The notes beneath the pieces are model-generated. The model made no database searches. It was not told the origin of the DNA and was given only the letters and a program-made list of their open reading frames with translations. A stretch of 64,000 nucleotides of DNA from positions 18-64,017 of the forward strand of contig CAZSIU010000001.1 in assembly GCA_964607225.1 (NCBI GenBank). The letters are read 5' to 3'. The DNA comes from an uncultured Methanosarcinales archaeon. Its GTDB lineage: Archaea > Nanobdellota > Nanobdellia > Woesearchaeales > GW2011-AR4. Positions within the stretch are counted from its first letter, which is position 1. Each line of letters starts with the position of its first letter. The position numbers were made by a program, and so were the translations under genes. Below, in pieces: positions 1-64,000 of the stretch.

Positions 1-608
1 ATTATTGCATTTGGCACAAACAAAACTTTCATTCCAAGTAACCTTATTCTTAAACCTAAGTCAAAGTCTTCAGCATAAATGAAATAATCTGGGTCAAATA
101 AATAGTCATATTGATCAACAACTTCTTTCTTGATTAAGCCAACTCCTAAGTATGGAATTTCTTTAACAGTTTTTTCATGATTTCCTTTTATATGCCCACA
201 GTAAAAAGCCCTTGAAACCCAAGTGCCATTAGACTTTAAATTTTTATTATAATAATTGACTAACTTTGGCGCAGTCATTGCAGTATTTTTGTCTGACTTA
301 ATAACTTTAAGCATACTACTAATACAATTTTTATCTATTTCAATATCATTATTCAAAAATAATATGTAGTCTCCAGTACAATACCTTAATCCAGAATTGA
401 TTCCAGAATAGCCTAAATTTCTTTTATTCGCAATAAGTTTAACATTTTTATAATTTTTTTTAATAAAATCTTGACTATTGTCATTGGAGTTATTATCAAC
501 TACAATTATTTCATAATTTTTATAAGTTGATTCTGAAATCGATTTTAACAAGGTTTTCAATAAATCTTTTCCATTATAGTTAACAATAACAATTGAGATT
601 TGCTTCAT
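1..608 (-). CDS. Glycosyltransferase family 2 (partial; C-terminus runs off the window edge)
   Basis: The reverse-strand frame starts MKQISIVIVNYNGKDLL and contains ...YAEDFDLGLRI..., which fits the GT2 fold. The frame is open to position 1. Its ATG overlaps the stop of the upstream methyltransferase (ATGA). Confidence 0.75.
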   Translation of the reverse strand, partial: MKQISIVIVNYNGKDLLKTLLKSISESTYKNYEIIVVDNNSNDNSQDFIKKNYKNVKLIANKRNLGYSGINSGLRYCTGDYILFLNNDIEIDKNCISSMLKVIKSDKNTAMTAPKLVNYYNKNLKSNGTWVSRAFYCGHIKGNHEKTVKEIPYLGVGLIKKEVVDQYDYLFDPDYFIYAEDFDLGLRIRLLGMKVLFVPNAI

Positions 609-1156
609 TTCGAATATTTAACAACTCTTAAAGTAAAGTCTATTTTTAGTATTATTTCTCCGAGCAGATAACTTACTAAATGTCTCAAATTTAAAACATT
701 TGGAAATAAAAACTTAGGCAACGGTATAGGCGGAATTATCCATCCAATCTTTGATGGGATCAACCTAACTTTCTCAAGATTAAAGCCATAGAAAGAATCG
801 TAAGCTCTGCTTTTTTCTGTAAAAAATTTCATGCTATCTATATTAAAAAAATAATTGTGATTTGGGTAGAAAGCTGCTGAAGAATGCCAGTATGGAACTA
901 TAAGTCTTACTTTTGCATTATGTTTTGATACTCTATGAATTTCTTTCATTGCTTTAAATAATTCCATTAAATGCTCTATTACATCTTGCCCGTAAATTTC
1001 ATCAAAGTAATTATTTGGAAATGGCCATGGATACTTATCCAAATCATGAGCAACATCTACACCCTTAAGCTTTATCTTATCAAGATTAACATAGCCTTTT
1101 TTAGCATCTAATCCGCAACCAAGATTCAGTTTTCTTGGCTTATTTTTTTTGGTCAT
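605..1156 (-). CDS. Class I SAM-dependent methyltransferase (type 11-like)
   Basis: It has the LNLGCGLD SAM-binding motif. It is 183 aa and is coupled by overlapping stop/start codons to the genes on either side. Confidence 0.7.
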   Translation of the reverse strand: MTKKNKPRKLNLGCGLDAKKGYVNLDKIKLKGVDVAHDLDKYPWPFPNNYFDEIYGQDVIEHLMELFKAMKEIHRVSKHNAKVRLIVPYWHSSAAFYPNHNYFFNIDSMKFFTEKSRAYDSFYGFNLEKVRLIPSKIGWIIPPIPLPKFLFPNVLNLRHLVSYLLGEIILKIDFTLRVVKYSK

Positions 1157-1872
1157 TTGATTTTATATTTCTTCCATCTTTTCGTTGAAAGGCTCATATC
1201 AACAGTAACTGGAGGACCGTCATACTCCTCTAGTGTCATTTTCCCTACCGCTTTCGAGCCTGCAAGCAAGGCCAATTCATACATGCTCATCCTCTTGTCA
1301 CCAACAATGTGTAGTATCCCTGTCTCTTTTTTATCAAAAACATCTTTGATTCCCTCAGCCACGTTGTCTGTGAAAAGGTAGGTGCCAAACCTGTCCACAA
1401 ATGCCTTTGGGTATTTCCACTGCTGTTTTGGAACAAAGTTTGTTCTTATTATGCATGTATTCTTGTATTGCCTTGCTACCAACTCTCCGCAAAGCTTTGT
1501 AAAGGAATAATAATTTTTAGGAGCGGGAATATCATCTTCCGTATAATATTTCTCATGCTCTCCTGCAAATACGCATGCAGTAGACATATAGACAAGGTAG
1601 CAATCGTTGCTCAATTTTTTTAAGGCATTTACAATATTTTGAGTTCCTTCAACATTAGTATTCCAAGCCCTTTCCCTGTCCTTCTCACAGCCCCTTATAT
1701 CAACGAATGCCGCTGCATGAAGCAATGCACCCGGCTCATAGCTTAGAATAGCCTTATTGACAGCATCAGCATCTGCCACATCCATTTCTCCATGAGTAGG
1801 AAAATATGCATCAGGAAAAACCTTTTTTAAGGACCTTCCCAATGCTCCATTCCCTCCAGTAATAAGGATTTT
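1153..1872 (-). CDS. Short NAD(P)-dependent sugar epimerase/reductase (RmlD-like extended SDR)
   Basis: MKILITGGNGALG is a Rossmann GxxGxxG motif. Downstream motifs read YSFTK...K. The first ATG of the ORF lies 6 codons upstream; the start was chosen at MKIL. Confidence 0.65.
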   Translation of the reverse strand, partial: KILITGGNGALGRSLKKVFPDAYFPTHGEMDVADADAVNKAILSYEPGALLHAAAFVDIRGCEKDRERAWNTNVEGTQNIVNALKKLSNDCYLVYMSTACVFAGEHEKYYTEDDIPAPKNYYSFTKLCGELVARQYKNTCIIRTNFVPKQQWKYPKAFVDRFGTYLFTDNVAEGIKDVFDKKETGILHIVGDKRMSMYELALLAGSKAVGKMTLEEYDGPPVTVDMSLSTKRWKKYKIK

Positions 1873-1951
1873 CATGCTATTTAGGAACATTTATACCCTA
1901 TTTAAAACTTATGAGAAAATTTATAAACCCAGCAAGAGTCTTTTGGCCTTG

Positions 1952-3220
1952 ATGACGTCAATAACAATAGTCGGATTGGGCTATGTGGGCTTGCCATTGG
2001 CATGCCTGTGTGTGGAAAAAGGCCTTGATGTGTATGGGGTTGATATAGACAAAAACAAGCTTTCATTAATAGAAAAAGGGATAAGCCCTATAGACGACCC
2101 TAATCTAAAAGATAAGGTAAAAGGGATAAAAGGAAAGCTCAAAGTCGCGGATGACTTTGGCAAAGCAATAAAAAGCTCTTCAGTCGTGATTGTTTGCGTT
2201 CCAACGCCAGTTGATAACAACCATCTTCCTGACCTAAGTCCATTAAAAAATGCGTGTGAAAGCATCTCAAAGCATCTTCAAGAAGATACCCTGGTAATAA
2301 TAGAATCTACAATCTTTCCCGGAACCACAGAAGATATCATTTTGCCAATATTAAAAAGCTCTGGCGTGAATTTTTACCTTGCTCACTGCCCCGAGAGGAT
2401 AGACCCGGGAAATAAAAGATGGAATGTTCAGAATCTTCCGAGAGTTGTTGGCGGCATTACAAAAGAAGCGGCAAAAAAGGCAACTGAGTTCTACAAAAAA
2501 ATCGTTGATGCCGAGATAACAGAACTGAGCAGCGTAAAAGCTGCAGAAGCCACGAAGATAATGGAAAACACTTTTAGGGACATAAACATTGCATTCGTGA
2601 ATGAGATGGCCATGAGCTTTGACAAAGCCGGAATAGACATATTGGAAGTGCTTAAAGGCGCATCTACCAAGCCGTTTGCCTTCATGCCCCACTATCCTGG
2701 AGCCGGGGTTGGCGGTCATTGCATAGCAATTGATCCATATTATTTAATCGCCAAGGCAAAGCAGATTGGATTTGATCATAATTTCCTGATTCTTGCAAGA
2801 AAAATCAATGAAGGCATGCCTCGGTATGCAGTTGAATTATTGGAAAAAGAATTAAAAAAACTGAATAAGAAAATTGAAAATTCAAAAATTGGAATTTTAG
2901 GGCTTGCATACAAGGCGAATGTTGATGATATAAGGGAAAGCCCTGCATTGAAAATAATAGATATTCTTAAGGAGAAAGGCGCAGAGGTTTTTGTCTTTGA
3001 CCCTCATGTGAGAAAAGGAAGTAATGTTAAGGATTTAGACGAGCTATTGCAGAAAAGCGATTATATAATCCTGGTTACAGATCATGATGAGTTTAGGAAT
3101 ATTGATGTGGAGAAATTGAAGAAAAATAACATCAAAGTTATTATTGACGGGAAGAATTGCCTAGATAAAGAGAAGATAAAAGAAATGGGAATATCGTACC
3201 ACGGAATTGGGAGGTCTTAA
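1952..3220 (+). CDS. Nucleotide-sugar 6-dehydrogenase (UDP-GlcNAc/ManNAc dehydrogenase, WbpA/WecC-like)
   Basis: ITIVGLGYVGLPLA is the N-terminal NAD fold of this family. A central GGHC catalytic Cys motif (GAGVGGHCIAIDP) is present. The start was trimmed to MTSITIV. Confidence 0.85.
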   Translation: MTSITIVGLGYVGLPLACLCVEKGLDVYGVDIDKNKLSLIEKGISPIDDPNLKDKVKGIKGKLKVADDFGKAIKSSSVVIVCVPTPVDNNHLPDLSPLKNACESISKHLQEDTLVIIESTIFPGTTEDIILPILKSSGVNFYLAHCPERIDPGNKRWNVQNLPRVVGGITKEAAKKATEFYKKIVDAEITELSSVKAAEATKIMENTFRDINIAFVNEMAMSFDKAGIDILEVLKGASTKPFAFMPHYPGAGVGGHCIAIDPYYLIAKAKQIGFDHNFLILARKINEGMPRYAVELLEKELKKLNKKIENSKIGILGLAYKANVDDIRESPALKIIDILKEKGAEVFVFDPHVRKGSNVKDLDELLQKSDYIILVTDHDEFRNIDVEKLKKNNIKVIIDGKNCLDKEKIKEMGISYHGIGRS

Positions 3221-4125
3221 CTATTCTGGTTTCTGAACCCAAGAATCTTCCTTATTCCTTCCCTTATCATGGTTTTCGGCTCCCAACCAAGGGTTTTCAT
3301 CTTTGAAATGTCTGGTATCCTATATTCAATTTCCCTTTCCTTCAGTCTCGTATCTTTTCCAAAACCTGCTTTCACTATCTCTGATTTGCTTCCAGTTGCT
3401 TCTTTTATTATGTTGGCTAGCTCTAGTATGGTGGTTGGATGGTTGTTTCCTATGTTATAAGCCTCCCCTGTTTTTCCTTTTTCAACAACCTTCATTACTG
3501 CCTCTATAATATCACCAACATAAGTAAAGCATCTGGTCTGGCTCCCATCCCCAAATATTTCTATTGGCTCATTTTTAAGAGCTTTATTTATGAAGATTGG
3601 AACAACAAATTTTGGCGATTGCCTATGCCCGTATACATTGAAAAACCTCACTATCTTTATATCGCTCCTGAACTCATGGTTGTAGGATTTTGCATATATT
3701 TCTGCTGCAAGTTTTGAGACACCATACACAGAAATAGGGCATTTTACGCTGCCCTCCCTTATGGGCAATTCGCTTGGGTTTCCATACACTTCTGAGGAAG
3801 ACGCATAAATCATGTGTTTGACTCCTGCCTCTACCGATGATTTAAAGACATTCACAGAGCCCTCAAGATTGATCCTCATCGTCTCCAAAGGCTTGTTATC
3901 AGAATTCTCTACCCCAAGGATAGCTGCAAAATGAAATACTATGCCGGAGCCCTTAATGTCTTCTGCCAGCTCATCCATAACTGATTTATTAATCCATTTA
4001 AGGTTATCATGTTTAACATCTGGCTCTGCTAAATCAAGCACTTTTACCTTATATCCTTGCTTCAGAAGATGTTCAATTAGGGGTAATCCGATAAGGCCAG
4101 AGCCTCCTGTGACGAATGCTTTCAT
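3217..4125 (-). CDS. NAD-dependent epimerase/dehydratase (UDP-hexose 4-epimerase-like)
   Basis: Motifs are MKAFVTGGSGLIG, YASSSEVYG and YGVSKLAAE (YxxxK). Confidence 0.8.
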   Translation of the reverse strand: MKAFVTGGSGLIGLPLIEHLLKQGYKVKVLDLAEPDVKHDNLKWINKSVMDELAEDIKGSGIVFHFAAILGVENSDNKPLETMRINLEGSVNVFKSSVEAGVKHMIYASSSEVYGNPSELPIREGSVKCPISVYGVSKLAAEIYAKSYNHEFRSDIKIVRFFNVYGHRQSPKFVVPIFINKALKNEPIEIFGDGSQTRCFTYVGDIIEAVMKVVEKGKTGEAYNIGNNHPTTILELANIIKEATGSKSEIVKAGFGKDTRLKEREIEYRIPDISKMKTLGWEPKTMIREGIRKILGFRNQNS

Positions 4126-4170
4126 GGGAAGAAGTTTTATCTAGGTTGTTTATAAAATTAACTGTGGGCT

Positions 4171-5277
4171 TTAGTTCTTAAAATGGTCAACCAAAACTTT
4201 GACAATCCTTTGTGCGGCTTTGCCATCCCAAAGCTCTGGAATTTTATTTCTGAAATTTACCTTATTATCTATAACTTCGAATGCCTTTTTTATCACTCTT
4301 TCTTTAGTAGTGCTGACTAAGAGGTTTGTGCCCTGCTCAACAGTAACAGGCCTTTCCGTATTATTCCGCAGGGTAATGCAAGGAACGCCTAAAACAGTTG
4401 CCTCTTCCTGTATGCCTCCAGAATCAGTCAGAACAAGCTTGCTGTTATCCATCAGACATAGAAAGTCAAGATACCCCAATGGCTCTGTCAATGTTAAGTT
4501 TTCCATACCCTTTACTTTCTCCAATAACCTGTATTTTGTTATGCTTCCATTGCTTCTTGGGTGTGTGGGGTATATAACCTTAATATGTTTCTGGATTTCA
4601 TAAATTATATCCAAAATCCTGTTAAACATCACCTCGTTATCCACATTGCTCGGCCTATGCAGTGTCAAGGCTGCATAATTTTTCTTGGTAATATTTAATT
4701 TTTTTAGTATATCCGAACTTTTAGCCTTTTCCCTGTGGCCCAATAAGGTGTCTATCATGACGTTCCCGACAAAAAATATCTTTCTTTTGTCTATGCCCTC
4801 ATTGGCAAGGTTTCTATTTGCAGCTTCTTCTGTAGTGAATAAAAAATCAGCAATCCTGTCTGTCATGACCCTGTTAATTTCTTCTGGCATACCCATATCA
4901 AAGCTCCTTAAACCAGCTTCGACATGAGCGACTTTTATCCCTAATTTCTTTGCTGTTAACGTGCAAGCCAAAGTGGAATTGACATCTCCTACTACAACAA
5001 CAAGATCAGGAATTATTTTGTGCAATATCTTCTCAAATCTTACCATTACCTCTCCTGTTTGCAGCGCATGGCTTCCAGAACCGACTTCAAGGTTTATATC
5101 GGGCTTGGGTATCTTTAAATCCCTAAAAAATAATTTTGAAAGCTGCTTGTCATAATGCTGTCCTGTATGTACAAAAATATGTTCAATCTCTTTGTATTTG
5201 CCCATCTCTTTTATTAATGGGGCTATCTTGACGAAATTTGGTCTTGTGCCTGCTACACTTACAACCTTAATTTTCAT
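4171..5277 (-). CDS. UDP-N-acetylglucosamine 2-epimerase, non-hydrolysing (WecB/WbpI family)
   Basis: MKIKVVSVAGTRPNFVKIAPL...HTGQHYD...DSGGIQEE are diagnostic motifs of this epimerase family. Confidence 0.9.
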   Translation of the reverse strand: MKIKVVSVAGTRPNFVKIAPLIKEMGKYKEIEHIFVHTGQHYDKQLSKLFFRDLKIPKPDINLEVGSGSHALQTGEVMVRFEKILHKIIPDLVVVVGDVNSTLACTLTAKKLGIKVAHVEAGLRSFDMGMPEEINRVMTDRIADFLFTTEEAANRNLANEGIDKRKIFFVGNVMIDTLLGHREKAKSSDILKKLNITKKNYAALTLHRPSNVDNEVMFNRILDIIYEIQKHIKVIYPTHPRSNGSITKYRLLEKVKGMENLTLTEPLGYLDFLCLMDNSKLVLTDSGGIQEEATVLGVPCITLRNNTERPVTVEQGTNLLVSTTKERVIKKAFEVIDNKVNFRNKIPELWDGKAAQRIVKVLVDHFKN

Positions 5278-5296
5278 AGCTCCTCGGAAACAAAAG

Positions 5297-5309
5297 GTAT
5301 ATAAATAAT
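5297..5309 (+). promoter_or_regulatory. Putative archaeal TATA box (ggtatataaata), about 20 nt before the ATG, suggesting a leaderless transcript
   Basis: An AT-rich TATA-like element sits at a fixed distance from the start codon, and there is no Shine-Dalgarno sequence. Confidence 0.35.
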
Positions 5310-5327
5310 TTCCTACTGCGAAAGATT

Positions 5328-6470
5328 ATGAAAAAACTCAAGATAGCGGCTGTTATCCCACCTCACGTTGCAACGCAGTCTTTCATAAACTTGGCAAAGG
5401 TCTACTCGCATATTGTTAAAAAATACAACGCGAAGATAACTGTGTTTATAGATAAAAAATTGAATCTTAAATTCAAGAATCTGAAAACTAAAAAAGTTTT
5501 CGGGCTTGATAATCATTTTGGTTTGTACAAAATTTTATTTTTCCTGGGACTTCCAAGATTTTATTATCCAAAGCTTGTAAAAAAGCTTAAAGGCTTTGAT
5601 GTTATCGAATCCAGTACTCCGGAATTTTACATTTACGCATTGCACTCATACCATGCCGCAAAAAAATACAATGCAAGACTGGTATTAAGAACCAGCCAGA
5701 CAATATACGATTTTTACCTGTTTCCTTACACAAAATTCATAGCGTTGTTCTTTGCCAAAAAAGCATGCAAATTCGCCGCTAGCTTGTGCTTTACAAACCC
5801 TGAATCCATGAATGCTTACTTAAAAATCGGTTTATTGCCTGAAAGTATGAGAAATTCAAAAAAAATCAAGGTCATAGGGCATGCTGTTGATACAAAAATT
5901 TTCAGACCATTGAATTTAAAGAAAGATAAAAATAAAACAATTTTACTTTCAGTAGCTGCACTTTTAAAATTAAAAGGCCATCAGAACATTATTAAGGCAG
6001 TAAAGTTTCTTATTGATAAAAATTATGAAAATATTGAATTGTGGATTGTTGGGAAAGGGGATTATGAAAGTTTTTTAAAAAATCTTGCTAAAAATCTGGA
6101 AATTTCTGAATATGTCAAATTTCTTGGTTCGTTGTCTCATGAAGAGCTTGCGAGGGTTTATAATAAAGCCCACATATTTGTATCAGGGAATACCCATGAT
6201 GTTACACCTGCTGTAAGCGAGGCAATGTTATGTAAATTGCCAGTTGTAGCGGGAAGATGCGGAGGAATAGACTTTGTAATCCCCTCAAAAAACTATGGGA
6301 TAATAACAAGATACAATGACCCAGAAGACCTTGCAATAGGCATAGAAAAACTAATGCCAGATAAAAAGCTCCAGGATAAAATAATCAAGAACGCAAGAAA
6401 ATACATTCTAGAAAATTTTTCCATAGAGAAAGTTGCAGAAAAGCTTTATGGCGCTTACACTAAAAATTAA
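5328..6470 (+). CDS. Glycosyltransferase family 4 (GT-B)
   Basis: The C-terminal region reads VSEAMLCKLPVVAGRCGGIDFVI (an E-x7-E-like motif). It is 380 aa. A TATA-like box lies 20 nt upstream. Confidence 0.8.
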   Translation: MKKLKIAAVIPPHVATQSFINLAKVYSHIVKKYNAKITVFIDKKLNLKFKNLKTKKVFGLDNHFGLYKILFFLGLPRFYYPKLVKKLKGFDVIESSTPEFYIYALHSYHAAKKYNARLVLRTSQTIYDFYLFPYTKFIALFFAKKACKFAASLCFTNPESMNAYLKIGLLPESMRNSKKIKVIGHAVDTKIFRPLNLKKDKNKTILLSVAALLKLKGHQNIIKAVKFLIDKNYENIELWIVGKGDYESFLKNLAKNLEISEYVKFLGSLSHEELARVYNKAHIFVSGNTHDVTPAVSEAMLCKLPVVAGRCGGIDFVIPSKNYGIITRYNDPEDLAIGIEKLMPDKKLQDKIIKNARKYILENFSIEKVAEKLYGAYTKN

Positions 6471-7618
6471 ACCAAATCCAGCATATTAAAATCCCTTGCC
6501 TTGTTTTTATTAAGGTGTACATTTACTGCCTGAAGAATAAACATTGTAACCCATGAATTTACATGTTTAGCATTATTATTCTCCGGGTAAAACCATGCCT
6601 TTCCTGAAATAAACCCGCCATAAGATTCCTTGCCGTTATCCACGCATTGAAAATCAAAAATTCTTTTTATTCCTAAATCAAGATTTATATTATTTATATT
6701 TTCCAAATCCTCCATTAATAAGCGCAATCTTATAACTTGAGAGGATATGTCAGGACTTTCGACATTAACAAACCTGCCATCAATGAAATATGCTGGAAAT
6801 CCCCCATTTGGCATCTGATGTCTTATTACCCAGTTTAAGCCATTAGCTGCAGATTCGATATACTTCCTTTCATTTAAGATTATTCCAGCAGAAAGTAAGC
6901 CTTCCATAGTATAGCAATGGGCATGCACAAAAGTACTCTTATCCTTATCATCCGTAACAAATCTTCCGTCATTTTCCTGAAATTTAAGCGCAAAATCGCA
7001 TATTTTTCTTGCTGCTTCCTTATACTTTTCATCTTTCAAAATATCATATAAATTTAACAAACCTATAGATACTTTTGCAAGGAAGCTTCCTGACTGCTTT
7101 GACCATTTGTTTCCATTTTCCTCGAACTCATTTCTTTCCCTAAAATGTCTTGTATAAAATGAGCCATCATCCTTCTGCATCTTATTTATCAGCCAATACG
7201 CCACTTTCTGGGAAATTTCGAGATATTTTTCGTCTTTTGTAGCCCTATAGAGATTTGCCAGTCCATTCAGGCACACCCCTGCATCGAAGGTGCAAAATCT
7301 GTCCATAAAATCATTATCATAACGGCAGAAAAAAGCCTCATTTTGAAAGTAAGCTCTGTTAAGAAGCCAGTCTCCTGCAATTCTTGCCCTATCAATAAAT
7401 AAAACATCATTATTTAATTTATTTAGGTACAATAATGTAGAAATTCCATAACCGGTAATTTCGGAATATGCGAACGAAAATTTTTTTGCGTTTGCATCAT
7501 ACCATGCATTGAAACTTCCATATACCATTGTATCTTGATCAATGTTCTGTATGCCGGAATTCAAAAGCCAGTTTTCCGACAAAGAGATTTTATTTTTTAT
7601 ATTTTTAATATCAATCAA
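6467..7618 (-). CDS. Six-hairpin (alpha/alpha)6-barrel protein of the AGE/glycoside-hydrolase-like superfamily; function unknown
   Basis: Helical-hairpin segments recur with an aromatic/Gly pattern, for example ...QENDGRF...MPNGGF.... It is co-directional with the formyltransferase and overlaps it. Confidence 0.4.
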   Translation of the reverse strand: MIDIKNIKNKISLSENWLLNSGIQNIDQDTMVYGSFNAWYDANAKKFSFAYSEITGYGISTLLYLNKLNNDVLFIDRARIAGDWLLNRAYFQNEAFFCRYDNDFMDRFCTFDAGVCLNGLANLYRATKDEKYLEISQKVAYWLINKMQKDDGSFYTRHFRERNEFEENGNKWSKQSGSFLAKVSIGLLNLYDILKDEKYKEAARKICDFALKFQENDGRFVTDDKDKSTFVHAHCYTMEGLLSAGIILNERKYIESAANGLNWVIRHQMPNGGFPAYFIDGRFVNVESPDISSQVIRLRLLMEDLENINNINLDLGIKRIFDFQCVDNGKESYGGFISGKAWFYPENNNAKHVNSWVTMFILQAVNVHLNKNKARDFNMLDLV

Positions 7619-8540
7619 ATTTCTCAGACTCCTTTAAGTTATATTTTTTTGCAAAATCATCACCTGACATCTCTATGCCATCCTCAAACTGTGCCTTCTT
7701 GATCAATAGGTTTCCCCTGCCTGTACCAACAACAATTCCTTTTCGATCCAATATTTTGGCTATAACGCCGGATTTTTCGCCGGAACCCGCGGCTATCTCA
7801 GACTCCCAGATAAATATCTTTTTATTGTTATAAAAGGTAAATGCTCCGGGATAAGGCTTTGTTATTGCCCTGATTAAATTATAAATCTCTGTATTTGATT
7901 TCTTCCAGTCAATTTTTCCATCCTCAGGCTTCCTTCTAGGAAGGTAAGTAGCTTCCTCCTTATTCTGTCTTTTTCTTGGCGCCTTGCTTTCTTTTATCAA
8001 AGGCAGATTCTTCCTTAACATCTCTACCGCCAGTGAATCGGCTTTGGCAAATAACGTCCTTATATTGTCTCTCTCATTGATGTCAAATTTGCGTTGGTCA
8101 ATTATATCTCCTTTGTCAATTTTATCTTCCAGATAAAAAAGCGTAACTCCCCATTCTTTCTCTCCTTTTATTAAAGCCCAGTTTAAAGATGCTGCCCCTT
8201 GGTTCTGGGGCAAAAAAGAGTTATGTACCCCGATGCATCCTTTGTTGGGTATCTCAAGAATTTCTTTTGGTATTATCTGCGACCATCCTGACTCAAGTAT
8301 GATATCCGGATTAAGGTTTTTAATCAATTTTATAATTTTAGAATCATTTATCTTATCTACCTTAAATAATTTAATGTTATTCTTTTGAGCTAAATCATCA
8401 AGACTCGCAAATCTAGCTTTTTTATTTGCATATTTATCCTCTAACGTGAAAATGCCAATTATCTCAAACTCATTGTTCTTTAAAATTTCATTCACAAATT
8501 TTTTTGTAGATTCAGTACATCCAATAACTGCTATTTTCAT
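7611..8540 (-). CDS. Formyltransferase (Fmt/ArnA-N-like), probably a sugar N-formyltransferase
   Basis: HNSFLPQNQGAASLNWALIKGEKEWGVTLFYLEDKIDKGDII matches the formyl_trans_N catalytic region (N, H, D). The start was trimmed to MKIAVIGC. Confidence 0.75.
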   Translation of the reverse strand: MKIAVIGCTESTKKFVNEILKNNEFEIIGIFTLEDKYANKKARFASLDDLAQKNNIKLFKVDKINDSKIIKLIKNLNPDIILESGWSQIIPKEILEIPNKGCIGVHNSFLPQNQGAASLNWALIKGEKEWGVTLFYLEDKIDKGDIIDQRKFDINERDNIRTLFAKADSLAVEMLRKNLPLIKESKAPRKRQNKEEATYLPRRKPEDGKIDWKKSNTEIYNLIRAITKPYPGAFTFYNNKKIFIWESEIAAGSGEKSGVIAKILDRKGIVVGTGRGNLLIKKAQFEDGIEMSGDDFAKKYNLKESEKFD

Positions 8541-8762
8541 ATGCATGCTAATAGGTCCTAAAAAATAAAATTTTTCGAGGATCCTGAAAATCTCCAATTT
8601 GCATGAGACCGGTGGCATGATTTCATAAGTATCACATTTAGTGGTTTTTGAGCACTACTCATTCCACCTATTAGAGATTGGTGGAATTCCGTTGTTTAAA
8701 CGAGTCAGAGAACCCAACTATATTTAAATAGTTTCCTATAGCTATAAAGTGTGGGAAAACTT

Positions 8763-9017
8763 AAGATTGCATTAGTAATTCCAACGCATTACGACTTACA
8801 TTCCTCATTAAACAACTTGCTCAAGGTGTATTGGTATCTGATAAAAAACAAGAATATAGAAGTCACAATATTCACAGATAAAAAAACAACATAAAATACC
8901 GGGATTTAAATATTGCTGTAAAAATGTCAAAAAATGGCAGGAAGCGTGTTTTGGATAATTTTTCAATAGAGAAAGCAGCGGCAAAAATTTATAAGACATT
9001 CATTAAAGAAAATTAAG
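8763..9017 (+). pseudogene. Decayed GT4 paralogue. An N-terminal fragment (KIALVIPTHYDL...TIFTDKK) ends at a stop, followed by a C-terminal fragment (...GRKRVLDNFSIEKAAAKIYKTF)
   Basis: Both fragments align to the two ends of the intact GT4 at 5328-6470, namely MKKLKIAAVIPPH...ITVFIDKK and ...NARKYILENFSIEKVAEKLYG. About 300 aa of the middle are missing. Confidence 0.6.
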
Positions 9018-9876
9018 ATGACCTTTTAAGAAAAAGGTTTACATATTTGTTATTTTGACACATCTTTATAAGGGAGGAAGGATTAATAAGTTCTATGGTT
9101 TCTTTTTTTTCATTTATAAATTTAAGCTTAAAACCCTGCTGCTTTAAGAATTGTAAAAAATTTTTTGGAGAATATCCACCTTTTTTCAGATAGTTTGGAC
9201 TGAATTCACATAATATTATAAGACCTTTATTTCTTTTTATTACGCCAATCATACCTTGCATTGCTAAAAATTCTGCTCCTTGAATGTCAATTTTTGCTAT
9301 ATTTGGATTAATTTTTCCTTTGGTGAATTTATCTATCGTTGTTGCTTCAACTTTTATTGCCTTTCTTCCGTCCCCAGTATCATATAAACGATGGTCTCCT
9401 CTATGCTCTTGGGAAAGGTAGAAGTCTAGTGTTTCAGATTCATTGGATATAGCTTTTTGAACTGCCACTACATTTTTATATCCATTAACTTTAATGTTTT
9501 TGACGAGAAGCCTATAATTTGACGGGTCTGGTTCAAAGGCGTATACTTTTCCATTTTTACCTACCAGATTAGCAAAAATCAATGTATGATAGCCTATATT
9601 GGCTCCTATATCAAAAACTATCATTCCCTTTTTGATTATTTTCTCCATTAATTTTATTTCAAAATTTTCTAATGCTGATAACTTCCAAAGATACAGGGCA
9701 AGTATCCTGTCTACTGTGTTTGCATACATCCTATGTTTTTTAACTTTTACCATGATATCCTCATCTGGGCTAAAATGAATATTGATGAATCTTGCACATT
9801 TTCTAAAAAAAGGTATTTCTGCCAAATAATTCACAAGTACACCAGAAAAAAAATTAATAATATGTTGTATTGCCAT
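9013..9876 (-). CDS. FkbM-family methyltransferase
   Basis: FDIGANIGYHTLIFA...VYAFEPDPSNY... is the FkbM signature. Confidence 0.8.
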   Translation of the reverse strand: MAIQHIINFFSGVLVNYLAEIPFFRKCARFINIHFSPDEDIMVKVKKHRMYANTVDRILALYLWKLSALENFEIKLMEKIIKKGMIVFDIGANIGYHTLIFANLVGKNGKVYAFEPDPSNYRLLVKNIKVNGYKNVVAVQKAISNESETLDFYLSQEHRGDHRLYDTGDGRKAIKVEATTIDKFTKGKINPNIAKIDIQGAEFLAMQGMIGVIKRNKGLIILCEFSPNYLKKGGYSPKNFLQFLKQQGFKLKFINEKKETIELINPSSLIKMCQNNKYVNLFLKRSS

Positions 9877-9991
9877 TGCAAACCACTGTTAATTATGAAA
9901 TTATTTAAAAATTATCTTTTTTGATTAGACTAAAGTTAAATGCGCTAAGTATTTATATCTTCTTGAAAATGGTCTAAAATTAAATAAGAAT

Positions 9992-10006
9992 ATTTTAAAT
10001 ATAAGA
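9992..10006 (+). promoter_or_regulatory. Putative TATA box (ttttaaatata), about 21 nt before the ATG at 10025
   Basis: The spacing matches that of the other candidate promoters in this window. Confidence 0.3.
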
Positions 10007-10024
10007 TGATATAGCTCAACTAAA

Positions 10025-11515
10025 ATGCGTAAAAAGTTAATTAGAGGTAAATACAAAAACACTATTTTACTTGGGCTAATACTAATTTTTGCGCTTGTAT
10101 TAAGATTGGTATTTTTTACCGGAGTAGACGAATCAGATTCTCTCAGTTATGTCGAATTTGCCAACATGCTTTCACAAGGTGAATCACTTAAAGATGTAAA
10201 GCCTCATGGCTTTAGACTTGGAATCATATTTCCTGTTGCAGTTTTATATTCAACCTTAGGGGTTAGCGGATTTACATCTAGCATATTGATATTGTTAATT
10301 TCGCTTGCTTCTATTGTTCTGATTTATAAGTTTGGCGTGATGTTGTTTAACCAGAAAGTAGGATTATTGAGCGCATTTTTATTAAGCTTCTTTCCTCTGG
10401 ATGTTGTATATTCAACTAAATTTATGACAGACCTACCATCCGCATTTTTTGTGGCATTATCAGTATACTTTTTCTTAAAATCGGAAAAAGTAGATAAAAA
10501 GAAAAGTGCCAATTCATATTGTCTTTTTTCAGGTTTATCTTTAGGGATAGCATATTTAATGAAAGAACTATCTTTGATAATAGCTTTATTTTTTATAATT
10601 TATACATTTTACAACAAAAAAATAGAAAATAGATATTTTTTAATACCATTGGGATTTATTTTAATAATTAGTTTGGAATTTGTATTTTTCTTTAAACTCA
10701 CTGGAAATCCTTTTTTTAGGTATTCCGCAATTAGTTCTGACTGGGCTAATGCCATTATAGAAACAAATATGTATGGAAGAGGAGATTTCCCTATAGGCTT
10801 ATTCCATTATTTTTATTTCATATTTACTGATCACTTTTTGGTCCTGTTTTATTCATTCATCTTTGTATCTGTGTTTTATTGTATAGCAAATAGGAAAAAA
10901 GAAACATACCCTATGCTTTTTTGGTTTATCCCATTACTTCTTTACCTCAGTTTTGGCTCAGCCAACATTACTAAATATGTGCTCATACCTGCTGCTTCAA
11001 GATTTTTATTTATAATAAATGTCCCGGGGATATTGCTACTATCACATTTCCTGTCACAAAAAGAACCATCAATAAAAAAAATTTTAATGCCTAGTATATT
11101 GGCATTATTATTAGCAACATCAATTGGTTATATTTACCTTTCAGAGCATAGATTTGTATTAGATGACGAAAGAGATGCATATAAATACTTAAAAGCTTTG
11201 CCTGAAAAACAAGTTTATACTGACCATAGAACTATAAGGATATTTAATTACCTTTCAGGGTATAAGGACAGCGATAATATCAAAAGCTTTAATAATTACG
11301 AATTCTTAAATCCAAAAAATACTTATGCACTGAACCTAAGTAATGTAAAAGACTCCTATGTTGTCATAAACTGGAAATTGATAAACTATTTTGCTTCCAG
11401 CAAAAAAGGTATTGTATTTCCTAAAGAGATCTATTATACTCCACAAACTTGGATTTTAAAAAAAGAGATTGAAAAAAAGGGAAAAGATAAGATTATGATA
11501 TATTATGCTCCTTAA
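10025..11515 (+). CDS. GT-C fold membrane glycosyltransferase (ArnT/PMT family 39-like)
   Basis: It has more than 10 predicted TM helices. The DVVYSTKFMTDLPSAFF loop resembles the ArnT/PMT family. It is 496 aa. Confidence 0.65.
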   Translation: MRKKLIRGKYKNTILLGLILIFALVLRLVFFTGVDESDSLSYVEFANMLSQGESLKDVKPHGFRLGIIFPVAVLYSTLGVSGFTSSILILLISLASIVLIYKFGVMLFNQKVGLLSAFLLSFFPLDVVYSTKFMTDLPSAFFVALSVYFFLKSEKVDKKKSANSYCLFSGLSLGIAYLMKELSLIIALFFIIYTFYNKKIENRYFLIPLGFILIISLEFVFFFKLTGNPFFRYSAISSDWANAIIETNMYGRGDFPIGLFHYFYFIFTDHFLVLFYSFIFVSVFYCIANRKKETYPMLFWFIPLLLYLSFGSANITKYVLIPAASRFLFIINVPGILLLSHFLSQKEPSIKKILMPSILALLLATSIGYIYLSEHRFVLDDERDAYKYLKALPEKQVYTDHRTIRIFNYLSGYKDSDNIKSFNNYEFLNPKNTYALNLSNVKDSYVVINWKLINYFASSKKGIVFPKEIYYTPQTWILKKEIEKKGKDKIMIYYAP

Positions 11516-12201
11516 TTTTGTATTTTTGCTATAACAACCTGTATCAAACCAAATTTTTTGATGATGGGAATATTACCCAATACTTTATTTGCAATATGAG
11601 AAAGTATTGTAATATGTATTGGAAGCAACAAAACATTTTCAGATTTTAATATCTTTAGATTATTTGAAATGAGTGCATTTGTTACATCTTTTTTTGAAGC
11701 CCATTTGTGAGGACCTTCGGGCATTTTCAATTTTAATTTTTCGGCTAATTCTAAAATCCGGCCCCATAAAGGGTTAGAGGTTGTTATCAATAGATTTGAA
11801 TTGCTATGCATGCATTCTCTAATGCTGTTTATTGCTTTATCAATATTTGATAGATGCTCAACAACATCTAACATAATGATAATATCAAATTTCTCTTTGA
11901 GGTCAAATTTTTCGATATTATGAACTTCAAATTTTATATTTTGATTAGCTTTGTATTTTTTTCTGGCTATTTTAATCATATTTTTGCTTATGTCAATACC
12001 TAAACCAAATTTTGGATTAAGACCAACCAGTATATCTCCTGTACCACAACCTATGTCCAAAACTTTTTTTTCAGAAAATGAAAAATATTTTAATGGTAAT
12101 TTTTTTAAGTTTTCGTGGTAATACCAATTCTTCTTTTTACCGCAATCATATTTATTGGCAAGGAAATCAAAATGTTGCTCGGATGTACTGTTATCTTCCA
12201 T
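11512..12201 (-). CDS. Class I SAM methyltransferase (paralogue of the N-domain of the MT-GT2 fusion at 19033-20445)
   Basis: It carries VLDIGCGTGD. LAEKLKLKMPEGPHKW aligns to LAEKLKLKTPTKEQNW in the fusion protein. Confidence 0.75.
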   Translation of the reverse strand: MEDNSTSEQHFDFLANKYDCGKKKNWYYHENLKKLPLKYFSFSEKKVLDIGCGTGDILVGLNPKFGLGIDISKNMIKIARKKYKANQNIKFEVHNIEKFDLKEKFDIIIMLDVVEHLSNIDKAINSIRECMHSNSNLLITTSNPLWGRILELAEKLKLKMPEGPHKWASKKDVTNALISNNLKILKSENVLLLPIHITILSHIANKVLGNIPIIKKFGLIQVVIAKIQN

Positions 12202-12365
12202 TTTCTTGAAAAAGAATACAAAAATTTATAAAATATTCGGTTTTAAGGATTAGTTGAAGAAAGAAAAAAGAATTACACAAAAATAGGTTGGATAAAATAC
12301 TTTTTTAATATAACTGATGAGGGATTAAAATAAACAACAAATATAGAAATACTATTAGCCTGAGT

Positions 12366-13802
12366 TTGATTCTAATATTTGCTCTAATATTGAGGTTAAT
12401 CTTTTTTACAGGTATAGATATGTCAGATTCTGTGGGGTATGCAGGATATGCAAATATGCTTGCAAAAAATGAACCAATTGAAGAAACTCATTATAATGGT
12501 TTAAGACTCGGAATATTATTTCCTGTGTCTCTATTATATAATATTTTTGGAGTTAATGAGTTTTCATCTAATATATTGATATTGCTTATATCTTTAAGTT
12601 CTATTATCTTAATATATAAATTTGGCAAACTCCTATTTAATGATAAAGTTGGTCTATTAAGTGCATTTCTATTAAGTTTTTTTCCTTGGGATGTGGTATA
12701 TGCAACCCAGCTTTTGACTGATTTGCCAGCTGCTTTTTTTGTCGCAGTATCCATATATTTCTTCTTAAAATCAGAAATGATTAGAGATAGTGCAAAATCA
12801 AATATTTACTGTCTTTTTTCTGGTTTGTGGTTAGGCATAGCTTTTTTGACTAAAGAATTATATTTAATCATAGGTTTGTTTTTTATATCTTATATTTTGT
12901 ATAAGAAGAAAATAAAAATTAAGTATTTTTGGATAGCATTGGGATTTATTTTGATTTTCAGCTTTGAATTGATATTTTTCTTTAATACTACTGGAGACCC
13001 TTTTTATAAGTACTCTGCAATAAGCGCCTATTGGACACCAGTTCTTTCAGTGACAAATCATTATGTAAGAGAAGATTTTCCATCAGCTTTGTTTCATTAT
13101 TTTTACCTCATATTCACTGATGATTTTTTAGTCATATTCTATTCTCTTATATTTATAGCTATAGTTTATTGTATAGTTAACAAAAAAAAAGAGACTTATA
13201 CTTTATTATTTTGGTTTATACCAGTATTTTTTTACCTCAATTTTGGTTCAATTAGCATTGCTAAGTATATTCTGATACCGGCCAGCCCAAGGCATTTATT
13301 CATATTAAGCATCCCGGCAATATTGCTGCTATCATTTTTCTTATTGCAAAGAGATCAAATCATAAAGAGGATTTTAATGCCTTCTATGCTCATATTATTG
13401 TTAACTACTTCAGTTGGCAATGTCTATGTTTCGGAATTTAGATTTTCGGTCGACGATGAAAAAGAGGCCTACAACTATCTAAAGACTTTGCCAAACAAAC
13501 AGATTTATACTGATTACAAGACCATAAGGATTTTTAATTATCTTTCTGGATTTAAAAGCAATAATACCAAAAGTTTTCACAATTACGAATTCTTAGATCC
13601 AGAAAATACTTATGCTTTGAATTTAAGTAAAGCAAAAGATTCGTATGTTGTTATAAACTGGAATTTGATAAATTTCTTCGTTTCTAGCAAAAAGGGTATT
13701 GAACTTCCTGATGAAATTTATAACATTCCAGAAAATTGGATATTAAAAAAGGAGATCGGGAAAGGTAAAGATAAGATTATGATATATTATGCATCTAATT
13801 AA
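12366..13802 (+). CDS. GT-C fold membrane glycosyltransferase, tandem paralogue of 10025-11515
   Basis: Identity to the upstream paralogue is high throughout (ILIFALILRLIFFTGIDMSDS...DVVYATQLLTDLPAAFF). There is no in-frame ATG; the apparent start is TTG at 12366, and a stop lies 36 nt upstream. Confidence 0.6.
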   Translation: MILIFALILRLIFFTGIDMSDSVGYAGYANMLAKNEPIEETHYNGLRLGILFPVSLLYNIFGVNEFSSNILILLISLSSIILIYKFGKLLFNDKVGLLSAFLLSFFPWDVVYATQLLTDLPAAFFVAVSIYFFLKSEMIRDSAKSNIYCLFSGLWLGIAFLTKELYLIIGLFFISYILYKKKIKIKYFWIALGFILIFSFELIFFFNTTGDPFYKYSAISAYWTPVLSVTNHYVREDFPSALFHYFYLIFTDDFLVIFYSLIFIAIVYCIVNKKKETYTLLFWFIPVFFYLNFGSISIAKYILIPASPRHLFILSIPAILLLSFFLLQRDQIIKRILMPSMLILLLTTSVGNVYVSEFRFSVDDEKEAYNYLKTLPNKQIYTDYKTIRIFNYLSGFKSNNTKSFHNYEFLDPENTYALNLSKAKDSYVVINWNLINFFVSSKKGIELPDEIYNIPENWILKKEIGKGKDKIMIYYASN

Positions 13803-13956
13803 TATTTTCAAGCCAGAAATATGTAAAGTAAAGTTCTTAACGTACCTTTTTCCTATTTGTTTTCAAAGGAGTGTTGTGGAAAGAATATAAGAAATGTTAT
13901 GTACCGCAGAGTTCAGAGAATCTGCTTATGAGTGATTTATAAGTAACTAATCTAAA

Positions 13957-15510
13957 TCAACTACCAAGTACCTTGCTTTTGGATGAGTAGTAATACCTGT
14001 AGTCGTAATAAAATTTTTGAATAGAGAACCTTATTCTTACATAATCCAATTTCTTAGCGTAGTTTAGAAGATATTTTAACAGCCCCATCCTACCCCTTAT
14101 TATTCTGTTAGCTCTTAAGAAAAACATAATAACAGGCTTGAACCTGGAATTTCTTACATTATCCTTCAATAAAAACAACTTCAGGCTCTTTGGGATCCAT
14201 CTTATGTCACATATGTAGTACATTAAGTTCAAATAAGTATTCTTAATGCTATAGTAGTGTTTTCCTATAGTTTCGTCATTCTCTTTTACAATGCCATCTG
14301 CAATTGCTTTCAAATGAATGTCCGTATTTGGATAAAAAGTCAATGAAAAAAGGCTTATTTTAAATGGACGGGGTATTTCAAGTATGAAATTCAGGGTTTG
14401 TATTGTCTCTTCTTCAGTCTCCCAGGGATTGTCCAGAATTAAATCATATGTAGCCTTTAAATCTTTGAATTTGTTGATTATTTTGCAGGCTTCAAGTATT
14501 TTCTTATTAGGAACTCTTCTTTGATACATCTCTTGTATTCTTTCAACTCCAGATTCTATTCCCATTCTTATTTTTGTCATTCCAGCCTCTACCATTGGTC
14601 TTAGCAATTCCTCTTTTATTACCATTGGCTGGCCGCCTGTAACATATATGGGCATATTTACATATTTTTTGTATTCATCTCTGAAGTATTCCATCTCCTC
14701 CTTGCTGTAAAAGAAAAAAGTGTCGTCATCTATCCTAAGCTGGGTAAAAAAAGGAAACTTTTTTTTGATGTAACTTAATTCGTCAAGCACATTTTTTATA
14801 TGCCTCTTTCTGAACCTGAACTTGAACCTTTTGTTGTAGATGTTATGTATGCAGAAGCTGCAAGTATAGGGGCAGCCGAAAGTAAATTGTGTAGAATATG
14901 TTTCCCCATAAAAACACCGGAATAAATCAACAGTCATTGGCTGAACTTTATTTTTAAAAAGGATATGGTGGTCTTCCAAATCATAATCTGGGGTAGGGAT
15001 TTTATCTACCTTCTCAAAAAGGGCGCTCTCATTTTTTGTTATCTGCCCATTTTGCTTATACCAGATGTTTGGTATTCCGGAGTAATCAGCATTTCCTTCT
15101 TTCATTCTTTTTGCCAATTCCAGCAAAGTATCATCTCCCTCTCCAACACATATCATGTCGGTTTCTTCAAGGCATTGCTCTGGGTCAGTGCTTGGATGAG
15201 AGCCTCCGCCTATGATTGGAGTGTCGTGTTTGCTCCTGATGGCCTTTATCAACTGGACAGCATTATACCAGTAATTGCTCATCAGGGAAATTCCAATCAA
15301 TCTTGCATCTTTGCAAAGTACAGTCACCTGCTCCAGCACCTCCTCAGAGTACCTCTTGGAAAACGGCTGCGGCAAAAAGATAATTTTTGTCTTAAATCCG
15401 GCTTTTTTTAGGTAAGCTGAAACCCTTCTTATATTATAGCATTGTATGTCAGAAGCTATGGAAATGAACACCAAATCCACTTGCTCTTTTTGTTCAAGAT
15501 TTTCTTGCAT
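13957..15510 (-). CDS. B12-binding (class B) radical SAM enzyme
   Basis: It has an N-terminal B12-binding-like domain and a CPYTCSFCIHN (CxxxCxxC) cluster. It is 517 aa. Confidence 0.8.
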   Translation of the reverse strand: MQENLEQKEQVDLVFISIASDIQCYNIRRVSAYLKKAGFKTKIIFLPQPFSKRYSEEVLEQVTVLCKDARLIGISLMSNYWYNAVQLIKAIRSKHDTPIIGGGSHPSTDPEQCLEETDMICVGEGDDTLLELAKRMKEGNADYSGIPNIWYKQNGQITKNESALFEKVDKIPTPDYDLEDHHILFKNKVQPMTVDLFRCFYGETYSTQFTFGCPYTCSFCIHNIYNKRFKFRFRKRHIKNVLDELSYIKKKFPFFTQLRIDDDTFFFYSKEEMEYFRDEYKKYVNMPIYVTGGQPMVIKEELLRPMVEAGMTKIRMGIESGVERIQEMYQRRVPNKKILEACKIINKFKDLKATYDLILDNPWETEEETIQTLNFILEIPRPFKISLFSLTFYPNTDIHLKAIADGIVKENDETIGKHYYSIKNTYLNLMYYICDIRWIPKSLKLFLLKDNVRNSRFKPVIMFFLRANRIIRGRMGLLKYLLNYAKKLDYVRIRFSIQKFYYDYRYYYSSKSKVLGS

Positions 15511-15862
15511 ATTTGCATATATGAATGCATTATATTTAAACTTTACTTTAATTTAAAGATAATATGAAATCTGCGGGACATTTATAAATCCCGCAGTTCA
15601 ATCACCAATGGTGATGTCCCACGATATTATGCACAATAGGCCATGGGGGGAGTGATTTTGCAAAAAAAGCATAATAAACCTATAAGGTTTGGTTCAGATG
15701 GCTTAGAGCATTACATGAGGGGCTTTATGAATTTCTTTAGTAGGATTGCAGAGATGACGCATGGAGTACTTATAGCTTCTAAGAAGTACAAGCTTGAGCA
15801 TAACAATAACAGAATAGAAAAATTTAAGAATAGTGTAAACTTTTAGATGATTGGTTATAATG

Positions 15863-17164
15863 AAAGTTGTATTCCTTAATGTAGAATCGAATAAAAAAGT
15901 CTATAGGGATTATAATGGAGGTTATGGTACAAGCTTTCATGCTGGGAAATCTTTCTTAGGAAGAGTTTTAACATATATGAGGACACATAAGGAAAACTTT
16001 CCTTATATGCCTTATGCATACGGTGCAACTATTTTACACCAGAGAGGACATGATGTTTCCATTGAAACTAACACTTTACCAGATGCAGATCTAGTTATTT
16101 TGCATGCTTCCATGCCGAATCATTCTCACGAAATAAAATATCTAAAGGAATTAAAAGAGAAAGGCACTAATATTGGAATCATAGGACCATTCGCTTCTAT
16201 TAAACCAGAGTTATTTGAGGATGCTTCATTTATTGCCATGAGCGAACCTGAAAGTATCATTATGGATATAGCCAATAAAGGAACTATACCTAAAGGGCGC
16301 GTGTATTGTCCACCCATAGAAAATTTAGATGAGCTGCCTTATCCAGATTGGAGTTTATTCCCTCTTAACGAATATTCATATAGCCCTATTATTAATAAAA
16401 AACCATTCACTTTCGTTCTTGGTAGTAGAGGATGTAGTTATGGGTGCAATTATTGTCCCTACATATCAGAGTCCAATAATGGAAGAAGATTTCGTAAACG
16501 CTCTGTTAATAACATTGTTGGCGAACTAAAATATCTCAAAGAAAAATTTGGTGTAAAAGGCGTCCAATTTAGGGATCCTATTTTTACACTGGATATGAAG
16601 AGGATCGAGGAATTATGTAAGGCAATCATAAAAGAAGGTATTGATATGGAACTTGGATGTGAAACACGAGCTGATAGGTTGAATGAAGATTTACTTAATT
16701 TAATGTATAAAGCGGGTTTTAGGATAATTAAGCTTGGGATAGAATCCGCAAGCCCCGAAGTTTTAAGAAAGTCTAAAAGACTCCCTATAGAATTGGAACA
16801 TCAAGAATATATAATAAAGCATTGCGATAAAATTGGTATGAAAGTTGTAGGTTTTTATATAATAGGATTAGAAAATGACACTCACGAATCTGTAAAATCC
16901 ACTATTTCATATGCAAAATTGCTTAATACGGATTTTGCTAACTTCACAGTATGCACTCCAATTCCTGGAACAGAATTTTATGAAATTGTAAAGGATAAAA
17001 TATTTACAGAGAATTATGATATGTTCGACAACTTTCACCCTACATTCCATCATAATAACTTGTCCACTAAAGACATAGTCAAATACCAAGAAAAAGCCTT
17101 TATTTCATACTACTTAAGACTAGGATATATTTATAAATATTTTAAGAATAAGTTAAGGCGCTAG
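15863..17164 (+). CDS. B12-binding (class B) radical SAM enzyme
   Basis: It has the GSRGCSYGCNYCPY motif preceded by a B12-binding-like N-domain. The start was trimmed to MKVVFLN. Confidence 0.8.
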   Translation, partial: KVVFLNVESNKKVYRDYNGGYGTSFHAGKSFLGRVLTYMRTHKENFPYMPYAYGATILHQRGHDVSIETNTLPDADLVILHASMPNHSHEIKYLKELKEKGTNIGIIGPFASIKPELFEDASFIAMSEPESIIMDIANKGTIPKGRVYCPPIENLDELPYPDWSLFPLNEYSYSPIINKKPFTFVLGSRGCSYGCNYCPYISESNNGRRFRKRSVNNIVGELKYLKEKFGVKGVQFRDPIFTLDMKRIEELCKAIIKEGIDMELGCETRADRLNEDLLNLMYKAGFRIIKLGIESASPEVLRKSKRLPIELEHQEYIIKHCDKIGMKVVGFYIIGLENDTHESVKSTISYAKLLNTDFANFTVCTPIPGTEFYEIVKDKIFTENYDMFDNFHPTFHHNNLSTKDIVKYQEKAFISYYLRLGYIYKYFKNKLRR

Positions 17165-17238
17165 CTAATTTAAAGGGAAAGGATTAATTTTCAGTTTCCA
17201 TAATATAGAGGCAATGCAATATATACACAGATTTTTTC

Positions 17239-18090
17239 CTATGCATTTTTTAATAAGATGTCTACTCCTTCTTCTATACCACTAAGTCTTATATGAAATG
17301 TTTTTTCGATGTTTTTAACATTATAGACCATATCTATTTTGAGATTATCTAATTGTACAGTTGTTACCGGAGGATTTTTTAGTAATTTTTGGAGCAAATA
17401 AGAAAATGGCCTTATTACACATATAGGAATGTGTACTTTTATTCTTTTTAATTTTAATTTCTTAATAATTGAGTTTACAAGGTCATTGTAACTAACAATA
17501 GACTTACCAGCAACCAAGAAAGTGCCTTTGATATTTTTATTTATGCAGCATTCTATTATCTTTATTAGATCTCCTAAATATATAGGCTGTAATAAATTTT
17601 TGCCATTTCCTATTATTGGCACTACAGGATAAGTTTTTACAATCTTACTAAGTCTTCCAATATACTTATCACCAATTCCATACACTATAGTTGGTCTTAA
17701 TATGACAAAATTTTTTAATACCCTTACTATTTTTTCTGCTTGCCTTTTTGTTTCAGAATAGTTATCTTTACCAAATAAAACATTATGGGTACTTAAAAAA
17801 ATAAATCTCTTGTTATATTTTTTAGCTTCGTCAACTAATAGCTTAGTATAATCAACATTAATTTTCCATATTTTTTTATCAAATGGGTTAACACTAGCTG
17901 CTAAATGTATTATTACGTCTGAATTTCTTATGGCTTTTTTAATTTTGTCTTTGTTATTAAATGGAATAGTACTCTTATCTTCAATATTCCTACTTACACA
18001 AATTGTTTTATATTTCTTTTTATCTAAATATTTTATTAGCTCAGATCCTACAAAACCACTACATCCAGTTACCAAATTTTTTTGTGTCAT
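17239..18090 (-). CDS. NAD-dependent epimerase/dehydratase family protein
   Basis: It has VTGCSGFVGSELIKYL and YSETKRQAE (YxxxK). Confidence 0.7.
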   Translation of the reverse strand: MTQKNLVTGCSGFVGSELIKYLDKKKYKTICVSRNIEDKSTIPFNNKDKIKKAIRNSDVIIHLAASVNPFDKKIWKINVDYTKLLVDEAKKYNKRFIFLSTHNVLFGKDNYSETKRQAEKIVRVLKNFVILRPTIVYGIGDKYIGRLSKIVKTYPVVPIIGNGKNLLQPIYLGDLIKIIECCINKNIKGTFLVAGKSIVSYNDLVNSIIKKLKLKRIKVHIPICVIRPFSYLLQKLLKNPPVTTVQLDNLKIDMVYNVKNIEKTFHIRLSGIEEGVDILLKNA

Positions 18091-18202
18091 TTTATCTGTT
18101 AAATTTGATAACGATTCAATATAAAATGACTTCTAAATGATTTTATCAATATACTATTCATAAATTATTTGGTTTGTAACAAGTCATTAATCAACAATAT
18201 TA

Positions 18203-18916
18203 TTATTTAATATCATGATCTTTCTTATACTTTAGTCGTATCTTTATCAAGTCAATAAACATTTTTATTGGATCAATTATAGGATTAATTTTGCTATCTA
18301 GAGAATTTTCCCAAATTACTGGAACTTCCTTAATCTTATAACCAGTATCTATAGCTAATTTTAATATTTCTACGTCAAAACAGAAGCCCTTTATCGTTTG
18401 CTTTTTGAATAAATCTTTAGCTACATCTCTTTTGAATAACTTAAACCCACACTGGGTGTCTCTTATGTCTTTTAGAACTATTAAGTTCACCATGATAGGA
18501 AAAATCCTTCCTGGTATTCTCCTATAAAATGGTTGTTTAATCGTAATCAAAGACCCATCCATTCTTCTAGAACCAATTACTATATCATAACTGTCTATAT
18601 ATTCCAGTAAATTGTTCAATCCTTCAATTGGTGTACTTAAATCAGCATCCGAAAAAAGTATTAGATTTTTTTTAGCACTTAAAACACCCTTTTTTATTGA
18701 GTATCCCTTTCCTAAATTTTTTTTATTTTTAATTAACACTACATTTTTTGAGTGAAAACTTTTTACAATATCTCCAGTCTTATCCTTAGAACAATCATCT
18801 ACTACAATAATCTCATAATCAAATTTCTTATTTTCAAAGAAGCTAATTATCTTAGAAACACTGTTCCTTATTATTTTCTCTTCATTATAAGCAGGAATTA
18901 TCACTGAAATATTCAT
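18203..18916 (-). CDS. GT2 polyprenol-phosphate glycosyltransferase (DPM1/GtrB-like)
   Basis: Motifs are ISVIIPAYNEE, VVDDCSKDKT and DADLS. Confidence 0.8.
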   Translation of the reverse strand: MNISVIIPAYNEEKIIRNSVSKIISFFENKKFDYEIIVVDDCSKDKTGDIVKSFHSKNVVLIKNKKNLGKGYSIKKGVLSAKKNLILFSDADLSTPIEGLNNLLEYIDSYDIVIGSRRMDGSLITIKQPFYRRIPGRIFPIMVNLIVLKDIRDTQCGFKLFKRDVAKDLFKKQTIKGFCFDVEILKLAIDTGYKIKEVPVIWENSLDSKINPIIDPIKMFIDLIKIRLKYKKDHDIK

Positions 18917-19032
18917 AATACCTTCTGCAATTATTCAAATTTATAAATATTTTCCTTACGATAGGAATCAATCTCGTATAAAAAGGTCAATTAGTTTTTG
19001 AGGATTTTTTTCTAACAGAAGAATATATCTTT

Positions 19033-20445
19033 TTATTTAAATTTCAATCTTTTCATCCCTAATAAACACATCCTTATTAGAATCCACCCATGATAAAATC
19101 TTCTTATTTTTGTTGTGCCGTACTTTCTTTCCTTGTATCTTATAGGAATTTCCACTATATGCAAATTCATTTTCGAGGCTCCAAAAAGCAGATCAAAATC
19201 TCCAAATGGGTCCAGATTATCAAAATACTTTCTATATTCTTTTAGAACCATATAATCTTTCTTGTATAACGCTTTTGTTCCACATAATGTATCTCTTATT
19301 CTTTGTTCAAGAATCCATGTAAATATTCTACTGAACACCCAATTGCCAAAAAGGTTTATATATCTCATAGCTTCTTTTTCCATAGGATATACTAGTCTTG
19401 AGCCATTCACAAATTGCGCTTTTCCTTCTTTAATGGCAATATAAAACTTAGGTAGATCTTCTGGAGGGACTGTAAGGTCCGCATCCAAAATCATAAGTAT
19501 GTCTCCAGATGCTTTTAGGAATCCTTTTCTGACAGCATCCCCTTTGCCTTTACCCACTCCCTGATGCATTAATTTTATATCTTTATTTCTGTATTTTTTC
19601 ATTACCCTTTTTATTTCTTCTACAGTGCCGTCTGTTGAATTTCCATCAACAAATAAAATTTCCTGGTGTTTCCCAAATTTAGGAATTCTTTTAATTCCTT
19701 TCTCTATATTTCCTTTTTCATTCCTGCATGGTATAAGTATGGTGACACTATAATCCTTAGAAATTGATGGACTCTGCTCTTTTCTCGCAATTATGTATTG
19801 AATCATGCATAATCTTCTTATTAAAGGAAGCTTTGCAATGTACTTATTCAATATAGTTGAGATTATTGGTATGTATTTTGGTATAAGTAATCTGTAACCG
19901 GTCATTACAACTTTAAAATTATTAAGATAAAGTAAATTCTCTATATCCGGCAAAAAAAGCCAGTTTTGCTCCTTTGTTGGCGTTTTTAATTTTAATTTCT
20001 CTGCAAGCTTCAATATCGGTTGCCAGATATAATTATAATAAGTTATAATAACTTTTGTATTATTATCGCAGACTTTATGAAGTTCCCTGAAAGCCTGCCA
20101 TACATCATCTAAATGGCCTATGAGATCAGACATTATGATATAATCAAATTTTTCATTAAGATTAAGATTTTCTGCATTCGACACATTAAAATTCAGATTT
20201 TTGTATTTTTTCTTGGCTATATCTACCATATTTGGACTGAAATCTATGCCCAAGCCTTTTGATGGTTGAAGCGCATTAAGAAGATTTCCTGTAGCGCTTC
20301 CTATTTCAAGAACTTTCTTATTTATAGGAATCAATGTTCTTAAGAAATTTTCAATATCCCTATTATAGTATTTATTTCTAGATTTAAATCTATCCCATTT
20401 ATTTGCTAAAGAATCAAAGAATTTTATTTTATCTGACTTTGTCAT
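19033..20445 (-). CDS. Bifunctional class I SAM methyltransferase (N) / GT2 DPM1-like glycosyltransferase (C) fusion
   Basis: The N-terminal half has VLEIGSATGN. The C-terminal half has ILIPCRNEKGNI...VDGNSTDGT...DADLT. Confidence 0.8.
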   Translation of the reverse strand: MTKSDKIKFFDSLANKWDRFKSRNKYYNRDIENFLRTLIPINKKVLEIGSATGNLLNALQPSKGLGIDFSPNMVDIAKKKYKNLNFNVSNAENLNLNEKFDYIIMSDLIGHLDDVWQAFRELHKVCDNNTKVIITYYNYIWQPILKLAEKLKLKTPTKEQNWLFLPDIENLLYLNNFKVVMTGYRLLIPKYIPIISTILNKYIAKLPLIRRLCMIQYIIARKEQSPSISKDYSVTILIPCRNEKGNIEKGIKRIPKFGKHQEILFVDGNSTDGTVEEIKRVMKKYRNKDIKLMHQGVGKGKGDAVRKGFLKASGDILMILDADLTVPPEDLPKFYIAIKEGKAQFVNGSRLVYPMEKEAMRYINLFGNWVFSRIFTWILEQRIRDTLCGTKALYKKDYMVLKEYRKYFDNLDPFGDFDLLFGASKMNLHIVEIPIRYKERKYGTTKIRRFYHGWILIRMCLLGMKRLKFK

Positions 20446-20450
20446 TTGAG

Positions 20451-22390
<1,940 letters not shown>

Positions 22391-22451
22391 TTTAGTCTGA
22401 GAATGGGTTAAAAGTATAAAAAACTAACTGTTTAATTTACTTTAACCCAAA

Positions 22452-22462
22452 ATTTTTAAAAA
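22452..22462 (+). promoter_or_regulatory. Putative TATA box (atttttaaaaa), about 23 nt before the ATG at 22485
   Basis: AT-rich box at the recurring distance. Confidence 0.3.
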
Positions 22463-22484
22463 GCGGGAATTAGTCGCTTATAAA

Positions 22485-23975
22485 ATGACAAACTATACAA
22501 AATATGCAGTCAGAGGTGTTGTAACAGTATTAATTTTGTCTCTCTTAGCAGCGTTTCTAGGTTATCTTGTAAGGCTTGTTTTAGCCAGAAGCCTTACTGT
22601 AGAAGAGTTTGGCCTCTTTAATTCAGTCTTTGCATTTTTAGGAATGTTGGGTATTTTTAAAAGTCTGGGTTTTGATAGGGCACTTATAAAATTTATTCCT
22701 GAATTTGAACATGAAAACAGAAGCGATTTAATTAAAAGCTCTTTAATTTATGTATCAATTATTCAACTTATAACAAATACCATAATTATTTTAGGGGTCT
22801 ATTTATTTGCAAATTATCTAAGTTTAAATTTCTTTCACAGCCTTCAAACTCAGGTTATTCTTAAATTAATGGCGATAGCATTTTTTCTTGATAGTTTTGT
22901 TATGGTATTAAAATTTGCATTTCAGGGATTTAAAAAGATGGCTTATTATTCTGGAATAGACTTGATCAGAATGTTGCTTGTATTAATTATAATTTTAATT
23001 GGGTTCAAATTGAATTATGGATTATTAAGTCCAGTAGCTGCATACATCATTACTCCTTTAACCTTAATATTGATTTTTGGATGGATATTACTCAATAAGG
23101 TTTTTCCAGAATTCATTAAATTGAAATTTATTTTGGATAAAAATTTGCTGAAAAAAATATCAAAATATAGCATATTTATCGTAGAGACAGGTGTAGCTGG
23201 GATGATACTATATTATACGGACATACTAGCTTTGACTTATTTCTCTGGTTTGATAAATGTTGGTTTATATAGTGTAGCTCTTCCAACTGCGAAAGTACTA
23301 ATGTATTTCCCTAGAGCAATTGGTGGTGTGCTATTACCATTGACATCTGAATTATGGGTTAAAGGTAAAGAAAAAATATTAAGGGCCGGTATAGAACTGC
23401 TCTACAAATATTCTTTGATAATTATAGTGCCTTTAGCTTTTATTATGTTTTCTTTTGCAGATTTACTTATAACTGTATTATATGGAGAGAAGTATATTTT
23501 AGCAGCTAACTCTATGAAGATTTTAAGCATAGGTATGATATTCGCAATTTTATATGGGATAAACATTAGTTTTTTTGCAGGCATAGGGAAACCACAAATT
23601 ACTAGCAAGATAGTCTATACCGCTGCTATTTTTAACTTTGTAGCAAACATAACCTTAATCCCTTTTATAGGAATTATAGGTGCTGCCCTGGCAACAACTG
23701 GAAGTTATTTTATAATGATGGTGGTGGGTCTATGGTACATAAAAAAGTTTATTGAAATAAGTTTCCCTGTCAAAATTTGGATAAAAACTTTATTTATTGG
23801 ATTAGTATTTATTTTTGCAATTTGGCTATTTAAAAAAATATTAGTACTTAATGTGTGGCTGGAAACTGCCGTTGTGATTGGAGCAGCTGGAATAATTTAC
23901 ATGGTATTGTTATTTTTGTTGAGAGTAATAGATATTAATGAGCTAAAAGAATTATATAAGAGAGTAATGATTTAA
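22485..23975 (+). CDS. MOP-superfamily oligosaccharide flippase (Wzx-like polysaccharide biosynthesis protein)
   Basis: It has about 14 TM helices and is 496 aa, the typical Wzx size and hydropathy. Confidence 0.7.
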   Translation: MTNYTKYAVRGVVTVLILSLLAAFLGYLVRLVLARSLTVEEFGLFNSVFAFLGMLGIFKSLGFDRALIKFIPEFEHENRSDLIKSSLIYVSIIQLITNTIIILGVYLFANYLSLNFFHSLQTQVILKLMAIAFFLDSFVMVLKFAFQGFKKMAYYSGIDLIRMLLVLIIILIGFKLNYGLLSPVAAYIITPLTLILIFGWILLNKVFPEFIKLKFILDKNLLKKISKYSIFIVETGVAGMILYYTDILALTYFSGLINVGLYSVALPTAKVLMYFPRAIGGVLLPLTSELWVKGKEKILRAGIELLYKYSLIIIVPLAFIMFSFADLLITVLYGEKYILAANSMKILSIGMIFAILYGINISFFAGIGKPQITSKIVYTAAIFNFVANITLIPFIGIIGAALATTGSYFIMMVVGLWYIKKFIEISFPVKIWIKTLFIGLVFIFAIWLFKKILVLNVWLETAVVIGAAGIIYMVLLFLLRVIDINELKELYKRVMI

Positions 23976-24024
23976 TCATGCTTTATTCTTAAAGAATTTA
24001 GCTTTTACGCTTAGAATTATAGCT

Positions 24025-25032
24025 ATGAAAAGGTTTATAAATATAATTATTTTAGCGTTAAAAAATGTGAGGGTAATGTGTATGGAAGAAAAAATTAGAC
24101 ATGTGATGGATGAGGAAATAACAAAGCTTTATGATTTTTCTAAATGGATGCCTGAAGGTAGAAAGAAGTCATTTGATATTATTAATCATGTTTTGAGGGT
24201 TTTAACACAGTCTGGTGATATAAATAAATTCAAGCCACAAATCTACAAATTGCTTGAGTACCAACATGAGGATGGCGGCTTTGGCGAATATGCCACAGAT
24301 CAAAAATCAGAGATAAGAGAAACTGCTTTCATTCTAAGGAATTTGATTACAGCCAATAGAAAACTAAAAGACCAAAAAATAGATGCTGCTGTCAGGAAAA
24401 TTGTAAGCTATCTTTTGGCAAGGCAAACTCCTAAAGGGACATGGATTGATACATTATGGGGGGAGTTTGATGCTACAAGCATATCCACAGGCGCTTTGAT
24501 GTTTGCAGTTAAAGAAGACATAATGGTCGATAAAGCACAGCCTGCTGTTGATAAAGCTCTAACGCTTGTCAAAGAAATGAGAGACCCGGATGGCGGCTGG
24601 TATGATCCTTTGTTCAAGCAAGAAGTTAGAAGATCTCCTGTTGCCTGGACAGGACATTTGCTTCCTAAGTTCGTCATGTACTATGGCAATACCCCTGAAT
24701 CAAGACAATCAATAAGACTATTAGCAGATGCGCAGGAAGAAAACGGAAGCTGGGACAATAACGATACAGATCACACATGCGACGCTGTAAGGGCAATTAT
24801 GGTGTGCTGCGAGTTGACTGGCATTCATGATTATGATGACGGCATTGACAAAGCAATTCAATGGATTATTGACGCAAGAAATCCTGATGGTGGTTGGGGA
24901 ACGGAGATTGGAGCGCCAAGCAATATTTTGATGACATGCGATGTCCTAGACAGCTTTGCCAAATACATATTTTATCTGAAGAAAAAGCCAATAACAAAAG
25001 AGCAGTTCTTAACTAAGTACGACGATTTTTAG
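24025..25032 (+). CDS. Prenyltransferase/squalene-cyclase-type alpha-alpha toroid repeat protein
   Basis: Four QW-like repeats are present: HEDGGFGEY, DPDGGWYDP, QEENGSWDN and NPDGGWGTE. The N-terminus is hydrophobic. Confidence 0.6.
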   Translation: MKRFINIIILALKNVRVMCMEEKIRHVMDEEITKLYDFSKWMPEGRKKSFDIINHVLRVLTQSGDINKFKPQIYKLLEYQHEDGGFGEYATDQKSEIRETAFILRNLITANRKLKDQKIDAAVRKIVSYLLARQTPKGTWIDTLWGEFDATSISTGALMFAVKEDIMVDKAQPAVDKALTLVKEMRDPDGGWYDPLFKQEVRRSPVAWTGHLLPKFVMYYGNTPESRQSIRLLADAQEENGSWDNNDTDHTCDAVRAIMVCCELTGIHDYDDGIDKAIQWIIDARNPDGGWGTEIGAPSNILMTCDVLDSFAKYIFYLKKKPITKEQFLTKYDDF

Positions 25033-26092
25033 ACTTCAAAGCTAGTTGCAAATAATCGAGACTATTGTCGAACTTTGAGAAATTTCTTGTTATTAGTTGG
25101 AAAGCTACCTTTCTTATTCTGCTGATTAGACTTGCGTCACTTCTGTCTATATATGGTGCTGGACTAGAGCCAGCTATTCTGTAGATCATAGTCATTCCCG
25201 CATATTTTACTGCTCTTTTTTCATTATCATTGTCTTTTAAGGCAAGCATCTCTTCATCATAGCCTCTTGTAATTTGTCTTGCAGCATTTATCCCTTCTTG
25301 CAGCCTATCATTTCTAATTACAATCATCAAAAAGTAATGCCCCAACAAAAACCCTAGATCGAATGGTGGGTCCCCTATTCCAGTTGCCATTTCAAAATCC
25401 ACTAACCCTATGCCATTTTTTCTCTCGAATGCATTTTTTGGGCAGCAGTCTGAGTTGGCAAGAACGTTGTATATATGGTGGTTTCTAACGTCTTCATAAA
25501 ATCTTTTTACCTCTCTGTTTACCTCTAGTGGTAATTTGCCATTTTTTAATATTCCAATTGTTCTCATGCGAAGATATAGCTCCCATATATCTATGTCTTC
25601 TTTTTTAGAGCCTCTCACTACTCTTTTTTGCCCAAAAGTTGCTTTATGAGTTATCCCTAGAAATTTTCCAAGATAGTATGCTGTTCCCTCATTAAAGTTC
25701 CCATAAAGCAAAGAGTCTTCCAGCAAAATTCCATCCTTTTTAACATCTGATAGGACAAGTATATTGTTATGCGAATCGTATTCTAAAATCCTGGGAATTT
25801 CAATCTGAGGCGGTACAAGGGGGGCTACTATTTCTATAAATCTTCTTTCATATCTAATCCTTTCTTTAGGTATGCTTACGAAATCCTCTCCAATCTTGTT
25901 TTTGTGTTTAGCTTCATGCAAAGCTTGTTTGAAGTAAATTACACTGCCATTTGATTGTACCCTGTAGACATAATTAAGAGCCCCTACATCAATAAATTCT
26001 ATATTAATTTTACCTGGTTTTTCTCCAAAAAGTTTTGACCACAGTTCTCTTATGTATTGCTCTCTTTGAGCCTTATCCCTTAATTCTATCAT
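25013..26092 (-). CDS. APH-fold small-molecule kinase (LicA/MtnK/NahK-like)
   Basis: VDFEMATGIGDPPFDLGFLLGHY resembles the MtnK/choline-kinase D-x-E...D catalytic loop region. It is 359 aa. Confidence 0.6.
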   Translation of the reverse strand: MIELRDKAQREQYIRELWSKLFGEKPGKINIEFIDVGALNYVYRVQSNGSVIYFKQALHEAKHKNKIGEDFVSIPKERIRYERRFIEIVAPLVPPQIEIPRILEYDSHNNILVLSDVKKDGILLEDSLLYGNFNEGTAYYLGKFLGITHKATFGQKRVVRGSKKEDIDIWELYLRMRTIGILKNGKLPLEVNREVKRFYEDVRNHHIYNVLANSDCCPKNAFERKNGIGLVDFEMATGIGDPPFDLGFLLGHYFLMIVIRNDRLQEGINAARQITRGYDEEMLALKDNDNEKRAVKYAGMTMIYRIAGSSPAPYIDRSDASLISRIRKVAFQLITRNFSKFDNSLDYLQLALKSKNRRT

Positions 26093-26142
26093 ATACCGAA
26101 ATAATAGTAATATATTTAAGTAATTTGCTATTAACGATAATT

Positions 26143-26799
26143 ATGATTAAAGCTGTTATTTTTGATGCTGGCGATGTGGTTTACTACAGGGATGAAGTAA
26201 CCTTAAAGCCTATGCTTGATTTTTTAAGGAAAAATGGCTTCAATATATCTGCAAAAGCATTCTTAAAAGCATATGACGCAAATTCACTGGCACTTTACAA
26301 AGGTAAAGTTTCAAAAGATGATAATCTAAAAAATGTATTAAAGTTTCTGAAAATAAGATTTAATGAGCAGTTTTTTGACAAATTTGCAAAAATTTTTAGA
26401 AAGAGTTTTTCTGATATTAAAATCAAAGAGAATGTCTATGAAATTTTTGAAAGAATTAAATCTAAGGGTATGAAAATAGCTGTTTTGACTGATACTTTTT
26501 CTTCAGAAGAAAAAAAATGGGAATGGTTTAAAAGCATCGATGTTGCGCAATTCATAGACATTATTGTATGTTCAAGTGTAACAGGATTTACAAAAGATAA
26601 AAAAGAAGCATATACAATAACGCTACAAAAATTAAATTTGAAGCCTAAAGAGGCTATTTTTGTTGGGCATAAAAAATATGAAATGACAGGCGCTAAGCTT
26701 GCTAACGTAAAATCTGTTTCATTGGAGAAAGACGCTGGCGCAGATTATTATGTCAGCTATATTTCTAATATTTTAAATTTGATTTATAAGCTTAATTAA
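26143..26799 (+). CDS. HAD-superfamily hydrolase/phosphatase
   Basis: IKAVIFDAGDVVY is HAD motif I (DxD), and VGHKKYEMTGA resembles motif IV. The start was trimmed to M37, where a proper ATG is present. Confidence 0.7.
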   Translation: MIKAVIFDAGDVVYYRDEVTLKPMLDFLRKNGFNISAKAFLKAYDANSLALYKGKVSKDDNLKNVLKFLKIRFNEQFFDKFAKIFRKSFSDIKIKENVYEIFERIKSKGMKIAVLTDTFSSEEKKWEWFKSIDVAQFIDIIVCSSVTGFTKDKKEAYTITLQKLNLKPKEAIFVGHKKYEMTGAKLANVKSVSLEKDAGADYYVSYISNILNLIYKLN

Positions 26800-27544
26800 A
26801 TTTTTTCTTTGCATTTTCCAGATCTTCCATTGTATCAATTTCAGCATAGTTTTTGCTGCTTGTATAAATTGGATATATTTTAAATCCTTTTTTAATAAAA
26901 TCCATCAATAAATACGAAGGAGAAGGGTATTTTTTGATCTCGCCACTTTTGATTAATTTAAAAATTCTGGCTTTGATTATTTGGATGCCTTTTCTGCTGA
27001 ATCTTGCCACTCCTATGTATTTGCCGCTTGTTTCATCATGCGATAAGCTCTTTGATATTTTTTTAACGAACCCTTTTGATATGTAAACTTTTGTATAGCC
27101 TTTTATTATTTTCATCCCTTTGTATTTTTCTATCAACTGCGGGTTTTCATCAAAATACTTCCCTTTTTCAATAGCAAGGCAAAAATCTTTTTTGCATCTT
27201 AATAGGCTCTTAACTATATCCGGCTTGAAAATTATGTCGCCATAGACTAAAATTGTTTCATCATTCAATTCATTTTTAGCTTTAAAAAGGCTTTCTAGCA
27301 GTCCTGTTGTCTCGTAATCTTTGTTTAGATAAAACTTGACATTTTTATTTCGTAATTTTTTCTTTACCCTATCAGCCTGATACCCTACCACGACACTTAT
27401 GTCATCAATTCTGTTCAACTTCAACGCATTGATTTGATGTTCTATTATGGGTTTGTTTTGAAGTTTTATCATGCATTTTGGCGTTCTCTGCCCTAGCCTT
27501 CCAAGCCTTTTCCCAGCTCCTGCTGCAAGTATTATTGCTTTCAT
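26792..27544 (-). CDS. LicC-like sugar/alcohol-phosphate nucleotidyltransferase (candidate phosphonate/phosphoalcohol cytidylyltransferase)
   Basis: MKAIILAAGAGKRLG...PKCMIKL matches the LicC/PntC-type NTP-transferase N-terminus. It is 250 aa. Confidence 0.7.
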   Translation of the reverse strand: MKAIILAAGAGKRLGRLGQRTPKCMIKLQNKPIIEHQINALKLNRIDDISVVVGYQADRVKKKLRNKNVKFYLNKDYETTGLLESLFKAKNELNDETILVYGDIIFKPDIVKSLLRCKKDFCLAIEKGKYFDENPQLIEKYKGMKIIKGYTKVYISKGFVKKISKSLSHDETSGKYIGVARFSRKGIQIIKARIFKLIKSGEIKKYPSPSYLLMDFIKKGFKIYPIYTSSKNYAEIDTMEDLENAKKKFN

Positions 27545-28179
27545 TTTATTTTATTTAGTATATCTTTCAATGCTTCTTCTGTTAGTTTTCTCGGGTTATT
27601 TTTTACTCTGTCTGGGTTAAACCCGTTTTTTATGATTATATTTATATCATTATCTGTTTTTATCCCTAAATCACTTAATTTTGTACTTAATCCTATATTT
27701 TCATTAAGGCTGTAATTCTTTTACTTGCATCTTCAATATTTTTTGCGTCGATAAAGCTAACAATTTCGTTTATATTTTTTAACATAATCAACACCTCTTT
27801 TGTCTAATAAATCTTGTTTTGTAACTTGTGAATTGTAAACAATCATAGGAGCAATTGTCAATGCAACTGCATGGCCATGAGGAACATTGAAATAGGATGT
27901 TATTGGATAAGAAATTGCATGACAAGCAGTTGTTTTTGTAATATTAATTGCATTTCCCAGTCCTGCATTTTGCATATAAACTAATCCAATTTTTCCAGTA
28001 GCAAGAGCAATTGCATTGCCTTCATTTGCAGCAATAATATGTTTTCGTCTTTTTGCATTATCCATTATATATGCGTTAAAGTCTTTAAGCAAAGAGTCAG
28101 GGACGCCAGTAAAAAAATCAATGCCATTTTTTACCAGATAATCGTAGATAGAACGTTGGCTATAAAGTGGATGGTGATT
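27545..28179 (-). pseudogene. Chimeric relic: the 5' part of ppd' (phosphonopyruvate decarboxylase, lacking its ATG) joined in-frame to the 3' part of adh', with a large internal deletion
   Basis: Positions 27958-28179 are about 75-80% identical to ppd 32161-32390. Positions 27776-27957 are 100% identical to adh 30363-30544. Positions 27545-27775 are a diverged copy of adh 30125-30362. The junction falls on an 8-bp 'gcatttcc' (GNA codons) shared by both genes. Confidence 0.8.
27776..27957. repeat. About 182-bp perfect direct repeat of adh 30363-30544 inside the relic
   Basis: The match is base for base, while the flanks have diverged. Confidence 0.85.
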
Positions 28180-28932
28180 TTATTCTCCGCCAGTAACATC
28201 AAGAATTGTGTTGGTAATAAACGTACTTCTTGGACCCGCAAGAAATAACACGGCATTTGATATTTCAAAAGGCTCGGCAAGTCTTTTTAACGGTATATAA
28301 TTAATACGAGCTGAAAGATCATTTCTACCTATCTTCTTATGAAAGGGAGTTTTTGTAGCACCTGGCCTAACAGCATTAACTAATACATTAAATGGAGCTC
28401 CTATCTTAGCAAAAGCTTTTGTTAAAGCTTCAAGAGCTGCCTTTGATGCACTATAATGCATAGTAGCTTCACCACCTCCATGTTGCCAGCCGCCGCTACT
28501 AATGTTTATGATCCGTCCATTACGCTTCTTAGACATAATAGAAAAAGCAGCACGGCTTAATAAAAATGGAGCTTTAAGATTCACTTGAAAGGTTCTATAC
28601 CATGCTTCTTCCGATAGGTTTTCAAAAGAAGTGGGCTTATAAACAAATCCGGCATTGTTGACTAATACATCGATACGCCCTTTACTCCACAATACAAATT
28701 TCTTCCACAGGGCATTAACTTCCTGAGAATTAACAAAATCTGACTTAAAAATTTTACATTGGTTATTCTTAGCGTATTTTAACAGCTTTCTTGCACCTTC
28801 CCTATTATCGCAATAATGAGCTCCTACAAAAGCTCCTTCTAAAAGAAAATCTTTGGCTATCTGAAATCCTATGCCACTACTTGAACCAGTAACAAGAATA
28901 TATTTATTTTCGAATTGCTTCTTGTCTTTCAT
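28180..28932 (-). CDS. Short-chain dehydrogenase/reductase (SDR)
   Basis: It has ILVTGSSSGIGFQIA (TGxxxGIG), NNAG and YSASKAALE (YxxxK). Confidence 0.85.
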   Translation of the reverse strand: MKDKKQFENKYILVTGSSSGIGFQIAKDFLLEGAFVGAHYCDNREGARKLLKYAKNNQCKIFKSDFVNSQEVNALWKKFVLWSKGRIDVLVNNAGFVYKPTSFENLSEEAWYRTFQVNLKAPFLLSRAAFSIMSKKRNGRIINISSGGWQHGGGEATMHYSASKAALEALTKAFAKIGAPFNVLVNAVRPGATKTPFHKKIGRNDLSARINYIPLKRLAEPFEISNAVLFLAGPRSTFITNTILDVTGGE

Positions 28933-29821
28933 AATAATCTTCCCATTTGCCTACAAATTCCCCACCCATCAACATTCCATTTGCATCGCAACTATTGCAT
29001 GGAATCTGATCTCGATCAGCCTTAGCTAATTTTACTCTAACCCGTTTCAATGTTTCACTATTCCAAATCTCTAAAATAGATTTTTCCTTAACATTGCCTA
29101 AAATCAATCTTTTATCCCAATCATGGGAGCATAGGACTACAGCACCGTCATAATCAATTAAAGTCTGATAAAATGGATAAAAACACTTCCTTTTAAGAGG
29201 GCTTTTTAGTTTTACTAAGCCAATATCTGGCATTATTTTTGCTCCTGCCCGATTAGAAAGTGTAATGCCAAAATGTTTCTCTGGTGTAAACCAACGTTGT
29301 CTTATACTGAACTGTTCATTACTTAAACCCGTTGCATCTCTCATCTCTTCAAAACGCTTTACTTTGTCTGGACCATCATAAACGCTAACGCCAATCTGAG
29401 TGAGACCCGCTGCAAAAAACTTATTAAGCTTCTCAACAGTTAGAAAATCACCATTAGTCACCATTTCAATCCGTACTTCTGGACAATATTGTTTGGATAA
29501 TCTTATTACTTCTTCTAAATGCCTATAAAGCAAAGGTTCGGAAAATGCAGAATAGAGTATATTTCCCTTGAATCCTACTTTGCTGAGGTCGGACATAACC
29601 TTTTCATACACTTCAATCTGAAGATGTTTATTGGTATTAGGCCAATTCGGATTACTGCGTGGGCAGAAACTACAAGTTCTATTGCATAAATCGCTAAGGT
29701 TGAATTCAATCCAAGAAAAAAGAGGGGGGTCATTTTTATTTACACGCTCTGGATCTTGGCCCTCCATGAATTTACTTTTGCGTGTTATATTTGGATCAAT
29801 AAAAATATATTTTCTTTCCAT
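28904..29821 (-). CDS. Radical SAM enzyme with C-terminal SPASM/twitch-like Cys cluster
   Basis: It has CNRTCSFC (CxxxCxxC), and the C-terminal region carries CFYPF...CSHDW...CNSCDANG. It is 305 aa. Confidence 0.75.
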   Translation of the reverse strand: MERKYIFIDPNITRKSKFMEGQDPERVNKNDPPLFSWIEFNLSDLCNRTCSFCPRSNPNWPNTNKHLQIEVYEKVMSDLSKVGFKGNILYSAFSEPLLYRHLEEVIRLSKQYCPEVRIEMVTNGDFLTVEKLNKFFAAGLTQIGVSVYDGPDKVKRFEEMRDATGLSNEQFSIRQRWFTPEKHFGITLSNRAGAKIMPDIGLVKLKSPLKRKCFYPFYQTLIDYDGAVVLCSHDWDKRLILGNVKEKSILEIWNSETLKRVRVKLAKADRDQIPCNSCDANGMLMGGEFVGKWEDYYERQEAIRK

Positions 29822-30124
29822 TTTCCTTTTTTACGAAATAGTACCATTACTATTTAATTCTTTCTATGATCAATTATTTCTCTGTTATCCTGAAACTGGT
29901 TCCAGTCACGAAACTATAGCAAATCACACTAATATTCGTATCTTTTCATTGTGATTTGCTTATTAGGAAATAATAAATGTATACGAAAATTAAAGTTATT
30001 TCCTATAATTCCGTTTTGTAAGCTCTTATTTCTTCAAACTTAAATCTTACATTTTTAGAGCAGTTCATAAAAGCTTCTTTATATTACAATAAAGTTATGG
30101 TTGTTCTATATAGAATAAACACTT

Positions 30125-31276
30125 TCATCTTATTTCATACAAAATCCCTCTCAAAGTTTCTTCCGTCAATTTTCTCGGATTATTGTTAACCCTATCTGGA
30201 TTAAAACCATTCCTTATAATTATTTCTATATCTTCATCAGTTTCAATTCCCAATTCAGACAGCTTGGTACTTAAACCAATTTCTTTCATTAGGTTAGTTA
30301 TTTTTTCTGATGCTTCTTCAGCATTACTTGCACCAATTAATTCGACAATTTCTTTAATTGTGTTTTTAACATAATCAACACCTCTTTTGTCTAATAAATC
30401 TTGTTTTGTAACTTGTGAATTGTAAACAATCATAGGAGCAATTGTCAATGCAACTGCATGGCCATGAGGAACATTGAAATAGGATGTTATTGGATAAGAA
30501 ATTGCATGACAAGCAGTTGTTTTTGTAATATTAATTGCATTTCCAGCTAAATGAGCTGCTTTTGTCATTGTTCCTCTTGATATTTCTGAAGAATTATTCA
30601 CTGCTAATGGAATATTTTTAATAATAAGTTTGATTGCCTCTCTTGAATATTTTTTTGATTCGTCAGTTGAATTGATAGACCAGTATGATTCTATAGCTTG
30701 TGATAAAGCATCCATGCCGGTAAAAGCTGTTATATGTGCTGGCAGATTCATCGTAAATTGCGGGTCAACAATCGCATATTCAGGAATAATAAAATTATGG
30801 GTTAAAGTATATTTTACTTTGTCTTTGTATAAAACTGCATATCTTGTTGCTTCGCTGCCTGAACCAGAAGTTGTAGGTATAGCAACTGTAACTTTTCCTT
30901 TATTTTTTATTTTTGTTGGGTTGTTAATATATTCTATGAAAGACTTTTCTTCATTGCTAGCGAATAAATTAACAGCTTTTGCAATATCTAATGTAGTTCC
31001 ACCACCTACAGCTATAACAAAATCACAGTTATTCTTTTTAAATAATTCAAGCCCTTTCTTAATATCATCAAACTTTGGATTTACTTCAAATTCAGTAAAA
31101 TCGACAACATTGTAATTTCTTAGAATTTTGTTGAGTATCTTCTTTGCCCCACATTTTTCATAAGAATTCTTTCCAGTAACCAAAAAAATATTTTTAGGTT
31201 TATGTTTTAGTAATATGTTCCTCAAATTGTTTATAGAATTAAAACCAAAATATTCTTGCTGTCTCATTTTTATCAT
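30125..31276 (-). CDS. Group III iron-containing alcohol dehydrogenase (phosphonoacetaldehyde reductase-like, giving 2-hydroxyethylphosphonate)
   Basis: It has the GGGTTLDIAK motif of the Fe-ADH family and HGHAVALT metal-binding histidines. It is translationally coupled to ppd by an ATGA overlap. Confidence 0.8.
   Translation of the reverse strand: MIKMRQQEYFGFNSINNLRNILLKHKPKNIFLVTGKNSYEKCGAKKILNKILRNYNVVDFTEFEVNPKFDDIKKGLELFKKNNCDFVIAVGGGTTLDIAKAVNLFASNEEKSFIEYINNPTKIKNKGKVTVAIPTTSGSGSEATRYAVLYKDKVKYTLTHNFIIPEYAIVDPQFTMNLPAHITAFTGMDALSQAIESYWSINSTDESKKYSREAIKLIIKNIPLAVNNSSEISRGTMTKAAHLAGNAINITKTTACHAISYPITSYFNVPHGHAVALTIAPMIVYNSQVTKQDLLDKRGVDYVKNTIKEIVELIGASNAEEASEKITNLMKEIGLSTKLSELGIETDEDIEIIIRNGFNPDRVNNNPRKLTEETLRGILYEIR
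30363..30544. repeat. Partner copy of the 182-bp perfect repeat (inside the functional adh)
   Basis: See 27776-27957. Confidence 0.85.
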
Positions 31277-32388
31277 TGAAGAAATTTCATAAAATCTTCC
31301 TTATTCTCTATCGGCGTCTTAGTAGGCCTCCCCAAGTTTTTCCTAGCACCTTTATTTATTATTACTTCTAATAAAATAGGTCCTTCCATTTTACTCATTT
31401 TTCCTACTTTATCAATTATTTCTTCTTTTGTCTCTGCTGAAAAAGCATCTTTATAGCCACAAGCTTTTGCAATCTTAGGAATATTAATATTAAATGCGGC
31501 AGTTGGCTGCCCCCCAACAGAATCGTGAGCATAATTATTAAATACAATATGTTTGAAATTTTTTGGTTTAAGTTGTCCAATTATTGCTAACGCCCCCATA
31601 TGCATAATTAAGGCTCCATCTCCATCAAAACAATAAACGTCTCTATCAGATTTTTTAAGTGCGATTCCCAAGGCAATAGAGGAAGAATGTCCCATACTTC
31701 CCACTGTGAGAAAATCTTTTTCGTGCCCTTGCTTAGTTGCTTCTCTTAGCTCAAAAAGCTCTCTTGACGTTTTTCCTGTAGTTGAAACTACAATATCATC
31801 ATCATGTAGCAGTGGGGCGATGATTTTTATAGCCTCTTCCCTGTTTAATTCATAATTTGTTTTTATTTTATTTTTTAGTTTATATTCCTGGAAAGTTCCT
31901 TTACTGACAACTATTGCATATGGTGATTTTTTATTTTTCATATAATTAATCGCTTCCTTTATTGTATCTTCATAACTATCTTCTAATATTTTATAAGGTA
32001 TTTCCAATGTATCTAATAATTTTAGTGTAATCTTGCCCATCTTAACATGTTGAGGTTCATCTTTTTTTCCTGGCTCGCTTCTCCAACCTATAATAAGTAA
32101 CATGGGTATTGAATAAACATCTGGATCAGCAAGCGACGTAAGAGGATTTACAGCATTTCCTTCTCCGGAATTCTGCATATAAACCAATCCAAACCTCCTA
32201 GTAGCTAGATGATATCCTGCTGCAAGTGCAACTGCATTACCTTCATTAGCTGCAATAATATTTCTTTCATCTGGTGTATTATCAGCAACATAAGCACAAA
32301 AATCTTTAAGTAGAGAATCTGGGACTCCAGTAAAAAAATCAATTTTATTTTCTATTAGTTTATCATAAAAATTTTTACAAGATATCAT
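31273..32388 (-). CDS. ppd: Phosphonopyruvate decarboxylase (thiamine-diphosphate dependent)
   Basis: The N-terminus MISCKNFYDKLIENKIDFFTGVPDSLL and GDGALIMHMGAL (TPP-binding GDG) are present. It lies immediately downstream of the PEP mutase. Confidence 0.85.
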   Translation of the reverse strand: MISCKNFYDKLIENKIDFFTGVPDSLLKDFCAYVADNTPDERNIIAANEGNAVALAAGYHLATRRFGLVYMQNSGEGNAVNPLTSLADPDVYSIPMLLIIGWRSEPGKKDEPQHVKMGKITLKLLDTLEIPYKILEDSYEDTIKEAINYMKNKKSPYAIVVSKGTFQEYKLKNKIKTNYELNREEAIKIIAPLLHDDDIVVSTTGKTSRELFELREATKQGHEKDFLTVGSMGHSSSIALGIALKKSDRDVYCFDGDGALIMHMGALAIIGQLKPKNFKHIVFNNYAHDSVGGQPTAAFNINIPKIAKACGYKDAFSAETKEEIIDKVGKMSKMEGPILLEVIINKGARKNLGRPTKTPIENKEDFMKFLQ

Positions 32389-32414
32389 TTTAAGCTCAAA
32401 AATTTATTATAGCC

Positions 32415-33713
32415 TCATTTACTTCCTGGAATTAATGTGAGCACTTCATTTATTGGCAAGCAATATTTATCTGCTTCATGACATCTTCCGTGTTTCAATA
32501 TAGTTTCTGCTGTTTTTATCATGGCAGGATATGCACTTCTCAGCAAATGATTTGCATAAATTACAATATTTACGCCAGCGTCAATTAATTCTTGCTCTGT
32601 AATAGTGTTATACGTTGTTGGTACTACAACCAAAGGAGCCTTATTCTTAATTTTCTTATATTCTTCACAAAAATCTAAAACTTCTTTTGTATCTTTTTCC
32701 TTGCTATGAATCATTATTCCATCCGCACCTGCATCAATGTAAGCTTTCGCTCTTTTTATTGCGTCATCTACCCCTTTTTTTAATATCAAGCTTTCTATCC
32801 TAGCTATAATCATAAAGTCTTCATTAACCTGAGCTTTTTTTCCTGCCGTTATTTTTCGACAAAAATTTTCTATTGAATCTTGTTGCTGCTCAACTTCTGT
32901 TCCATAAAGTGAATTTCTCTTTGGACCGATTTTATCTTCTATAATCACAGCAGATACTCCAATCCTCTCCAGAGTCTTGACTGTATATACAAAATGCTCA
33001 GCTAAACCACCTGTGTCTCCATCTACAATCATAGGTTTGGTAGTTACCTCAAAAATATTATCTATTGTTTGAAGTCTTGATGTTAAATCTACCAATTCAA
33101 TATCTGGCTTACCTTTGGAAGTCGAATCTGTCAAGCTGCTTTGCCACATTCCGTCAAATTCCCTTACATTATCGTCTTCAACCAATTTGATTTTTTCCAC
33201 TATTCTTCCGGTAAGTCCATTATGAACTTCCATAATCCTTACTAAGGGTTTAAGTTGAAGCAATTTTCTTAATCTCTTAAGTCTAACCTCTGGAGTAGTC
33301 CCTATGTCACTCATTTTATCAATCAATTCTGATGCGGAAACATCCCTTGTAGATTCAGGCTCTACTAGCTTACCGCCCCACTCTTTAAGATATTCTATTA
33401 CTCTTGCTCTAACTCCTTTTTGAATACCTGTTCGCCAGTCTGTGCCGTGTATAACATAGTCTGGCTTAAGTTTTTTAAGGTTGGGGACATAGTCTAAGGT
33501 TTCCTGGGGTATAACTTCACTTACACCCTTAATGTTTTCTATTATTTTTTTCCTCTGTTCGTATGTCAGGAGTGGAAGCCTTTTATAAGTGGCAATAGCC
33601 TCATCTGTCAATAATCCTACAGTTACATTTCCCAATTTTCTTGCTACTTCTATAATATTTATATGTCCATGATGAATTATATCAGTGCTCATTCCTACAT
33701 AAACTTTTTTCAT
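32415..33713 (-). CDS. pepM: Bifunctional N-terminal HxGH cytidylyltransferase / C-terminal phosphoenolpyruvate phosphomutase (Fom1-like architecture)
   Basis: The N-domain reads [13 protein letters not shown]. The C-domain carries [10 protein letters not shown] at residues 259-268, which matches the PepM-specific EDKxxxxxNS motif exactly, plus VDGDTGG. Confidence 0.88.
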
Positions 33714-33716
33714 TTT

Positions 33717-34256
33717 TTAATTCTCCTTTTTGTAAATCTTAATGATTTTATTGACGATGTTCTCAGTTGACAATTTTTCATAGAATGGTGGTTGTATAAC
33801 TTCCCCGTTGATTTTTTTAATATATTTAGCCCCGGGGACTTTTTTCCAGTTTGAACCACAAACTAGAATTAATTTTGCATTTTGAAATTGCTCATGAATT
33901 TTTTTTAAATTTGCTGTAGGATCCAAAGAGTTCTGAACCATAACCATATCTATACATCTAAGAGATGAAACTATGGACTTTCTATCTTTTAAACTAGCAA
34001 TTGGAGCTTCCCTATATGATTTAATTGCATCGTCAGTTAAAACACCACAAACATGAAAATCCCCAAGCTGATTTGCAATCAGCAACGATCTAAGTTGTCC
34101 GTAATGAAAAAGATCTCCTGTAGTAGAACTATAAACGACAGAGTTAATTTTATCTTTTTCAACAGCTACAATATCTCCTTCTTTAATTCCAGAGCCTTTA
34201 GGTATTGTAACACATAACTGACCATTAGATTTATTCGCCCACACTACTTTTTTCAT
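33717..34256 (-). CDS. Small-barrel domain plus TagD-like cytidylyltransferase domain protein
   Basis: TGDLFHYGQLRSLLIANQLGDFHVCGVLTDD aligns to the (H/F)xGH-type CTP-transferase core. Confidence 0.55.
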   Translation of the reverse strand: MKKVVWANKSNGQLCVTIPKGSGIKEGDIVAVEKDKINSVVYSSTTGDLFHYGQLRSLLIANQLGDFHVCGVLTDDAIKSYREAPIASLKDRKSIVSSLRCIDMVMVQNSLDPTANLKKIHEQFQNAKLILVCGSNWKKVPGAKYIKKINGEVIQPPFYEKLSTENIVNKIIKIYKKEN

Positions 34257-35105
34257 TTTCTACTAGTGTTACTAGTGATTGTATTTAAATGTTTCGGTTT
34301 TTATCTGGATTGAAAAGACTCTTTTGATTTCAAATATTGATATATAATATTGATTAAATTGCTACCATATAGAATTATTTTTGTTTGTAATTTTTTTTAT
34401 TTAATTGTGAATAAACTAAAATAATTTCTAGAATTTACACCCATCAAGATCTCTTTTGTCATTTTTACTCATTTTTCATTTCTTTGTTTTTCCCAGACCT
34501 TAACAAAAAAATTTCAACTTCTCAAATAATATCTGTTTTAATTTAACTAATTTGGTAGAAAATGAAAAAAGGCTTATAGAGGCTGGAGTTGCATGTCCAG
34601 TAAATGTTGTTAGGATAGTAGACAAAGAAAAAAATGAAGATATTGTAAGCGTAAAAGTTAGTTAGGATAAAGTCAAAGAAGTTATTGCTGAATATGATCA
34701 TGAAAAGGAATTTGTTATTGATTCAGAAGGTTATTTTTGAATAAGGTTAGACAGAAAAAACAAAAATATAGAGGTTGGTTTCTGCAATGAAAAAAAATAA
34801 GGTTGTTTTAAAAGTTGTTGGCAAAAAGCCAATTGATATTTATCAAACTATATTAAACAAAGAAAAGTTGTCGATAAGGAAAGACCATGCAGCTTATCTT
34901 GGGGAGAATTGCAAAACGCTTATTTTGCTTTGGAATATAATTTAGAATATGTTCAAGATGATGGTGCGGATTTAAATAAGAAATTTAATGAAAAATTTTT
35001 TAAATTCGTTATTTATAGTTAATTGTGATGTATTAAGCTTGTTTTTAATTTATTCTTAAAGAATTTATGAAAATTATTTATGATGAATAATAAAAATTGT
35101 TATAT

Positions 35106-36341
35106 TTAAAACCACCTTGTTGATTCTGTATGGACTCTTTCCAGGCCCTCCTGTCCTGAATACTTGTATATTAATGCAAGATCTTTTAATGGGTCTCCCT
35201 CTTCAGGTTTGATTTCCATTACGATTAATTTTCCTTCCTTATCACCAGTATTCCTAAATGAGTGAGGTACATTTGGTTGAATAAAAAAAGAAGTGCCTGG
35301 TTTCAATATTTGCTCATTACTTCTCCAGAGAAACATAACTGGAGTGTTTCCAACATTATAACCCCAACGGTCTGCATCCACGTTAATATCTAATGTTCTT
35401 TCTTCCTTCACTCTTTTAACAATATATTCAAATGCTTTCGTATGGGGTTGATTTGGGATTCCATTAATTAGTTCTCTCCACTTATAAGCATCATTCTCTT
35501 TTGAGGAGGCATCTTTATTTTTTCTCACTATTACACCCTCAAGTTCATCTGTAACTAGGTTTTCTTCAACTTTGGGTAATTTTTTCTTATAAGAGGATTG
35601 ATAATCATCAAGATCCATAGATTTTATTTTTGTCTGAAATTCATCTGTCGCAACTGCTCCTCCATAAGTAACCGCAAGAATCAATCCCTTTCCCTCTTCA
35701 CGTGTAGTAAAAGTATGAGGAACAAATGGCGTAATATAATTGATGTCTCCAGTATTCATTTTCCGCACGTGTTTATTGCCTTTTTTGTCAATCCAGTAAA
35801 AATTTACCGTCCCAATGAAATAAGTAATTTGATATTCAAAATGGCCTTTGTTAAATGCCCAATCAGGTACATTTGCGTCATTTCCATCATGGACGTAGCG
35901 CTCCACGATCCATTCGGGCCTGAAAGTAGATGTCTTTGACATTGCAGTGTCTCCATAATCATAATATGGAACTTTTTGGCCGTCACTCTGACCCCTCATA
36001 AATGTTCGTTGAGTTTCCTTCCTTTGTTCAGCAGTAAAAATAAGAACACCGTCATTTGTATCATCTTTAATTTTAAACTTATGCCTATGATTAGGATCAA
36101 ATAATTTACGTACATCCAAAGGAGAATGATTATCTACTGCATTAACAATTTCTGATGTTAGGGGTTTTTTCCCGTTCATAACTGCTTCAAGGTAAACTGG
36201 GTCTAAATTGTGTATATCAGCAAAACTAATTGAAGTTTGTTTTACTCCATTTAAAAGGCCTCTGAGTATTGGTCCAGCATTTTTAGCATAAGGGACGTCA
36301 GAAAAATTTTTATTTTCTCTTACTTCCATTTTTTGTTCCAT
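35106..36341 (-). CDS. mpnS: Bi-cupin 2-hydroxyethylphosphonate dioxygenase family; residue pattern favours methylphosphonate synthase (MPnS) over HEPD
   Basis: It has two cupin modules (…PFVPHTF… and …PNVPHSF…). The first-cupin triad is H167-x3-Q171...H209 (2-His-1-Gln). F sits 14 residues and I 36 residues downstream of the first His, matching the Phe162/Ile184 gate recalled for N. maritimus MPnS; HEPD has Tyr/Gly there. A GGAGGT Shine-Dalgarno sequence lies 8 nt upstream. Confidence 0.7.
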   Translation of the reverse strand: MEQKMEVRENKNFSDVPYAKNAGPILRGLLNGVKQTSISFADIHNLDPVYLEAVMNGKKPLTSEIVNAVDNHSPLDVRKLFDPNHRHKFKIKDDTNDGVLIFTAEQRKETQRTFMRGQSDGQKVPYYDYGDTAMSKTSTFRPEWIVERYVHDGNDANVPDWAFNKGHFEYQITYFIGTVNFYWIDKKGNKHVRKMNTGDINYITPFVPHTFTTREEGKGLILAVTYGGAVATDEFQTKIKSMDLDDYQSSYKKKLPKVEENLVTDELEGVIVRKNKDASSKENDAYKWRELINGIPNQPHTKAFEYIVKRVKEERTLDINVDADRWGYNVGNTPVMFLWRSNEQILKPGTSFFIQPNVPHSFRNTGDKEGKLIVMEIKPEEGDPLKDLALIYKYSGQEGLERVHTESTRWF

Positions 36342-36349
36342 TTAAAATT

Positions 36350-36355
36350 ACCTCC
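36350..36355 (-). promoter_or_regulatory. Shine-Dalgarno-like GGAGGT, 8 nt upstream of the mpnS-like start
   Basis: Forward-strand acctcc at 36350-36355. Confidence 0.4.
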
Positions 36356-36459
36356 GAAAATTTAGATATTGCACATAAATCTTAATAAGAATGCCATATT
36401 ATTTATAAATATTTCACCGAAAGGCTTAAATATAATAATTTGGGGTTAGAAGACGAAAT

Positions 36460-37239
36460 TTAACTTATTTCTCCTCCAACTCTTAAGAAATCCTGCACAG
36501 TATCAAATTCTTTCCAATTTTTTTGTATTAAAACGCAATAAAGTTTTTCTCCTTTATCTATCATTTCTTGGAAAATATCAGTTATATAGGATTTTTGCCA
36601 TTCTTTTGCATTTTGATACGGATCGGTCATTTTTAATGTTGAATTTAGTCTGTCAAAATATTTTAAGAAAATATTTATTCCTTTAGGGGTAAACTTCCAT
36701 AAGCCGATAAATTCACCTTGTTTATTTTTTGGTACTTTATAAGTAAATATGTGCTTGCCAATCTTTAGCATTCTTTTTTTGTCATTCATTATTATATTTT
36801 CAGCTTCTGAAATTGGATGGTGAGTTCTGCCTTCATAATAATCTTGCCAATCTATATCAACAATAGCAGCTATATCATTTTTATCTTCTAATAATTTCTT
36901 TACCACAATATCATTGTACCATATATCTGAATAACTTATAACGACATCTTCTTTTGATTTTATGGCTTCTTCTAATTTAGCTCTGGCGCACATCAAAGAA
37001 TGAAGAATGTTATTATTCCAGAAATCTGCATTTTCAAAATATGTAATGTTTGTAAAATTTATCTTTTCTTTTTTATAGCCTCTTACTATTGAAATATCTT
37101 CAATTTCATTTTTTCTAAAAAGATCTATAGTATTCTCTAGTATCGGCTTGCCCTCTATCTTCAGCATACATTTTGGCAAGTTATCCGTTATTGGCCTTAG
37201 ACGTGAAGATGGTCCAGCAGCGATGATAATTCCTTTCAT
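36460..37239 (-). CDS. LicC-like nucleotidyltransferase (second copy; candidate phosphonate cytidylyltransferase)
   Basis: MKGIIIAAGPSSRLRPITDNLPKCMLKI is paralogous to 26792-27544. Confidence 0.7.
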   Translation of the reverse strand: MKGIIIAAGPSSRLRPITDNLPKCMLKIEGKPILENTIDLFRKNEIEDISIVRGYKKEKINFTNITYFENADFWNNNILHSLMCARAKLEEAIKSKEDVVISYSDIWYNDIVVKKLLEDKNDIAAIVDIDWQDYYEGRTHHPISEAENIIMNDKKRMLKIGKHIFTYKVPKNKQGEFIGLWKFTPKGINIFLKYFDRLNSTLKMTDPYQNAKEWQKSYITDIFQEMIDKGEKLYCVLIQKNWKEFDTVQDFLRVGGEIS

Positions 37240-37345
37240 ATGACTAACTTGTTTTATCCCAAGTTTACTTAATTTTATTTATAAATCTTTTACCGATAGG
37301 TTTAAATACTATAAATTCGAATTATTTAATAAAGTCTCTTTAGTT

Positions 37346-38209
37346 TTAGAAACTCATTTTTATTTCGTTTTTTCCTCTTAGAAGAAATTCTTTCAAAAAA
37401 GTTATTATCTCATCATCCAATCTTCTTAAGAATTCCGCTTCCCTATCCACTCTCATATATTTTTTTTCACCTAAATAAGTAAATAATTCCCTTATAGAAA
37501 AATCGACAGTCCCATAATTGATAAATGGTCTTCCCATTTCTCCAATCTTTATTACCATTGCTTTGATCATGGCCACTGGATTTAATTTTTTATCAAGCAA
37601 TTTTTCTTTTAGCAGTCTTCTCTGTACAATCATTGGGAAGGTGTTTAAATCAAATTTTATATTCCATACTTTGCTTTTTAATATTTTTTCTCTAAAATTA
37701 AAATTGAATTCCTTGTTTTGTTGTCTTTCCTTGAAAGCAAAAAAATCTATATTATCCCAAAACTCCCAATTTCCTGAGCAAATTGATGAGTGAGGCAAAA
37801 AGAATTGTACTGGTCTTATAAATGTATCAAAATAAATATGGCTTATAAAACTTAAAGTTGCATGTACTTTATTTTGTTCTATCTTCTTTAGTCCTTCGTA
37901 TTTAATCAATTCACAAGCATTATTAAAAAAGTTTATAAATTTTTCTTGATTTTTTTTGATATGCATGTAATAAGATGTATTTTTTGAAAATTTTAGTTTT
38001 TGGTTTGTGAAGACTGCCATTGCAGAGTCTAAAATTTTTGGAAGATTATGTAGATTATGTGTGTATATTTCGAGCTCTTTTCCCAGCAGCGGAATAAAAG
38101 AGTAAATAGCAGAATTTATATCGCAATCACATGCTTTAAGTAATTTTATACTTAATATTCCTCTTGTTAATTCATCCATTTTTAACCTTGTTTTTGCATT
38201 TCTTCCCAT
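37346..38209 (-). CDS. Hypothetical protein (287 aa), no recognisable family; overlaps the downstream AP-family gene by 28 nt
   Basis: It is a long ORF inside a co-directional operon. The start is possibly at M11 (MDELTRG). Confidence 0.45.
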   Translation of the reverse strand: MGRNAKTRLKMDELTRGILSIKLLKACDCDINSAIYSFIPLLGKELEIYTHNLHNLPKILDSAMAVFTNQKLKFSKNTSYYMHIKKNQEKFINFFNNACELIKYEGLKKIEQNKVHATLSFISHIYFDTFIRPVQFFLPHSSICSGNWEFWDNIDFFAFKERQQNKEFNFNFREKILKSKVWNIKFDLNTFPMIVQRRLLKEKLLDKKLNPVAMIKAMVIKIGEMGRPFINYGTVDFSIRELFTYLGEKKYMRVDREAEFLRRLDDEIITFLKEFLLRGKNEIKMSF

Positions 38210-39306
38210 AAATATTTTTCTATTTTAGGTTCCTGTCCTATTAAATTATTTTTTTCTTCTTTGTCATCAATGAGATTATACAATTCTTTCTTTTTATTTG
38301 TCTCATTATATATTAATTTCCACTTGTTTGTTCTCACAGCTTTGATGTTATGTTTCTCTGGAGAAGGCGTTGGTCCATCTAAACCCCCTGTTTCAGAGTA
38401 AGCGACTCTATTTTCTATTATTCCCTTAATAAATGGTAAAAATGATTTTCCACCTATCTTTTTATAATTATCCTCTTCCTTTATTTTTAGTATGTCCAAT
38501 AAAGTTGGTAAAATATCAATACTTCTAATTAAATTATTTATTTGCAGATTTTTAGGAAAGTCCTTTCCAATTAAATATAAAAAGCTTCTTATTGTGTACT
38601 CATAGAGATAAACACCATATGCCCTTTCTCCAACTTTGTCTCCAGTACTGGTCCCATGATCAGTACAAACAAATATAATAGAATCATCATGCAATCCTAA
38701 TTGCTTTATTTTTTCCATAATATCTTTAAGATAATTTGCGCTTTCCCCAACCCATCCAAGGTAATTCTTGAAATTTTTATCTTTATTATTGAAATACTCC
38801 TCATCAAAATCAGAGTATTTTTTTACTACGGTGTTGATCAAATTAACATGTATACTTCCATATCGAAGAAAGAGGAAAAAAGGATTTTTATGTCTTATTT
38901 GGTGCAATATTTCAGTGTGCCTTTTTGAGAAGTTTATATCCTTAAACTCGTCATAAATTCTATATTTATCAAATCCTTGTTGAGGTATGACCCCTTCAAG
39001 ATGTAAATCTGCTTCGGTGTAATAACCATTTTCTTTTACATATTGGGTTAATGTAAAACAATTTTTTTTATCAAAACTATGAATTCTGTAATAACCATTT
39101 ACGCCGTTGAAATTACCATTCATTCCAGAAAATAAGGAGTGTAAAGAAGCTATAGTATATGGTGCGTAGGTAATTAATTTAGGGAAAAAAACAGATTCTT
39201 TTTTGAGTTCTTGGTAATATCGAATTTTATCAATAGAGTCGTACCTAACCCCATCTATAACTATAATTATGATATTTGGTTTTTTTTTCTTAAATAGATT
39301 AATCAT
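38182..39306 (-). CDS. Alkaline-phosphatase-superfamily enzyme (NPP/PhnA/sulfatase-like), cytoplasmic
   Basis: IIVIDGVRYDS (a DGxRxD metal site) and YTIASLHSLFSG resemble the T-x-P-x-H-x-S-x-x-TG nucleophile loop. There is no TM segment and no signal peptide. Confidence 0.65.
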   Translation of the reverse strand: MINLFKKKKPNIIIIVIDGVRYDSIDKIRYYQELKKESVFFPKLITYAPYTIASLHSLFSGMNGNFNGVNGYYRIHSFDKKNCFTLTQYVKENGYYTEADLHLEGVIPQQGFDKYRIYDEFKDINFSKRHTEILHQIRHKNPFFLFLRYGSIHVNLINTVVKKYSDFDEEYFNNKDKNFKNYLGWVGESANYLKDIMEKIKQLGLHDDSIIFVCTDHGTSTGDKVGERAYGVYLYEYTIRSFLYLIGKDFPKNLQINNLIRSIDILPTLLDILKIKEEDNYKKIGGKSFLPFIKGIIENRVAYSETGGLDGPTPSPEKHNIKAVRTNKWKLIYNETNKKKELYNLIDDKEEKNNLIGQEPKIEKYLWEEMQKQG

Positions 39307-39355
39307 TTTTTATATAGTTGAATAATTTAATTATATATAATTTTATTTTAGACTA

Positions 39356-40717
39356 TTAATTTATATATCCTGCTTTCCTCAGAGTTTCTCTTGATTTCTC
39401 AGTAAGATCTGACAAGTTAGTTTGTCCCTCATTGCTTTGTGGTTTTAAAAATTCTAAGATTTTATCTTTCATATAAGAAGCCCTTTCTTTTTCCTTATCA
39501 ATAAGATTATTCTGTTCATTTGGATCATTCGTTAGATTATAGAGCTCAAAAATGTCTTTTTCTGGATGGGGTATATATATAATTTTCCAATCTCCTTCTA
39601 TCATAGCTCTCCATTTTCCCTTGACGCCTGGAAAAAAAATCCTTTTATTTTCCTTAAAGATCTCTTCCATACTTTCAGCAAAAATAAATTTTACTTTATT
39701 TTTTGAATTATTATTAATCAAAGGTAATAAGCTTACTCCGTCGATTTTATCCAATACCGGGATATTAAGCATTTCCAATATGGTTGGCATTATATCCAGT
39801 AGTCTAACTCTTTCTTTAATAACTTTACATCCATCAAAGAATTTCGGATAATTAAATATTAATGGAACTCTTAGGCTTGGTTCGTAAAGTGAAGATCCAT
39901 GTAAAAAATAAAAATTATGTTCTCCAAAATTTTCTCCATGATCAGATGTTAAAATAATTAATGTGTTATCATCTAGACTTTTGGACTTTACAAAATCAAT
40001 TAATCTTCCAAAATGTAAATCAGTATATTTTATACTACCATCGTAATGTGCGATAGCATGACTAATTTCTTCTTTATGAAATTTAATATGACCATACATA
40101 AGTTCCCCCCTAGAAAATTTACCGTGTTTTAAAGTATTAAAATCATGATTTCCTTTATAATTTGGATCAAACGTATGATCATAGGGCTTTGGGATTTCAT
40201 ACGGCCAGTGCATATCATCGAAATGCAGGCATAAGAAAAACTTCTTTTTTGAGTTTTTTTTAATCCATTTAATTGCTACATCTATATATTGCTCGGTAGA
40301 ACTCATAAAATTTCTTGGATTTAGCACTTTTTTTAAGCCTCTCTTAATTTTATTTTTGATTTTCCATGATAGCAAATTAAATTTTTTAAATCCCTTTCTT
40401 AAAGGAGGTTCGTATAATCCAGCGTTGCCCATAAAAGCTGTTTCATATCCATGATTAATAAGTATTTCAGGTAAATGTGTAAAGGAAAAATTTAGATTAT
40501 CATTTTTAACCAACCTTATACCATGAGTGTGTGGATATAATCCAGTAAAAAGAGACATTAGAGAAGGATTTGTTCTTGGTAAAGAAGTGTAAGCATTTAG
40601 AAAACTTGTACCTTGCCTGTAAAAATTATCAATATTTGGACTGGTATTTCTATTATAACCATTTACACTTAAATGATCTGGTCGTAAAGAATCTATTATA
40701 ATTAAAATAATATTCAT
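39356..40717 (-). CDS. Alkaline-phosphatase-superfamily enzyme (sulfatase/NPP-like), cytoplasmic
   Basis: It has IIIDSLRPDHL. SLMSLFTGLYPHTHGI matches the NPP-type ...TGLYPESHGI loop. The canonical sulfatase C/S-x-P-x-R motif is absent. Confidence 0.65.
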   Translation of the reverse strand: MNIILIIIDSLRPDHLSVNGYNRNTSPNIDNFYRQGTSFLNAYTSLPRTNPSLMSLFTGLYPHTHGIRLVKNDNLNFSFTHLPEILINHGYETAFMGNAGLYEPPLRKGFKKFNLLSWKIKNKIKRGLKKVLNPRNFMSSTEQYIDVAIKWIKKNSKKKFFLCLHFDDMHWPYEIPKPYDHTFDPNYKGNHDFNTLKHGKFSRGELMYGHIKFHKEEISHAIAHYDGSIKYTDLHFGRLIDFVKSKSLDDNTLIILTSDHGENFGEHNFYFLHGSSLYEPSLRVPLIFNYPKFFDGCKVIKERVRLLDIMPTILEMLNIPVLDKIDGVSLLPLINNNSKNKVKFIFAESMEEIFKENKRIFFPGVKGKWRAMIEGDWKIIYIPHPEKDIFELYNLTNDPNEQNNLIDKEKERASYMKDKILEFLKPQSNEGQTNLSDLTEKSRETLRKAGYIN

Positions 40718-40862
40718 TTTACGGCAGAATAGAATATCATTTTATATAGTTTTTTGTTTTTCCTGTTTTCATTATCAAAAACAGTTTCCCAAATAGTATA
40801 TTTCATTTATTTATACAGATATATCAACAGATAATTTAAAAAGGTAGGCAAATACACCATTA

Positions 40863-41735
40863 TTGATGAAAAATAAAAAAATCACTTATAAAGAAGTAAG
40901 AGCTATACAGAAAGAGGATATACGCGCAAATAGAATAATATATAGTCATAACAGACATTTTTCTTCTCCATTTACTTATATTTTTATCAAGTTAGGAATT
41001 TCGCCAAACACTATAACAACATTTAATTTTTTTATTCCCATATTAGGATTTATATTTTTATCTTTAGGCACATATCTATCTATTATTGTTGGAATACTTT
41101 TTTTTAATTTATTTTTTATATTTGACCAATCAGATGGAGAAGCTGCAAGACTGCAAAATAGAGGAAGTATTGAGGGGATTTATTTGGATATAATAAACCA
41201 TTACATTTATGGTTGTTGTATAGGATTAGGATTAGGATACGGTCTATCCAGATTATACCATAATGAAATTTATATTGTTCTGGGATTTATCTTAACGCTC
41301 ATTTTTGTTTTGGAATACGCTATTCCGCATGTCCTAAATTCCATAGTTGTGAAGGGGTTGATAGATAATAAGACTTATGATAAAATTGAATCCGTTGATA
41401 AAGTTAGAAAGCTATTGGATAGGTATATTTACGGTGGGCGTTCTTGGGCAAACAGCAACATAATTTCAAAATTAGTAGGAATATACCCATTCCAAGGTCT
41501 GATTTTTTCAGTTCACTTTATACTTCCAATAATATTGATGTTAACTTTGATGGAAATTTTCTTAAGTGCTTCATTTGAATTCCCAATTCTTATTTATGGT
41601 TTGAATATTGGATTAATATCTTCATATTTATTTGTGCTCGCCACATCAAAAATAATCTGGATTATTGGCTATATTTCAAGAATAGTAAGAAATAGGCTTA
41701 TAACTAAATTTTTGATGGCTAGCAAAGATTCTTAA
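40863..41735 (+). CDS. CDP-alcohol phosphotransferase family membrane protein
   Basis: DQSDGEAARLQNRGSIEGIYLDIINH matches D-G-x2-A-R-x8-G-x3-D-x3-(D/H). It has multiple TM helices. Confidence 0.75.
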   Translation: MMKNKKITYKEVRAIQKEDIRANRIIYSHNRHFSSPFTYIFIKLGISPNTITTFNFFIPILGFIFLSLGTYLSIIVGILFFNLFFIFDQSDGEAARLQNRGSIEGIYLDIINHYIYGCCIGLGLGYGLSRLYHNEIYIVLGFILTLIFVLEYAIPHVLNSIVVKGLIDNKTYDKIESVDKVRKLLDRYIYGGRSWANSNIISKLVGIYPFQGLIFSVHFILPIILMLTLMEIFLSASFEFPILIYGLNIGLISSYLFVLATSKIIWIIGYISRIVRNRLITKFLMASKDS

Positions 41736-41808
41736 TGCTAGAAATCTATATAATTTGAATTATATTTCAATTATTTTAAAACAATAAGCAAGGAGAAATC
41801 TTGCCGAA

Positions 41809-42927
41809 ATGCATATGGTTAAACCTAAAAAAATAAGAATTTTAGTAGTAGCTGAAAAATATGATGATTTCTATGAATGGCTCTCAAAGTTATTAGAAAA
41901 AGAATTTATTGTCAAAAAGCTTTATGTGCATTCAGGTGATGAAAAGCCTCCTTTCTTCCTGTTAAGATGGCTATTGGTGATTAAAAGATGGAGAAGCATA
42001 TCAAAGAGCTTCAAGCCGGAAAAAATTCTTGTATATGGGAAATCCTTGATGTCTATATGGATCGTCATTTTCTTAATTAGACTACTTGGACTAAACACAG
42101 AGATAATAATTTTTAGGTATGATTTTGAATATTTTTGGATGTGTTTTAAGGAGATTAAAAAAACAATTGGTGATAGGATGACTCTAATACTAGAAAAATT
42201 TTGTTTAATTAATTCAGATAAGATAGTTCACAAAGGCATAGAAAATGAGTTAGAGTTTTTACCATATTACGATAAACTAAAGAATAAACCGCACTATTTA
42301 TTCAGAGAATTTATTAATCCAAAAAAAATTCAGATTTATAATCCTAATTTTAAATTATCAAAGAAAGATGGCGAAATACATCTAGTGTACATAGGTGGTT
42401 TTACATCTGTAAATTTACCTGTTGCGGAGTCTATCTGGAATTTCTACCCAAAAATCACAAGCCAGAGACTACATCTGCACTTATACTCCTGGTTTGACAG
42501 AAAGGCAGAAGAAAAATTAAAGGAAATTGAAAATAGAAATCCTTATCTTCATCTTGAAGGAATTAAAGATCATAGTTCGCTTTTAAAAGAGATATGTAAA
42601 TATGACTACGGCATAAGCCTACACACTCGAAATGTTTCCAAGTCAAAAAACAACTATTATGTAGCTGTGCATTTCGCAAAAAAGTTTTTTGATTACCTGT
42701 CTGCAAAATTACCTTTAGTTGTCCTGAAGGAATCAAAGGCTGCTGCAGAATTTGTAGATAAGTACAAGATTGGGGTATGTATAGACTATAAAGATATTAA
42801 ATCTTTACAAAAAATTTTGACTAAAAAAAAGAAAGACTATGAAAAAATTATCAAAAACATCGACAATGCCATTTCAGACTCAATGGAGTGCAAAAAATTT
42901 CTTGATTTTGTAAGAACTCAGAAGTAG
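41809..42927 (+). CDS. Hypothetical protein, possibly a GT-B-like glycosyltransferase
   Basis: The layout is two-domain Rossmann-like (…IRILVV… / …HLVYIGGFTS…). No diagnostic motif is present. Confidence 0.35.
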   Translation: MHMVKPKKIRILVVAEKYDDFYEWLSKLLEKEFIVKKLYVHSGDEKPPFFLLRWLLVIKRWRSISKSFKPEKILVYGKSLMSIWIVIFLIRLLGLNTEIIIFRYDFEYFWMCFKEIKKTIGDRMTLILEKFCLINSDKIVHKGIENELEFLPYYDKLKNKPHYLFREFINPKKIQIYNPNFKLSKKDGEIHLVYIGGFTSVNLPVAESIWNFYPKITSQRLHLHLYSWFDRKAEEKLKEIENRNPYLHLEGIKDHSSLLKEICKYDYGISLHTRNVSKSKNNYYVAVHFAKKFFDYLSAKLPLVVLKESKAAAEFVDKYKIGVCIDYKDIKSLQKILTKKKKDYEKIIKNIDNAISDSMECKKFLDFVRTQK

Positions 42928-42933
42928 GGATTG

Positions 42934-44751
42934 CTAGGCAACACTAAAGATAACAGCTCCTTGGTTCTGGAAAACAAGCCTGAAAAGCCCAGATTGCGCA
43001 AGTTCTTGTACCTTGCTATTTGAATTGTCTGCTCCAAATTTCCTTACTGCCTGCCCATCAATGATCAAATATTCGTATCCTTTATTTTTTAGCCAATTGT
43101 AGTTTTCTTCGGCAGTCTGGTTAAAACCATTATTCATATAACCTTCAACATCTTTGCACCAATGGCATGTATACAAATCCATGCCAATGACAGGACCGTT
43201 ATTTGAAAACGTAAAAAGCCTGGAATTGCTGGGCAAATTCTGCTTAATCCATATATAAGCCCCTATTTCCTCTCCTGATGTCCAGAAAGCGCCTGGCGGC
43301 CATATAGCAGTATTTACGGCTATTTTCTGCTGGGTAGAGGTAAAATATATTCCTGTCAATAACAGCATAAGAACTGCGTACATGCCAATTTTTCCTGCAG
43401 ACTTTTTTGATATAGCAAGCAGATTAAATGCTCCTTCAGCAGCTAATACACAAATAGGTATTGCTAACAGCATCCATGCCCTAAAAGGGGAAAGCTTTAC
43501 AGGCATATTTGCAGCATTAACTGCATAAAAAGTGAACAAAAACCATACCGAAGTTATTGTGAGCCAGTGATTTTCCTTCTTTAGCAAGCCCTTAAACCTT
43601 ACAAAAATAAATATTATTCCTAATATTGCAAGAATCGATAAAACAATGCCGATACCTATGGGGTTGTTTATCATGTTTTGCTTTTGCGCTATTAGAAAAT
43701 CAGACAACGTATAAGCCCTATCTGCAGTTCCCGGAACGCTTATTATTGATTCTCCTTTACCTATAGCAAGTCCCAATCCCTTTAAAGTACCAGAAAAACC
43801 ATATGTAAAAATCATGGGCAGCCACCATACGGCAAAAGACAAGCCTATGCCCAGAAGGCCTGTAGCTGCATGCCATACTAGAAATTTTCTTTCCAAGATG
43901 ATTTTAGTTATAATATATAAAATAAAAAACAAGCCAAAATAAGTTGAATGTGTGGGGGATGAGGTCAAAACGGTTACCATAAGCAATCCAGAAACAATCC
44001 ACCACTTCTTATCATGCCTTATTCTTTCTATAGCATAGAAAACAACAAAATACAATGGGACGGTCAAAGACAAAGCCCAGATGAAATGTGACATAAATGC
44101 AGGTATGGACAATAAGGCAAAAGCCGCGAACAAAGCCTTGTTCCTGTTGCCTGTAAATTCCTTGACAAAAAAGTAAAAAAATATAGTTGACAAAGAGATT
44201 ATCAGGGCATTAAAAAATTTCAAAGTCCAATGCACGGAATCATTTGTTTGGTGCAGCAAGCCCATCAGCAGATCATAAGCAGGGGGGTAAGGATCGATAT
44301 AATGGAATCTATTGCCGACACCTGCAAAAACAGTTTTCTCAACAGCAACAAATTTTGAACTTATAGCATGTCCCCATGAATCGTCATCCTCTAAATAAGG
44401 ATAAGCAAAAGCTCCTGAAGAGTAAATGTAAAGATTAACAAAAAAAAGAGCAAGCATTGCCAAAATGCTTAAATCTGTTTTCGTCAATTTAAAGGCAAAT
44501 TTGGTTATAGGTTTATTCCTGATTAAATAATATAGTGGATATGCTAATGATAATGCCAGAATAATTTTCCAGTCTATTGGGACTCTGAATAAATTTAAAA
44601 TTAATCCCAAGAAAGGCAGCAAAGAAAGCCCAAAGCCTATCCTCATGAGGTTTCTCTCAAGAAAGTTATCGGAATTCTTTACAAATGAGGATACAGCAAA
44701 GCCTAATCCGTAGGCATATACAAAAAACAAAAGTATGGTTACATAACTCAT
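42934..44751 (-). CDS. Large polytopic membrane protein (GT-C-like), paralogue of 58028-60067
   Basis: It has more than 12 TM helices plus a roughly 150-aa C-terminal soluble domain. It shares a KNSDN(F/L) N-terminal motif and C-terminal similarity with 58028-60067. Confidence 0.5.
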   Translation of the reverse strand: MSYVTILLFFVYAYGLGFAVSSFVKNSDNFLERNLMRIGFGLSLLPFLGLILNLFRVPIDWKIILALSLAYPLYYLIRNKPITKFAFKLTKTDLSILAMLALFFVNLYIYSSGAFAYPYLEDDDSWGHAISSKFVAVEKTVFAGVGNRFHYIDPYPPAYDLLMGLLHQTNDSVHWTLKFFNALIISLSTIFFYFFVKEFTGNRNKALFAAFALLSIPAFMSHFIWALSLTVPLYFVVFYAIERIRHDKKWWIVSGLLMVTVLTSSPTHSTYFGLFFILYIITKIILERKFLVWHAATGLLGIGLSFAVWWLPMIFTYGFSGTLKGLGLAIGKGESIISVPGTADRAYTLSDFLIAQKQNMINNPIGIGIVLSILAILGIIFIFVRFKGLLKKENHWLTITSVWFLFTFYAVNAANMPVKLSPFRAWMLLAIPICVLAAEGAFNLLAISKKSAGKIGMYAVLMLLLTGIYFTSTQQKIAVNTAIWPPGAFWTSGEEIGAYIWIKQNLPSNSRLFTFSNNGPVIGMDLYTCHWCKDVEGYMNNGFNQTAEENYNWLKNKGYEYLIIDGQAVRKFGADNSNSKVQELAQSGLFRLVFQNQGAVIFSVA

Positions 44752-44798
44752 ACTGTAGGGATTAAAAAATCAGTTTAAAAATGTTGTCATTAATCCTT

Positions 44799-45350
44799 CT
44801 ATTTTATTGCAATCACAAAATAAAAGAAAGGCAATTCTCTCTTGCCATAATGTTCAACCTTAAGGTTTCTGAAAATTGAAAATAGCTTTCTCAGAGAATG
44901 TTCTGTAAAGCGCCAATAATCATGAGGCTCGTCATGTAATGGATAGAGAGCAGGCACGAGAACTATGAGCTTTCCATTTTTATTCAATGCCTTATGAAGC
45001 ATCTTAATTCCCTTATGGAAATCAAATACATGCTCTATTACATTAAAGCAAACAATGACATCATATCCTTTAGGTATTTTTTTTGTTATGTCTACTATAG
45101 GATGCTTATATGCAGGGTCTATGTCAGATTTCACAACTTCATTGCCTCTATTCTTAAAAAAGTCAGCAACAGAATATATATGCCTTCCTCTGATGGCTTT
45201 GCCTGAGCCGATTTCAAGAATTTTTTTGCCTCTTATGTTTGAGCAGTATTTCACCAAAATTTTGTTCTTGGCTCTTCCTGGTTGAAAGGCTATGTGGGAG
45301 AGTGAGCGGAAAATGCTCTTTTTGAGTGACATGAACGTGTTTAGACACAA
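44799..45350 (-). CDS. Class I SAM methyltransferase
   Basis: It has ILEIGSGKA and a methyltransferase type 11-like fold. Confidence 0.65.
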   Translation of the reverse strand: MCLNTFMSLKKSIFRSLSHIAFQPGRAKNKILVKYCSNIRGKKILEIGSGKAIRGRHIYSVADFFKNRGNEVVKSDIDPAYKHPIVDITKKIPKGYDVIVCFNVIEHVFDFHKGIKMLHKALNKNGKLIVLVPALYPLHDEPHDYWRFTEHSLRKLFSIFRNLKVEHYGKRELPFFYFVIAIK

Positions 45351-45371
45351 ATACTATTTAAAATTTTTTAG

Positions 45372-46304
45372 TTGGGGGTGACAGAAAGGCATTTAAATAG
45401 TCATATATTAGCAAACAGAATGCTTATAATAGTAACAATACCTGCCTATAATGAGGAAAAGACAATAGGAAAAGTGGTAGACAGCATACATCAGGTAATG
45501 AAAAGCGGCAGATACAGCTATAAAATCCTAGTAGTTGATGATGGCAGCAAGGATAATACTGCAAGAGAAGCGAAAAAACATAATGCAATAGTGTATTCCC
45601 ATCCTAAAAATTATGGGTTGGCAGAGACTTTTAAGACAGAAATCAAAAAGGCTCTTGACCTTAAAGCTGATGTGATAGTGCATATAGATGCAGACTTTCA
45701 ATATTTGCCAAAAGAAATACCAAAATTATTGAATGAGATAAATAATGGCTATGATCTGGTTCTGGGAAGCAGGTTCAAGGGTAAGATAGAGAGAATGTCA
45801 TTTATAAAGAGATTGGGAAACAAGGCATTCTCAATGGTTATATCAAATGTTACCCGATTAAAAATATCAGATGGACAAACTGGTTTTAGGGCCTTTACAA
45901 AGGAAGTTGCTGAAAAAATAGACATAATATCAAACCATACTTACACTCAGGAGCAGATAATAAAGGCTGTAAAGGAAAAATTCAAGATTAAGGAAGTGCC
46001 TGTATATTTTGCCAGAAGAAAAGATGAGAGCAGGCTGATAAGCAACCCATTCGGATATGCTATAAGGGCCTGGATAAACCTCATAAGGATGTATAGGGAT
46101 TACGAGCCGCTGAAGTTTTTTGGTGTTTTTGGCTTTCTTATGTTTAGTATCGGATTTTTAATAGGTCTCTATCTCCTGTATCTCCATTTTACCTCTGGGA
46201 TAGTTGGGCACTTTGCATTAATAATGCTCGATATTTTGATCTTAAGCATTGGTCTTCAGATAATAATATTCGGATTTTTGACGGACATGCTAAGGAAATA
46301 TTAG
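45372..46304 (+). CDS. GT2 dolichyl/polyprenyl-phosphate sugar synthase-like, with C-terminal TM helices
   Basis: It has IIVTIPAYNEEKTIG, VVDDGSKDNT and DADFQ. The C-terminal hydrophobic helices are typical of AglJ/GtrB-like enzymes. Confidence 0.8.
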   Translation: MGVTERHLNSHILANRMLIIVTIPAYNEEKTIGKVVDSIHQVMKSGRYSYKILVVDDGSKDNTAREAKKHNAIVYSHPKNYGLAETFKTEIKKALDLKADVIVHIDADFQYLPKEIPKLLNEINNGYDLVLGSRFKGKIERMSFIKRLGNKAFSMVISNVTRLKISDGQTGFRAFTKEVAEKIDIISNHTYTQEQIIKAVKEKFKIKEVPVYFARRKDESRLISNPFGYAIRAWINLIRMYRDYEPLKFFGVFGFLMFSIGFLIGLYLLYLHFTSGIVGHFALIMLDILILSIGLQIIIFGFLTDMLRKY

Positions 46305-46322
46305 AAGCATTTTTTTCTGAAT

Positions 46323-46985
46323 ATGAAAAAGTCAAAAATAAGCCATGCTGTTCTTGACAAGAAAAGCAGGAAAGAAAAGGCATCGGCAATAATAAGAATA
46401 CTAAGCAAGTATAAAAATATAAAAAAATGCAAAATTCTTGATATTGGGACAGGAGCTGGAGTGATTGCTTCTGAGCTCGGAAAAACCTCCAAAAAAACTT
46501 ATTCTGTGGATGTAGTTGATGAAAGGATAATAAAGAAAAATTTTGTATTTAAGAAGACAACTGATGAAAATCTTCCGTTTAAGGACAATGAATTTGATAT
46601 CATAGTGTCAAACCATGTGATGGCCCATGTCAATAATGGTGATATGCACTTAAAAGAAATAAAGAGAGTCCTGAAAAAAGACGGCATTGTCTATTTGAGC
46701 ATGCTGAACAGGTTGTGGCCTCTTGAGCCGAATTTCAATTTATTGTTCTTATCATGGCTGCCAAGTAAAATTGCTGATTCTTATGTAAGAGTTCTGGGAA
46801 AAGGCCGACATTACAATGTGCATCCCCTGACATATTCTGCATTCGTAAAAAAAATAAAAAAATATTTTGTTTTTGATGACATAACCCTGAAGGTAATAAA
46901 CAATAAACTATGGGTGCCAAAATCAGCCTATAGTATGTTAAGGGTTTTTTCTCCTGTATGGGTAATAGTTCTAAAAAAAAGGTAG
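46323..46985 (+). CDS. Class I SAM methyltransferase
   Basis: ILDIGTGAGVIASEL. Confidence 0.7.
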   Translation: MKKSKISHAVLDKKSRKEKASAIIRILSKYKNIKKCKILDIGTGAGVIASELGKTSKKTYSVDVVDERIIKKNFVFKKTTDENLPFKDNEFDIIVSNHVMAHVNNGDMHLKEIKRVLKKDGIVYLSMLNRLWPLEPNFNLLFLSWLPSKIADSYVRVLGKGRHYNVHPLTYSAFVKKIKKYFVFDDITLKVINNKLWVPKSAYSMLRVFSPVWVIVLKKR

Positions 46986-47036
46986 CCGGGAATACTCAAT
47001 ACATATTTAAATATCTGATATATCCCCCGTCAGTAT

Positions 47037-48074
47037 ATGGTGAAGTTGGGAATAGTGGGTTATGGCTATTGGGGACCAAACCTGGTAAGGAACTTCAACA
47101 GCATTCCTGATTCTGAAATAGTCTACTGTGCAGACTTTGACGAGAAGAGGCTACAGCACATCAGAGGCCTTTACCCACAAACCGAGATAACTAAAGATTA
47201 CAAAGAGATTTTAAATGATAAGGGAGTAGATGCAGTAATAGTAGCCACGCCAATAGAAACTCATTACAAGATTGCAAAAGACTGCCTGGATGCAGGCAAG
47301 CATGTCTTGATAGAAAAGCCCATTACAGCAAGCTCTACAGAAGCCCTTGACCTGATAAAGACAGCGGAAAAATGCAAAAAAGTACTGATGGTAGACCATA
47401 CCTTCGAATACAGCACTCCTGTAATGAAGGTAAAGGAGATAATAAAAAATGGAGAGCTGGGAAAGATATTTACCATAGATATGATAAGAGTCAATTTGGG
47501 ATTGTTTCAGGAAAAAGTCAATGTCGCATGGGATTTAGCCCCACATGATATATCTATGCTGCTGTACTATCTTGAGAGTTTGCCTTTGGCAGTCAGGGCA
47601 GTGGGCCAGTCTTATGTAAGGCAAGGCATTGAAGATGATGTCCATATTAATCTTGAATTTAAGGACAAAATAATGGCCAATATGCATGTTTCATGGCTCG
47701 ACCCAATGAAAATAAGGAAAACCACGATTGTCGGAAACAAAAAAATGCTTGTTTTTGACGACACTGCAGAGAATGAAAAGATAAAAATATATGATAAGGG
47801 GGTAACAATAGAAAAAAATAATATACCAAGGCAGCCATACTATGATACATATGAAGAATGGGTTTTGACTTACAGGGCAGGGGGGGTGTATGCGCCGAAA
47901 ATAGAGAATAAAGAGCCGTTGAATGTCATGGCAGGGCATTTCCTTGACTGTATAAAAAATAATAAAAAGCCTCTTACAGATGGTTACTCTGGCCTTAAGG
48001 TTGTAAAGGTCCTGGAAGCCATGCAGGAGTCTTTGAAGAATGACGGCAGGAAAGTGAAAATAAAAGATGATTAG
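47037..48074 (+). CDS. Gfo/Idh/MocA-family oxidoreductase (WbpB-like UDP-sugar 3-dehydrogenase)
   Basis: It has [16 protein letters not shown] and the EKP motif (LIEKPIT). Confidence 0.8.
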
Positions 48075-48546
48075 CAAAGATGTAAAGCTCGGAAAAAACG
48101 TGAAGATATTCCACGGGGAACTTGTGAATCTTTATGGATGCGAAATAGGAGACAATACAAAGATAGCCATGTTCGTGGAAATACAGAAAGGTGTAAAGAT
48201 AGGCAAAAACTGCAAGATAGAGGCCTTTGCTTTCATTCCAGAAGGTGTTACTCTAGAAGATCAGGTTCTTGTGGGACCACATGCATGCTTTACTAATGAT
48301 AAGATTCCAAGAGCTACAAATATCGACGGAAGCATGAAAACTGCAAATGACTGGGAAGTTGCTAAAACATTGGTAAAGAGAAGGGCAGGGATAGGGGCAA
48401 ATGCGACAATAATATGTGGTGTGACAATAGGGGAAAATGCAATTGTAGGTGCAGGCTCTGTTGTCACAAAAGATGTTCCAGACAATGCAATAGTGGCAGG
48501 AAACCCGGCAAAGGTCATAGGGGAAGCGAAGGACATAATAAAATGA
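48067..48546 (+). CDS. Hexapeptide-repeat (LbH) acetyltransferase (WbpD-like)
   Basis: Repeated [LIV]-G-x-x-x-x hexapeptides are present (…[26 protein letters not shown]…). Its stop overlaps the aminotransferase ATG. Confidence 0.8.
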
Positions 48547-49637
48547 TAAAATTTGTTGATCTTAATGTGCAGTACGAGGCAATAAAAAAGGACATCAACA
48601 ATGCCATACAGGAAGTGCTTGATTCAGGAAGGTTTGTCCTAGGAGAGAATGTTGAGCTTTTTGAGAAGGAATTTGCTGCTTTCTGCAATGCGCCTTATGC
48701 AGTGGGAGCTAATAACGGGACATCTGCCCTGCACCTTGCTTTAGTTGCATCAGGAATAGGAAAGGGGGATGAAATTATAACTGCGCCAAATACTTACATT
48801 GCCACCTGCGAAGCAATTTCCTATACATGTGCCACTCCAAAATTTGTTGACATTAATCAAGATACATATGCCCTTGATGTAAATAAGCTGGAAAAAGCAA
48901 TAACTGAAAAGACAAAAGCCATAATGCCTGTTCATTTGTACGGCCAGTCTGCTGGCATGAAACACATAATGGAGATAGCTGAAAAGCATAATCTCATAGT
49001 AATAGAGGATGCGGCACAATCTCATGGAGCAGAGCATTACGGGAAAAAAATTCCTTTTTCTGATATAGGTTGCTTCAGTTTTTATCCAGTAAAAAATCTT
49101 GGGGCATATGGGGAAGGAGGCATGGTGGTGGCTAAATACAAAGAGCTGGCTGAAAAGATAAGAATATATAGGGATCATGGTCAGGAGAAAAAGAATGTCC
49201 ATAAATATATCGGCTACAATTACCGCCTGGAAGAGATGCAGGCAGCAATCTTGAGGGTAAAATTGAGGCATCTTCCTAAATGGACAGAAATGAGAAGGAA
49301 AAATGCAAAACTCTACAATGAATTGTTTGAAGGCTCGGATGTCATAACACCAACAGAAAAAGATTATAATAGGCATGTTTACCATCTTTATATTGTAAGG
49401 GTAAAAAACAGGCAGAAGCTTATTGAGCACTTAAGCTCAAAAGGCATACAGACCGGCATACATTACCCTGTTCCGGTGCACCTTACAGAAGCTTATGCAG
49501 GCTTAGGATACAAAAAAGGCTCTTTCTTGGTAGCAGAGCAATGTGCCGATGAGATACTATCGTTGCCCATGTATCCAGAGCTTAGCGAAGAAGATATAAT
49601 GATAGTAGTAAAAGAAATTAAAGAATTCTTAAAATGA
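48543..49637 (+). CDS. DegT/DnrJ/EryC1/StrS-family PLP-dependent sugar aminotransferase (WbpE-like)
   Basis: It reads [18 protein letters not shown]...[17 protein letters not shown] and carries the PLP-binding lysine region [11 protein letters not shown]. The ORF-track start is spurious; the real ATG is at 48543. Confidence 0.85.
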
Positions 49638-50380
49638 AGTATTTCCATTATCTTTTGGCAGCTGGCATAAGGAGATTGAGGAAAAAATACGCAAAGACTA
49701 AGTATCTCGACTATTACAAAGAAACATTGGAGCTTAATGAGCCTACAATGATCTTTACCCATGACATAGATGAAGGTTATGAGCCGAACATTGATGCTAT
49801 TGTTGATATGGAGAAGAAATACGGGATTAAATCCACCATGTTCCTTCTTGCAATGTCGCATCCCTCAAAAAAATGGGTAAATGCCAATTCCAAGTGGGAT
49901 TTCCAGTATCATGCGAATTTCATAGGAAACAGGATGAGCAAGGTCCTCGAAGAAAAAAAACTCATAGATAATTTAGTTGGAAAAAAGACCGAGATAGTAA
50001 GAGCCCACCAGTATCACCTCCCTGACTTAAAGCTTTTGAAAGGCCATTTCAGGGCAGACTCAAGCTATGATAACTGGACCAAGCTTACATTGTTCAGGCC
50101 ATTCTTGACAGACCTTGGCATTATAGAGTTTCCGCATTTCCCAGAAATAGAATTCATCAACCTCTACAAGAACAAAGGAAATAACATAAAAAGATTATAC
50201 AAGGATATTGTAGATACCGGAAGAAAGACAAACGGGCTTGTAATAGTGCTTACACACCCAACGCCATTCAAAAGATGGGGGAAAACAATCCAGGAATTCT
50301 TCATGACTCAGGATGGGTTTAAGGTCAAGACCATGCATGAGGTAATGGAAGAATTAAGGAAAAAATACAAAATTGCCTAA
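49634..50380 (+). CDS. Putative polysaccharide deacetylase-like / hypothetical protein
   Basis: The MIFTHDIDEGYE motif resembles a degenerate NodB TFDDG. The assignment is weak. Confidence 0.35.
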   Translation: MKYFHYLLAAGIRRLRKKYAKTKYLDYYKETLELNEPTMIFTHDIDEGYEPNIDAIVDMEKKYGIKSTMFLLAMSHPSKKWVNANSKWDFQYHANFIGNRMSKVLEEKKLIDNLVGKKTEIVRAHQYHLPDLKLLKGHFRADSSYDNWTKLTLFRPFLTDLGIIEFPHFPEIEFINLYKNKGNNIKRLYKDIVDTGRKTNGLVIVLTHPTPFKRWGKTIQEFFMTQDGFKVKTMHEVMEELRKKYKIA

Positions 50381-51547
50381 TGCCCTCAATACCTCATTAA
50401 ATACGTTCATTATCTTTTTTCTTATCACATTTTTTCTGAAGCCGTATTTCTCAAGAAACTCTATTCCGTTTGACGATAGTCTTTTTCTCAGGCTAGTGTT
50501 TTTTAGAAGGTAAGCAATGGTTTCCCCAAGCTCTTTTGGATTCTGCTTCTCCACCAAATAAGCATATTTGTTATGCGCAAAATATCTCTCTGTGTCTCCT
50601 GCCTTTGTCATGATGCACGGGACTTTAGACAGCATAGCCTCAAGGATTGTTGTGCTAAAGCAATTTTCAATTTTACTGCATGCAACAAAAATATCGGAAA
50701 TCGCAAGATATTTATTCACTTTGGAAGTGGGTCCCGGCAATAATAAATTATCCCGTAAGCCTAATTTTTTCATCTCATTTTCAACATCTTTTTTTAAATG
50801 CCCATCACCAACCATAATAAATTTGACACTTTTGGTTTTTTTTAATGCATAGGACATTGATTCCACAAATGTTAAGGGGTCCTTCATGTCCTCAAATCTT
50901 CCGATAAAAGTCACAACATATTTTTCTTTGATATTAAGCTCTTTTTTAATCTGCTTTGCATTGTGTTTTTTGAGGAATTTTTCTTCATCAAGGAAATTCC
51001 TTATAGCCACCACCTTCCTTGCCCCTATTTTTCTTATGCCTTCTATAAGATCGTAGTGCGCAGAGGTTATTGCATCCATTCTTCTGAAAACGAACCTATT
51101 GAGCCAGCTCGGAATCCCTCTTATGCTGCCCCCATGCTCTGTAAGAACCACTGGTTTTTTATATATATATTTTAGCGGTAAAGCTGCCAGACCAGATAAT
51201 GTCCAGTGCGCATTAATTACATCGGATTTTCTTGCTATACTAAAGGCTTTGATAAAGAATGCCAGCATGAAGAAAGGTGCCTGAATTTTTGGAAATAATC
51301 CGTGGCCAAAACTCTCTCTCATGCCGCCAGTGTAGGTGAGCTTCTGCAATTTTTTAGGGAAAAAATAGTTGAACCTGTATATTCTTACTTTGTCCCTGAC
51401 TTCATATGGTTTTGTTGTTGCATCTCCCGAGGTTACAACTGTAACATCCTCTGTTTTCGCTAATTCTTTAGCCCAAGAGTGCATAAATGGCACCCAATGG
51501 TCGTTTTTCGACCTTGGATAAGATGTGCATAATATGCAGATTCTCAT
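50354..51547 (-). CDS. Glycosyltransferase family 4
   Basis: It has a GT-B C-terminal domain with an E...E pair (TILEAMLSKVPCIMT). Confidence 0.75.
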   Translation of the reverse strand: MRICILCTSYPRSKNDHWVPFMHSWAKELAKTEDVTVVTSGDATTKPYEVRDKVRIYRFNYFFPKKLQKLTYTGGMRESFGHGLFPKIQAPFFMLAFFIKAFSIARKSDVINAHWTLSGLAALPLKYIYKKPVVLTEHGGSIRGIPSWLNRFVFRRMDAITSAHYDLIEGIRKIGARKVVAIRNFLDEEKFLKKHNAKQIKKELNIKEKYVVTFIGRFEDMKDPLTFVESMSYALKKTKSVKFIMVGDGHLKKDVENEMKKLGLRDNLLLPGPTSKVNKYLAISDIFVACSKIENCFSTTILEAMLSKVPCIMTKAGDTERYFAHNKYAYLVEKQNPKELGETIAYLLKNTSLRKRLSSNGIEFLEKYGFRKNVIRKKIMNVFNEVLRALGNFVFFP

Positions 51548-51737
51548 AAATATTAAGATTCACATATATTATATAAATATAGCTGATTCTAATCTTATAT
51601 GGGAAACAAAGAAATTTGAGAGAGAACGAAGATTTGAGTTCTTGACATATCGTGCAAGGGTGCCAAGCTAAATACGCATTAACCGCGTAGTACATAAGCA
51701 ATATTTTTAAATACTCAACAATTTTTGGGGTACAAAT

Positions 51738-52700
51738 ATGAAAGCGTTAATTACCGGTGGTATGGGTTTTATAGGTAGTAATCTTGCCAATAAACTGGTT
51801 TCTGAAGGAGCCGAAGTCACCATAATAGACTCTATGATACCTGGCCTTGGTGGAAATGATTTTAATATCAGTGAAATAAAGGACAGAGTAAAAGTAGTTA
51901 AAAAAGACATAAGAGACACGGAGATAATCAATGAAGTCGTAAAGGATAAGGAATATATATTTCACCTCGCCGGGCAGGTTGATCATAAAAGAAGCATAGA
52001 AAATCCTTTAGAAGATGTCGGATTGAGGATTAACGGCACAATATCCCTTCTTGAAGCATGCAGAAAAAATAATCCAAAAGCTAAAATAGTATTTAGCAGC
52101 ACAAGGGCAGTATATGGAGAAGTTAAAAAGATCCCTGTGGATGAGGCGACAAGGACCAATCCGAAAGGGATGTACGCGATAACCAGCCTAGCTGCGGAAA
52201 ACATAATTCTTATGTACCATAATTTATACGGCATCTGGGCAACGATAGTGAGGCTTACCAACATTTACGGGCCAAGGCATCAGATGAAAAGGGATTATGG
52301 CATAGTCAATTACTTCATTAAGCAGGCCCTAAGCAGAGAGCCTATAACTGTCATGGGTTCCGGTAAGATACTTAGGGATTTTTTATATGTTGAAGATGCA
52401 TGCGATGCATTGACAGAATGCGCAAAGAGTAAGAGCACCAATGGCGAAATTCTGAATATAGGCACAGGCAAAGGAATAAGTTTCATTGACATGGCCAGTC
52501 AAATACGGAATTTAACCGGTGCAGACATTAAGCTTATAGAGTTTCCAGAGTACAAAAAGCAACTGGAGCCTGGAGACTTCGTGGCAGATGACAGAAAAAT
52601 TAAGTCTATGGTTGGTTGGAAATCCAAAACCAAAATAGAGGAAGGACTTGTTAAGAGTATTGACTTCTATAAAAGAAATAAAGAGTGGTATTGGCGCTAG
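51738..52700 (+). CDS. NAD-dependent epimerase/dehydratase
   Basis: It has MKALITGGMGFIGSNL and YAITSLAAE (YxxxK). Confidence 0.8.
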   Translation: MKALITGGMGFIGSNLANKLVSEGAEVTIIDSMIPGLGGNDFNISEIKDRVKVVKKDIRDTEIINEVVKDKEYIFHLAGQVDHKRSIENPLEDVGLRINGTISLLEACRKNNPKAKIVFSSTRAVYGEVKKIPVDEATRTNPKGMYAITSLAAENIILMYHNLYGIWATIVRLTNIYGPRHQMKRDYGIVNYFIKQALSREPITVMGSGKILRDFLYVEDACDALTECAKSKSTNGEILNIGTGKGISFIDMASQIRNLTGADIKLIEFPEYKKQLEPGDFVADDRKIKSMVGWKSKTKIEEGLVKSIDFYKRNKEWYWR

Positions 52701-52741
52701 CTATTAGAAATATATTTAAATCTATCAAATTTTTGGGTGTT

Positions 52742-53863
52742 ATGAAAATTCTTTTTGTGATGAAGAGATTTTCATCAGGAAAGGACATGGTCTTGGAAGA
52801 TTTCGGCAGGCAGATGCGTCTAGCAGACGAGTTAAACAGGCTTGGGCATAAAGTCGATTTCTTATGCGCCGATTACAAGGCTAAAGAAAATTTTGAAAAG
52901 ATAGTCAACGGCAAAAGAGTAAATGTAATAGGGATTTCTGTCTTTAGTATATTTCAGTTAATAAAAAGGTTGAATAAGGTTGCAAAAGGCTACGATGCTA
53001 TAATAGGAGCTACAGATCCTATTTTTGGTATAATAGTGCATAGGCCAGCAAAGAAAAACAAAAAGTTATTTATCTACGATATACAGGACAACTATGAGAC
53101 ATATCTTACTGGAAAGATACCATTTTTAAGGCTATTGGAAAGAAAGGCCATGAGGGATGCAGATTTGGTATTGGTTGAGAGTTATCTGCTTGAGAAGAAG
53201 ATAAAAAGATTTAACAAAAGAACTTTAGTGATTCCCAACGGGGTATCTTATGATATAAACAAAGTGACAGAGAAGAAAAAGGCAAGAAGAATTCTTAATT
53301 TGCCTCTGGATAAAAAGATAATAGTATATGCAGGAAGATACCATGGAAGCCATGAGAAGGAAGGTGTCGATCTCCTCCTCAAGGTCTTTTCAAAACTTAG
53401 AGGCCAAAATAGCAAATATAAAGATGTTACGCTTCTTTTGATTGGTGATGGAAATCGTCAACGCCTTAAAATTGAGAGGAACAAAGGCAATATTATCGCG
53501 CTTGATTCTATGCCCTATAAGAAGCTTATGGTGGCCCTTAGTGCATCTGATGTTATGGTATTGCCATATACCAAAACAAGATTTACTCAATATATGTTGA
53601 CACCATACAAATTGCCTGAATATATGGTCTTTAACAGGCCGATTGTTTGTAGCAATGTTGGTGAGTTCAAAAAAATGTTGAAGGAGACCAGAGATCTTGT
53701 TTTTAACCCTGGTGATCATGATGATTTCATTGAAAAGCTGAAAAAGGCCCTCTATTACAACAAAAAAATCGACTATTCCCAAGAATTAAAGAACTATACT
53801 TGGGAAAACATAGCCAAAAAGCTTAATAAGAGTCTAAGGAGAATTGCGCATAAGAATGAGTAG
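52742..53863 (+). CDS. Glycosyltransferase family 4
   Basis: It has MKILFVMKRFSSG, and the C-terminal region has a GT-B signature. The start was trimmed to the ATG at 52742. Confidence 0.7.
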   Translation: MKILFVMKRFSSGKDMVLEDFGRQMRLADELNRLGHKVDFLCADYKAKENFEKIVNGKRVNVIGISVFSIFQLIKRLNKVAKGYDAIIGATDPIFGIIVHRPAKKNKKLFIYDIQDNYETYLTGKIPFLRLLERKAMRDADLVLVESYLLEKKIKRFNKRTLVIPNGVSYDINKVTEKKKARRILNLPLDKKIIVYAGRYHGSHEKEGVDLLLKVFSKLRGQNSKYKDVTLLLIGDGNRQRLKIERNKGNIIALDSMPYKKLMVALSASDVMVLPYTKTRFTQYMLTPYKLPEYMVFNRPIVCSNVGEFKKMLKETRDLVFNPGDHDDFIEKLKKALYYNKKIDYSQELKNYTWENIAKKLNKSLRRIAHKNE

Positions 53864-53874
53864 GCGCTGTATTC

Positions 53875-54612
53875 TTATTTGTTTTTTGTATGCATTTTCA
53901 GTTTTTTTTCTCTGATTATTGTTGTTGCATGATAAAGGGATTCAAGTGTTCCTGCATCTGTCCAAAATCCTTTCAAAACAGAGTAGGATAAACTGTCTTG
54001 TTTGATATACCAGTTCAATATATCTGTTATTTCAAGTTCCCCTCTGGCAGAAGGTTTAAGTTTGGGTATTATACCAAAAACTCGAAAATCAAACATATAC
54101 ACCCCTGCTTCGGCTAGATTGCTTTTTGGATATTTTGGTTTTTCAACTACAGATATAACTTTATCAGAATCTATCTCAACAACACCATACCTCTTAGGGT
54201 CACGAACTTTCTTTACAAAAATCATAGCACCCCAATCAGATTCCAGAAACTGCTGTACTTCTTCTTTAAGAGAGTCCTCCATTATGTTATCTCCTAGAAC
54301 CATCATAAACTTCTCATTGCCAACAAACTCTCTTGCAAGTCCAAGTGCAGCCGGAATCCCTGCAGATCCAATCTGCGCCTTATATGTTATTTTAACTCCT
54401 AGCTCTTCCCCGCTGCCCAACAGCTTCAGAAAATCACCTATGCTTTCTCCTCCAACTATAATTAGAATATCAGTGATTCCAGAAGTTTTAAGTGTTTTTA
54501 TTGGATAGTATATCATTGGTTCGTCATATACAGGAAGCAAATGCTTATTAGTCACTTTTGTTAGTGGGTTTAATCTCGAACCTGTTCCTCCCGCCAAAAC
54601 TACTCCTTTCAT
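53875..54612 (-). CDS. Sugar-1-phosphate nucleotidyltransferase, short form (RmlA-like)
   Basis: It has MKGVVLAGGTGSRLNPLT...K and is 245 aa. Confidence 0.75.
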   Translation of the reverse strand: MKGVVLAGGTGSRLNPLTKVTNKHLLPVYDEPMIYYPIKTLKTSGITDILIIVGGESIGDFLKLLGSGEELGVKITYKAQIGSAGIPAALGLAREFVGNEKFMMVLGDNIMEDSLKEEVQQFLESDWGAMIFVKKVRDPKRYGVVEIDSDKVISVVEKPKYPKSNLAEAGVYMFDFRVFGIIPKLKPSARGELEITDILNWYIKQDSLSYSVLKGFWTDAGTLESLYHATTIIREKKLKMHTKNK

Positions 54613-54666
54613 GCTAAAAAATAACCTCCGGTGATTTTTGGCATCCTAAAGATTTTAAGAAAATTT

Positions 54667-55620
54667 TTATGATTTTAATTTTCTCCACCAAGTCTCATTG
54701 TTTTTATACCAATCTACGGTAATTTTTAAAGCTTCCTCAAATTTATATTTTTTGAACCATCCAAGAGATTTGATTTTTTTTGCATTTAACGAGTATCTTC
54801 TGTCATGGCCTTTTCTGTCCTTAACAAATTCAATAAATGAAGCGTCTTTCCCAAGAATTTTAAGAAGTTTATAGGTAAGTTCCATATTGGACATTTCGTT
54901 TCCAGATGCGATATTGTAAATCTGCCCATCCTTACCTTTATGCAGAACGAAATCAATTGCTTCACAATTATCCTCTACATAAATCCAGTCTCGAACATTT
55001 TTTCCATCTCCGTATAAAGGTACCCTCTTATTCTCCAAAAGATTTGTGATGAACAAGGGGATTACTTTCTCAGGATACTGGTAAGGTCCAAAATTGTTAG
55101 TGCTTCTTGCTATAGTGACAGGGAGCTTGTAGGTTATGTAATAAGACACGCATAGAAGATCTGCAGCGGCTTTGCTTGATGAATAAGGGCTACTAGGATT
55201 TAAATTAGAATTTTCATCAAAAGAACTTTTATCTATGCTGCCATAAACTTCGTCCGTGCTTATTTGTAAAAGGCGTTTTTCATATTTCAATGCTGCCTTT
55301 AAAAGTATGTGGGTTCCTACAATATTTGTGCTTACAAAGGGATCAGACTCCAAGATAGACCTATCAACATGGCTTTCAGCTGCAAAATTGACAATTAGGT
55401 CAACATTATCCATTATCTTTGACACAACTTTTGGATCACATATATCAGCCTTGACAAACTCGTAGTTTTTATTGTTTTTAAAATCTTTAACATTATCAGT
55501 ATTCCCAGCGTAAGTAAGCTTATCAAGATTAATAACTTTGTAGTCTGGATATTTTTTGAGAATTAGCCTAATAAAATTACTCCCTATAAACCCGCATCCT
55601 CCTGTTACGAGTAGTCTCAT
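54667..55620 (-). CDS. rmlB: dTDP-glucose 4,6-dehydratase
   Basis: It has MRLLVTGGCGFIGSNFIR, and LDKLTYAGN and YSSSKAAAD are typical of RmlB. Confidence 0.85.
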   Translation of the reverse strand: MRLLVTGGCGFIGSNFIRLILKKYPDYKVINLDKLTYAGNTDNVKDFKNNKNYEFVKADICDPKVVSKIMDNVDLIVNFAAESHVDRSILESDPFVSTNIVGTHILLKAALKYEKRLLQISTDEVYGSIDKSSFDENSNLNPSSPYSSSKAAADLLCVSYYITYKLPVTIARSTNNFGPYQYPEKVIPLFITNLLENKRVPLYGDGKNVRDWIYVEDNCEAIDFVLHKGKDGQIYNIASGNEMSNMELTYKLLKILGKDASFIEFVKDRKGHDRRYSLNAKKIKSLGWFKKYKFEEALKITVDWYKNNETWWRKLKS

Positions 55621-55708
55621 ATTTTCAGAAAAAATTGATATAGATTTATAAAGTTAATGGAGACTAGAAAGCCATAGTATTACTTTCTTAAAAGCAAATA
55701 AATTTAGT

Positions 55709-56305
55709 TCAAGAAGCTCTTTGCACTATGTATACCCTGGAAGGCATAAGAGATGTTCTCACAATATCAATCATTTTATAATTACTATTCTTAATAATAG
55801 CTTCTATTCTATCCAGATTTACATACAAAGAATTAACAGCTATCATTAGTTTCAAATTTTTAGGAGTTTCCTTCAAAAGCCGTTCAACAAATTCATAACC
55901 GGATTTATCCTGCCTATTTGCGAAAGGGGGATTAACAATAGCCCAATCAAAGTTTTCTTTTAACCCTTTGAAGAGGTCTCTTTTTTCTATTTTAAATTTA
56001 ACTTTATTGTCTTTCATAGCTATCTTTGCACTTTTTATTATATTATCATCTATTTCTGTTGCAGTAACGTCAACATTTTTATTTTTTTTAAGCCAAATAC
56101 TATGTATAGCAAAGGAACCTGTACCTATATCAAGAATCCTATCTCCGTCTTTAACAAATTTATTCAAAGCTTTTTTCATTAATATGGTTGCGAAGCATAT
56201 CTGGCTTCTAGTACTACCTTTTCTACAGTCTACTCCAAATAGAAGTTTTGCAAAAAAATTATTTGAAGTTATTTTTGTTATGGCTTTTCTAAATATTGTA
56301 AGCAT
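55709..56305 (-). CDS. Small-domain class I methyltransferase with NPPF motif (HemK/RsmC-like)
   Basis: It has ILDIGTGSF and IVNPPF. Confidence 0.65.
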   Translation of the reverse strand: MLTIFRKAITKITSNNFFAKLLFGVDCRKGSTRSQICFATILMKKALNKFVKDGDRILDIGTGSFAIHSIWLKKNKNVDVTATEIDDNIIKSAKIAMKDNKVKFKIEKRDLFKGLKENFDWAIVNPPFANRQDKSGYEFVERLLKETPKNLKLMIAVNSLYVNLDRIEAIIKNSNYKMIDIVRTSLMPSRVYIVQRAS

Positions 56306-56419
56306 TTTTATTGTTTATGAAAATTTATGCAAATAAGGTTGGATTAAATTGAGTATTTAATAATTTTTGGAATATCAAGAATAATTAATTTATTAATTTT
56401 ATAAAATTCATATTAATAA

Positions 56420-57985
56420 TTACTTATTCCTATTTGTTTTAAGAAAGTATTTTAGGAAAGGTATGCTTATTCCAGTTTTTCTTTCTGCTGCTTCAAAAAT
56501 AGCAATATCTTCTTTAGAGAAAGATTTGAAAAGAATTAGCAATACAAAATAAAATATCATGTAGAGTAGAATTGCACTTATGAAAAGATATGTGCTAAAT
56601 AAATTTAATATTTTGAATAAAGAAAAAACTGCGATAAATGATATTATAGCTGAATAAATGTATTTTTTGTATAGATTTAAATCAAAACTAAAATGTAATA
56701 TTTTCTTGAATTTAACAAATCTAATAATAGTAAAAAATATTAATGATAATGTGGTGGATATTGATGCGCCTATCATACCATATGGAGGAATTAAGAGAAA
56801 GTTAAGTAAGATGTTAATGACTAATGCGATAAGTGTAGAGACACCTAAAAACTTTATTTTTTTATAAGTGCGCAAGCCTTGTTCTGAAAGACCAAAAATA
56901 GCTAGTGGAAAGTATCCCAATGTTAGGATAACTAACGGTATGGCTGCATCCAAATATTTATGTCCAAATACAAGTGACAATGTTCTACTTGGAAACACTA
57001 TAATGAATACCAAAAGGGGTAATGCCAAAACAAATATCCACCTTGATGTAACCTCAAATGTTTTTCGAATTGAGGTTTTTTGCTTTTTTGCATATAATTC
57101 TGATATTATAGGATAAAACATATCACCAATTGCAATCCATATTATCAAGAAGGCTGAGGAGATGACATAAGCTGTATTATAAAAACCGACTTCTAAACTG
57201 GATCTAAAAACACCTATCATTATTATGTCAGTCCAACCAAGAGCTATGTCAAGTATTCCAACTATCATTAATGGTATAGAAAATGATAGAAGTTGCTTAA
57301 CATCAAAAACTGGATTTATTTCCTTTTTAAAAATGACTGGCATATTTTTTAATAAGATTTTTCCTAAAAGTATTGATGCAACAATCAAAGAAATTAATAA
57401 GGATGTTATATACATCCAACTTAGAAAAAGTAGTGAAGCTGAAATTGATATGGCAAATAAAAGCAATAATAAGTTAAAAAATTTCTCAAAAATAGTCTCG
57501 GAAACAATTGAATACTCTGGTTTCTTGAAAGTAAAAAAATAGAATTTAAGCAATTGGGCTATAACAATAAGAGGTATACCAAATGAAAATATTGAAATTA
57601 TTGGTGCAAGTTCTTCTATTTTAAAAATATTCAATGCTAAACTTTGTGATGAATAATATAAAGCCAAAAAAATTATGATGCTTGATGGAATTGTAATGCA
57701 AAAGCTTAGTATAATTATACCTTTTACTCTATCAAATCTTTTAATAGCTAAATAATGATTTATAAACTTTCCAATACTATGATGTATTCCAACAAGACCA
57801 AAAAGAGCACCAATATTTAGGAATACAATTCCCATTGACAACAAACCGTAATCTGAAGGACTGAGATAGCGTGCTGCAAGTATCCTGTAAAGAAGAAATG
57901 TTAAAGAAGAGAGTATCATTCCTGTAAATATGATTAATCCACCTTTTGCAATTTTCTTGATTGCATATTCTTCAGACGCATTCAT
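56420..57985 (-). CDS. MOP-superfamily flippase (Wzx-like), second copy
   Basis: It has about 14 TM helices and is 521 aa. Confidence 0.65.
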   Translation of the reverse strand: MNASEEYAIKKIAKGGLIIFTGMILSSLTFLLYRILAARYLSPSDYGLLSMGIVFLNIGALFGLVGIHHSIGKFINHYLAIKRFDRVKGIIILSFCITIPSSIIIFLALYYSSQSLALNIFKIEELAPIISIFSFGIPLIVIAQLLKFYFFTFKKPEYSIVSETIFEKFFNLLLLLFAISISASLLFLSWMYITSLLISLIVASILLGKILLKNMPVIFKKEINPVFDVKQLLSFSIPLMIVGILDIALGWTDIIMIGVFRSSLEVGFYNTAYVISSAFLIIWIAIGDMFYPIISELYAKKQKTSIRKTFEVTSRWIFVLALPLLVFIIVFPSRTLSLVFGHKYLDAAIPLVILTLGYFPLAIFGLSEQGLRTYKKIKFLGVSTLIALVINILLNFLLIPPYGMIGASISTTLSLIFFTIIRFVKFKKILHFSFDLNLYKKYIYSAIISFIAVFSLFKILNLFSTYLFISAILLYMIFYFVLLILFKSFSKEDIAIFEAAERKTGISIPFLKYFLKTNRNK

Positions 57986-58027
57986 AAATTTAAGAAAAGA
58001 AGTGCAGTTTTAAATATTTGTATAATT

Positions 58028-60067
58028 TTAAGCAAGTATTGTGGCATTTTTATTTATTTTATAAATGTTAACCTCTAAACTTGATTCGTTTTCTGAATAA
58101 ACTTTTGTAATATATTTACTATCTAAATTATTAAATATAACTGATTTATGAAACAGTGGATGCTCTTTGGCTAATTTTGTTATAAACAAATGCGTGATTC
58201 CTTTTTTGGAAAGAAAATTTAAAGCCTCATTAAGGTTTCTAGTTTCATATATCGGCCTTAGCTCATGTGTATCAGCAGGAAAATATTTTGTTGGAAACAA
58301 ATATAATCTTTCATCAAAAAAAAGAATGGTGTCTTCCGGAGATAAGTTATCTTTCATCCAACTATGGGAAGGTTCGTGAAGACTATAAGCTATATCTTTC
58401 CCAAGTTCGTCAGTTTGAAAAAATTTTAGAGGATAAATCAATAAACTGAGAAATACGGGAAGAAGGAAAATTGAAATTATAAGATAACGTGTAATATTAG
58501 ATTTTTTGATTTCCAAAAATTGGAATGTGCCAAATAAAATCAATATTACGGATACAATGATAAATTCTGAAAATCTCTCGAATCCTATTTGCTCATAGAG
58601 AGGTGATATGAAATAAGTTGCAAGATTAAAAGCTGCAAATAAAATAAATGCAAAAGAAAGAAAATTGAGAAAGGATCTTTTTCCTTGATTTTTGATGTAT
58701 GCTATAAAAGAAGGTCCAACTATAACAGTTGCAATCATATATGGCCCAAACAGGTACGTGTATGAATTAGGCTGTGCTATCTCATCTCCTCTCAAAAATG
58801 CAGCCCACAAAACAAAAAATGTAATTGAAAATCCTGAAATAATTTTTTCTGAGAAGCTTTTACGATAAAATAGAATCCAAGAAATAAAGACGGGAAATAA
58901 AAGTATACCGTATCTAAAAATTAGATCTAGTGGGCTCCTTGAAAAGAGAGAGCCACTGGCCCAATAAAGTATATTTTCTTTAACCCAATCATCTATGTAT
59001 TTTCCATCAAAAAAATTGAACAATAGTGGATAAATAGGATTTCCTGTTAATAGAATAGTCCTCAATGCGTGAGGGATTATAAGAACTAGTCCAATTATAG
59101 CAGCAATGATAAAATGCTTTAGAATTTTTTTCCTATTTTGTTTATGAATAAATATAAGAGTTAAGGTCAAAATGAATACTAAGGAGGTTATTCCAATAAT
59201 GCTAGTGTATTTTACCCAATATGAAAAAGCAGACATTATTGCAGCTAAATATAATAATGAAGGTGAATAAGTTTTGAGGAATTGCACAATTAAAGAGACC
59301 GACGTCACAAAAAAAAATCCTGCATAAATATCTGTATTTTGAAAAATAGCGATATTTGAAAAATAATATGATGCAAGTGCGATTAGAATAACCCCTAAAG
59401 ATTGTTCAATTGTTCTTTCAAGTATGACTCTGCTTAAATGGTACAGAACCGCGAGCGTAAAAAGACCATAAATAAAAGGAAGCAATTTCGGAACAATAAG
59501 ATTTTCCTTTCCTTGAGCAAAATAAAATATGGAATAGCTGAAATACCCAAGAGGAGGATAAGCTCTTTCTACTTCGCTGATTGACGGGGAAATGTCGCTG
59601 GGTAAATATCCTGTCAAGAAAGTCTCTTGAGCTATTGGGAGATGATACAAAAATGAATCATACTTGTAAATTGGAACCACCAAAGAATTAAAAAACATAA
59701 AAAATACGATCAAAGAAATATGAACGATCATTACTATTGACAAAGGAGAAAGTTTATCTGAATTTAAGGCACGTAATCTTAGTTTTTTGAGTTTTGCAAG
59801 AAAGCCAGTTCGTTTTAGGAAATATGAAAGAAAAAAAAGTACAGCTAAAAGAATCAAAAGAGTACTCCAAATAAATATTTGATTTAGTTTTATGTTCAAC
59901 AGAGTATTTACGGAGTATAGCAATATGTTCAACATCCCAACTCCCATTGGAAATGAAAGGACTAAAATTTGTAAATTGTCTGAATTTTTTAAAATTAATA
60001 TCAACGAAAAGAACCCTAATAAGAAGACACCTAATGTAAACAATATCAATAAAAGTAAATCAAACAT
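58028..60067 (-). CDS. Large polytopic membrane protein (GT-C-like), paralogue of 42934-44751
   Basis: It is 679 aa and has a LKNSDNL N-terminal motif and a C-terminal soluble domain. Confidence 0.5.
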   Translation of the reverse strand: MFDLLLLILFTLGVFLLGFFSLILILKNSDNLQILVLSFPMGVGMLNILLYSVNTLLNIKLNQIFIWSTLLILLAVLFFLSYFLKRTGFLAKLKKLRLRALNSDKLSPLSIVMIVHISLIVFFMFFNSLVVPIYKYDSFLYHLPIAQETFLTGYLPSDISPSISEVERAYPPLGYFSYSIFYFAQGKENLIVPKLLPFIYGLFTLAVLYHLSRVILERTIEQSLGVILIALASYYFSNIAIFQNTDIYAGFFFVTSVSLIVQFLKTYSPSLLYLAAIMSAFSYWVKYTSIIGITSLVFILTLTLIFIHKQNRKKILKHFIIAAIIGLVLIIPHALRTILLTGNPIYPLLFNFFDGKYIDDWVKENILYWASGSLFSRSPLDLIFRYGILLFPVFISWILFYRKSFSEKIISGFSITFFVLWAAFLRGDEIAQPNSYTYLFGPYMIATVIVGPSFIAYIKNQGKRSFLNFLSFAFILFAAFNLATYFISPLYEQIGFERFSEFIIVSVILILFGTFQFLEIKKSNITRYLIISIFLLPVFLSLLIYPLKFFQTDELGKDIAYSLHEPSHSWMKDNLSPEDTILFFDERLYLFPTKYFPADTHELRPIYETRNLNEALNFLSKKGITHLFITKLAKEHPLFHKSVIFNNLDSKYITKVYSENESSLEVNIYKINKNATILA

Positions 60068-60432
60068 TTTAATTAATTATGAATTCCTAAATCCTGTGAG
60101 ATGTTCAGGGACTATATTAAATACTTTTTGCTTTTTTGATACTATCTTTCAGAAAATTAATCAGATTCGGAGAAAATGATTTGAATAAAAATAGTAGAAA
60201 AAAATATCGTGACAAAACAAAAATTTATATTCTCCTGGAAACTACGGTATTAGGGATTTAACATGTTACTATAATGACCTCCTCTGACGGACTAAAGTCC
60301 GCAGTATCCAGATTCAAGCTAAACCATGATGCTTAGCTTGGTTTAAGATGTACATGACAGTATCGCTTAACTGATTATATCCAACTGTTACAGCAGTTCC
60401 TCCTCTGCTCTAGAGATGTCCTTGCAGATATC

Positions 60433-60762
60433 TTAAGCGAGCTTTAGGATGGTTTTTGAAAAAGCTGTATGAGAGGAACATCCTTTCAAAAGTTGAAAAG
60501 CATTTTCATCGTTCATGCCTTTTGGCAAAGTCACGAGGGCATGAACATGGTCAGGCATAACATAGATTATGTGCGTCTTGGTGCTATGCCTTGAGGCTGC
60601 TTTGCGAATGCAAGCTTCGCAAAGATTTTTGTACTCAAACTTGGCAAACATTTTATAGCTGTACTTGGTTTGCCAAGTTAAGTGCCAAAAGTTTATACCT
60701 ACCTTATGGTTGTAATGTTCCAATTCGATATTTACATATTCCATTTTCGTTGCTCTGTGCAA
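60433..60762 (-). mobile_element. tnpA: Truncated IS200/IS605-family Y1 transposase (tnpA) gene
   Basis: YVMPDHVHALVTLP is an HuH motif. The protein ends before the catalytic Tyr helix. It sits in a patch of higher GC content than the surroundings. Confidence 0.7.
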
Positions 60763-61147
60763 CGAAAGCTAACGCTAAATCAAAGGGAGAGTGAGCGTGC
60801 CAAATTCCGTTGCATGCTCTTTTTTATTTTGAAAATGTTAGAAAAAAGTTACGAATTAAGCAAGGCAATTCCTCTACAGGCTAAAGCATGTACGAGTATC
60901 CTTGCCTAAGACAAATGAAAAAAGGAATTTTAAAAAATCCCAATAACATTTATCAACAGAACAAAAGGCAAATCAAAGCTTGGCATTCCACAATTGGCAG
61001 CAGGCTATTTCATGATTTTAAAAATAAAAACATTGTCAATGTTGGATAAATTATGATGAATTTTGTTTTAATTATGAAAATTTACCTTAAATTTATAAAT
61101 AAGTAGATATTGCACGAAAAGCAACTAAAATAGGTTATAATATCAAA

Positions 61148-62185
61148 ATGAAGATAGTTGTGACAGGAGGAGCAGGCTTTATAGGCTCTCATATTGCCGA
61201 GCATTATGCAAAGAAAGGAAATGAGGTAGTTGTCATAGACAACCTTTCAAGGAACAGGCTTCTGAATAAAAAGAGCAATGACTTTCTGTATAATTGGAAT
61301 TATTTAGGCAAATTCAAAAATATAAGACTTGTAAGAGCTGATGTAAATAATACAAAGATCTTGTTTAATGAAACAAATGGCGCAGACGCTATAATACATG
61401 CTGCCGCCCAGACTGCTGTCACAACATCATTAGCAAACCCAAGGGAGGACTTCGTCAACAATACCTTTACAACCTTTAACGCCCTTGAAGCTGCCAGAAA
61501 AAATGACGTCAAATTTTTTATATACTGCTCAACCAACAAGGTATATGGAGAGAATGTTAACAGGATTGGAATAAAAGAGCTTAAAAAAAGGTATGCTTTC
61601 ACGGGAAAATACGCAAAAGGCGTTGATGAAATGCTTTCTGTTGATTTGTGCGAGCATTCTCCTTATGGATGCTCAAAACTAGCGTCTGACATCTATGCTC
61701 AAGATTATGGAGGTATATACGGCATAAAAACAGGTGTGTTTAGGATGTCATGCATTTACGGCACAAGGCAGTTTGGCGTGGAGGACCAAGGCTGGGTTGC
61801 ATGGTTTACAATTGCGACACTATTAAACAAGCCCATTACAATTTATGGAGATGGAAAGCAAGTAAGAGACATATTATTCATCACAGATGTTATTTCAGCC
61901 TATGATGCTTTTATGAAAAAATCGCCGTCACATGGGGTTTTCAACCTCGGCGGCGGACCAAAATTCAGCATATCACTACTCGAGCTTCTTGATATGCTTA
62001 AAAAATTCATGGGGAAAAGCAGCAAAATAAAATTTGATAAATGGAGAACTTCTGACCAGAAAGTTTATATTTCAGACATCTCAAAGGCTAAAAAATTATT
62101 GAACTGGACACCAAAAATAAGCCCAAAAGAAGGATTAAAGATTCTTGTGAATTGGGCTAAAGATAATATAAAGCTTTTTGGCTAG
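61148..62185 (+). CDS. CDP-tyvelose/paratose 2-epimerase-like extended SDR
   Basis: MKIVVTGGAGFIGSH...NLSR... and ...HSPYGCSKLASD...DQGWVAWF...GDGKQVRD... recall the Tyv family. Confidence 0.7.
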   Translation: MKIVVTGGAGFIGSHIAEHYAKKGNEVVVIDNLSRNRLLNKKSNDFLYNWNYLGKFKNIRLVRADVNNTKILFNETNGADAIIHAAAQTAVTTSLANPREDFVNNTFTTFNALEAARKNDVKFFIYCSTNKVYGENVNRIGIKELKKRYAFTGKYAKGVDEMLSVDLCEHSPYGCSKLASDIYAQDYGGIYGIKTGVFRMSCIYGTRQFGVEDQGWVAWFTIATLLNKPITIYGDGKQVRDILFITDVISAYDAFMKKSPSHGVFNLGGGPKFSISLLELLDMLKKFMGKSSKIKFDKWRTSDQKVYISDISKAKKLLNWTPKISPKEGLKILVNWAKDNIKLFG

Positions 62186-62193
62186 GTGACACT

Positions 62194-62892
62194 ATGTATT
62201 CTTTAGTCATACCTGCTCACAATGAAGCCAAAAATCTTCCAAAGCTGCTTGAAAAAGCTTATTCTGTGTTAAAAAAAACAAAAGAAAAATTTGAAATTAT
62301 TGTGGTTAATGACAACAGCACAGACAACTCTGATGAAGTTCTTAAAAAATTGAATAAAAAAATAAAAGAATTAAGAATTGTCACTAGAACAAAAAATCCC
62401 GGGGCAGGCTATGCAATAAGGGAAGGGCTAAGCAAGATAAGAGGAGATATAATAATAACAATGGATGCTGACTTGTCGCATGATCCTGCTGAAATAGCAG
62501 ACTTTTTGAAGCTTTTGAAGAGCTATGACATGGTGTGCGGCTCGAGGTACGTAAAAGGCGGAAAAGCTGAAATGACTTACAGCAGGATTTTAGTTAGCAC
62601 CTTATTCAACATGATATTCAGGAAACTAGTAGGCATTCCTGTTAAGGATTTCACATCAGGTTTTAGGGCTTATAAAGCCAAGATTATAGATAAAATCGAG
62701 CTGAAAAGCAAGAAATTCGGCATTTTCATAGAGATCCCGTTAAAGGCGCATCTTGCCGGGTTTAAATTGACAGAGATTCCTATAAGGTATCATGAAAGAG
62801 GTTTCGGAAAATCAAACCTCAATTACTTCAAGCAGGGTCCTGAATACCTTAAAGTAGCCATTGAAGCTTTGAAGATTAAGATTGCCAAGTAA
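62194..62892 (+). CDS. GT2 polyprenol-phosphate glycosyltransferase (DPM1-like)
   Basis: It has YSLVIPAHNEAKNL, VVNDNSTDNS and DADLSHDP. Confidence 0.8.
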   Translation: MYSLVIPAHNEAKNLPKLLEKAYSVLKKTKEKFEIIVVNDNSTDNSDEVLKKLNKKIKELRIVTRTKNPGAGYAIREGLSKIRGDIIITMDADLSHDPAEIADFLKLLKSYDMVCGSRYVKGGKAEMTYSRILVSTLFNMIFRKLVGIPVKDFTSGFRAYKAKIIDKIELKSKKFGIFIEIPLKAHLAGFKLTEIPIRYHERGFGKSNLNYFKQGPEYLKVAIEALKIKIAK

Positions 62893-62928
62893 TTATGCTT
62901 CTTTGACACAGATTGGGAATTTCTAGAA

Positions 62929-64000
62929 TTAATACAACGCATTTGCAACTGTGGTTCCGAGCTTTATATCTATTGGAAATTGGTACAGGTTGTACTTAAA
63001 CCTAACTTTTGCGATTGGCTGGTACATATTGAAAAGCAATTTCAAGTAGGTTCTTGATATTTTGTACTTTATGTTTTTATTTGCAAAATTTGATGTGAAT
63101 GCCAGGTTCTTTATCATCTTTATCCTTCTCTCGTCCAGCCATTTGTAATTCAAATAAGCGTTATTGTAATCAAAAGTCTCCCAGTCCTCCAGCTTTTTTG
63201 GTTCGTAAACGCCATATTGCTTTGCTATTTCCCACAATTCAACACCAGGATATGCAGTGTAAATAAAAAATGGAGTGTATGCATTTTTGTTGTCTTTTAC
63301 CAATTGCAATGCCAGCTTTACAGACTGCATTAACTCTTCCTCTGTTTCGGAAGGATAACCCACTATGAATGTGTACTTTGCTTTAAATGAGTACTTTCCC
63401 ATTTTTTTATTAATGTCAATAATCTCCTGGACAGTTATGCCCTTTTTTATCATCTTTAATATACGGTCGCTTCCAGACTCGATTCCTGAATCCGTATTTA
63501 CACAGCCTGCTTTTGCCATGTCCCTTAAGAAATTGTCGTCCAGGACTTTCAACGCGTCTAGCCTTATGCCATTTAAGCCCCATTTAATATCGAGGTTTTC
63601 ATTTAGAATAGCGTAAACAATGTCCTTGAATCTTTTTAAATTAGTTGCAAAATTGTCGTCTTCGAAGAATATGGTCCTAACGCCAAATTTATCCACCACA
63701 TTTTTAATAATCTCGATAGTTCTTTTTACAGAATAGCCTCTCCAGGTATTGCCGTACATTTTTGTATCATAGCAGAAATTGCATTTGAAAGGGCAGCCCC
63801 TGCTTGTATTTAATGTTATCGAGCCATGCCCGTTTTCCAAGTCAAACCCGTAATATTTCTTAACGTCTATTAACTCGTACGGCAAATCAGGCAAAGAATC
63901 CAGGTCCTGTATTAATGGCCTTGGAGGATTTCTATGAATTTTTCCAGATTCATCTTTGTAAGCTATTCCAAGCACGTCTTTAAGTGGCTTATTTAACTCT
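62929..64000 (-). CDS. B12-binding radical SAM enzyme (partial; N-terminus beyond the window)
   Basis: It has TLNTSRGCPFKCNFCYD. The frame stays open through position 64000, so the B12-binding N-domain lies off-window. Confidence 0.75.
   Translation of the reverse strand, partial: ELNKPLKDVLGIAYKDESGKIHRNPPRPLIQDLDSLPDLPYELIDVKKYYGFDLENGHGSITLNTSRGCPFKCNFCYDTKMYGNTWRGYSVKRTIEIIKNVVDKFGVRTIFFEDDNFATNLKRFKDIVYAILNENLDIKWGLNGIRLDALKVLDDNFLRDMAKAGCVNTDSGIESGSDRILKMIKKGITVQEIIDINKKMGKYSFKAKYTFIVGYPSETEEELMQSVKLALQLVKDNKNAYTPFFIYTAYPGVELWEIAKQYGVYEPKKLEDWETFDYNNAYLNYKWLDERRIKMIKNLAFTSNFANKNIKYKISRTYLKLLFNMYQPIAKVRFKYNLYQFPIDIKLGTTVANALY

Follow-up and report, generated by a model that had tools for sequence, protein, structure and literature searches.

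The 635 nucleotides between the SDR gene and the nucleotidyltransferase gene NT1 of an archaeal phosphonate operon (positions 27545-28179, minus strand) are a non-functional ppd'-'adh chimera, in which the beginning of a phosphonopyruvate decarboxylase gene runs into the end of a phosphonoacetaldehyde reductase gene. This relic is very probably the remnant of a second, diverged ppd-adh pair, left by the insertion of a radical-SAM/SPASM-SDR module, with a microhomology joint between its two parts and a recent adh-adh recombination. Positions are those of the window, the whole stretch of 64,000 nucleotides that was analysed.

A phosphonate operon interrupted by a gene remnant

The host of the operon is a small archaeon of DPANN type, and the operon genes around the relic are all on the minus strand. 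First in transcription order is a cytidylyltransferase gene (33717-34256), followed by a cytidylyltransferase/PEP-mutase fusion (32415-33713; TIGR02320, 419.8 bits against a cutoff of 319.55), by the live phosphonopyruvate decarboxylase gene ppd1 (31273-32388; TIGR03297, 508.7 bits against a cutoff of 312.5) and by the live gene adh1 (30125-31276), which encodes a phosphonoacetaldehyde reductase (Fe-ADH), as judged from the NCBI names of its homologs. Further downstream are a radical-SAM/SPASM gene (28904-29821) and an SDR gene (28180-28932), which overlap each other and were both assigned with Pfam, and then the relic, which lies between the SDR stop codon (28180-28182) and the start codon of NT1 (27542-27544). 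NT1 (26792-27544) is contiguous with the relic and encodes a LicC/MobA-like nucleotidyltransferase (NT; PF12804 and PF00483). Sulfatases and an MPnS/HEPD-family cupin were also recognised by profile as members of the operon.

The 3' side of adh1 is occupied by a gene-free stretch (29822-30128, minus strand), which is made up of about 290-300 nt of non-coding DNA and the stub of an NT gene. This stub consists of six codons directly after the live adh (ATGAAAGTGTTTATTCTA, 30111-30128), and reads MKVFIL instead of the canonical MKAIIL; when the spacer was searched for NT homology, nothing recognisable was found beyond these first six codons. A palindrome (30098-30121) lies on the breakpoint after the live adh, and a scan of 27300-30300 against Rfam gave no match.

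The relic cannot encode an enzyme

The original prediction, made from the sequence alone, described the region as a chimeric pseudogene of ppd and adh that should align to both genes within 30125-32388, and BLASTN gave precisely these alignments: 27538-27957 matches 30122-30544 (349 of 423 positions identical), and 27950-28146 matches ppd1 at 32153-32367 (150/216, including an 18-nt gap). The ppd' segment (27958-28167, minus strand) corresponds to the first 72-75 codons or so of a second ppd and has no start codon, as had been proposed; comparison of the start regions places the beginning of the homology at about codon 4, 12 nt past the SDR stop. The encoded sequence is 60% identical to residues 1-81 of Ppd (tblastn). 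At the nucleotide level, the anticipated identity of about 75-80% with ppd1 is reached when gaps are left out (76.5%), but not when they are counted (69%) or when codons 1-75 are compared throughout (68%). The gap is an in-frame deletion of 18 nt between 28006 and 28007, which removes six codons (GYHLAT) kept by every homolog.

The remainder of the relic corresponds to the last 139 codons of Adh, close to the 140 that had been expected, and translation shows that a single frame crosses the junction, shared by the ppd-like part, the exact repeat and the final 51 codons of adh. Next to the junction lies the relic copy of repeat R (27776-27957, minus strand; Adh codons 245-304 plus 2 nt), which an exact-match search identified as the longest exact match, with all 182 nt equal to 30363-30544, the live copy of R within adh1, as the prediction had it. 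Beyond R follows D2 (27541-27775, minus strand), the diverged 3' end of a second adh, which is 69.7% identical in nucleotides and 71% in amino acids to the live 3' end. The distal part is thus diverged as predicted, but it carries two frameshifts rather than one: a +1 shift from an extra minus-strand A at the edge of the repeat (plus-strand T6 run, 27775-27780), and a −1 shift from a minus-strand A missing 75 nt further on (plus-strand T4 run, 27698-27701). With both undone, the open reading frame is uninterrupted, and its product shares 71% identity with the live C-terminus. The claim that the relic runs into the NT1 start without a stop codon did not hold, because the TGA (27541-27543) is retained and overlaps the ATG of NT1 as ATGA, an arrangement identical to that in the live adh and in the relatives.

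Altogether, about 1.6 kb between Ppd codon ~77 and Adh codon 245 is missing from the relic. With no start codon, the 18-nt deletion, this missing segment and two frameshifts in sequence that is nevertheless clearly homologous, the relic is a pseudogene and cannot encode an enzyme. A Ppd would give a full-length match above the cutoff with TPP_enzyme_N and TPP_enzyme_C, and an Fe-ADH would show PF00465 and PF25137 in one frame; the relic gives no such Ppd match, and of Adh it has the C-terminal 139 codons only, interrupted by the two frameshifts, with a PF25137 match restricted to profile positions 64-112.

A single open reading frame of 111 codons does exist within the relic (27757-28092), is annotated as a protein on the source contig (P0143) and keeps the region of the Adh metal-binding His motif. 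That it is a functional small chimeric protein is nonetheless hardly credible. It starts at a TTG inside ppd', terminates at the first frameshift, and lacks both ThDP domains of Ppd as well as the nucleotide-binding domain of Adh. Its NCBIfam matches cover positions 12-67 of TIGR03297 (51.7 bits, cutoff 312.5) and positions 242-289 of TIGR03405, the phosphonate Fe-ADH family (25.7 bits, cutoff 424), and a search with the concatenated ppd'+D2 protein found no homolog of this architecture. P0143 is best annotated as a pseudogene fragment, and for pathway inference the operon should be counted as having one ppd and one adh, not two. We expect the relic to have no function of its own; it does set NT1 635 nt away from the SDR gene and disrupts the usual translational coupling between NT and adh, which may affect the expression of NT1.

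An exact repeat shared by the relic and the live adh

Exact-protein look-ups of the SDR and NT1 products retrieved contigs from ENA ERZ27284375, ERZ27284376 and ERZ27284378 (with MEGAHIT-style names, k119/k139) and from Logan SRR8863434. The six contigs (L001-L006, from four assemblies) are 100% identical to the window, and they break within R in a characteristic manner. L002 (k139) starts with the last 139 nt of the live R, continues through the adh1 3' end, the spacer, the radical-SAM and SDR genes and ppd', and stops 139 nt into the relic R, while L004 and L001 (both k119) end 119 and 99 nt into the relic R, respectively, and L003 (Logan) 30 nt into it. On the other side, the 108-kb contig L005 opens with the last 139 nt of the relic R and L006 with the first base of R, of which it has the full 182 nt, both leading into D2 and NT1. 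L002, L004 and L005 thus break off exactly one k-mer length (139, 119 and 139 nt, respectively) inside R, a pattern that L001 and L006 follow less neatly. The joint SDR-ppd'-R is therefore present in four assemblies, with 30-139 nt of R beyond it. In the assembly graph two edges enter R, two leave it and one forms a loop, and the sole linear path is that of the window. Contigs that stop one k-mer length inside R point to a true exact repeat present in two copies, which is also the reason why short-read assemblies of this population break here.

Suspicion of strain collapse or mis-joining is natural for a metagenome-assembled contig, and a 182-bp exact repeat is longer than typical k-mers and read lengths. 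However, a mis-join from an 8-nt overlap is impossible at k ≥ 31, and the joint is carried by four assemblies built with different k (119, 139 and 31), with others carrying R-D2-NT1, which makes such an origin extremely improbable. On the basis of these assembled contigs, R and the chimeric joint are not an assembly artefact.

The identity of the two R copies is also more than conservation. Over the R segment, orthologous adh genes of the nearest operons retrieved are 75-87% identical to adh1, with exact runs of 17-38 nt at most, and the chance of 182 identical nucleotides at 85% identity is 0.85^182, or about 1e-13. Just beyond R, the identity between relic and live gene drops to 69.7%. An identity so far above that of orthologs, together with this drop, argues for a recent copying event, and the only reasonable reading of these comparisons is a recent recombination between the two adh sequences within the genome. 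Since R is flanked by a diverged homolog on one side (70% identity) and by non-homologous ppd' on the other, mechanisms other than gene conversion also fit. We also considered a reversible excision switch operating through the two R copies and rejected it, because excision would give adh the frameshifted D2 as its 3' end. Recombination between the two copies would remove the module and leave a frameshifted adh, so the repeat is a liability and not a switch.

The ppd'-adh joint and an unusual residue of the live reductase

The joint falls on an 8-mer, GCATTTCC, as the original prediction had stated; it is found at 27950-27957, 30537-30544 and 32153-32160 and is the overlap of both BLASTN alignments. 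The junction microhomology as a whole is placed at 27943-27957 (minus strand), of which GGAAATGC (27950-27957) is common to ppd1 and adh1, and the match was possibly as long as 15 nt (GGAAATGCAATTAAT). At this place the Ppd motif is G-N-A-I-N, with Asn in 104 of 104 Ppd fragments, and the Adh motif is G-K-A-I-N; the ppd of the relative L153 reads GGAAATGCAATAAAT where the relic reads GGAAATGCAATTAAT. From the shared motif and the L153 gene it follows that the match between adh and the lost ppd of the relic, ppd2, may have reached 15 nt, with the crossover somewhere within 27943-27957. An overlap of 8 nt between the parental alignments is what a microhomology junction should leave, with the caveat that ppd1 and adh1 have 116 8-mers in common, so that the junction site is one of many possible ones unless the match was truly 15 nt.

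Residue 246 of the live Adh lies inside the same motif. It is Asn (AAT, 30539-30541, within the live R), a residue seen in none of the 121 homologs, 116 of which have Lys, and it is one of only three departures of adh1 from positions that are at least 95% conserved. Within the junction motif, the T of this codon is what makes the Adh sequence read like that of Ppd. A lineage-specific change from Lys to Asn may have come first, creating a long perfect match that became the site of recombination; or the T may stem from the ppd side of the joint and have entered the live gene when R was homogenised, that is, from pseudogene to gene. A rough weighing does not favour either reading. A simple conversion from adh1 to the relic leaves the Asn246 of the live enzyme unexplained. 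This coincidence is the one point of the locus worth following up, and it makes the locus a case in which a flow of sequence from pseudogene to gene (Lys246Asn) is possible and can be tested.

The operon in related genomes

Among 5.8 billion clustered proteins, the best match of Adh besides itself is 71% identical, and the named matches belong to MAGs of Woesearchaeota, Nanoarchaeota and Aenigmarchaeota. Five relatives (L087, L088, L089, L090 and L153) have a canonical operon in the order CTP-transferase, CTP-transferase/PEP mutase, Ppd, Adh and NT, with NT overlapping Adh by 4 nt (ATGA) in L087, L088, L089/L090 and L153; the ancestral ppd-adh-NT order that had been postulated is therefore seen intact, in single copy. 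Beyond NT, several of the five have a HAD hydrolase on the opposite strand and an APH-like kinase, two have a squalene-hopene-cyclase-like protein, and all have a flippase. In the window, the gene order on both sides of the anomaly is that of the relatives, with the HAD, APH-like, SQHop-like and flippase genes downstream. Given the ATGA ends of both adh copies and the NT stub after the live one, both copies go back to operons of the canonical ppd-adh-NT type.

An intact second ppd-adh copy, which the prediction had hoped to find in related genomes, was searched for in several ways and was not found. None of the five relatives has a second ppd or adh, nor a radical-SAM-SDR pair. The best match of D2 among 120 Adh homologs is about 74% identical in amino acids, the best match of ppd' among all fetched loci 71%, and a query with the concatenated ppd'+D2 protein retrieved no intact second copy and nothing closer than about 74% in amino acids. 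A scan of genome contigs with the Adh alignment gave at most 61% identity among the matches listed, which do not include the window's own genome. Likewise, we found no near-identical operon without the module, the closest Adh being 71% and the closest radical-SAM protein 70% identical. A truncated Adh of L153 (P0121) was examined as a candidate second copy, and turned out to belong to an ordinary single-copy operon in which the 5' end of adh is damaged.

The radical-SAM/SPASM and SDR genes, which are absent from the canonical DPANN operons, are found together elsewhere. A metagenome scan with the radical-SAM protein gave 62 loci, in nearly all of which the SDR gene follows it directly, and in about 50 metagenome loci the pair is conserved beside PepM, Ppd, Adh, NT and sulfatase genes. 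Ppd is often split in these loci, the order Ppd-Adh-radical-SAM-SDR occurs in two (L126 and L155), and in a Nanoarchaeota MAG (L154) the pair is near the phosphonate genes. The best identities are 64-70% for the radical-SAM protein and 74-79% for the SDR, and a repeat scan detected no terminal inverted repeats or IS-like ends around the pair in the window. Judged from this gene context, the pair is a recurrent accessory of phosphonate clusters, a putative tailoring module, that was acquired by the present lineage, and it is located where the second ppd begins, as originally noted.

Age and affinity of the two copies

Outside R, the two copies are only 68-70% identical in nucleotides, with saturated third positions, and thus do not look like a recent duplication. 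Counted by codon position (first, second, third), there are 17, 12 and 42 differences between D2 and the live 3' end over 78 codons, and 26, 14 and 33 between ppd' and ppd1 over 75 codons. This pattern indicates that ppd' and D2 diverged under purifying selection, and that they were once a functional gene pair of another lineage. About 30% of nucleotides differ between relic and live genes, as many as between the operons of separate genera. Without a start codon at the SDR joint, ppd' can hardly have been functional for long in its present place, and a xenolog or a very old paralog seems to fit the second copy better than a duplicate made in situ.

The affinities of adh1 change along its length. 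The last 300 nt before R are 77% identical to L153 and R itself is 87% identical (70-71% and 77-80%, respectively, for L087-L089), while the live 3' end beyond R (D1) is 70% identical to L153 and 75-76% to L087 and L088; the 3' end of the relic is 75% identical to L153. Sliding windows place the change in affinity at the R boundary, and bootstrap support for the segment affinities is 0.93-0.995, for segments of 180-300 nt and one relative, L153. Segment-wise protein identities across 121 homologs gave no lineage signal, with a star-like pattern. As a lead only, either the live adh may be a mosaic with a foreign 3' end or L153 may itself be a mosaic. The mosaic signal fits the adh body, R and D2 (A-R-D2) as the original gene, with neither deletion nor conversion, which goes against a history with two copies.

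Discussion

Any account of the relic has to explain the arrangement around the two R copies. Between the adh body and the second R there is a block of 2587 bp that contains R, the 3' end of adh1, the NT stub, the spacer, the radical-SAM and SDR genes and ppd'; D2 and then the intact NT gene follow the second R. We consider it very probable that the relic is what remains of a second, diverged ppd-adh after module insertion. The recombination that brought in the radical-SAM and SDR genes would have set two different ppd-adh copies, whole or in part, next to each other, in a state ppd1-adh1-NT'-spacer-rSAM-SDR-ppd2-adh2-NT1. The copy beside the SDR gene would have lost its start at the joint and become redundant, and the ppd'|adh junction would then have arisen at the shared G-[N/K]-A-I-N motif, by illegitimate recombination through microhomology. 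A recent adh-adh recombination, whether by gene conversion, template switching or the insertion itself, would account for the 182-bp identity. We prefer an order in which the two-copy intermediate was homogenised before, or at the same time as, the 1.6-kb deletion; with homogenisation first, the identical tract ends simply where the deletion cut. The data fix neither the order nor the direction. Because no genome with an intact second copy was found, this intermediate is one that we infer and have not seen.

Several other histories lead to the same final structure. The original prediction assumed that ppd-adh-NT was duplicated in situ, that the second copy then suffered a microhomology deletion, and that a short conversion finally ran from the live adh into the relic. 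It had the final structure right, both the junction microhomology and the exact tract were confirmed, and the two copies do end in the canonical adh/NT ATGA overlap. Of its account of the homogenisation, the recent recombination within the genome stands, whereas the sequence of deletion followed by conversion and the direction from adh to relic, to which Asn246 is an obstacle, make up one history among several. A simple duplication is itself unlikely, because about 30% nucleotide divergence and saturated third positions are not those of a within-genome duplicate whose ppd' lacks a start, and because the relatives are single-copy. Moreover, the conversion tract would have to end exactly on the last homologous base, and both the unique Asn246 (a coincidence of about 2-5%) and the lineage switch at R/D1 would be left to chance. 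We are similarly reluctant to attribute the deletion and the identical tract to a single double-strand-break repair by synthesis-dependent microhomology-mediated end joining, in which the second copy would have been resected and the adh2 end would have invaded adh1, copied 182 nt and annealed to the ppd2 microhomology. Such a repair would explain why the tract of identity abuts the junction exactly and why its other boundary lies in an A-run with a +1 slip, and with Asn246 already in adh1 the annealing site could have been the 15-nt perfect match; on the other hand, priming would be needed between sequences that are about 70-85% identical, and the unique Asn246 in adh1 is unexplained here too.

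A third possibility, doubtful but deserving more weight than these, is an insertion in one step with staggered joints, in which A-R-D2 with NT1 would be the native gene and a foreign block, from the 3' end of an adh to the 5' end of a ppd, would have entered it. The foreign fragment would have carried the adh 3' end, the NT stub, the spacer, the radical-SAM and SDR genes and the ppd 5' end; a homologous crossover at the boundary between R and the 3' end on one chromosome copy, combined with a microhomology joint at G-N/K-A-I-N, 182 nt upstream, on another copy, would have duplicated R. Both R boundaries are then explained free of coincidence, neither a 1.6-kb deletion nor a conversion is needed, and the switch in affinity of the live adh at R/D1 fits, as does the fact that D2, A and R are all closest to L153. 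The phosphonate operons of the group are in any case visibly mosaic (identity to relatives of 57-81% for Ppd, compared with 76-79% for PepM). Against it, the incoming fragment must already have contained two unusual joints (NT stub|spacer and SDR|ppd), the topology requires two chromosome copies, the phylogenetic signal comes from segments of 180-300 nt and from L153 alone, which is itself perhaps a mosaic, and Asn246 still requires a pre-existing variant or a later homogenisation. In short, the two-copy and break-repair histories need extra steps or coincidence, and the one-step insertion needs an oddly built donor. A bolder version, in which the 182-bp repeat is the footprint of a single module insertion (crossover plus microhomology joint) and sequence subsequently flowed into the live reductase, changing Lys to Asn, strikes us as rather unlikely; if true, it would mean that the entry of accessory genes into phosphonate operons has been caught in the act, in archaea with minimal repair machinery.

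Whichever of these histories applies, the relic is a familiar kind of scar of operon remodelling, and an unusually legible one. It leaves the current understanding of recombination and of phosphonate biosynthesis unchanged, and is best viewed as a modest example of how operons of DPANN archaea are remodelled. The locus suggests that DPANN-type operons are remodelled by recombination between diverged variants, and that they pick up a radical-SAM/SPASM-SDR module found widely among marine phosphonate clusters.

Gene remnants of prokaryotes arise by microhomology-mediated (illegitimate) recombination, and the relic shares with them the in-frame fusion of unrelated genes, the homopolymer indels and the loss of the start. 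In contrast to such remnants in general, its joint lies on a motif shared by Ppd and Adh, and not at a random site, and adjoins a 182-bp exact copy. Conversion between genes and pseudogenes is well known from human CYP21A2/CYP21A1P and from bacterial cassettes of the pilE/pilS type. R resembles these in being a sharply bounded tract of perfect identity within diverged homologs, and a flow from the dead to the live copy, as Asn246 would imply, may apply here as well; it differs from them in having one homologous flank, and in showing no evidence of a programmed or repeated process.

Homology-facilitated illegitimate recombination, in which foreign DNA is held by a homologous anchor on one side and joined through 3-10 nt of microhomology on the other, reportedly takes place in natural transformation; we know of no demonstration of it for archaea of this group. 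At the present locus it would similarly bring the radical-SAM-SDR pair into a conserved operon, and a microhomology joint is present, together with a weakly supported lineage switch at R/D1. Classical cases, however, delete DNA of the recipient, whereas here 182 nt would have been duplicated. Synthesis-dependent microhomology-mediated end joining and templated insertions, which are described mainly in eukaryotes, likewise leave a tract copied from a homologous template that ends at a microhomology joint, but at 182 nt the tract of R is long, and its source would be a paralog at a distance of 2.6 kb.

As a biosynthetic system, the operon is comparable to the methylphosphonate cluster of Nitrosopumilus. 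Phosphonate operons for surface decoration with nucleotidyl activation are described as well (Rice et al. 2019, PMC6697681; Li and Horsman 2022, PMC8942020). Such operons and the Nitrosopumilus cluster have in common with the present one the cytidylyltransferase-fused PepM, Ppd, Fe-ADH, the LicC-like NT, sulfatases and the MPnS/HEPD cupin. What sets the present operon apart is its DPANN-type host, the additional radical-SAM/SPASM-SDR pair and the relic.

Scars in related phosphonate loci

Gene fragments also occur in related operons. In L087 (JGI 3300022563), a single-copy relative, the interval between the genes for PepM (PEP mutase) and Ppd (phosphonopyruvate decarboxylase) at 4037-4420 holds a 127-aa NT fragment with 62% identity to residues 1-96 of NT2 and, after it, what is left of the MPnS-like cupin (residues 353-411). 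The NT/cupin remnant is another relic, which suggests that scars of this type are common in these phosphonate operons. In L153 (MAG GCA_964622655.1; 3016-3482), also single-copy, adh is interrupted by a frame change in its 5' third and lacks about 17 codons, and the sole called ORF is the C-terminal one, of 221 aa; the damage may reflect either a pseudogene or a fault in the assembly. On other Nanoarchaeota contigs (L007, 9575-10000; L154, 5117-5434; L011), a truncated PepM (residues 1-201) stands immediately in front of adh, an Fe-ADH fragment of 105 aa lies on its own, and PepM occurs in a second, partial copy; these findings likewise point to frequent rearrangement of phosphonate loci in DPANN archaea.

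Among relatives, Ppd ranges between 57% and 81% in identity to the window protein (compared for L088, 6874-8004, against window 31273-32388), whereas PepM of the same relatives is constant at 76-79%. This pattern suggests that ppd alleles have been exchanged between operon lineages.

Breakpoints, repeats and annotation in the window

An imperfect palindrome of 24 nt (TGGTTGTTCTATATAGAATAAACA, 30098-30121) lies exactly at the end of the NT-start similarity after the live adh, and may represent a breakpoint-associated hairpin or a chance occurrence in AT-rich DNA. The G+C content over the block of radical-SAM/SPASM and SDR genes (28001-30000) is 35%, against 30-31% in the adjacent 2-kb windows, which is compatible with a foreign origin of the module. 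Within the live Adh, position 246 is Asn, a residue found in 0 of 121 homologs, 116 of which have Lys; its codon (30539-30541, minus strand) falls inside the junction microhomology.

A pair of 1.46-kb segments with 72% identity (10049-11508 and 12339-13792) probably represents paralogs that lie upstream of the B12/radical-SAM genes. A 46-nt direct repeat with 83% identity occurs in both intergenic regions flanking NT2 (36396-36441 and 37272-37317) and may be a promoter or regulatory element common to the two. The 111-aa chimeric ORF (27757-28092, minus strand), which the source contig lists as called protein P0143 (source 'ncbi'), needs to be flagged as a pseudogene fragment.

Possible product of the operon

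A 411-aa cupin protein is encoded at 35106-36341 on the minus strand. Together with PepM, Ppd and Adh, the predicted MPnS-like cupin could give this DPANN-type archaeon a route through 2-hydroxyethylphosphonate to either methylphosphonate or hydroxymethylphosphonate. In the structure database, methylphosphonate synthase (PDB 6b9s, E = 2e-59) is a closer match to the cupin than HEPD is (6b9r, E = 6e-35).

Follow-up and report, generated by a model that had tools for sequence, protein, structure and literature searches.

This locus raises the question of whether an archaeon with a pathway to 2-hydroxyethylphosphonate (2-HEP) turns it into methylphosphonate, and where such a phosphonate would end up. 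The window (the whole 64-kb stretch of DNA that was analysed) forms a glycan island: it encodes glycosyltransferases, sugar epimerases, flippases and PMT_2 proteins, and also contains nucleotidyltransferases, genes of the sulfatase family and a CDP-alcohol transferase. We favour, at a probability of roughly 0.7, the reading that it holds a phosphonate cell-surface decoration cluster with an MPnS-type bi-cupin, encoded by a groundwater Woesearchaeota-type (DPANN) archaeon. The earlier note had described a complete core of four genes, and the ORF coordinates match its limits exactly, all on the minus strand:

36341..35106, minus: MPnS-like bi-cupin Fe(II)/O2 dioxygenase of a short 'HEQ' clade, 411 aa
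35715..35843, minus: its active-site segment (H167, E169, Q171, F181, I203, H209), aligned to 6b9s
33713..32415, minus: cytidylyltransferase-PepM fusion of Fom1-like architecture, 432 aa (PF01467 + PF13714)
32910-32939, minus: PepM signature EDKxxxxxNS, residues 259-268, position confirmed in the ORF
32388..31273, minus: Ppd, phosphonopyruvate decarboxylase (ThDP enzyme), 371 aa (TIGR03297, TPP_enzyme_N/TPP_enzyme_C)
31276..30125, minus: group III iron-type alcohol dehydrogenase (ADH), 383 aa (Pfam Fe-ADH/ADH_Fe_C)

The genes are present, but the core is interrupted. A 179-aa ORF and an 850-bp spacer separate the bi-cupin and PepM genes, and the set lies within an island for nucleotidyl activation and glycan decoration.

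Judged by sequence and profile scores, the family assignments of PepM, Ppd, ADH and the bi-cupin are far beyond chance. In the 432-aa protein, Pfam finds PF01467 (residues 11-102) and PF13714 (residues 148-406), a cytidylyltransferase-PEP mutase fusion type already on record (PMC6697681). It is because of this N-terminal domain that the EDK motif, found as predicted earlier, starts only at residue 259. EDKxxxxxNS is a discriminator for PepM (PMC6697681; bioRxiv 2020.11.04.368217), and it is in register; the PepM domain passes the TIGR02320 cut-off (419.8 bits; cut-off 319.55). Ppd scores 508.7 bits against TIGR03297 (cut-off 312.5), and both TPP_enzyme_N and TPP_enzyme_C are matched in Pfam. 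The ADH matches Pfam Fe-ADH and ADH_Fe_C (E 1e-41 and 1e-37, respectively) and reaches none of the NCBIfam equivalog cut-offs. Homologues of it are present in 31 of the 38 MPnS-family loci. The proposed route from PEP via phosphonopyruvate and phosphonoacetaldehyde to 2-HEP is supported by TIGR02320, TIGR03297 and the Fe-ADH Pfam matches. For this route, the sequence shows a PEP mutase, which converts PEP to phosphonopyruvate, and a ThDP decarboxylase, which converts phosphonopyruvate to phosphonoacetaldehyde. The context suggests that the ADH is the phosphonoacetaldehyde reductase, which would yield 2-HEP.

The best solved relative of the bi-cupin is PDB 6b9s ('Methylphosphonate synthase'; E 2.4e-59), the enzyme from N. 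maritimus (NmMPnS), while the Streptomyces albus HEPD (6b9r) is matched with E 5.8e-35. The iron ligands and gate residues that had been claimed for positions 35715-35843 are found there. In the HMMER alignment to 6b9s, H167/Q171/F181/I203/H209 pair exactly, column for column, with NmMPnS H148/Q152/F162/I184/H190, and E169 aligns to M150. The gate has neither Tyr/Gly nor a Glu; the Tyr/Gly pair that had been attributed to HEPD is seen in 6b9r (Y163/G184). When the window protein is aligned with 120 homologues, 115 of the 121 sequences have the HQ-F-I-H pattern. In NmMPnS, 2-HEP is contacted by K28, R102, Y110 and N145, which correspond to K34, R116, Y129 and N164 in the window protein. All four are invariant in the short-clade alignment (24 sequences). 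In an alignment of 81 sequences, this holds for K34, Y129 and N164, while R116 is nearly invariant (90% or more).

The AF2 model of the 411-aa protein is confident (pLDDT 93.8, pTM 0.92). The protein starts with a helical domain, followed by cupin 1, which holds the iron site; a reduced helical linker then leads to cupin 2, and a helix forms the C-terminus. Foldseek ranks 6b9s/6b9t at the top (E about 1e-35), above 6b9r (1e-28) and PhpD (3g7d, 3.6e-18); upon global superposition on 6b9s, the TM score is only 0.57-0.62. From these residues, the bi-cupin would hold Fe(II) via H167, Q171 and H209, with F181 and I203 packing on the Gln. With O2, it would cut the C1-C2 bond of 2-HEP in an MPnS-like manner, giving methylphosphonate and CO2. 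The triad together with Phe/Ile is the criterion for calling an MPnS (Born 2017, as quoted in PMC11978286).

The close kinship to the N. maritimus enzyme that the earlier note implied does not hold, as the window protein has only about 30-32% identity to canonical MPnS. It belongs to a short clade of its own (366-434 aa, 99.5% NJ bootstrap), and the same split sets this clade apart from the whole group with the characterised MPnS and the class II HEPD. The root of the family tree, placed with a HppE fragment as outgroup, has 5.5% support. The inter-cupin region of the clade is about 63 residues shorter. A Glu (E169) is invariant at H+2, between the His and Gln ligands and two residues away from each of these two iron ligands, whereas the canonical enzymes have Met or Leu. 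On the basis of the alignment and tree, the bi-cupin is not orthologous to the MPnS and HEPD enzymes with solved structures that were aligned here, but represents a shorter sister lineage. This lineage occurs in MAGs labelled as DPANN archaea, Methanosarcinales and CPR/Patescibacteria bacteria. In five loci (L001, L002, L003, L005 and L006), short-clade genes likewise have PepM, Ppd and ADH, in varying combinations, as neighbours.

A literature search found no characterised or assayed member of the short clade, so methylphosphonate as the product is an extrapolation, though a probable one. Likewise, because the clade branches apart at 30-32% identity, the Phe/Ile rule is here a transfer from the aligned solved enzymes. 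The earlier assignment of methylphosphonate thus stands as far as the MPnS residues are concerned, but was overstated in view of the separate clade, the low identity, E169 and the shortened linker. E169 could alter iron coordination or product partitioning. The bi-cupin might then act on 2-HEP but release hydroxymethylphosphonate and formate, as HEPD does, or a mixture, because Glu169 or the short architecture changes the hold on formate and the methylphosphonate radical. This alternative draws on the distance of the clade from all enzymes with known products, on the invariant Glu in place of Met or Leu, and on a HEPD ligand variant that is in the Foldseek list (4yar, HEPD E176H). The E176H exchange reportedly shifts the product outcome, so that partitioning would be sensitive to the ligand sphere. 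We consider a different product unlikely, however, as both gate positions are Phe/Ile rather than Tyr/Gly, the Tyr/Gly sequences all fall outside the short clade, and MPnS is the better match in sequence and fold.

Among the characterised relatives, N. maritimus MPnS (6B9S/6B9T) shares the bi-cupin family, the H/Q/H triad, the Phe/Ile gate and the residues at the 2-HEP contact positions. It differs in length (457 versus 411 aa, with the shorter inter-cupin region in the window protein) and has Met150 instead of the Glu. The class II HEPD from S. albus (6B9R) has the same family, His/Gln/His positions and 2-HEP as substrate. It differs in Tyr163/Gly184 (F181/I203 in the window protein), has 24% identity (Foldseek) and produces hydroxymethylphosphonate and formate. 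The class I HEPD PhpD from Streptomyces viridochromogenes (3G7D) has the overall bi-cupin fold but only 15% identity, and a sequence search with the window bi-cupin did not detect it at E 0.01. Its triad is 2-His-1-Glu; the Glu stands six positions ahead of the second His, where the window protein has I203. Hydroxypropylphosphonate epoxidase (HppE, 1ZZ6) has a homologous cupin (E 2.3e-4) in which a His occupies the equivalent position. It has, however, a single cupin, Glu rather than Gln at H+4, no Phe/Ile gate (HGEMVH versus HEQFIH) and a different substrate and chemistry. Another close precedent is a set of groundwater 'MPnS-like' sequences from Alberta, which were checked by the triad and Phe/Ile rule (Li et al. 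2025, PMC11978286). In its supplementary alignment, some of these (e.g. unbinned_C4_g0007.c0043.00468) have GHFEHQ...FHW...YIVPFVPHTF and the short linker. In the accessible part of that text, they are not set out as a clade of their own, and neither a DPANN/CPR assignment nor an assay is given.

The core is surrounded by the following features:

26792..27544, minus: second NTP_transferase, 250 aa, adjoining an APH-type kinase and a HAD hydrolase
27560..28130, minus: what is left of a second ppd-adh copy, as a chimera (Ppd N-terminus + ADH C-terminus)
28180..28932, minus: short-chain dehydrogenase/reductase, overlapping the radical SAM gene (PF13561/PF00106)
28904..29821, minus: radical SAM/SPASM protein, co-directional, downstream (PF04055 + PF13186)
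33717..34256, minus: cytidylyltransferase-like protein, 179 aa, with a degenerate HxGH motif (HYGQ; PF01467 E 1.2e-6)
34257..35105, plus: spacer with a decayed opposite-strand pseudogene (PterinBD-DUF4346), 850 bp, 24.5% GC
36460..37239, minus: NTP_transferase, LicC/PntC-like, 259 aa, directly upstream of the dioxygenase (PF00483/PF12804)
37346..40717, minus: 287-aa hypothetical and two sulfatase/phosphodiesterase-family proteins (374 and 453 aa; PF00884), upstream, co-directional
40863..41735, plus: CDP-alcohol phosphatidyltransferase-family membrane protein (PF01066 E 9e-8)

In about 20 of 38 related loci, the MPnS gene is preceded, at a distance of up to about 1 kb, by a homologue of the 259-aa NTP_transferase. 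In P0014, such a homologue (40% identity, full length) is naturally fused to a short-clade dioxygenase. We infer that this enzyme activates the phosphonate as a nucleotide conjugate. Gene order and the natural fusion suggest that the nucleotidyltransferases, including the PepM-fused domain, may convert phosphonate(s) to CMP conjugates. Transferases of the island would then put the activated phosphonate on a surface glycan, glycoprotein or lipid, and the CDP-alcohol phosphatidyltransferase-family protein is a candidate for this step.

The same linkage, together with the PF01467 domain on PepM and the CMP-HEP formed by the cytidylyltransferase domain of Fom1 (PMC6697681), could also mean that the dioxygenase acts on an activated or already attached phosphonate, e.g. 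by converting CMP-2-HEP to CMP-methylphosphonate or on another conjugate. Yet MPnS was crystallised with free 2-HEP (6b9t), and the window protein keeps the residues at the phosphonate-contact positions of that enzyme. Canonical MPnS loci have the same nucleotidyltransferase neighbour, and therefore the linkage is not specific to the short clade. This route is thus improbable, to much the same degree as a different product. A decaying cluster with a non-functional dioxygenase step, to which the DUF4346 relic (34257-35105), the ppd-adh chimera (27560-28130) and the degenerate HxGH motif of the 179-aa protein might point, is very improbable, since all five core ORFs have their full length and their motifs are intact, the window protein retains every clade-invariant residue, the AF2 model is very confident and independently assembled contigs carry the identical locus.

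A decoration cluster, the reading that we prefer, has a neighbourhood of the type recorded for N. maritimus and other MPnS loci, with neighbours of arylsulfatase type (PMC9381506). The N. maritimus cluster likewise has PepM, Ppd, Fe-ADH, nucleotidyltransferase and sulfatase-family genes (PMC9381506). Fom1-type fusions share the N-terminal PF01467 and a PepM with EDKxxxxxNS, an architecture found in 23.6% of Ppm enzymes (PMC6697681). The setting in the window, however, is a glycan island and not an antibiotic cluster, and none of the fosfomycin genes Fom3, Fom4 and FomC was identified in the cluster described here. The radical SAM/SPASM protein possibly has a tailoring role. Homologues with 38-42% identity are found near MPnS in L011, L012 and L021, and the short-chain dehydrogenase/reductase has homologues in L012 and L021. 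The 179-aa protein resembles RfaE domain II, but scores far below the cut-off of that model. The spacer has no ORF above 56 aa; its stitched plus-strand frames match PF14251 (52.6 bits, E 8e-14) with in-frame stops and frameshifts, and its sequence is identical in an independent contig (L039). In the chimera, Ppd and ADH are joined at a GGAAATGC microhomology, with a frameshift further downstream. A run of about 181 nt (27777-27957) matches ADH 30364-30544 at 100% identity, and its flanks do so at 69-84%.

The best matches of PepM, Ppd, ADH and the nucleotidyltransferase are in archaeal loci (L001-L003). The 179-aa protein has a homologue with 74% identity in a Woesearchaeota locus (L002), and the 287-aa hypothetical has 70% identity to a gene in a Nanoarchaeota locus (L003). 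A 605-aa flanking protein has named relatives only in Woesearchaeota, Nanoarchaeota or an unclassified archaeon (61-71% identity). These matches point to a Woesearchaeota-type DPANN archaeon as the probable host. As a separate observation, the O2 requirement of the bi-cupin may count against the proposed function in this host. Over 14.9 kb, the sequence agrees at 100% identity with a contig from an Ohio groundwater metagenome (run SRR8863434). The oceanic framing of the earlier note does not fit these relatives and this contig: N. maritimus is a marine ammonia oxidiser, and a groundwater DPANN host bears only indirectly on the oceanic methane paradox.

The genes of the phosphonate core are all encoded on the minus strand. 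In the order of transcription, the set consists of:

37239..36460, minus strand: NTP_transferase, 259 aa (first of the set)
36341..35106, minus strand: bi-cupin dioxygenase, 411 aa
35105..34257: spacer of 850 bp (24.5% GC) between the bi-cupin gene and the 179-aa ORF; longest ORF at most 56 aa
34256..33717, minus strand: cytidylyltransferase-like ORF, 179 aa, with HYGQ at the HxGH site
33713..32415, minus strand: cytidylyltransferase (N-terminal) plus PEP mutase (C-terminal), 432 aa
32388..31273, minus strand: ThDP enzyme Ppd, 371 aa
31276..30125, minus strand: iron-type alcohol dehydrogenase, 383 aa

The earlier note had described four co-directional genes, and those for the bi-cupin, PEP mutase (PepM), phosphonopyruvate decarboxylase (Ppd) and alcohol dehydrogenase (ADH) indeed share the minus strand within 6.2 kb. 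Its coordinates and residue numbers proved exact in a script check of the PepM motif and the five active-site residues of the dioxygenase. A promoter and terminator scan gave sites no commoner than in shuffled sequence; the scan is of the sigma-70 type, which is irrelevant to an archaeon.

The 432-aa protein carries the claimed PEP mutase motif EDKxxxxxNS at residues 259-268 (window 32910-32939), and its PepM domain scores 419.8 bits against TIGR02320 (cut-off 319.55). The next best model, for phosphonopyruvate hydrolase, gives 161 bits against a cut-off of 374. At residues 11-102, a PF01467 domain is found, with HHGH as its HxGH motif. This is the architecture of Fom1-type bifunctional Ppm (PEP mutase) enzymes, with a putative cytidylyltransferase at the N-terminus. 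Among Ppm enzymes, 23.6% have a fused PF01467 domain, which in Fom1 makes CMP-HEP (PMC6697681). In the separate 179-aa protein (33717-34256, minus strand), which has an N-terminal extension of ~40 residues, HYGQ replaces the HxGH nucleotide-binding motif. This protein may be a non-catalytic or altered paralog of the PepM-fused domain.

Ppd was likewise correctly called (TIGR03297, 508.7 bits, cut-off 312.5; ThDP domains PF02776 and PF02775), as was the Fe-alcohol dehydrogenase (PF00465, E 1.5e-41; PF25137, E 1.2e-37). The ADH scores 183.5 bits against the phosphonate-associated TIGR03405 (Phn_Fe-ADH), far below the cut-off of 423.7, and reaches no equivalog cut-off among the NCBIfam models. 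Therefore, we infer its role as phosphonoacetaldehyde reductase (PhpC/Pdh-type) from the conserved neighbourhood, an ADH homologue being present alongside the dioxygenase in 31 of the 38 related loci. At residues ~195-205 (GMDALSQAIE), the ADH has Gln where lactaldehyde-reductase-type enzymes have their second metal-binding His. We regard the Gln not as a defect but as an apparent subfamily trait, since Ser-Gln is also present in methanol dehydrogenase 6jko, the best solved relative.

The homologues of the bi-cupin, searched among 5.8 billion proteins, fall into two groups. The first (P0001-P0068) is 40-100% identical to the bi-cupin, and its full-length members have ~370-430 aa, except for one 623-aa fusion. 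From P0069 onward, the matches are of the canonical MPnS type (451-473 aa, typically with an HTH Pfam match), with only 31-34% identity, apart from one canonical-type match at 41% with partial coverage. The MPnS-like bi-cupins of 366-434 aa, including the protein from the window, are referred to as the short clade and the remaining family members as long forms. The short clade is set apart from all other members in 99.5% of 200 NJ bootstraps (89 members, full-length alignment, unrooted), with a mean identity of 31% to the remaining family members. The biochemically characterised MPnS falls outside the clade of the bi-cupin in the NJ tree. When the tree was rooted with an HppE fragment (141 columns), the short clade received 59% support and the remaining members 5.5%; our claim is therefore limited to the unrooted split seen with the full-length alignment. 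Among the NCBIfam models, none matches the bi-cupin and none names the short clade. Between the two cupins, short-clade members have a median of 67 residues, versus 130 in the remaining members; in the AlphaFold2 model of the bi-cupin, the inter-cupin region is predicted to form only three short helices (residues 228-254).

The best solved relative of the bi-cupin is MPnS from N. maritimus (NmMPnS, PDB 6b9s/6b9t; phmmer E 2.4e-59, both halves covered), followed by class II HEPD from S. albus (SaHEPD, 6b9r, E 5.8e-35) and then HppE (E 2e-4). The AlphaFold2 model, built from 81 homologues (pLDDT 93.8, pTM 0.92), was ranked by Foldseek as closest to MPnS 6b9s/6b9t (~1e-35), followed by SaHEPD (1e-28) and the class I HEPD PhpD (1e-18). 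The predicted fold is that of the HEPD/MPnS family. The proposed 2-His-1-Gln iron site and Phe/Ile gate are reproduced in the alignment (segment at window 35715-35843): H167/Q171/H209 pair with H148/Q152/H190 of NmMPnS, and F181/I203 pair with F162/I184. SaHEPD has Y163/G184 at the gate positions and Q153 at the Gln position; thus, the gate assignment holds and the Tyr/Gly given for HEPD in the earlier note is correct. H167, Q171 and H209 are shared by all sequences of the 81-sequence alignment. Most members of the family as a whole have Phe/Ile, as do almost all of the short clade, and Tyr/Gly occurs only in sub-groups of the long forms. Four further residues (K34, R116, Y129 and N164) align with K28, R102, Y110 and N145 of NmMPnS, which we take to be its 2-HEP (2-hydroxyethylphosphonate) contacts. 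All four are invariant in a 24-sequence alignment of the short clade; in the 81-sequence alignment, R116 is nearly so and the other three are invariant.

Relatives with other chemistry differ at these sites. HppE has a single cupin with a His-x3-Glu...His triad, whereas the protein from the window has two cupins and Gln at H+4. Class II HEPD has Tyr and Gly around the Gln, whereas the window protein has Phe and Ile. The triad together with Phe/Ile is a literature criterion for calling MPnS (PMC11978286, in a passage quoting Born 2017). As both are present, this residue rule predicts MPnS chemistry for the bi-cupin. We consider methylphosphonate to be its likely product (probability about 0.7), judged from sequence, with the prediction extrapolating to a lineage outside the one where the rule was established.

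The dioxygenase seems to be coupled to a nucleotidyltransferase, because an NTP_transferase homologue is encoded directly upstream of it in ~20 of the 38 loci and because the two occur as a natural fusion. This fusion (P0014, 623 aa, from an ENA metagenome) joins an NTP_transferase to a short-clade dioxygenase, in the order of the adjacent genes in the window; its nucleotidyltransferase part is 40% identical to the window's protein over the full length. Linkage of the dioxygenase with PepM, Ppd and/or ADH is also found at five further short-clade loci (L001, L002, L003, L005 and L006). Unlike the other short-clade loci, that from a Patescibacteria MAG (L004, 16.9 kb) has no detectable homologues of the window's PepM, Ppd, ADH or nucleotidyltransferases within 10 kb upstream and ~5.6 kb downstream of its dioxygenase gene.

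The short clade has one further peculiarity. All of its members have Glu at H+2 (E169 in the bi-cupin); the corresponding residue is Met150 in NmMPnS and Leu in SaHEPD. Two iron ligands flank E169 on its strand, so that, given the cupin geometry, it would be expected to face the metal pocket. Glu at H+2 is also found in a few long forms (L034 from Prochlorococcus sp. AG-409-M05, P0133 and P0157), so that the change from Met/Leu to Glu arose more than once. It is tempting to speculate that the short lineage with Glu169 forms a fourth branch of the HppE/HEPD/MPnS family with a function of its own, acting on another substrate (e.g., CMP-2-HEP) or giving a third product outcome. Such a function could stem from the invariant Glu between the His and Gln ligands, from the missing second helical domain and from the recurrent association of the dioxygenase with a nucleotidyltransferase, as a neighbour or in a fusion. 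We consider this unlikely; the chemistry of the dioxygenase is probably conventional. If the fourth branch were real, the surfaces of DPANN archaea and CPR bacteria would have a phosphonate chemistry that is not yet described.

With methylphosphonate as the preferred product, the following pathway is proposed. PEP would be converted via phosphonopyruvate to phosphonoacetaldehyde by enzymes that, like the Fe-ADH, are recognised from their sequences. Phosphonoacetaldehyde would be reduced to 2-HEP, which would be cleaved to methylphosphonate and CO2 in an Fe(II)/O2-dependent reaction. The phosphonate may then be nucleotidyl-activated by the upstream NTP_transferase and/or the PepM-fused domain and transferred to a surface glycan or lipid. 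The window consists almost wholly of glycan biosynthesis genes (glycosyltransferases, sugar dehydratases/epimerases, Wzx-type flippases, PMT_2, methyltransferases and radical SAM proteins), and the core is flanked by sulfatase-family proteins and a CDP-alcohol transferase. Similar neighbourhoods were reported for known MPnS clusters (PMC9381506). The cluster is of a known kind, a 2-HEP/methylphosphonate set for surface decoration, with a key enzyme that is distinct in both structure and phylogeny and with an unexpected host and habitat. The observation of the earlier note is upheld, and its interpretation in part.

Downstream of the ADH, a radical SAM/SPASM protein and an overlapping SDR are encoded (28180-29821, minus strand). 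Homologues with 30-42% identity are found a few kb from canonical MPnS genes in Rhodospirillaceae/Rhodospirillales MAGs (L011, L012 and L021), which hints at a conserved tailoring pair. At ~15 kb from the core, there is a B12-binding radical SAM protein (13957-15510, minus strand) and a second radical SAM protein (15851-17164, plus strand). The former has weak similarity to the P-methyltransferase families PhpK/Sden_1168, far under the cut-offs.

tRNA and Rfam scans detected no rRNA, tRNA or other Rfam feature in the window, nor in L042, so that there is no RNA marker for taxonomy. Among GTDB contigs (one genome per species), short-clade genes occur under both archaeal MAG labels (Methanosarcinales archaeon, 59% identity; Woesearchaeota, a RIFCSP isolate, 55%; Nanoarchaeota, 51%) and bacterial ones (Patescibacteria, 48%; Saccharibacteria, 46%; Nomurabacteria, 44%). 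A bacterial (CPR) host is less likely: PepM, Ppd, ADH and the nucleotidyltransferase from the window are 61-79% identical to archaeal (DPANN) loci versus 26-65% to CPR loci. Also, among the best 120 of 860 relatives of a flanking 605-aa membrane protein, all named ones are from Woesearchaeota, Nanoarchaeota or an unclassified archaeon (61-71% identity). For these reasons, the host is most probably a Woesearchaeota-type DPANN archaeon.

The window is 100% identical at 30515-45456 to a Logan contig from run SRR8863434, which belongs to a groundwater project from Ohio (Greene County; PRJNA512237, PMC11549363). Thus, the oceanic context that the earlier note had given to the predicted methylphosphonate does not apply directly.

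In oxygenated water, methane is released by C-P lyase from methylphosphonate. As biological sources of methylphosphonate, mainly marine Thaumarchaeota and SAR11-type bacteria are known (PMC9381506). According to a groundwater study (Li et al. 2025, PMC11978286), C-P lyase is expressed, MPnS is found in only three samples, and the origin of methylphosphonate is asked about. The supplementary alignment of that study contains short-clade sequences from Alberta groundwater, with the GHFEHQ pattern and the short linker; these had been screened by the same residue rule and were counted as MPnS-like. The sequence type has therefore been seen before, yet in that alignment it is neither singled out nor given a host. 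Among the papers searched, none connects genes for phosphonates or MPnS to DPANN or CPR organisms. If the short lineage makes methylphosphonate, Woesearchaeota/Nanoarchaeota and Patescibacteria/CPR-labelled MAGs, some of them from aquifers, would be an overlooked source, and surfaces decorated with phosphonate would be added to the traits of these episymbiotic ultra-small cells. The short clade offers a testable candidate for a methylphosphonate source in aquifers, a natural case in which to test the reach of the Phe/Ile rule and a smaller scaffold for the MPnS-type reaction.

Relics also occur within and next to the cluster. In the spacer, the opposite strand carries the remains of a gene (34257-35105, plus strand) with a PterinBD-DUF4346 domain (PF14251, 52.6 bits once three frames had been stitched together, bridging two stops and two frameshifts). 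At 27560-28130 (minus strand; compared with 30125-30560 and 32140-32388), parts of a second ppd-adh pair survive as a chimera. Its first part, ~70 codons from the N-terminus of a diverged Ppd (69% nucleotide identity), meets an ADH C-terminus at a GGAAATGC microhomology, and the ADH part has a frameshift further along. A tract of ~181 nt (27777-27957) is 100% identical to the functional ADH gene (30364-30544), with flanks of 69-84% identity, which suggests gene conversion or recent recombination. The matching Logan contig (L039) ends at window position 30515, inside one copy of the repeat, and a 108-kb ENA contig (ERZ27284378) ends near 27914 (extrapolated), inside the other.

Follow-up and report, generated by a model that had tools for sequence, protein, structure and literature searches.

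The closest described counterpart of the enzyme reported here is Fom1 from Streptomyces wedmorensis, a bifunctional cytidylyltransferase (CyTase) and PEP mutase (5x3d) encoded alongside an HEP-forming phosphonopyruvate decarboxylase (Ppd) and an alcohol dehydrogenase. Fusions of a PF01467 domain to PEP mutase (Ppm) account for 23.6% of the Ppm enzymes in RefSeq (Rice et al., 2019, PMC6697681), and the architecture is already known and common. Surveys of Ppm fusions and PntC have dealt with bacteria, for the most part with AEP pathways that use PntC enzymes of the LicC type (PMC6697681; PMC8942020). The surface-phosphonate clusters of this kind combine several nucleotidyltransferases, nearby genes of the CDP-alcohol-transferase type and decoration of the cell surface. 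A further system, the Nitrosopumilus-type methylphosphonate (MPn) cluster represented here by locus L088, proceeds from PEP through 2-hydroxyethylphosphonate (HEP) to MPn.

The window, meaning the whole 64-kb stretch of DNA analyzed, encodes a 432-residue protein on the minus strand at 32415-33713 that carries an N-terminal PF01467 domain and a C-terminal PEP mutase domain on a single polypeptide. This bears out the initial annotation, which had described a Fom1-like cytidylyltransferase-PepM fusion. Both domains score above their cut-offs: PF01467 (CTP_transf_like) covers residues 11-102 (E 1.1e-15, with 58 bits where the cut-off is 21), PF13714 (PEP_mutase) covers residues 148-406 (E 3.2e-59), and the PEP mutase equivalog TIGR02320, whose cut-off is 320 bits, is matched at 420. 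In a gap-free alignment the N-domain shares 78 of 130 residues (60%) with the crystallized Fom1 CyTase, 5x3d (E 1.5e-50), and the C-domain matches the PEP mutase structures 5unc and 1m1b. On the DNA, the Fom1-type domain (residues 1-135) spans 33309..33713 and the PEP mutase domain (residues 148-432) spans 32415..33272, both on the minus strand.

The HxGH motif ascribed to the N-domain is present as H-H-G-H at residues 13-16, aligned with H-P-G-H in Fom1 and H-W-G-H in TagD, and the ten-letter motif string quoted for this domain is found in the protein. A ten-letter Ppm signature begins at residue 259, with EDKxxxxxNS intact. In the region of the C-terminal RTxGISTT-type motif the fusion reads S-T-R-D-V-S-A-S, where Fom1 has Y-T-P-G-I-S-S-T and TagD has R-T-E-G-I-S-T-T, the shared positions being a Thr and a Ser column only. 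Some homologues of the fusion bear the JGI label ‘PEP phosphomutase / 2-hydroxyethylphosphonate cytidylyltransferase’. The protein therefore resembles Fom1 in two-domain order, HxGH and PEP mutase motif. In contrast to the Fom1 system, the fusion gene has no adjacent Fom3-type B12 radical SAM, FomD or HppE gene, lies in an archaeal glycan island and has a further, paralogous CyTase gene ahead of it. To our knowledge, such a second gene does not occur in Fom1 clusters.

Four minus-strand genes run from 34256 to 30125 in the order cyt179, cyT-ppm, ppd and pdh. The gap between cyt179 and the fusion gene is 3 nt, with GGAG immediately upstream; 26 nt separate the end of the fusion gene from the start of ppd, and ppd shares its last 4 nt with the start of pdh. 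These genes are best explained as one tightly coupled operon. Conservation was assessed in 66 genome loci, spread over many phyla, that encode a 61-78%-identical fusion with enough flanking sequence. Ppd, a TPP enzyme (31273..32388; TPP_enzyme_N and TPP_enzyme_C), adjoins the fusion in 63 of these loci. The Fe-dependent alcohol dehydrogenase Pdh (30125..31276; Fe-ADH and ADH_Fe_C), a probable phosphonoacetaldehyde reductase yielding 2-HEP, is found in 55, and both are adjacent to the fusion in 53. An AEP-type aminotransferase replaces the Fe-ADH in nine loci, and a marine relative with a 76%-identical fusion has aminotransferases and neither Ppd nor Fe-ADH.

In the pathway that we propose, the C-terminal PEP mutase domain, as its family-defining motif indicates, would convert PEP to phosphonopyruvate. 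Family membership and conserved synteny suggest that the TPP enzyme would then form phosphonoacetaldehyde and that the Fe-ADH would reduce it to HEP. Finally, the N-domain, given its 60% identity to an enzyme with a demonstrated reaction, would combine HEP and CTP to give CMP-5'-HEP. Since the fusion shares its operon with Ppd and Fe-ADH, 2-HEP followed by CMP-HEP is the most likely chemistry, and CMP-HEP is a reasonable prediction whose HEP specificity is drawn from homology and gene neighbors. The initial annotation had read CMP-activated 2-HEP from the architecture itself. Likeness to Fom1 together with Ppd and Fe-ADH speaks for that product, but the fusion alone is insufficient to specify it, as the nine AEP-type loci illustrate. 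Because fusions of 62-76% identity occur in AEP-type or aminotransferase-only clusters, the N-domain may be promiscuous or differently specific.

A 64-kb island for surface glycans, rather than a pathway to an antibiotic, surrounds the operon. The window encodes GT1, GT2, GT4 and PMT_2 transferases, flippases, sugar epimerases and dehydratases, and DegT; a tRNA scan found no tRNA genes in it. The neighborhood comprises four nucleotidyltransferases and one gene of the CDP-alcohol-transferase family, which fits nucleotide activation of a phosphonate. The last of these (40863..41735, plus strand; PF01066, 9.2e-8) encodes a membrane protein of the CDP-alcohol phosphatidyltransferase family and is a candidate user of a CMP- or CDP-activated head group; a 40% homologue occupies the same place in L004. 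Two minus-strand genes of the sulfatase/alkaline-phosphatase superfamily (38182-39306 and 39356-40717; PF00884) are candidate head-group transferases or hydrolases. In relatives, sulfatase-family genes are conserved neighbors directly upstream of CyT179, and the thaumarchaeal-type locus L088 has them flanking MpnS. To name the sulfatase-family and CDP-alcohol-transferase-family genes as the transferases that might use CMP-HEP is a guess. A second LicC-like nucleotidyltransferase gene (NTP_transf_3; 26792..27544, minus strand) has its counterpart immediately after the Fe-ADH gene in relatives (L004-L008, L091 and L092).

In DPANN-labelled relatives the core comprises a sulfatase, CyT179, CyT/Ppm, Ppd, Fe-ADH, a LicC-like nucleotidyltransferase, a flippase and a PMT_2 glycosyltransferase. 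The cluster is of the ordinary kind for surface decoration with C-P compounds, its extras being the second CyTase and a divergent MpnS-like enzyme. It differs from the bacterial Ppm/PntC clusters in coming from a probable DPANN archaeon, as judged by the names attached to homologues, in following an HEP/MPn pathway and in placing a PF01467 gene in tandem with a PF01467-Ppm fusion. We consider it probable, at roughly 0.6, that the operon supplies a cell-surface glycan with a phosphonate head group in nucleotide-activated form, an explanation that takes in the upstream module and CyT179 as a partner of the fusion. CMP-HEP would then be the donor for attachment of HEP to a glycan or glycoprotein, in the manner of CDP-glycerol or CMP-AEP. 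The archaeal glycan-island setting makes it more likely that CMP-HEP is consumed as such a donor than that it serves as a transient handle while an antibiotic is tailored.

A fosfomycin-like logic would assign the nucleotide precisely this transient role: CMP-HEP or CMP-MPn would be made for a B12 radical SAM methyltransferase that modifies carbon or phosphorus, as does Fom3, which requires the CMP handle (PMC9088020). Three class-B (B12-type) radical SAM genes are indeed found elsewhere in the island, as had been noted, at 13957-15510 (minus strand; B12-binding and Radical_SAM domains), 15851-17164 (plus strand) and 62929-63975 (N-terminus apparently cut by the window end). Relatives embed such genes in the core itself. 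Loci L019 and L175 carry two between CyT179 and the fusion, the first of which overlaps the CyT gene in L175; L091 and L093 have one directly upstream and L056 has one in divergent orientation. The L091-type protein matches the Sden_1168 P-methyltransferase family at 8e-95, though below its cut-off.

The window's own radical SAM genes fit this logic poorly. They are surrounded by glycan genes, at a distance of 16-30 kb from ppm, and none of the three reaches an equivalog cut-off in NCBIfam. At no more than 31% identity to either orthologous group of cluster-embedded enzymes, they were rejected as orthologues of these. Neither DUF402/FomD nor HppE occurs among the scanned ORFs of the window (100 aa or longer), and several relatives with the full core (L004, L006, L008 and L092) have no radical SAM gene at all. 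The non-coding spacer of 849 bp that precedes the operon (34257..35105), presumably its promoter region, likewise gave no tblastn remnant of the relatives' B12 radical SAM or sulfatase genes. We therefore regard the fosfomycin-like logic as quite improbable for the window, and the suggestion that its radical SAM enzymes process a CMP conjugate is not supported there. Membership of the two genes at 13957-17164 in the phosphonate pathway was considered and is not supported. The spacer contains no ORF longer than 56 aa and no Rfam match, and on these results and the tblastn search a decayed gene or an RNA was rejected; sigma-70 and terminator scans, whose models are not applicable to archaea, stayed at background level.

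Beyond the spacer, and on the same strand, lies a three-gene module that is an insertion relative to the loci of relatives. It encodes a divergent MpnS-type bicupin oxygenase of the HEPD/MpnS superfamily (35106..36341), an adjoining LicC/PntC-like nucleotidyltransferase (36460..37239; PF00483/PF12804) and a 287-residue protein (37346..38209) for which no Pfam or NCBIfam family was found and no homologue in 80 genome loci. The oxygenase matches the MpnS chain 6b9s at 2.4e-59 against 5.8e-35 for the HEPD chain 6b9r. It is about 32% identical to canonical MpnS, has no NCBIfam match and falls outside the canonical clade (about 455-460 aa), in a clade of its own of some 70 proteins of 380-425 aa. 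Alignment to both chains shows that its iron-site His/Gln/His match MpnS and that it shares with MpnS a Phe and an Ile in place of the Tyr and Gly of HEPD; its motifs GHFEYQ, VNF and YITPFVPH stand against VNY and VWGLPF in the HEPD chain. The positions of K28, R102, Y110 and N145, which we take to bind phosphonate in MpnS, are also conserved in this alignment, so that free HEP is favored as the substrate. The Phe and Ile correspond to F162 and I184 of the N. maritimus enzyme, with Tyr and Gly in HEPD. The significance of this difference was reportedly set out by Born et al. in 2017.

The module most likely would divert free HEP to MPn and activate the MPn separately. In some relatives the LicC-like domain is fused to the MpnS-type protein, as in P0254 (623 aa), which suggests separate activation of MPn by the LicC-like nucleotidyltransferase, the candidate MPn-activating enzyme; L084 carries the same gene pair. 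The Nitrosopumilus-type cluster L088 shares with the window the predicted route from PEP through HEP to MPn, its sulfatase-family genes, a LicC-like nucleotidyltransferase, the MpnS-type Fe ligands and the Phe/Ile pair. It differs in an unfused Ppm of 298 aa, an MpnS of 457 aa with only about 32% identity to the window's oxygenase, and the absence of PF01467 proteins.

If instead the Ppm-fused CyTase or CyT179 activated MPn, HEP would be a mere intermediate and MPn alone the decoration. In keeping with this view, the MpnS-type gene shares the strand of the operon and lies about 850 bp upstream, and L090, the canonical MpnS locus of a different organism, also has a CyT-Ppm fusion; N. maritimus-type organisms, moreover, produce MPn esters, as PMC9381506 relates from Metcalf et al. 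(2012). MpnS-type genes are nevertheless absent from relatives whose fusions are 72-81% identical and whose CyT179 is 62-81% identical (0 of 80 genome loci; likewise L091 and L092). The MpnS-type gene is accompanied by its own LicC-like nucleotidyltransferase, in some cases as a fusion, and the thaumarchaeal-type MPn locus pairs an unfused Ppm with a LicC-like enzyme. Direct activation of MPn by the fusion or by CyT179 is accordingly unlikely in our estimate. An MPn-specific role does not explain CyT179, since it also occurs in relatives without MpnS.

CyT179 is the less ordinary part of the locus. This 179-residue protein, encoded by the first gene of the operon (33717..34256, minus strand), does contain the second stand-alone CTP-transferase domain that had been reported there: PF01467 covers residues 48-136 (E 1.2e-6, with 29.2 bits where the cut-off is 21). 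The string TGDLFHYGQ that had been called a TagD-like core is present, but the Fom1 CyTase is closer than TagD in both sequence and fold. By sequence, 5x3d is the best PDB match (7.7e-11), followed by 3elb (Pcyt2/ECT; 8.9e-9). The AF2 model, whose pLDDT exceeds 85 in the core and stays under 50 at residues 1-32, has 5x3d as its best Foldseek match (TMt 0.80), the top matches being 5x3d, 2b7l and 1coz. CyT179 is thus a PF01467 member, and the model indicates a Rossmann-like CyTase fold.

What the initial annotation did not mention is that this string contains a degenerate HxGH, H-Y-G-Q. The gene is identical base for base across three independent assemblies, so the change is no sequencing error. 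In the family alignment, drawn mainly from archaea with a DPANN label in the names attached to the homologues, residue 54 is His in 57 of 62 members (H-Y-G-H) and Gln in five. Members share a conserved 38-residue N-terminal extension in which W6, N8, N11, Q13, L14, C15, T17 and P19 are invariant, and a core in which D48, H51, G53, R92, W137 and S163 are invariant. Mean column identity is higher in the extension (87%) than in the catalytic core (73%), which suggests a role in protein interaction. A DNA-binding N-terminus of AbrB/MazE type, as in a NadR-like regulator, was considered and rejected. Of three members tested, one gave an AbrB/MazE/SpoVT (PF04014) match, at only E 0.17, and searches of the PDB with phmmer and the family profile gave a best E of 0.19 and no AbrB/MazE chain.

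Taken together, the Gln at position 54, the more conserved extension and the optional occurrence of a CyT179-like domain in kinase modules (23 of 80) would suit a catalytically dead or regulatory protein that binds CTP or the CMP-phosphonate and modulates the fusion, or serves as a dimer partner only. We take the second His of HxGH to be catalytically important, as mutagenesis of TagD and CCT presumably established, and turnover by CyT179 itself may be reduced. Most of the family nonetheless keeps H-Y-G-H, the core residues listed above do not vary, and Q54 recurs in the otherwise functional-looking relatives L174 and L175; a Gln side chain, moreover, can still hydrogen-bond phosphate. We thus judge a pseudo-enzyme to be fairly unlikely, though a less distant prospect than direct MPn activation. 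Q54 was also tried as a marker of MpnS-containing clusters and discarded, as two other Q54 relatives have two B12 radical SAM genes and no MpnS.

The genetic context points instead to a working partnership with the fusion. Of the 80 genome loci, 10 encode a full-length CyT179 homologue, in almost every case immediately upstream of the fusion gene, and rare in-frame proteins, P0002 (611 aa) and P0361 (315 aa), join CyT179 to a Fom1-type domain. Matches of roughly 1720 bp in relatives, which might have pointed to an intein or other insertion in their fusion genes, were traced to the query's N-domain also matching the CyT179 gene upstream, and an insertion was rejected. From adjacency and these rare fusions we infer that CyT179 is most likely a physical partner of the fusion, forming a heterodimer or tandem CyTase pair comparable to ethanolamine-phosphate cytidylyltransferase. 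Alternatively, CyT179 might have a small phospho or phosphono compound of its own to cytidylylate. In Pcyt2/ECT two tandem PF01467 domains lie on one chain, as they do in P0002 and P0361, whereas in the window they are on separate genes and a PEP mutase is attached. That CyT179 and the fusion domain might form an ECT-like pseudo-dimer we infer only by this analogy.

Elsewhere, CyT179-like domains are fused to PPDK-like phosphotransferases (PPDK_N/PEP-utilizer). A LicC-like nucleotidyltransferase gene comes next in 67 of 80 such loci, and a sulfatase-family gene is present in 40 of 80. These kinase-fused modules recall the MeOPN system of Campylobacter jejuni, in which a kinase and a cytidylyltransferase, the roles that we take the PPDK-like glutamine kinase Cj1418 and Cj1416 to have, serve a capsule head group. 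The likeness is one of domain family only, and no PPDK-like kinase gene was found in the window, so that such a kinase was rejected as the partner of CyT179 there. The Cj1418/Cj1416 comparison refers to PMC11800397 (bioRxiv 10.1101/2024.11.05.622173).

A broader joint reading is doubtful, yet a shade more plausible to us than the pseudo-enzyme. CyT179 would stand for a clade of cytidylyltransferases, related to Fom1 and so far undescribed, in which the invariant 38-residue module is a portable partner. In DPANN archaea it would be paired with a Ppm-fused CyTase, sometimes in one polypeptide; in several relatives it would be translationally coupled to P-methyltransferase-like B12 radical SAM enzymes and hand over CMP-phosphonate conjugates, a Fom1/Fom3-type logic turned to the cell surface; in other microbes it would be fused to PPDK-like kinases. 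The divergent MpnS-type clade would belong to the same picture. If this joint reading were true, DPANN archaea and some CPR bacteria would be unrecognized sources of MPn as well as of novel methylated decorations of the phosphonate or phosphinate type.

Much of the organic phosphorus dissolved in seawater consists of phosphonates, and methylphosphonate is accepted as the compound from which aerobic oceanic methane arises. The contribution of the core finding is small: Fom1-type fusions and nucleotide activation of phosphonates are already established. A conserved HEP cluster is nonetheless found on hundreds of marine and groundwater contigs with a DPANN label, some of which, the window included, add the divergent MpnS-type enzyme. 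This clade would probably be missed by surveys with a cut-off of 60% identity to canonical MpnS (PMC9381506). The CyT179 family, with its Ppm and PPDK-like kinase fusions, offers a concrete and cheap biochemical target for the activation of small phospho and phosphono head groups and their attachment to archaeal surfaces.

Two further features lie downstream of pdh. An SDR gene (28180-28932) and a radical SAM/SPASM gene (28904-29821), both on the minus strand, form an inserted pair that relatives do not have at this position. Between this pair and the second LicC-like gene, tblastn revealed a chimeric pseudogene (approximate limits 27545..28170, minus strand) composed of a 5' part of ppd and a 3' part of pdh, with stop codons inside.

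Four minus-strand open reading frames lie head to tail in the window, spaced in order by 3 nt, 26 nt and a 4-nt overlap: a stand-alone cytidylyltransferase (CyTase) of 179 residues (CyT179; PF01467; 33717-34256), a 432-residue CyTase-PEP mutase (Ppm) fusion (PF01467 and PF13714; 32415-33713) with GGAG immediately 5' of its start codon, a 371-residue TPP decarboxylase (phosphonopyruvate decarboxylase, Ppd; 31273-32388) and a 383-residue Fe-alcohol dehydrogenase (Fe-ADH, encoded by pdh; 30125-31276), a probable phosphonoacetaldehyde reductase. Pfam places PF01467 at residues 11-102 of the fusion and the PEP_mutase domain at residues 148-406; the protein exceeds the NCBIfam equivalog cut-off for PEP mutase and carries the Ppm signature [10 protein letters not shown]. 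An ungapped alignment pairs its residues 1-133 with the Fom1 CyTase domain of known crystal structure (5x3d; 78/130 = 60% identity, E 1.5e-50), and its HxGH motif is an intact H-H-G-H. The initial annotation of a Fom1-like fusion accompanied by a second CTP-transferase protein is thus borne out, CyT179 likewise scoring above the PF01467 threshold.

The CyTase-Ppm architecture is known and widespread. Homologues number in the thousands, the best 120 being 72-81% identical, about 432 residues long and from marine and groundwater metagenomes, with a Woesearchaeota or Nanoarchaeota archaeon as the source wherever a name is given; some already bear the JGI label 'PEP phosphomutase / 2-hydroxyethylphosphonate cytidylyltransferase'. 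When each species is represented by a single genome, a scan yields 80 loci with 61-78%-identical fusions, spread over Ignavibacteria, Aminicenantes, Bacteroidota, Planctomycetota, Proteobacteria, Clostridia and DPANN-labelled archaea, and a PF01467 domain occurs on 23.6% of RefSeq Ppm enzymes, Fom1 being the exemplar (Rice et al. 2019, PMC6697681). The window fusion is a further member of this common enzyme architecture, in an ordinary phosphonoglycan cluster.

In 66 genome loci, sequence extends 3.5 kb or more downstream of the fusion. Of these, 63 have Ppd and 55 have Fe-ADH, and nine have a class-V aminotransferase of the AEP type; all nine belong to the 11 loci without Fe-ADH. A Tara contig, L093, pairs a 76%-identical fusion with two aminotransferases and has neither Ppd nor Fe-ADH. 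The fusion is therefore tied mostly, but not always, to 2-hydroxyethylphosphonate (HEP). The proposal that such a fusion implies CMP-activated HEP survives for the window, where Fe-ADH points to HEP and therefore to CMP-HEP as the likely product, but not for the architecture by itself, which also occurs in aminotransferase loci. On L093 (9457-14223, Tara Oceans) a CyT179 homologue and the fusion precede the aminotransferases and a nucleotidyltransferase, which suggests the same enzyme pair with a phosphonoalanine-type product.

All other annotatable genes in the 64-kb window concern surface-glycan synthesis: GT1, GT2, GT4 and four PMT_2 glycosyltransferases, two Wzx-type flippases, many sugar epimerases and dehydratases, a UDP-glucose dehydrogenase, a DegT aminotransferase and methyltransferases. 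Flanking the operon are two sulfatase-family genes, one CDP-alcohol phosphatidyltransferase-family gene and two LicC-like nucleotidyltransferases. Because of this setting, and because neither DUF402/FomD nor HppE was found among the scanned window ORFs of at least 100 residues, the predicted product is a phosphonate decoration on a glycan or glycoprotein and not a fosfomycin-like metabolite; comparable surface phosphonate systems have been reviewed (PMC6697681, PMC8942020). A 605-residue minus-strand ORF (42934-44751) matches no Pfam family and is kept near the cluster in relatives (79% identity in locus L006, 67% in L004, 40% in L019).

Processing by a Fom3-like B12-radical-SAM (rSAM) enzyme, also suggested initially, finds no support in the window, whose three class-B rSAM genes lie 16-30 kb from ppm, match superfamily-level models only and are at most 31% identical to r1 or r2, the two orthologous groups of B12-rSAM genes that relatives embed in the core. 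Group r1 is found in L019, L174, L175 and L091, the L091 member scoring best against the Sden_1168 P-methyltransferase model yet below its cut-off; r2 is found in L019, L175 and L093. For relatives with embedded rSAM genes, a Fom1/Fom3-type scheme is a reasonable hypothesis. Marine relatives of this type include L019 (6533-11311), L175 (3430-8187) and L174 (8001-9954), and in some marine relatives two different B12-binding rSAM genes separate the CyT179 homologue from the fusion. The r1 and CyT genes of L175 share 20 nt, and the CyT copies of L174 and L175 carry an H-Y-G-Q variant. The window's minus-strand class-B rSAM ORF at 62929-63975 shows tblastn similarity as far as about 63999, so the window end probably removes its N-terminal (B12-binding) part.

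The best PDB match of CyT179 is the Fom1 CyTase (E 7.7e-11), with ECT and TagD behind, and 5x3d is also the top Foldseek match (TM 0.80 on target) of its AlphaFold model (mean pLDDT 79, core >85). CyT179 and Fom1-type domains have in common a stretch, G-[LV]-LTD-x-AI-x-SY-[KR], that TagD lacks. In the 62-member family alignment, 57 sequences have H-Y-G-H as their HxGH motif and five, the window's among them, have H-Y-G-Q; the window gene has the same sequence in three independent assemblies. Residues 1-38 form an extension that is missing from other CyTases and is more conserved than the catalytic core; an AbrB/MazE-like identity for it was tested and received no significant support. Ten of the 80 genome loci hold a full-length homologue (mostly labelled Woesearchaeota/Nanoarchaeota, the exceptions being two Methanosarcinales and one Saccharibacteria), nearly always immediately upstream of the fusion, and the gene is also present on the marine contigs L091-L093, L174 and L175 and on L084, from groundwater. 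Natural fusions also exist: one protein (P0002, 611 residues) joins CyT179, a CyTase domain and Ppm in a single frame, and another (P0361, 315 residues) joins CyT179 to a Fom1-type CyTase domain, colinear with window positions 34256 to 33324.

An exhaustive HMMER search for further relatives recovered CyT179-like N-terminal domains on proteins of 930-1208 residues with PPDK_N and a swivelling-histidine PEP-utilizer domain. In 80 metagenome loci encoding the PPDK-like kinase, a LicC-like nucleotidyltransferase comes next in 67, a sulfatase-family gene follows in 40, a CyT179-like domain is present in 23 and Ppm in one; the window has no PPDK_N/PEP-utilizer kinase. We read CyT179 as a putative accessory CyTase, a module working together with pathways that activate head groups. 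The order kinase, LicC-like nucleotidyltransferase, sulfatase-family protein constitutes a widespread three-gene module (L094-L173, P0363-P0378), mostly without Ppm, whose kinase is an RPH- or Cj1418-like phosphotransferase of about 780-1200 residues.

Two features make the window a variant: a paralogous CyT179 in tandem, which has the conserved extension and an H-Y-G-Q motif, and a divergent, inserted MpnS-type module. In L004, L006, L008 and L092 a sulfatase gene lies directly 5' of CyT179; in the window the two are separated by a gene without a named product (37346-38209), a LicC-like nucleotidyltransferase (36460-37239), a 411-residue MpnS-type bicupin (35106-36341) and an 849-bp non-coding spacer. 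With N. maritimus MpnS (6b9s, 2.4e-59) the bicupin gives a better match than with HEPD (6b9r, 5.8e-35). It retains the His/Gln/His positions, and at two positions occupied by Tyr and Gly in the HEPD chain it carries Phe and Ile, residues that Born and colleagues reportedly found in 2017 to distinguish MpnS from HEPD. Identity to canonical MpnS (455-460 residues) is only about 32%, and the bicupin belongs to a distinct clade: about 70 proteins, 380-425 residues long, labelled hypothetical and from Woesearchaeota or Patescibacteria. MpnS surveys that require 60% identity to known MpnS would probably overlook this clade. The thaumarchaeal-type MpnS locus L088 has an unfused Ppm, in contrast to the window, whereas a canonical MpnS locus, L090, also has a CyT-Ppm fusion, so the combination of fusion with MpnS is not unique.

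In protein P0254 (623 residues; L086 390-2261, L087 1221-3092) a LicC-like nucleotidyltransferase is naturally fused to an MpnS-type bicupin, with no ppm on the contig, and in L084 (Woesearchaeota) a nucleotidyltransferase/MpnS-type gene pair sits inside a CyT-Ppm/Ppd/Fe-ADH cluster with a CyT179 homologue. If methylphosphonate (MPn) is made, a separate enzyme therefore most likely activates it. A TagF-like glycerophosphotransferase and a GT2 gene follow P0254, and within the biosynthetic cluster of groundwater L084 (4600-7111) a phosphonate ABC transporter of the PhnD/PhnC/PhnE type separates the fusion from the CyT179 homologue.

We observe only domain identities, motifs and synteny directly, and from them infer every substrate in the following pathway, to which as a whole we assign a probability of about 0.6. 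PEP would be converted via phosphonopyruvate and phosphonoacetaldehyde to HEP, the Fom1-type N-domain of the fusion would form CMP-HEP, and the phosphonate group would be transferred to the glycan; in a side branch, HEP would yield MPn, activated by the LicC-like enzyme.

Downstream of the operon, a minus-strand chimeric pseudogene (27545-28170) joins a Ppd 5' part (about 77-110 N-terminal residues, 65% identical to a relative's Ppd) to an Fe-ADH 3' part at a G-x-GNA-[IV]-N microhomology common to both halves. The Fe-ADH part comprises the last 139 residues, of which the first 60 match the functional copy (30125-31276) with 100% identity and are followed by three in-frame stops. Since the pseudogene occupies a site where relatives have pdh and then directly a LicC-like nucleotidyltransferase, the neighbouring SDR and rSAM/SPASM genes (28180-29821) resemble a recently inserted cassette, with partial duplication.

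Follow-up and report, generated by a model that had tools for sequence, protein, structure and literature searches.

The question raised by this locus is whether the genes beside a methylphosphonate synthase gene (mpnS) encode what is needed to activate methylphosphonate (MPn) and to attach it to a carrier. The window, by which we mean the whole 64-kb stretch of DNA analyzed, is a cell-surface glycan island throughout (glycosyltransferases, flippases, and sugar-modifying enzymes), and the labels on the MAGs holding the closest homologues indicate that its host is probably a DPANN (Woesearchaeota/Nanoarchaeota-like) archaeon. Pfam and solved-structure matches bear out the gene content that the first-pass annotation had described for positions 36460-41735: all five ORFs lie at the coordinates given there, and since homologues of every one are conserved, a chance origin can be dismissed for all of them. 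We read this region, with a probability of roughly 0.6, as the half of a phosphonate-based glycan-decoration locus that handles activation and attachment; in such a locus, 2-hydroxyethylphosphonate (HEP) would be converted to MPn, MPn to CMP-MPn, and the activated group then transferred. The region is followed by genes for a Gtf3_C-like glycosyltransferase (41809-42927, plus strand; Pfam annotation of locus L001), a 605-aa protein of no known family with at least 10 transmembrane (TM) segments (42934-44751, minus strand; 60-79% identity in L003, L020, and L021), and a methyltransferase (44799-45350, minus strand; 76% identity in L020); a PDB sequence search with these conserved neighbors gave no match. 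Loci L001, L002, and L004 are duplicates of the window or of L003.

The HEP pathway genes, all on the minus strand and identified by Pfam, encode, in transcription order, a stand-alone cytidylyltransferase-like protein (33717-34256), PepM (32415-33713, with an N-terminal cytidylyltransferase domain, PF01467, and a 10-residue motif), Ppd (31273-32388), and Fe-ADH (30125-31276); they are 61-78% identical to and collinear with those of L020 and L021, where they come directly after the AP2-AP1 pair described below. MpnS (35106-36341, minus strand) belongs to a divergent clade of ~400-aa proteins, matches MPnS (PDB accession number 6B9S) at 2e-59 versus 6e-35 for HEPD, and carries 5/5 MPnS marker residues; across both MPnS clades, H167, Q171, and H209 never vary, and conservation is 90% or more at F181 and I203. 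From the known chemistry of these families, PepM, Ppd, and Fe-ADH would make HEP, which MpnS would convert to MPn. The domain arrangement of PepM is that of Fom1 in the fosfomycin pathway, whose PF01467 domain, fused to the N terminus of PepM, makes CMP-HEP (PMC6697681); unlike Fom1, however, it stands without a Fom3/Fom4 context, and HEP presumably serves MPn synthesis and/or glycan decoration.

Immediately upstream of mpnS lies the gene for NT1 (36460-37239, minus strand), a LicC/PntC-like nucleotidyltransferase (Pfam NTP_transferase, 4.7e-12) whose closest solved relative is LicC (1JYK, 1e-11). Cytidylyl activation predominates in phosphonate tailoring (PMC6697681), and in the Lic/Pnt systems (LicC, PntC, and LicD; Rice et al. 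2019, PMC6697681), as proposed here, a LicC-family enzyme cytidylylates a small phospho(no)-compound that is then transferred to a surface glycan. NT1 keeps Arg13 and the Pro-Lys of the motif GxG(T/S)R-x4-8-PK, although its own version reads GPSSR; the window further differs in lacking a LicD-type transferase, which leaves a CDP-alcohol phosphotransferase and AP-superfamily proteins as transfer candidates, and in its presumed substrate, MPn, which has no amine, in place of AEP or phosphocholine. The paralogue noted previously at 26792-27544 (NT2, minus strand) is indeed another LicC-like nucleotidyltransferase and shares 30% identity with NT1 over the full length. A ppd/adh gene fossil at 27544-28167 abuts NT2.

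The association of NT1 with mpnS recurs in four separate locus types: the two genes adjoin in the window, in L008, and in L108/L109, and P0304 is a natural 623-aa NT1::MpnS fusion (40% identity in the NT1 part, 52% in the MpnS part), its gene followed by one for a TagF-type CDP-dependent phosphotransferase, a type also present in L108. In eight mpnS-less loci (among them L003, L006, L009, L010, L011, and L024), NT1 instead lies beside a PhnD-type binding protein of the phosphonate-binding family PF12974, accompanied in the six named loci by an ABC transporter, and in L012, L015, and L016, a small cytidylyltransferase takes the place of NT1. Across eight loci NT1 is 75-79% identical, whereas the adjacent 287-aa protein is only 46-71% identical; the constancy of NT1 between loci with and without mpnS suggests one substrate. 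Given the similarity to LicC/PntC, the adjacency to mpnS, and the fusion, we infer that NT1 is a CTP:methylphosphonate cytidylyltransferase, which would convert MPn and CTP to CMP-MPn, with MpnS as the presumed source of its substrate; a route in which NT1 acts on HEP and MpnS on CMP-HEP fits the fusion and the adjacency equally well. The context (mpnS, P0304, and the PhnD-type neighbor) ties NT1 to a phosphonate and not to a sugar-1-phosphate.

The 287-aa ORF next to NT1 (Unk, minus strand) reaches 38209 when called mechanically, but its homologues begin at Met11, which corresponds to coordinate 38179; the gene is therefore more likely 37346-38179, and with this start its apparent overlap with AP1 is gone. 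The product is a soluble protein with a confident all-alpha predicted model. It had been described as belonging to no recognizable family, and it still does: Pfam and NCBIfam profile searches gave no match, nor did comparison of the model with solved structures. Its 61 homologues (41-71% identity) form a small family, carried only by DPANN-labeled MAGs and unnamed metagenome contigs and apparently restricted to DPANN. A nucleotidyltransferase is always present with Unk. More distant relatives occur with an aminotransferase, a small cytidylyltransferase, an SDR protein, and cytidylate kinase, with no pepM nearby, and the His/Asp conserved in them are not conserved in the subfamily to which the window's Unk belongs. 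The first-pass annotation singled out this ORF as a prime candidate for MPn attachment, but the Nitrosopumilus-type cluster L106 has no Unk gene, so that Unk cannot be a general MPn-attachment enzyme. Our tentative view is that it is an obligate nucleotidyltransferase partner, serving as an adaptor without catalytic activity or as a subunit that handles substrate.

For the transfer itself, the locus offers two candidate systems, a CDP-alcohol phosphotransferase and a pair of AP-superfamily proteins. Neither is universal, since the former is absent from the Nitrosopumilus-type locus and the latter from L107, where genes for a cytidylate kinase and two transferases of the CDP-OH type accompany mpnS. 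The CDP-alcohol phosphotransferase (CDPOH; 40863-41735, plus strand, from a TTG start, or from ATG at 40866; PF01066, 9e-8) is transcribed divergently from AP2, as are relatives of 39-41% identity beside AP2 in L003, L021, and L024. Its six hydrophobic segments mark it as a six-TM membrane protein, and it matches AF2299 (4O6M) at 1e-9. With AF2299 and IPCT-DIPPS it shares a multi-TM architecture and the signature D-x2-D-G-x2-A-R-x8-G-x3-D, in a family that often works with a cytidylyltransferase; it differs in having no fused cytoplasmic domain, in its glycan/phosphonate gene context, in scoring far below the cut-offs for archaetidylinositol-phosphate and DIPP synthases, and in its last motif Asp, which is His (DQSDGEAAR-x8-G-x3-D-x3-H), a replacement shared by 11 of the 17 related sequences (9 of 15 once duplicates are set aside). 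The fourth Asp of CDP-alcohol phosphotransferases is the proposed catalytic base, and with His in its place the activity of CDPOH is not guaranteed. A housekeeping archaetidyl-lipid synthase, an identity that would have counted against the first-pass reading, is ruled out (best NCBIfam match, 33 bits, where the cut-off is 180). If active, the His variant would work at the cytoplasmic face of the membrane, where it would release CMP and place the methylphosphonyl group on a hydroxyl, either of a lipid or of a glycan linked to one.

The AP-superfamily pair consists of AP2 (39356-40717, minus strand; Pfam Sulfatase, 6e-54) and the shorter AP1 (38182-39306, minus strand; Pfam Sulfatase, 9e-21). 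Both had been credited with an NPP-type loop, but the scaffold is the S1-sulfatase fold and not that of NPP. That they are no true sulfatases holds up: where solved sulfatases have the Cys/Ser that becomes formylglycine, both have Thr, with Leu for the motif Arg. In AP2 this is Thr49 (TNPSL versus CxPxR; candidate metal ligands D9 and D259-H260), and in AP1 it is the Thr of APYTIASL, which aligns to the Cys of 6HR5 and is accompanied by D18 and a DHG motif. Among AP2 relatives the nucleophile column holds Thr in 22 and Ser in 18, Cys in 0/40, and the +4 column holds Arg in 0/40. Nor, as also claimed, is there an export signal: hydropathy reveals no TM segment in either protein, and with the catalytic Asp at residue 9 (AP2) or 18 (AP1) there is no room for a signal peptide. 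The pair thus departs from S1 formylglycine sulfatases and phosphonate monoester hydrolases (PMHs; 6HR5 and 4UPK) in lacking both the C/S-x-P-x-R maturation motif (Thr/Ser for Cys, a hydrophobic residue for Arg) and export. EptA/MCR-1, LtaS/LtaP, BcsG, and GacH, in contrast, have an N-terminal membrane domain and act outside the membrane with phospholipid donors, whereas AP1 and AP2, both soluble proteins of the cytoplasm, retain the S1-sulfatase C-terminal subdomain and in structure are nearer to sulfatases. Most likely, the pair would transfer a phosphonyl group by way of a Thr to which it is covalently bound in passing, the mechanism by which EptA, LtaS, and BcsG transfer phospho-headgroups. 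The group could come straight from CMP-HEP or CMP-MPn, or from what CDPOH produces, although no AP-superfamily enzyme is known to use a nucleotide-phosphonate donor.

Gene neighborhoods point the same way. AP1 always occurs paired with AP2; its orthologues (65-70% identity in L003, L020, L021, and L022, 43% in L106) all keep the D, T, and DHG. AP2-AP1 immediately precedes CTL-pepM-ppd-adh in L020 and L021, the pair stands at the head of pepM-ppd-adh operons without mpnS in a Tara Oceans contig and a Woesearchaeota MAG, and in L106 it flanks mpnS. In two archaeal lineages (DPANN-labeled and Nitrosopumilus-type), no other partner of HEP/MPn operons is as well conserved, and no phosphonate genes were found near generic sulfatase relatives (<36% identity). 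We assign the pair primarily to the HEP/MPn biosynthetic module.

The five genes had been presented as one activation and transfer set, but in other loci they come apart, and the block is pieced together from several modules that are not inherited as one. Where mpnS is absent, AP2-AP1 accompanies pepM-ppd-adh, in some cases together with the CDP-alcohol transferase; Unk-NT1 accompanies the importer; and in other lineages, mpnS-NT1 is partnered by a TagF-like transferase instead. The order in the window is that of the AP2-AP1-pepM-ppd-adh operon of L020/L021, with Unk-NT1-mpnS between AP1 and the pepM group.

The MPn gene cluster of Nitrosopumilus maritimus (Metcalf et al. 2012), as cited in PMC9381506 and PMC8942020, resembles the window in having genes for PepM, Ppd, Fe-ADH, MpnS, and a LicC-like nucleotidyltransferase, together with a pair of "sulfatase" genes (~460 and 372 aa). 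In L106, whose MPnS matches that of N. maritimus with 688 bits, both sulfatase-like proteins have Thr at the nucleophile, the shorter being the AP1 orthologue. The window differs in its MpnS, only 32-33% identical to the canonical enzyme, in the N-terminal domain of PepM, in its probably DPANN host, and in adding Unk and the CDP-alcohol phosphotransferase, both absent from L106. Nucleotidyltransferases and an "arylsulfatase" beside mpnS have been discussed for N. maritimus and marine genomes as implying MPn esters (PMC9381506, citing Metcalf 2012), and hence the general idea is not new.

Four other explanations were weighed. It is unlikely that AP1 and AP2 are cytoplasmic phosphonate-monoester/diester hydrolases or nucleotide-phosphonate pyrophosphatases that edit, recycle, or detoxify CMP-phosphonates and mis-made esters, with attachment left to CDPOH or to TagF-like enzymes elsewhere. 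The NCBIfam PehA match (3.7e-40, though far below its cut-off) and the mpnS loci L104 and L107, which have CDP-dependent transferases and no soluble AP pair, fit such a role, but PMHs use formylglycine, PMH matches carry the sulfatase-family annotation, and the Thr/Ser nucleophile is that of the transferases EptA, LtaS, and BcsG. Moreover, within 10 kb in L106 and in the DPANN locus L020, the pair is the sole transferase candidate apart from a nucleotidyltransferase, and enzymes that break down the activated product of their own pathway would make an odd first gene pair in a biosynthetic operon. That AP1 and AP2 desulfate glycans is hardly credible and already largely refuted: the Pfam Sulfatase and SGSH_C matches, the fold, and the occurrence in L021 of an APS kinase gene close by are outweighed by the missing Cys and Arg, an NCBIfam arylsulfatase score of 198 bits against a cut-off of 481, the cytoplasmic location, and the consistent link to phosphonate genes, which generic sulfatases lack.

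The product could also be a phosphonolipid, CDPOH placing MPn or HEP on a lipid alcohol as end product or as donor for the AP enzymes, much as eukaryotic choline/ethanolamine phosphotransferases use CMP-AEP on lipid alcohols. Lipid head groups are the classic product of CDP-alcohol phosphotransferases, inositol-phosphate lipid synthases and AF2299 are the best family matches of CDPOH, and the mpnS-NT1 loci L008 and L108 carry 622- to 626-aa AP-family proteins with 5-6 N-terminal TM helices, the lipid-donor architecture of LtaS/EptA. We nevertheless consider this unlikely, as the whole window is a glycan island and DPANN archaea generally lack lipid synthesis of their own. In the environment, MPn and HEP are reported to be present as polysaccharide esters, and mpnS neighborhoods suggest ester synthesis (PMC9381506). 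Very unlikely, finally, is a Lic-like salvage of an ordinary phospho-alcohol (phosphocholine, phosphoethanolamine, or glycerol phosphate) by Unk, NT1, and CDPOH, with mpnS nearby by chance. The kinship of NT1 to the phosphocholine enzyme LicC, the importer without mpnS in most Unk-NT1 loci, and the pepM-free surroundings of distant Unk relatives would suit it, but no kinase accompanies Unk-NT1, the importer's binding protein is of a phosphonate-binding family, NT1 is fused to MpnS and beside mpnS in three further arrangements, and its near-constant sequence suggests one substrate.

Our preferred reading thus remains that this region most likely encodes the enzymes for the CTP-dependent activation of methylphosphonate and for its linkage to glycans of the cell surface. 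This is a step behind a major marine methane precursor, and its enzymes have so far been uncharacterized.

All five genes of the block that the first-pass annotation had picked out at 36460-41735 are present, and the families that it had assigned to them are the same in Pfam. On the minus strand, the ORF listing places the nucleotidyltransferase gene NT1 (36460-37239; NTP_transferase/NTP_transf_3), Unk, a 287-aa ORF without a match in Pfam or NCBIfam (37346-38209), and two genes of the alkaline-phosphatase (AP) superfamily, AP1 (38182-39306) and AP2 (39356-40717), both with Sulfatase and SGSH_C domains; the CDP-alcohol phosphotransferase gene, CDPOH (40863-41735; CDP-OH_P_transf), lies on the plus strand, divergent from AP2. 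Beyond NT1, also on the minus strand, are an mpnS-like gene (35106-36341; matching 6B9S) and, after an 850-bp spacer, the genes for a small cytidylyltransferase-like protein (33717-34256), PepM (32415-33713), Ppd (31273-32388), and an iron alcohol dehydrogenase (adh; 30125-31276). The spacer (34257-35105), which separates mpnS from the cytidylyltransferase-pepM genes, is AT-rich, has a largest ORF of at most 56 aa, and matches neither an Rfam family nor any protein of the related loci; it may be a rearrangement junction or an internal promoter region. The remainder of the 64-kb window is given over to glycan biosynthesis, with GT2 and GT4 glycosyltransferases, B12-radical-SAM enzymes, DegT aminotransferases, PMT_2-type membrane transferases, Polysacc_synt flippases, and sugar epimerases and dehydratases. 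The window yielded neither a tRNA nor a taxonomic marker.

Several other features accompany the phosphonate genes. An SDR gene and a radical-SAM/SPASM gene (28180-29821, minus strand) sit between adh and a gene fossil, and their relatives recur in loci containing Unk (the SDR in L014 and L019, the SPASM enzyme in L006, where it lies immediately upstream of Unk; L-numbers denote related loci in other genomes and metagenomes). The fossil itself (27544-28167, minus strand) abuts the start of NT2, a paralogue of NT1, and joins an N-terminal piece of Ppd (aa 1-110, 45-65% identity to intact copies) to a C-terminal piece of the alcohol dehydrogenase (aa 245-383, 74% identity to the intact copy at 30125-31276). 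It resembles what a second ppd-adh copy would leave behind after an internal deletion and, thus, points to recombination in this locus. A LicA/LicC-like group, comprising genes for an APH-family kinase-like protein (25013-26092), a HAD hydrolase (26035-26799, opposite strand), and NT2 (26792-27544), may form a separate phospho-alcohol activation branch.

Judged by its sequence markers, the phosphonate pathway adjoining the five genes is genuine. The cupin protein of the window matches the Nitrosopumilus maritimus methylphosphonate synthase (MPnS; 6B9S) at 2e-59 and HEPD, more weakly, at 6e-35. Aligned to 6B9S, it carries all five residues that we take to distinguish MPnS, namely, the 2-His-1-Gln iron ligands H148, Q152, and H190 together with F162 and I184, which fix the Gln (N. 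maritimus numbering); Born et al. (2017) is reportedly the source of these criteria. When 37 sequences from the two clades of the enzyme are aligned, the iron ligands never vary, and at least 90% have the Phe and the Ile. The window protein belongs to a clade of about 400 aa, whose members (the P0292-P0356 set) are 40-68% identical to it, and shares only 32-33% identity with the canonical clade of about 455 aa. Named members of the shorter clade are few and come from Woesearchaeota and Patescibacteria (a single sequence so labelled). We found no paper tying MpnS to DPANN. Since DPANN, and apparently Patescibacteria as well, have a clade that retains every catalytic marker, potential methylphosphonate (MPn) producers may be more varied than those on a published list (PMC9381506). 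The product of 32415-33713 contains EDKxxxxxNS, the motif that defines PEP mutases (PMC6697681), and its N terminus is a PF01467 domain of the Fom1 type, which in fosfomycin biosynthesis makes the CMP conjugate of 2-hydroxyethylphosphonate (HEP), CMP-HEP (PMC6697681).

Comparison with related loci shows that the five-gene block splits into modules that travel separately. Unk adjoins a nucleotidyltransferase gene in every locus, this being NT1 in nearer relatives and a small PF01467 enzyme in distant ones. Its commonest arrangement (L003, L006, L009, L010, L011, L012, L015, and L016) reads Unk, nucleotidyltransferase, PhnD-family binding protein, ABC ATPase, permease, and second nucleotidyltransferase; in L005 and L013, an MFS transporter takes the place of the ABC importer. 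The operon from first to second nucleotidyltransferase occurs without a preceding Unk in L024 and L108 (Unk being present in 8 of 10 operon loci), and L003 and L006 have a methyltransferase and a metallophosphoesterase as well. Many relatives have a PhnD-type importer in place of biosynthesis, an arrangement that suggests uptake and cytidylyl activation of environmental phosphonate for surface decoration. More distant Unk loci (L014 4932-9990 and L017-L019) combine Unk with a 450- to 477-aa aminotransferase, a small PF01467 cytidylyltransferase, an SDR, and a CDP-OH transferase, with a cytidylate-kinase-like gene in L014 and pepM not nearby, which may mean a related pathway serving a different head group.

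The AP pair follows a different distribution. In L020, from a Woesearchaeota MAG, and L021, on a Tara Oceans contig, AP2-AP1 comes immediately before the cytidylyltransferase gene, pepM, ppd, adh, and a nucleotidyltransferase gene, and mpnS, Unk, and NT1 are missing; the window copies of the shared genes are 61-79% identical to those of the two loci. By this comparison, the window has the order of an L021-type HEP operon with Unk-NT1-mpnS placed between AP1 and the pepM group, through either insertion in the window or loss elsewhere. Relatives of CDPOH (39-41% identity) stand divergently beside AP2 in L003, L021, and L024. The Nitrosopumilus-type locus L106, where comparison of MPnS with the N. 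maritimus enzyme gives 688 bits, runs AP2-like gene, mpnS, AP1 orthologue, NT1-like nucleotidyltransferase, ppd, pepM, and adh; both of its AP proteins carry the Thr discussed below, and no Unk, CDP-OH, LicD, or TagF gene lies within 10 kb. In L107, two CDP-OH transferases and a cytidylate kinase accompany mpnS, and the AP pair is absent. Another gene near the pair, at 42934-44751 on the minus strand, encodes a 605-aa protein with at least 10 transmembrane segments and no match in Pfam, NCBIfam, or the PDB; since it is retained at 60-79% identity in L003, L020, and L021, it is a conserved neighbor of the AP pair and could be an acceptor-side membrane enzyme. L021 also has an APS kinase gene and a PHP-domain gene (4826-6230) a few kilobases from CDPOH, AP2, and AP1.

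Set against the LicC/PntC signature GxG(T/S)R-x4-8-PK (PMC6697681), NT1 reads G-P-S-S-R-x8-P-K, with the Arg and Lys retained and the third Gly replaced by Ser. Its best PDB match is LicC (1e-11, covering the N-terminal 90 residues only), and it is 75-79% identical across eight loci, in which Unk is just 46-71% identical. Its gene adjoins mpnS in the window, L008, and L108/L109, and in Hainich groundwater metagenomes an NT1-like nucleotidyltransferase and MpnS form a single 623-aa polypeptide (P0304), encoded at 390-2261 of L104 and 1221-3092 of L105. Downstream of the fusion gene lie genes for a TagF-type CDP-dependent phosphotransferase (glycerophosphotransferase family) and then a GT2 enzyme. 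The gene context (the fusion and the neighboring PhnD-type importer) makes a phosphonate or phospho-alcohol the candidate substrate of NT1, with CTP as the putative nucleotide.

For Unk, we recovered 61 homologues, which share 41-71% identity with it and almost all measure about 266 aa; because they begin at Met11 of the window protein, its start is likely 38179 and the gene 37346-38179. A search with the Unk profile through 1.84 billion representative proteins gave only 110 members, all of similar length and none fused to another domain, and the genome matches are to DPANN-labelled MAGs only. An apparent fusion of 3,832 aa is a low-complexity artifact. Distant members carry the His/Asp-rich motifs MDxxTH, DRxPxYxHR, and SHxYxDxFNNPxQ, several residues of which are not kept in the window's own subfamily. 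The S-H-x-Y-x-D motif alone gives a signal for YdjM (PF04307) in 13 of 62 members, always below threshold (the best hit reaches 6.6e-4 and 19.6 bits, where the cut-off is 29). With hhalign, Unk against Escherichia coli YdjM reaches an insignificant probability of 8.5% over 23 columns, and the Unk profile does not match the genuine YdjM protein of L108. Given these scores and the putative ligands missing from the window subfamily, we reject a YdjM/PLC-like metal hydrolase as anything beyond a lead and treat Unk as a new protein family.

AP1 and AP2 are built on a sulfatase scaffold bearing the Thr/Ser nucleophile typical of AP-superfamily phosphotransferases. They have the S1-sulfatase alpha/beta fold with its C-terminal subdomain, and structural comparison gives scores of 38-30 for S1 sulfatases, 33.9 for phosphonate monoester hydrolase, 32.7 for YejM, 29-28 for LtaP/LtaS, 27.9 for EptC, about 25 for EptA/MCR-1, and 24-20 for NPPs. 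The first-pass annotation had noted an NPP-type loop; the pair does have the Thr nucleophile of NPPs, but the NPP fold is not its closest structural class. Aligned to solved sulfatases, the formylglycine position reads T-N-P-S-L in AP2 and T-I-A-S-L in AP1, with Leu in place of the motif Arg. Among 40 relatives of AP2, the nucleophile column holds 22 Thr, 18 Ser, and no Cys, position +4 is always hydrophobic and never Arg, and D9, H15, H170, D259, H260, and H273 are invariant; AP1 orthologues retain the Asp, the Thr, and the DHG motif. Both proteins fall far below the curated arylsulfatase cut-off of 481 bits (AP2, 198; AP1, 80) and below those of choline-sulfatase families. Neither has a hydrophobic segment, and with the catalytic Asp at residue 9 (AP2) or 18 (AP1), there is no space for a signal peptide. 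On motif, family cut-offs, localization, and gene context, we reject the reading of the pair as true sulfatases, which the first-pass annotation had already judged unlikely from the loop, the lack of the C/S-x-P-x-R motif, and the missing export signal. An AP2-profile scan of metagenomes returned mostly generic sulfatases (27-36% identity) without phosphonate genes nearby, which we use as a negative control only, and we found no functional study of AP1/AP2-type sulfatase-like proteins.

CDPOH, a membrane protein, exceeds the Pfam cut-off for PF01066 (33 bits versus 22). Of the family motif D-x2-D-G-x2-A-R-x8-G-x3-D-x3-D, it keeps D-x2-D-G-x2-A-R-x8-G-x3-D and has His for the last Asp, so that the profile places it in the family while its motif is a variant. 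The His variant occurs in 11 of 17 related sequences of these loci (9 of 15 distinct), one of them adjoining mpnS in L107. The best solved relative is AF2299. Clustering with housekeeping archaetidyl-lipid synthases would have spoken against a role in phosphonate transfer; the best NCBIfam score of this kind (archaetidylinositol-phosphate synthase) is 32.8 bits against a cut-off of 180, and CDPOH does not group with them.

MPn esterified to polysaccharide is regarded as a main methane source in oxygenated ocean water (PMC9381506), and the attachment of MPn or HEP is, in this sense, a biogeochemically relevant question. Rice et al. established that phosphonate tailoring relies predominantly on cytidylyl activation and call the subsequent steps enigmatic (PMC6697681), and Li and Horsman mention phosphonate clusters rich in sulfatases (PMC8942020). 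Lockwood et al. take genes in the mpnS neighborhood as implying (methyl)phosphonate esters, in agreement with Metcalf 2012 on N. maritimus (PMC9381506). The idea of joint activation and attachment genes in the first-pass annotation thus rediscovers a published hypothesis; as applied to this block, it survives in part, its enzymes staying candidates and its modules not forming one set. What is new is the Thr/Ser-nucleophile character of the AP pair and its conservation across lineages, as well as the NT1::MpnS fusion, the Unk family, the His-variant CDP-alcohol transferase, and the DPANN setting. The locus and its relatives shorten the list of candidates for attaching MPn or HEP to glycans to a highly conserved LicC-like enzyme naturally fused to MpnS (NT1), a Thr-nucleophile sulfatase-fold pair common to Nitrosopumilus-type and DPANN clusters, and a subfamily of CDP-alcohol phosphotransferases whose fourth motif position is occupied by His (CDPOH).

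Drawing on family memberships, active-site residues, predicted localization, synteny, and the fusion, we propose a route in which NT1 would form cytidylyl-activated MPn (CMP-MPn) and a CMP-releasing phosphotransferase, of the CDP-alcohol family in the window and TagF-like elsewhere, would esterify MPn onto a lipid or lipid-linked glycan, while the AP pair would move a phosphonyl group with its Thr as the covalent carrier. The strongest argument for the AP pair as a candidate transferase is that it is the sole one in L106 and L020. Its active site shares with the PEtN and phosphoglycerol transferases EptA, LtaS, and BcsG a Thr/Ser nucleophile and an Asp/Glu plus Asp-His metal site (D9, D259, and H260 are invariant in the AP2 family, and T49 is Thr or Ser), whereas those enzymes have N-terminal multiple transmembrane segments and an extracytoplasmic catalytic domain that AP1 and AP2 lack. 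The nearest structural relatives of the pair are hydrolases, and AP1 and AP2 as hydrolases rather than transferases are, thus, a live alternative. AP-family proteins of 622-626 aa with 5-6 N-terminal transmembrane helices, resembling LtaS and EptA, are encoded in L008 (6543-8423, minus strand) and L108 (15659-17527), which are loci with mpnS and NT1 and no soluble AP pair; the L108 protein has Ser at the aligned nucleophile position. These membrane-anchored proteins keep a two-step route via a phosphonolipid in play.

In the boldest reading, to which we give roughly three chances in ten, the pair AP2-AP1 would found a new class of phosphonyl transferases that work in the cytoplasm, with Thr in place of formylglycine on a sulfatase scaffold, passing HEP or MPn from a CMP-phosphonate or phosphonolipid through a covalent Thr to a sugar hydroxyl; the two would be the missing enzymes of marine HEP- and MPn-polysaccharide esters, and the activating cytidylyltransferase would have in Unk a partner with a new fold. 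If this is true, Nitrosopumilus-type and DPANN archaea would have one solution in common for the HEP and MPn esters of marine dissolved organic matter.
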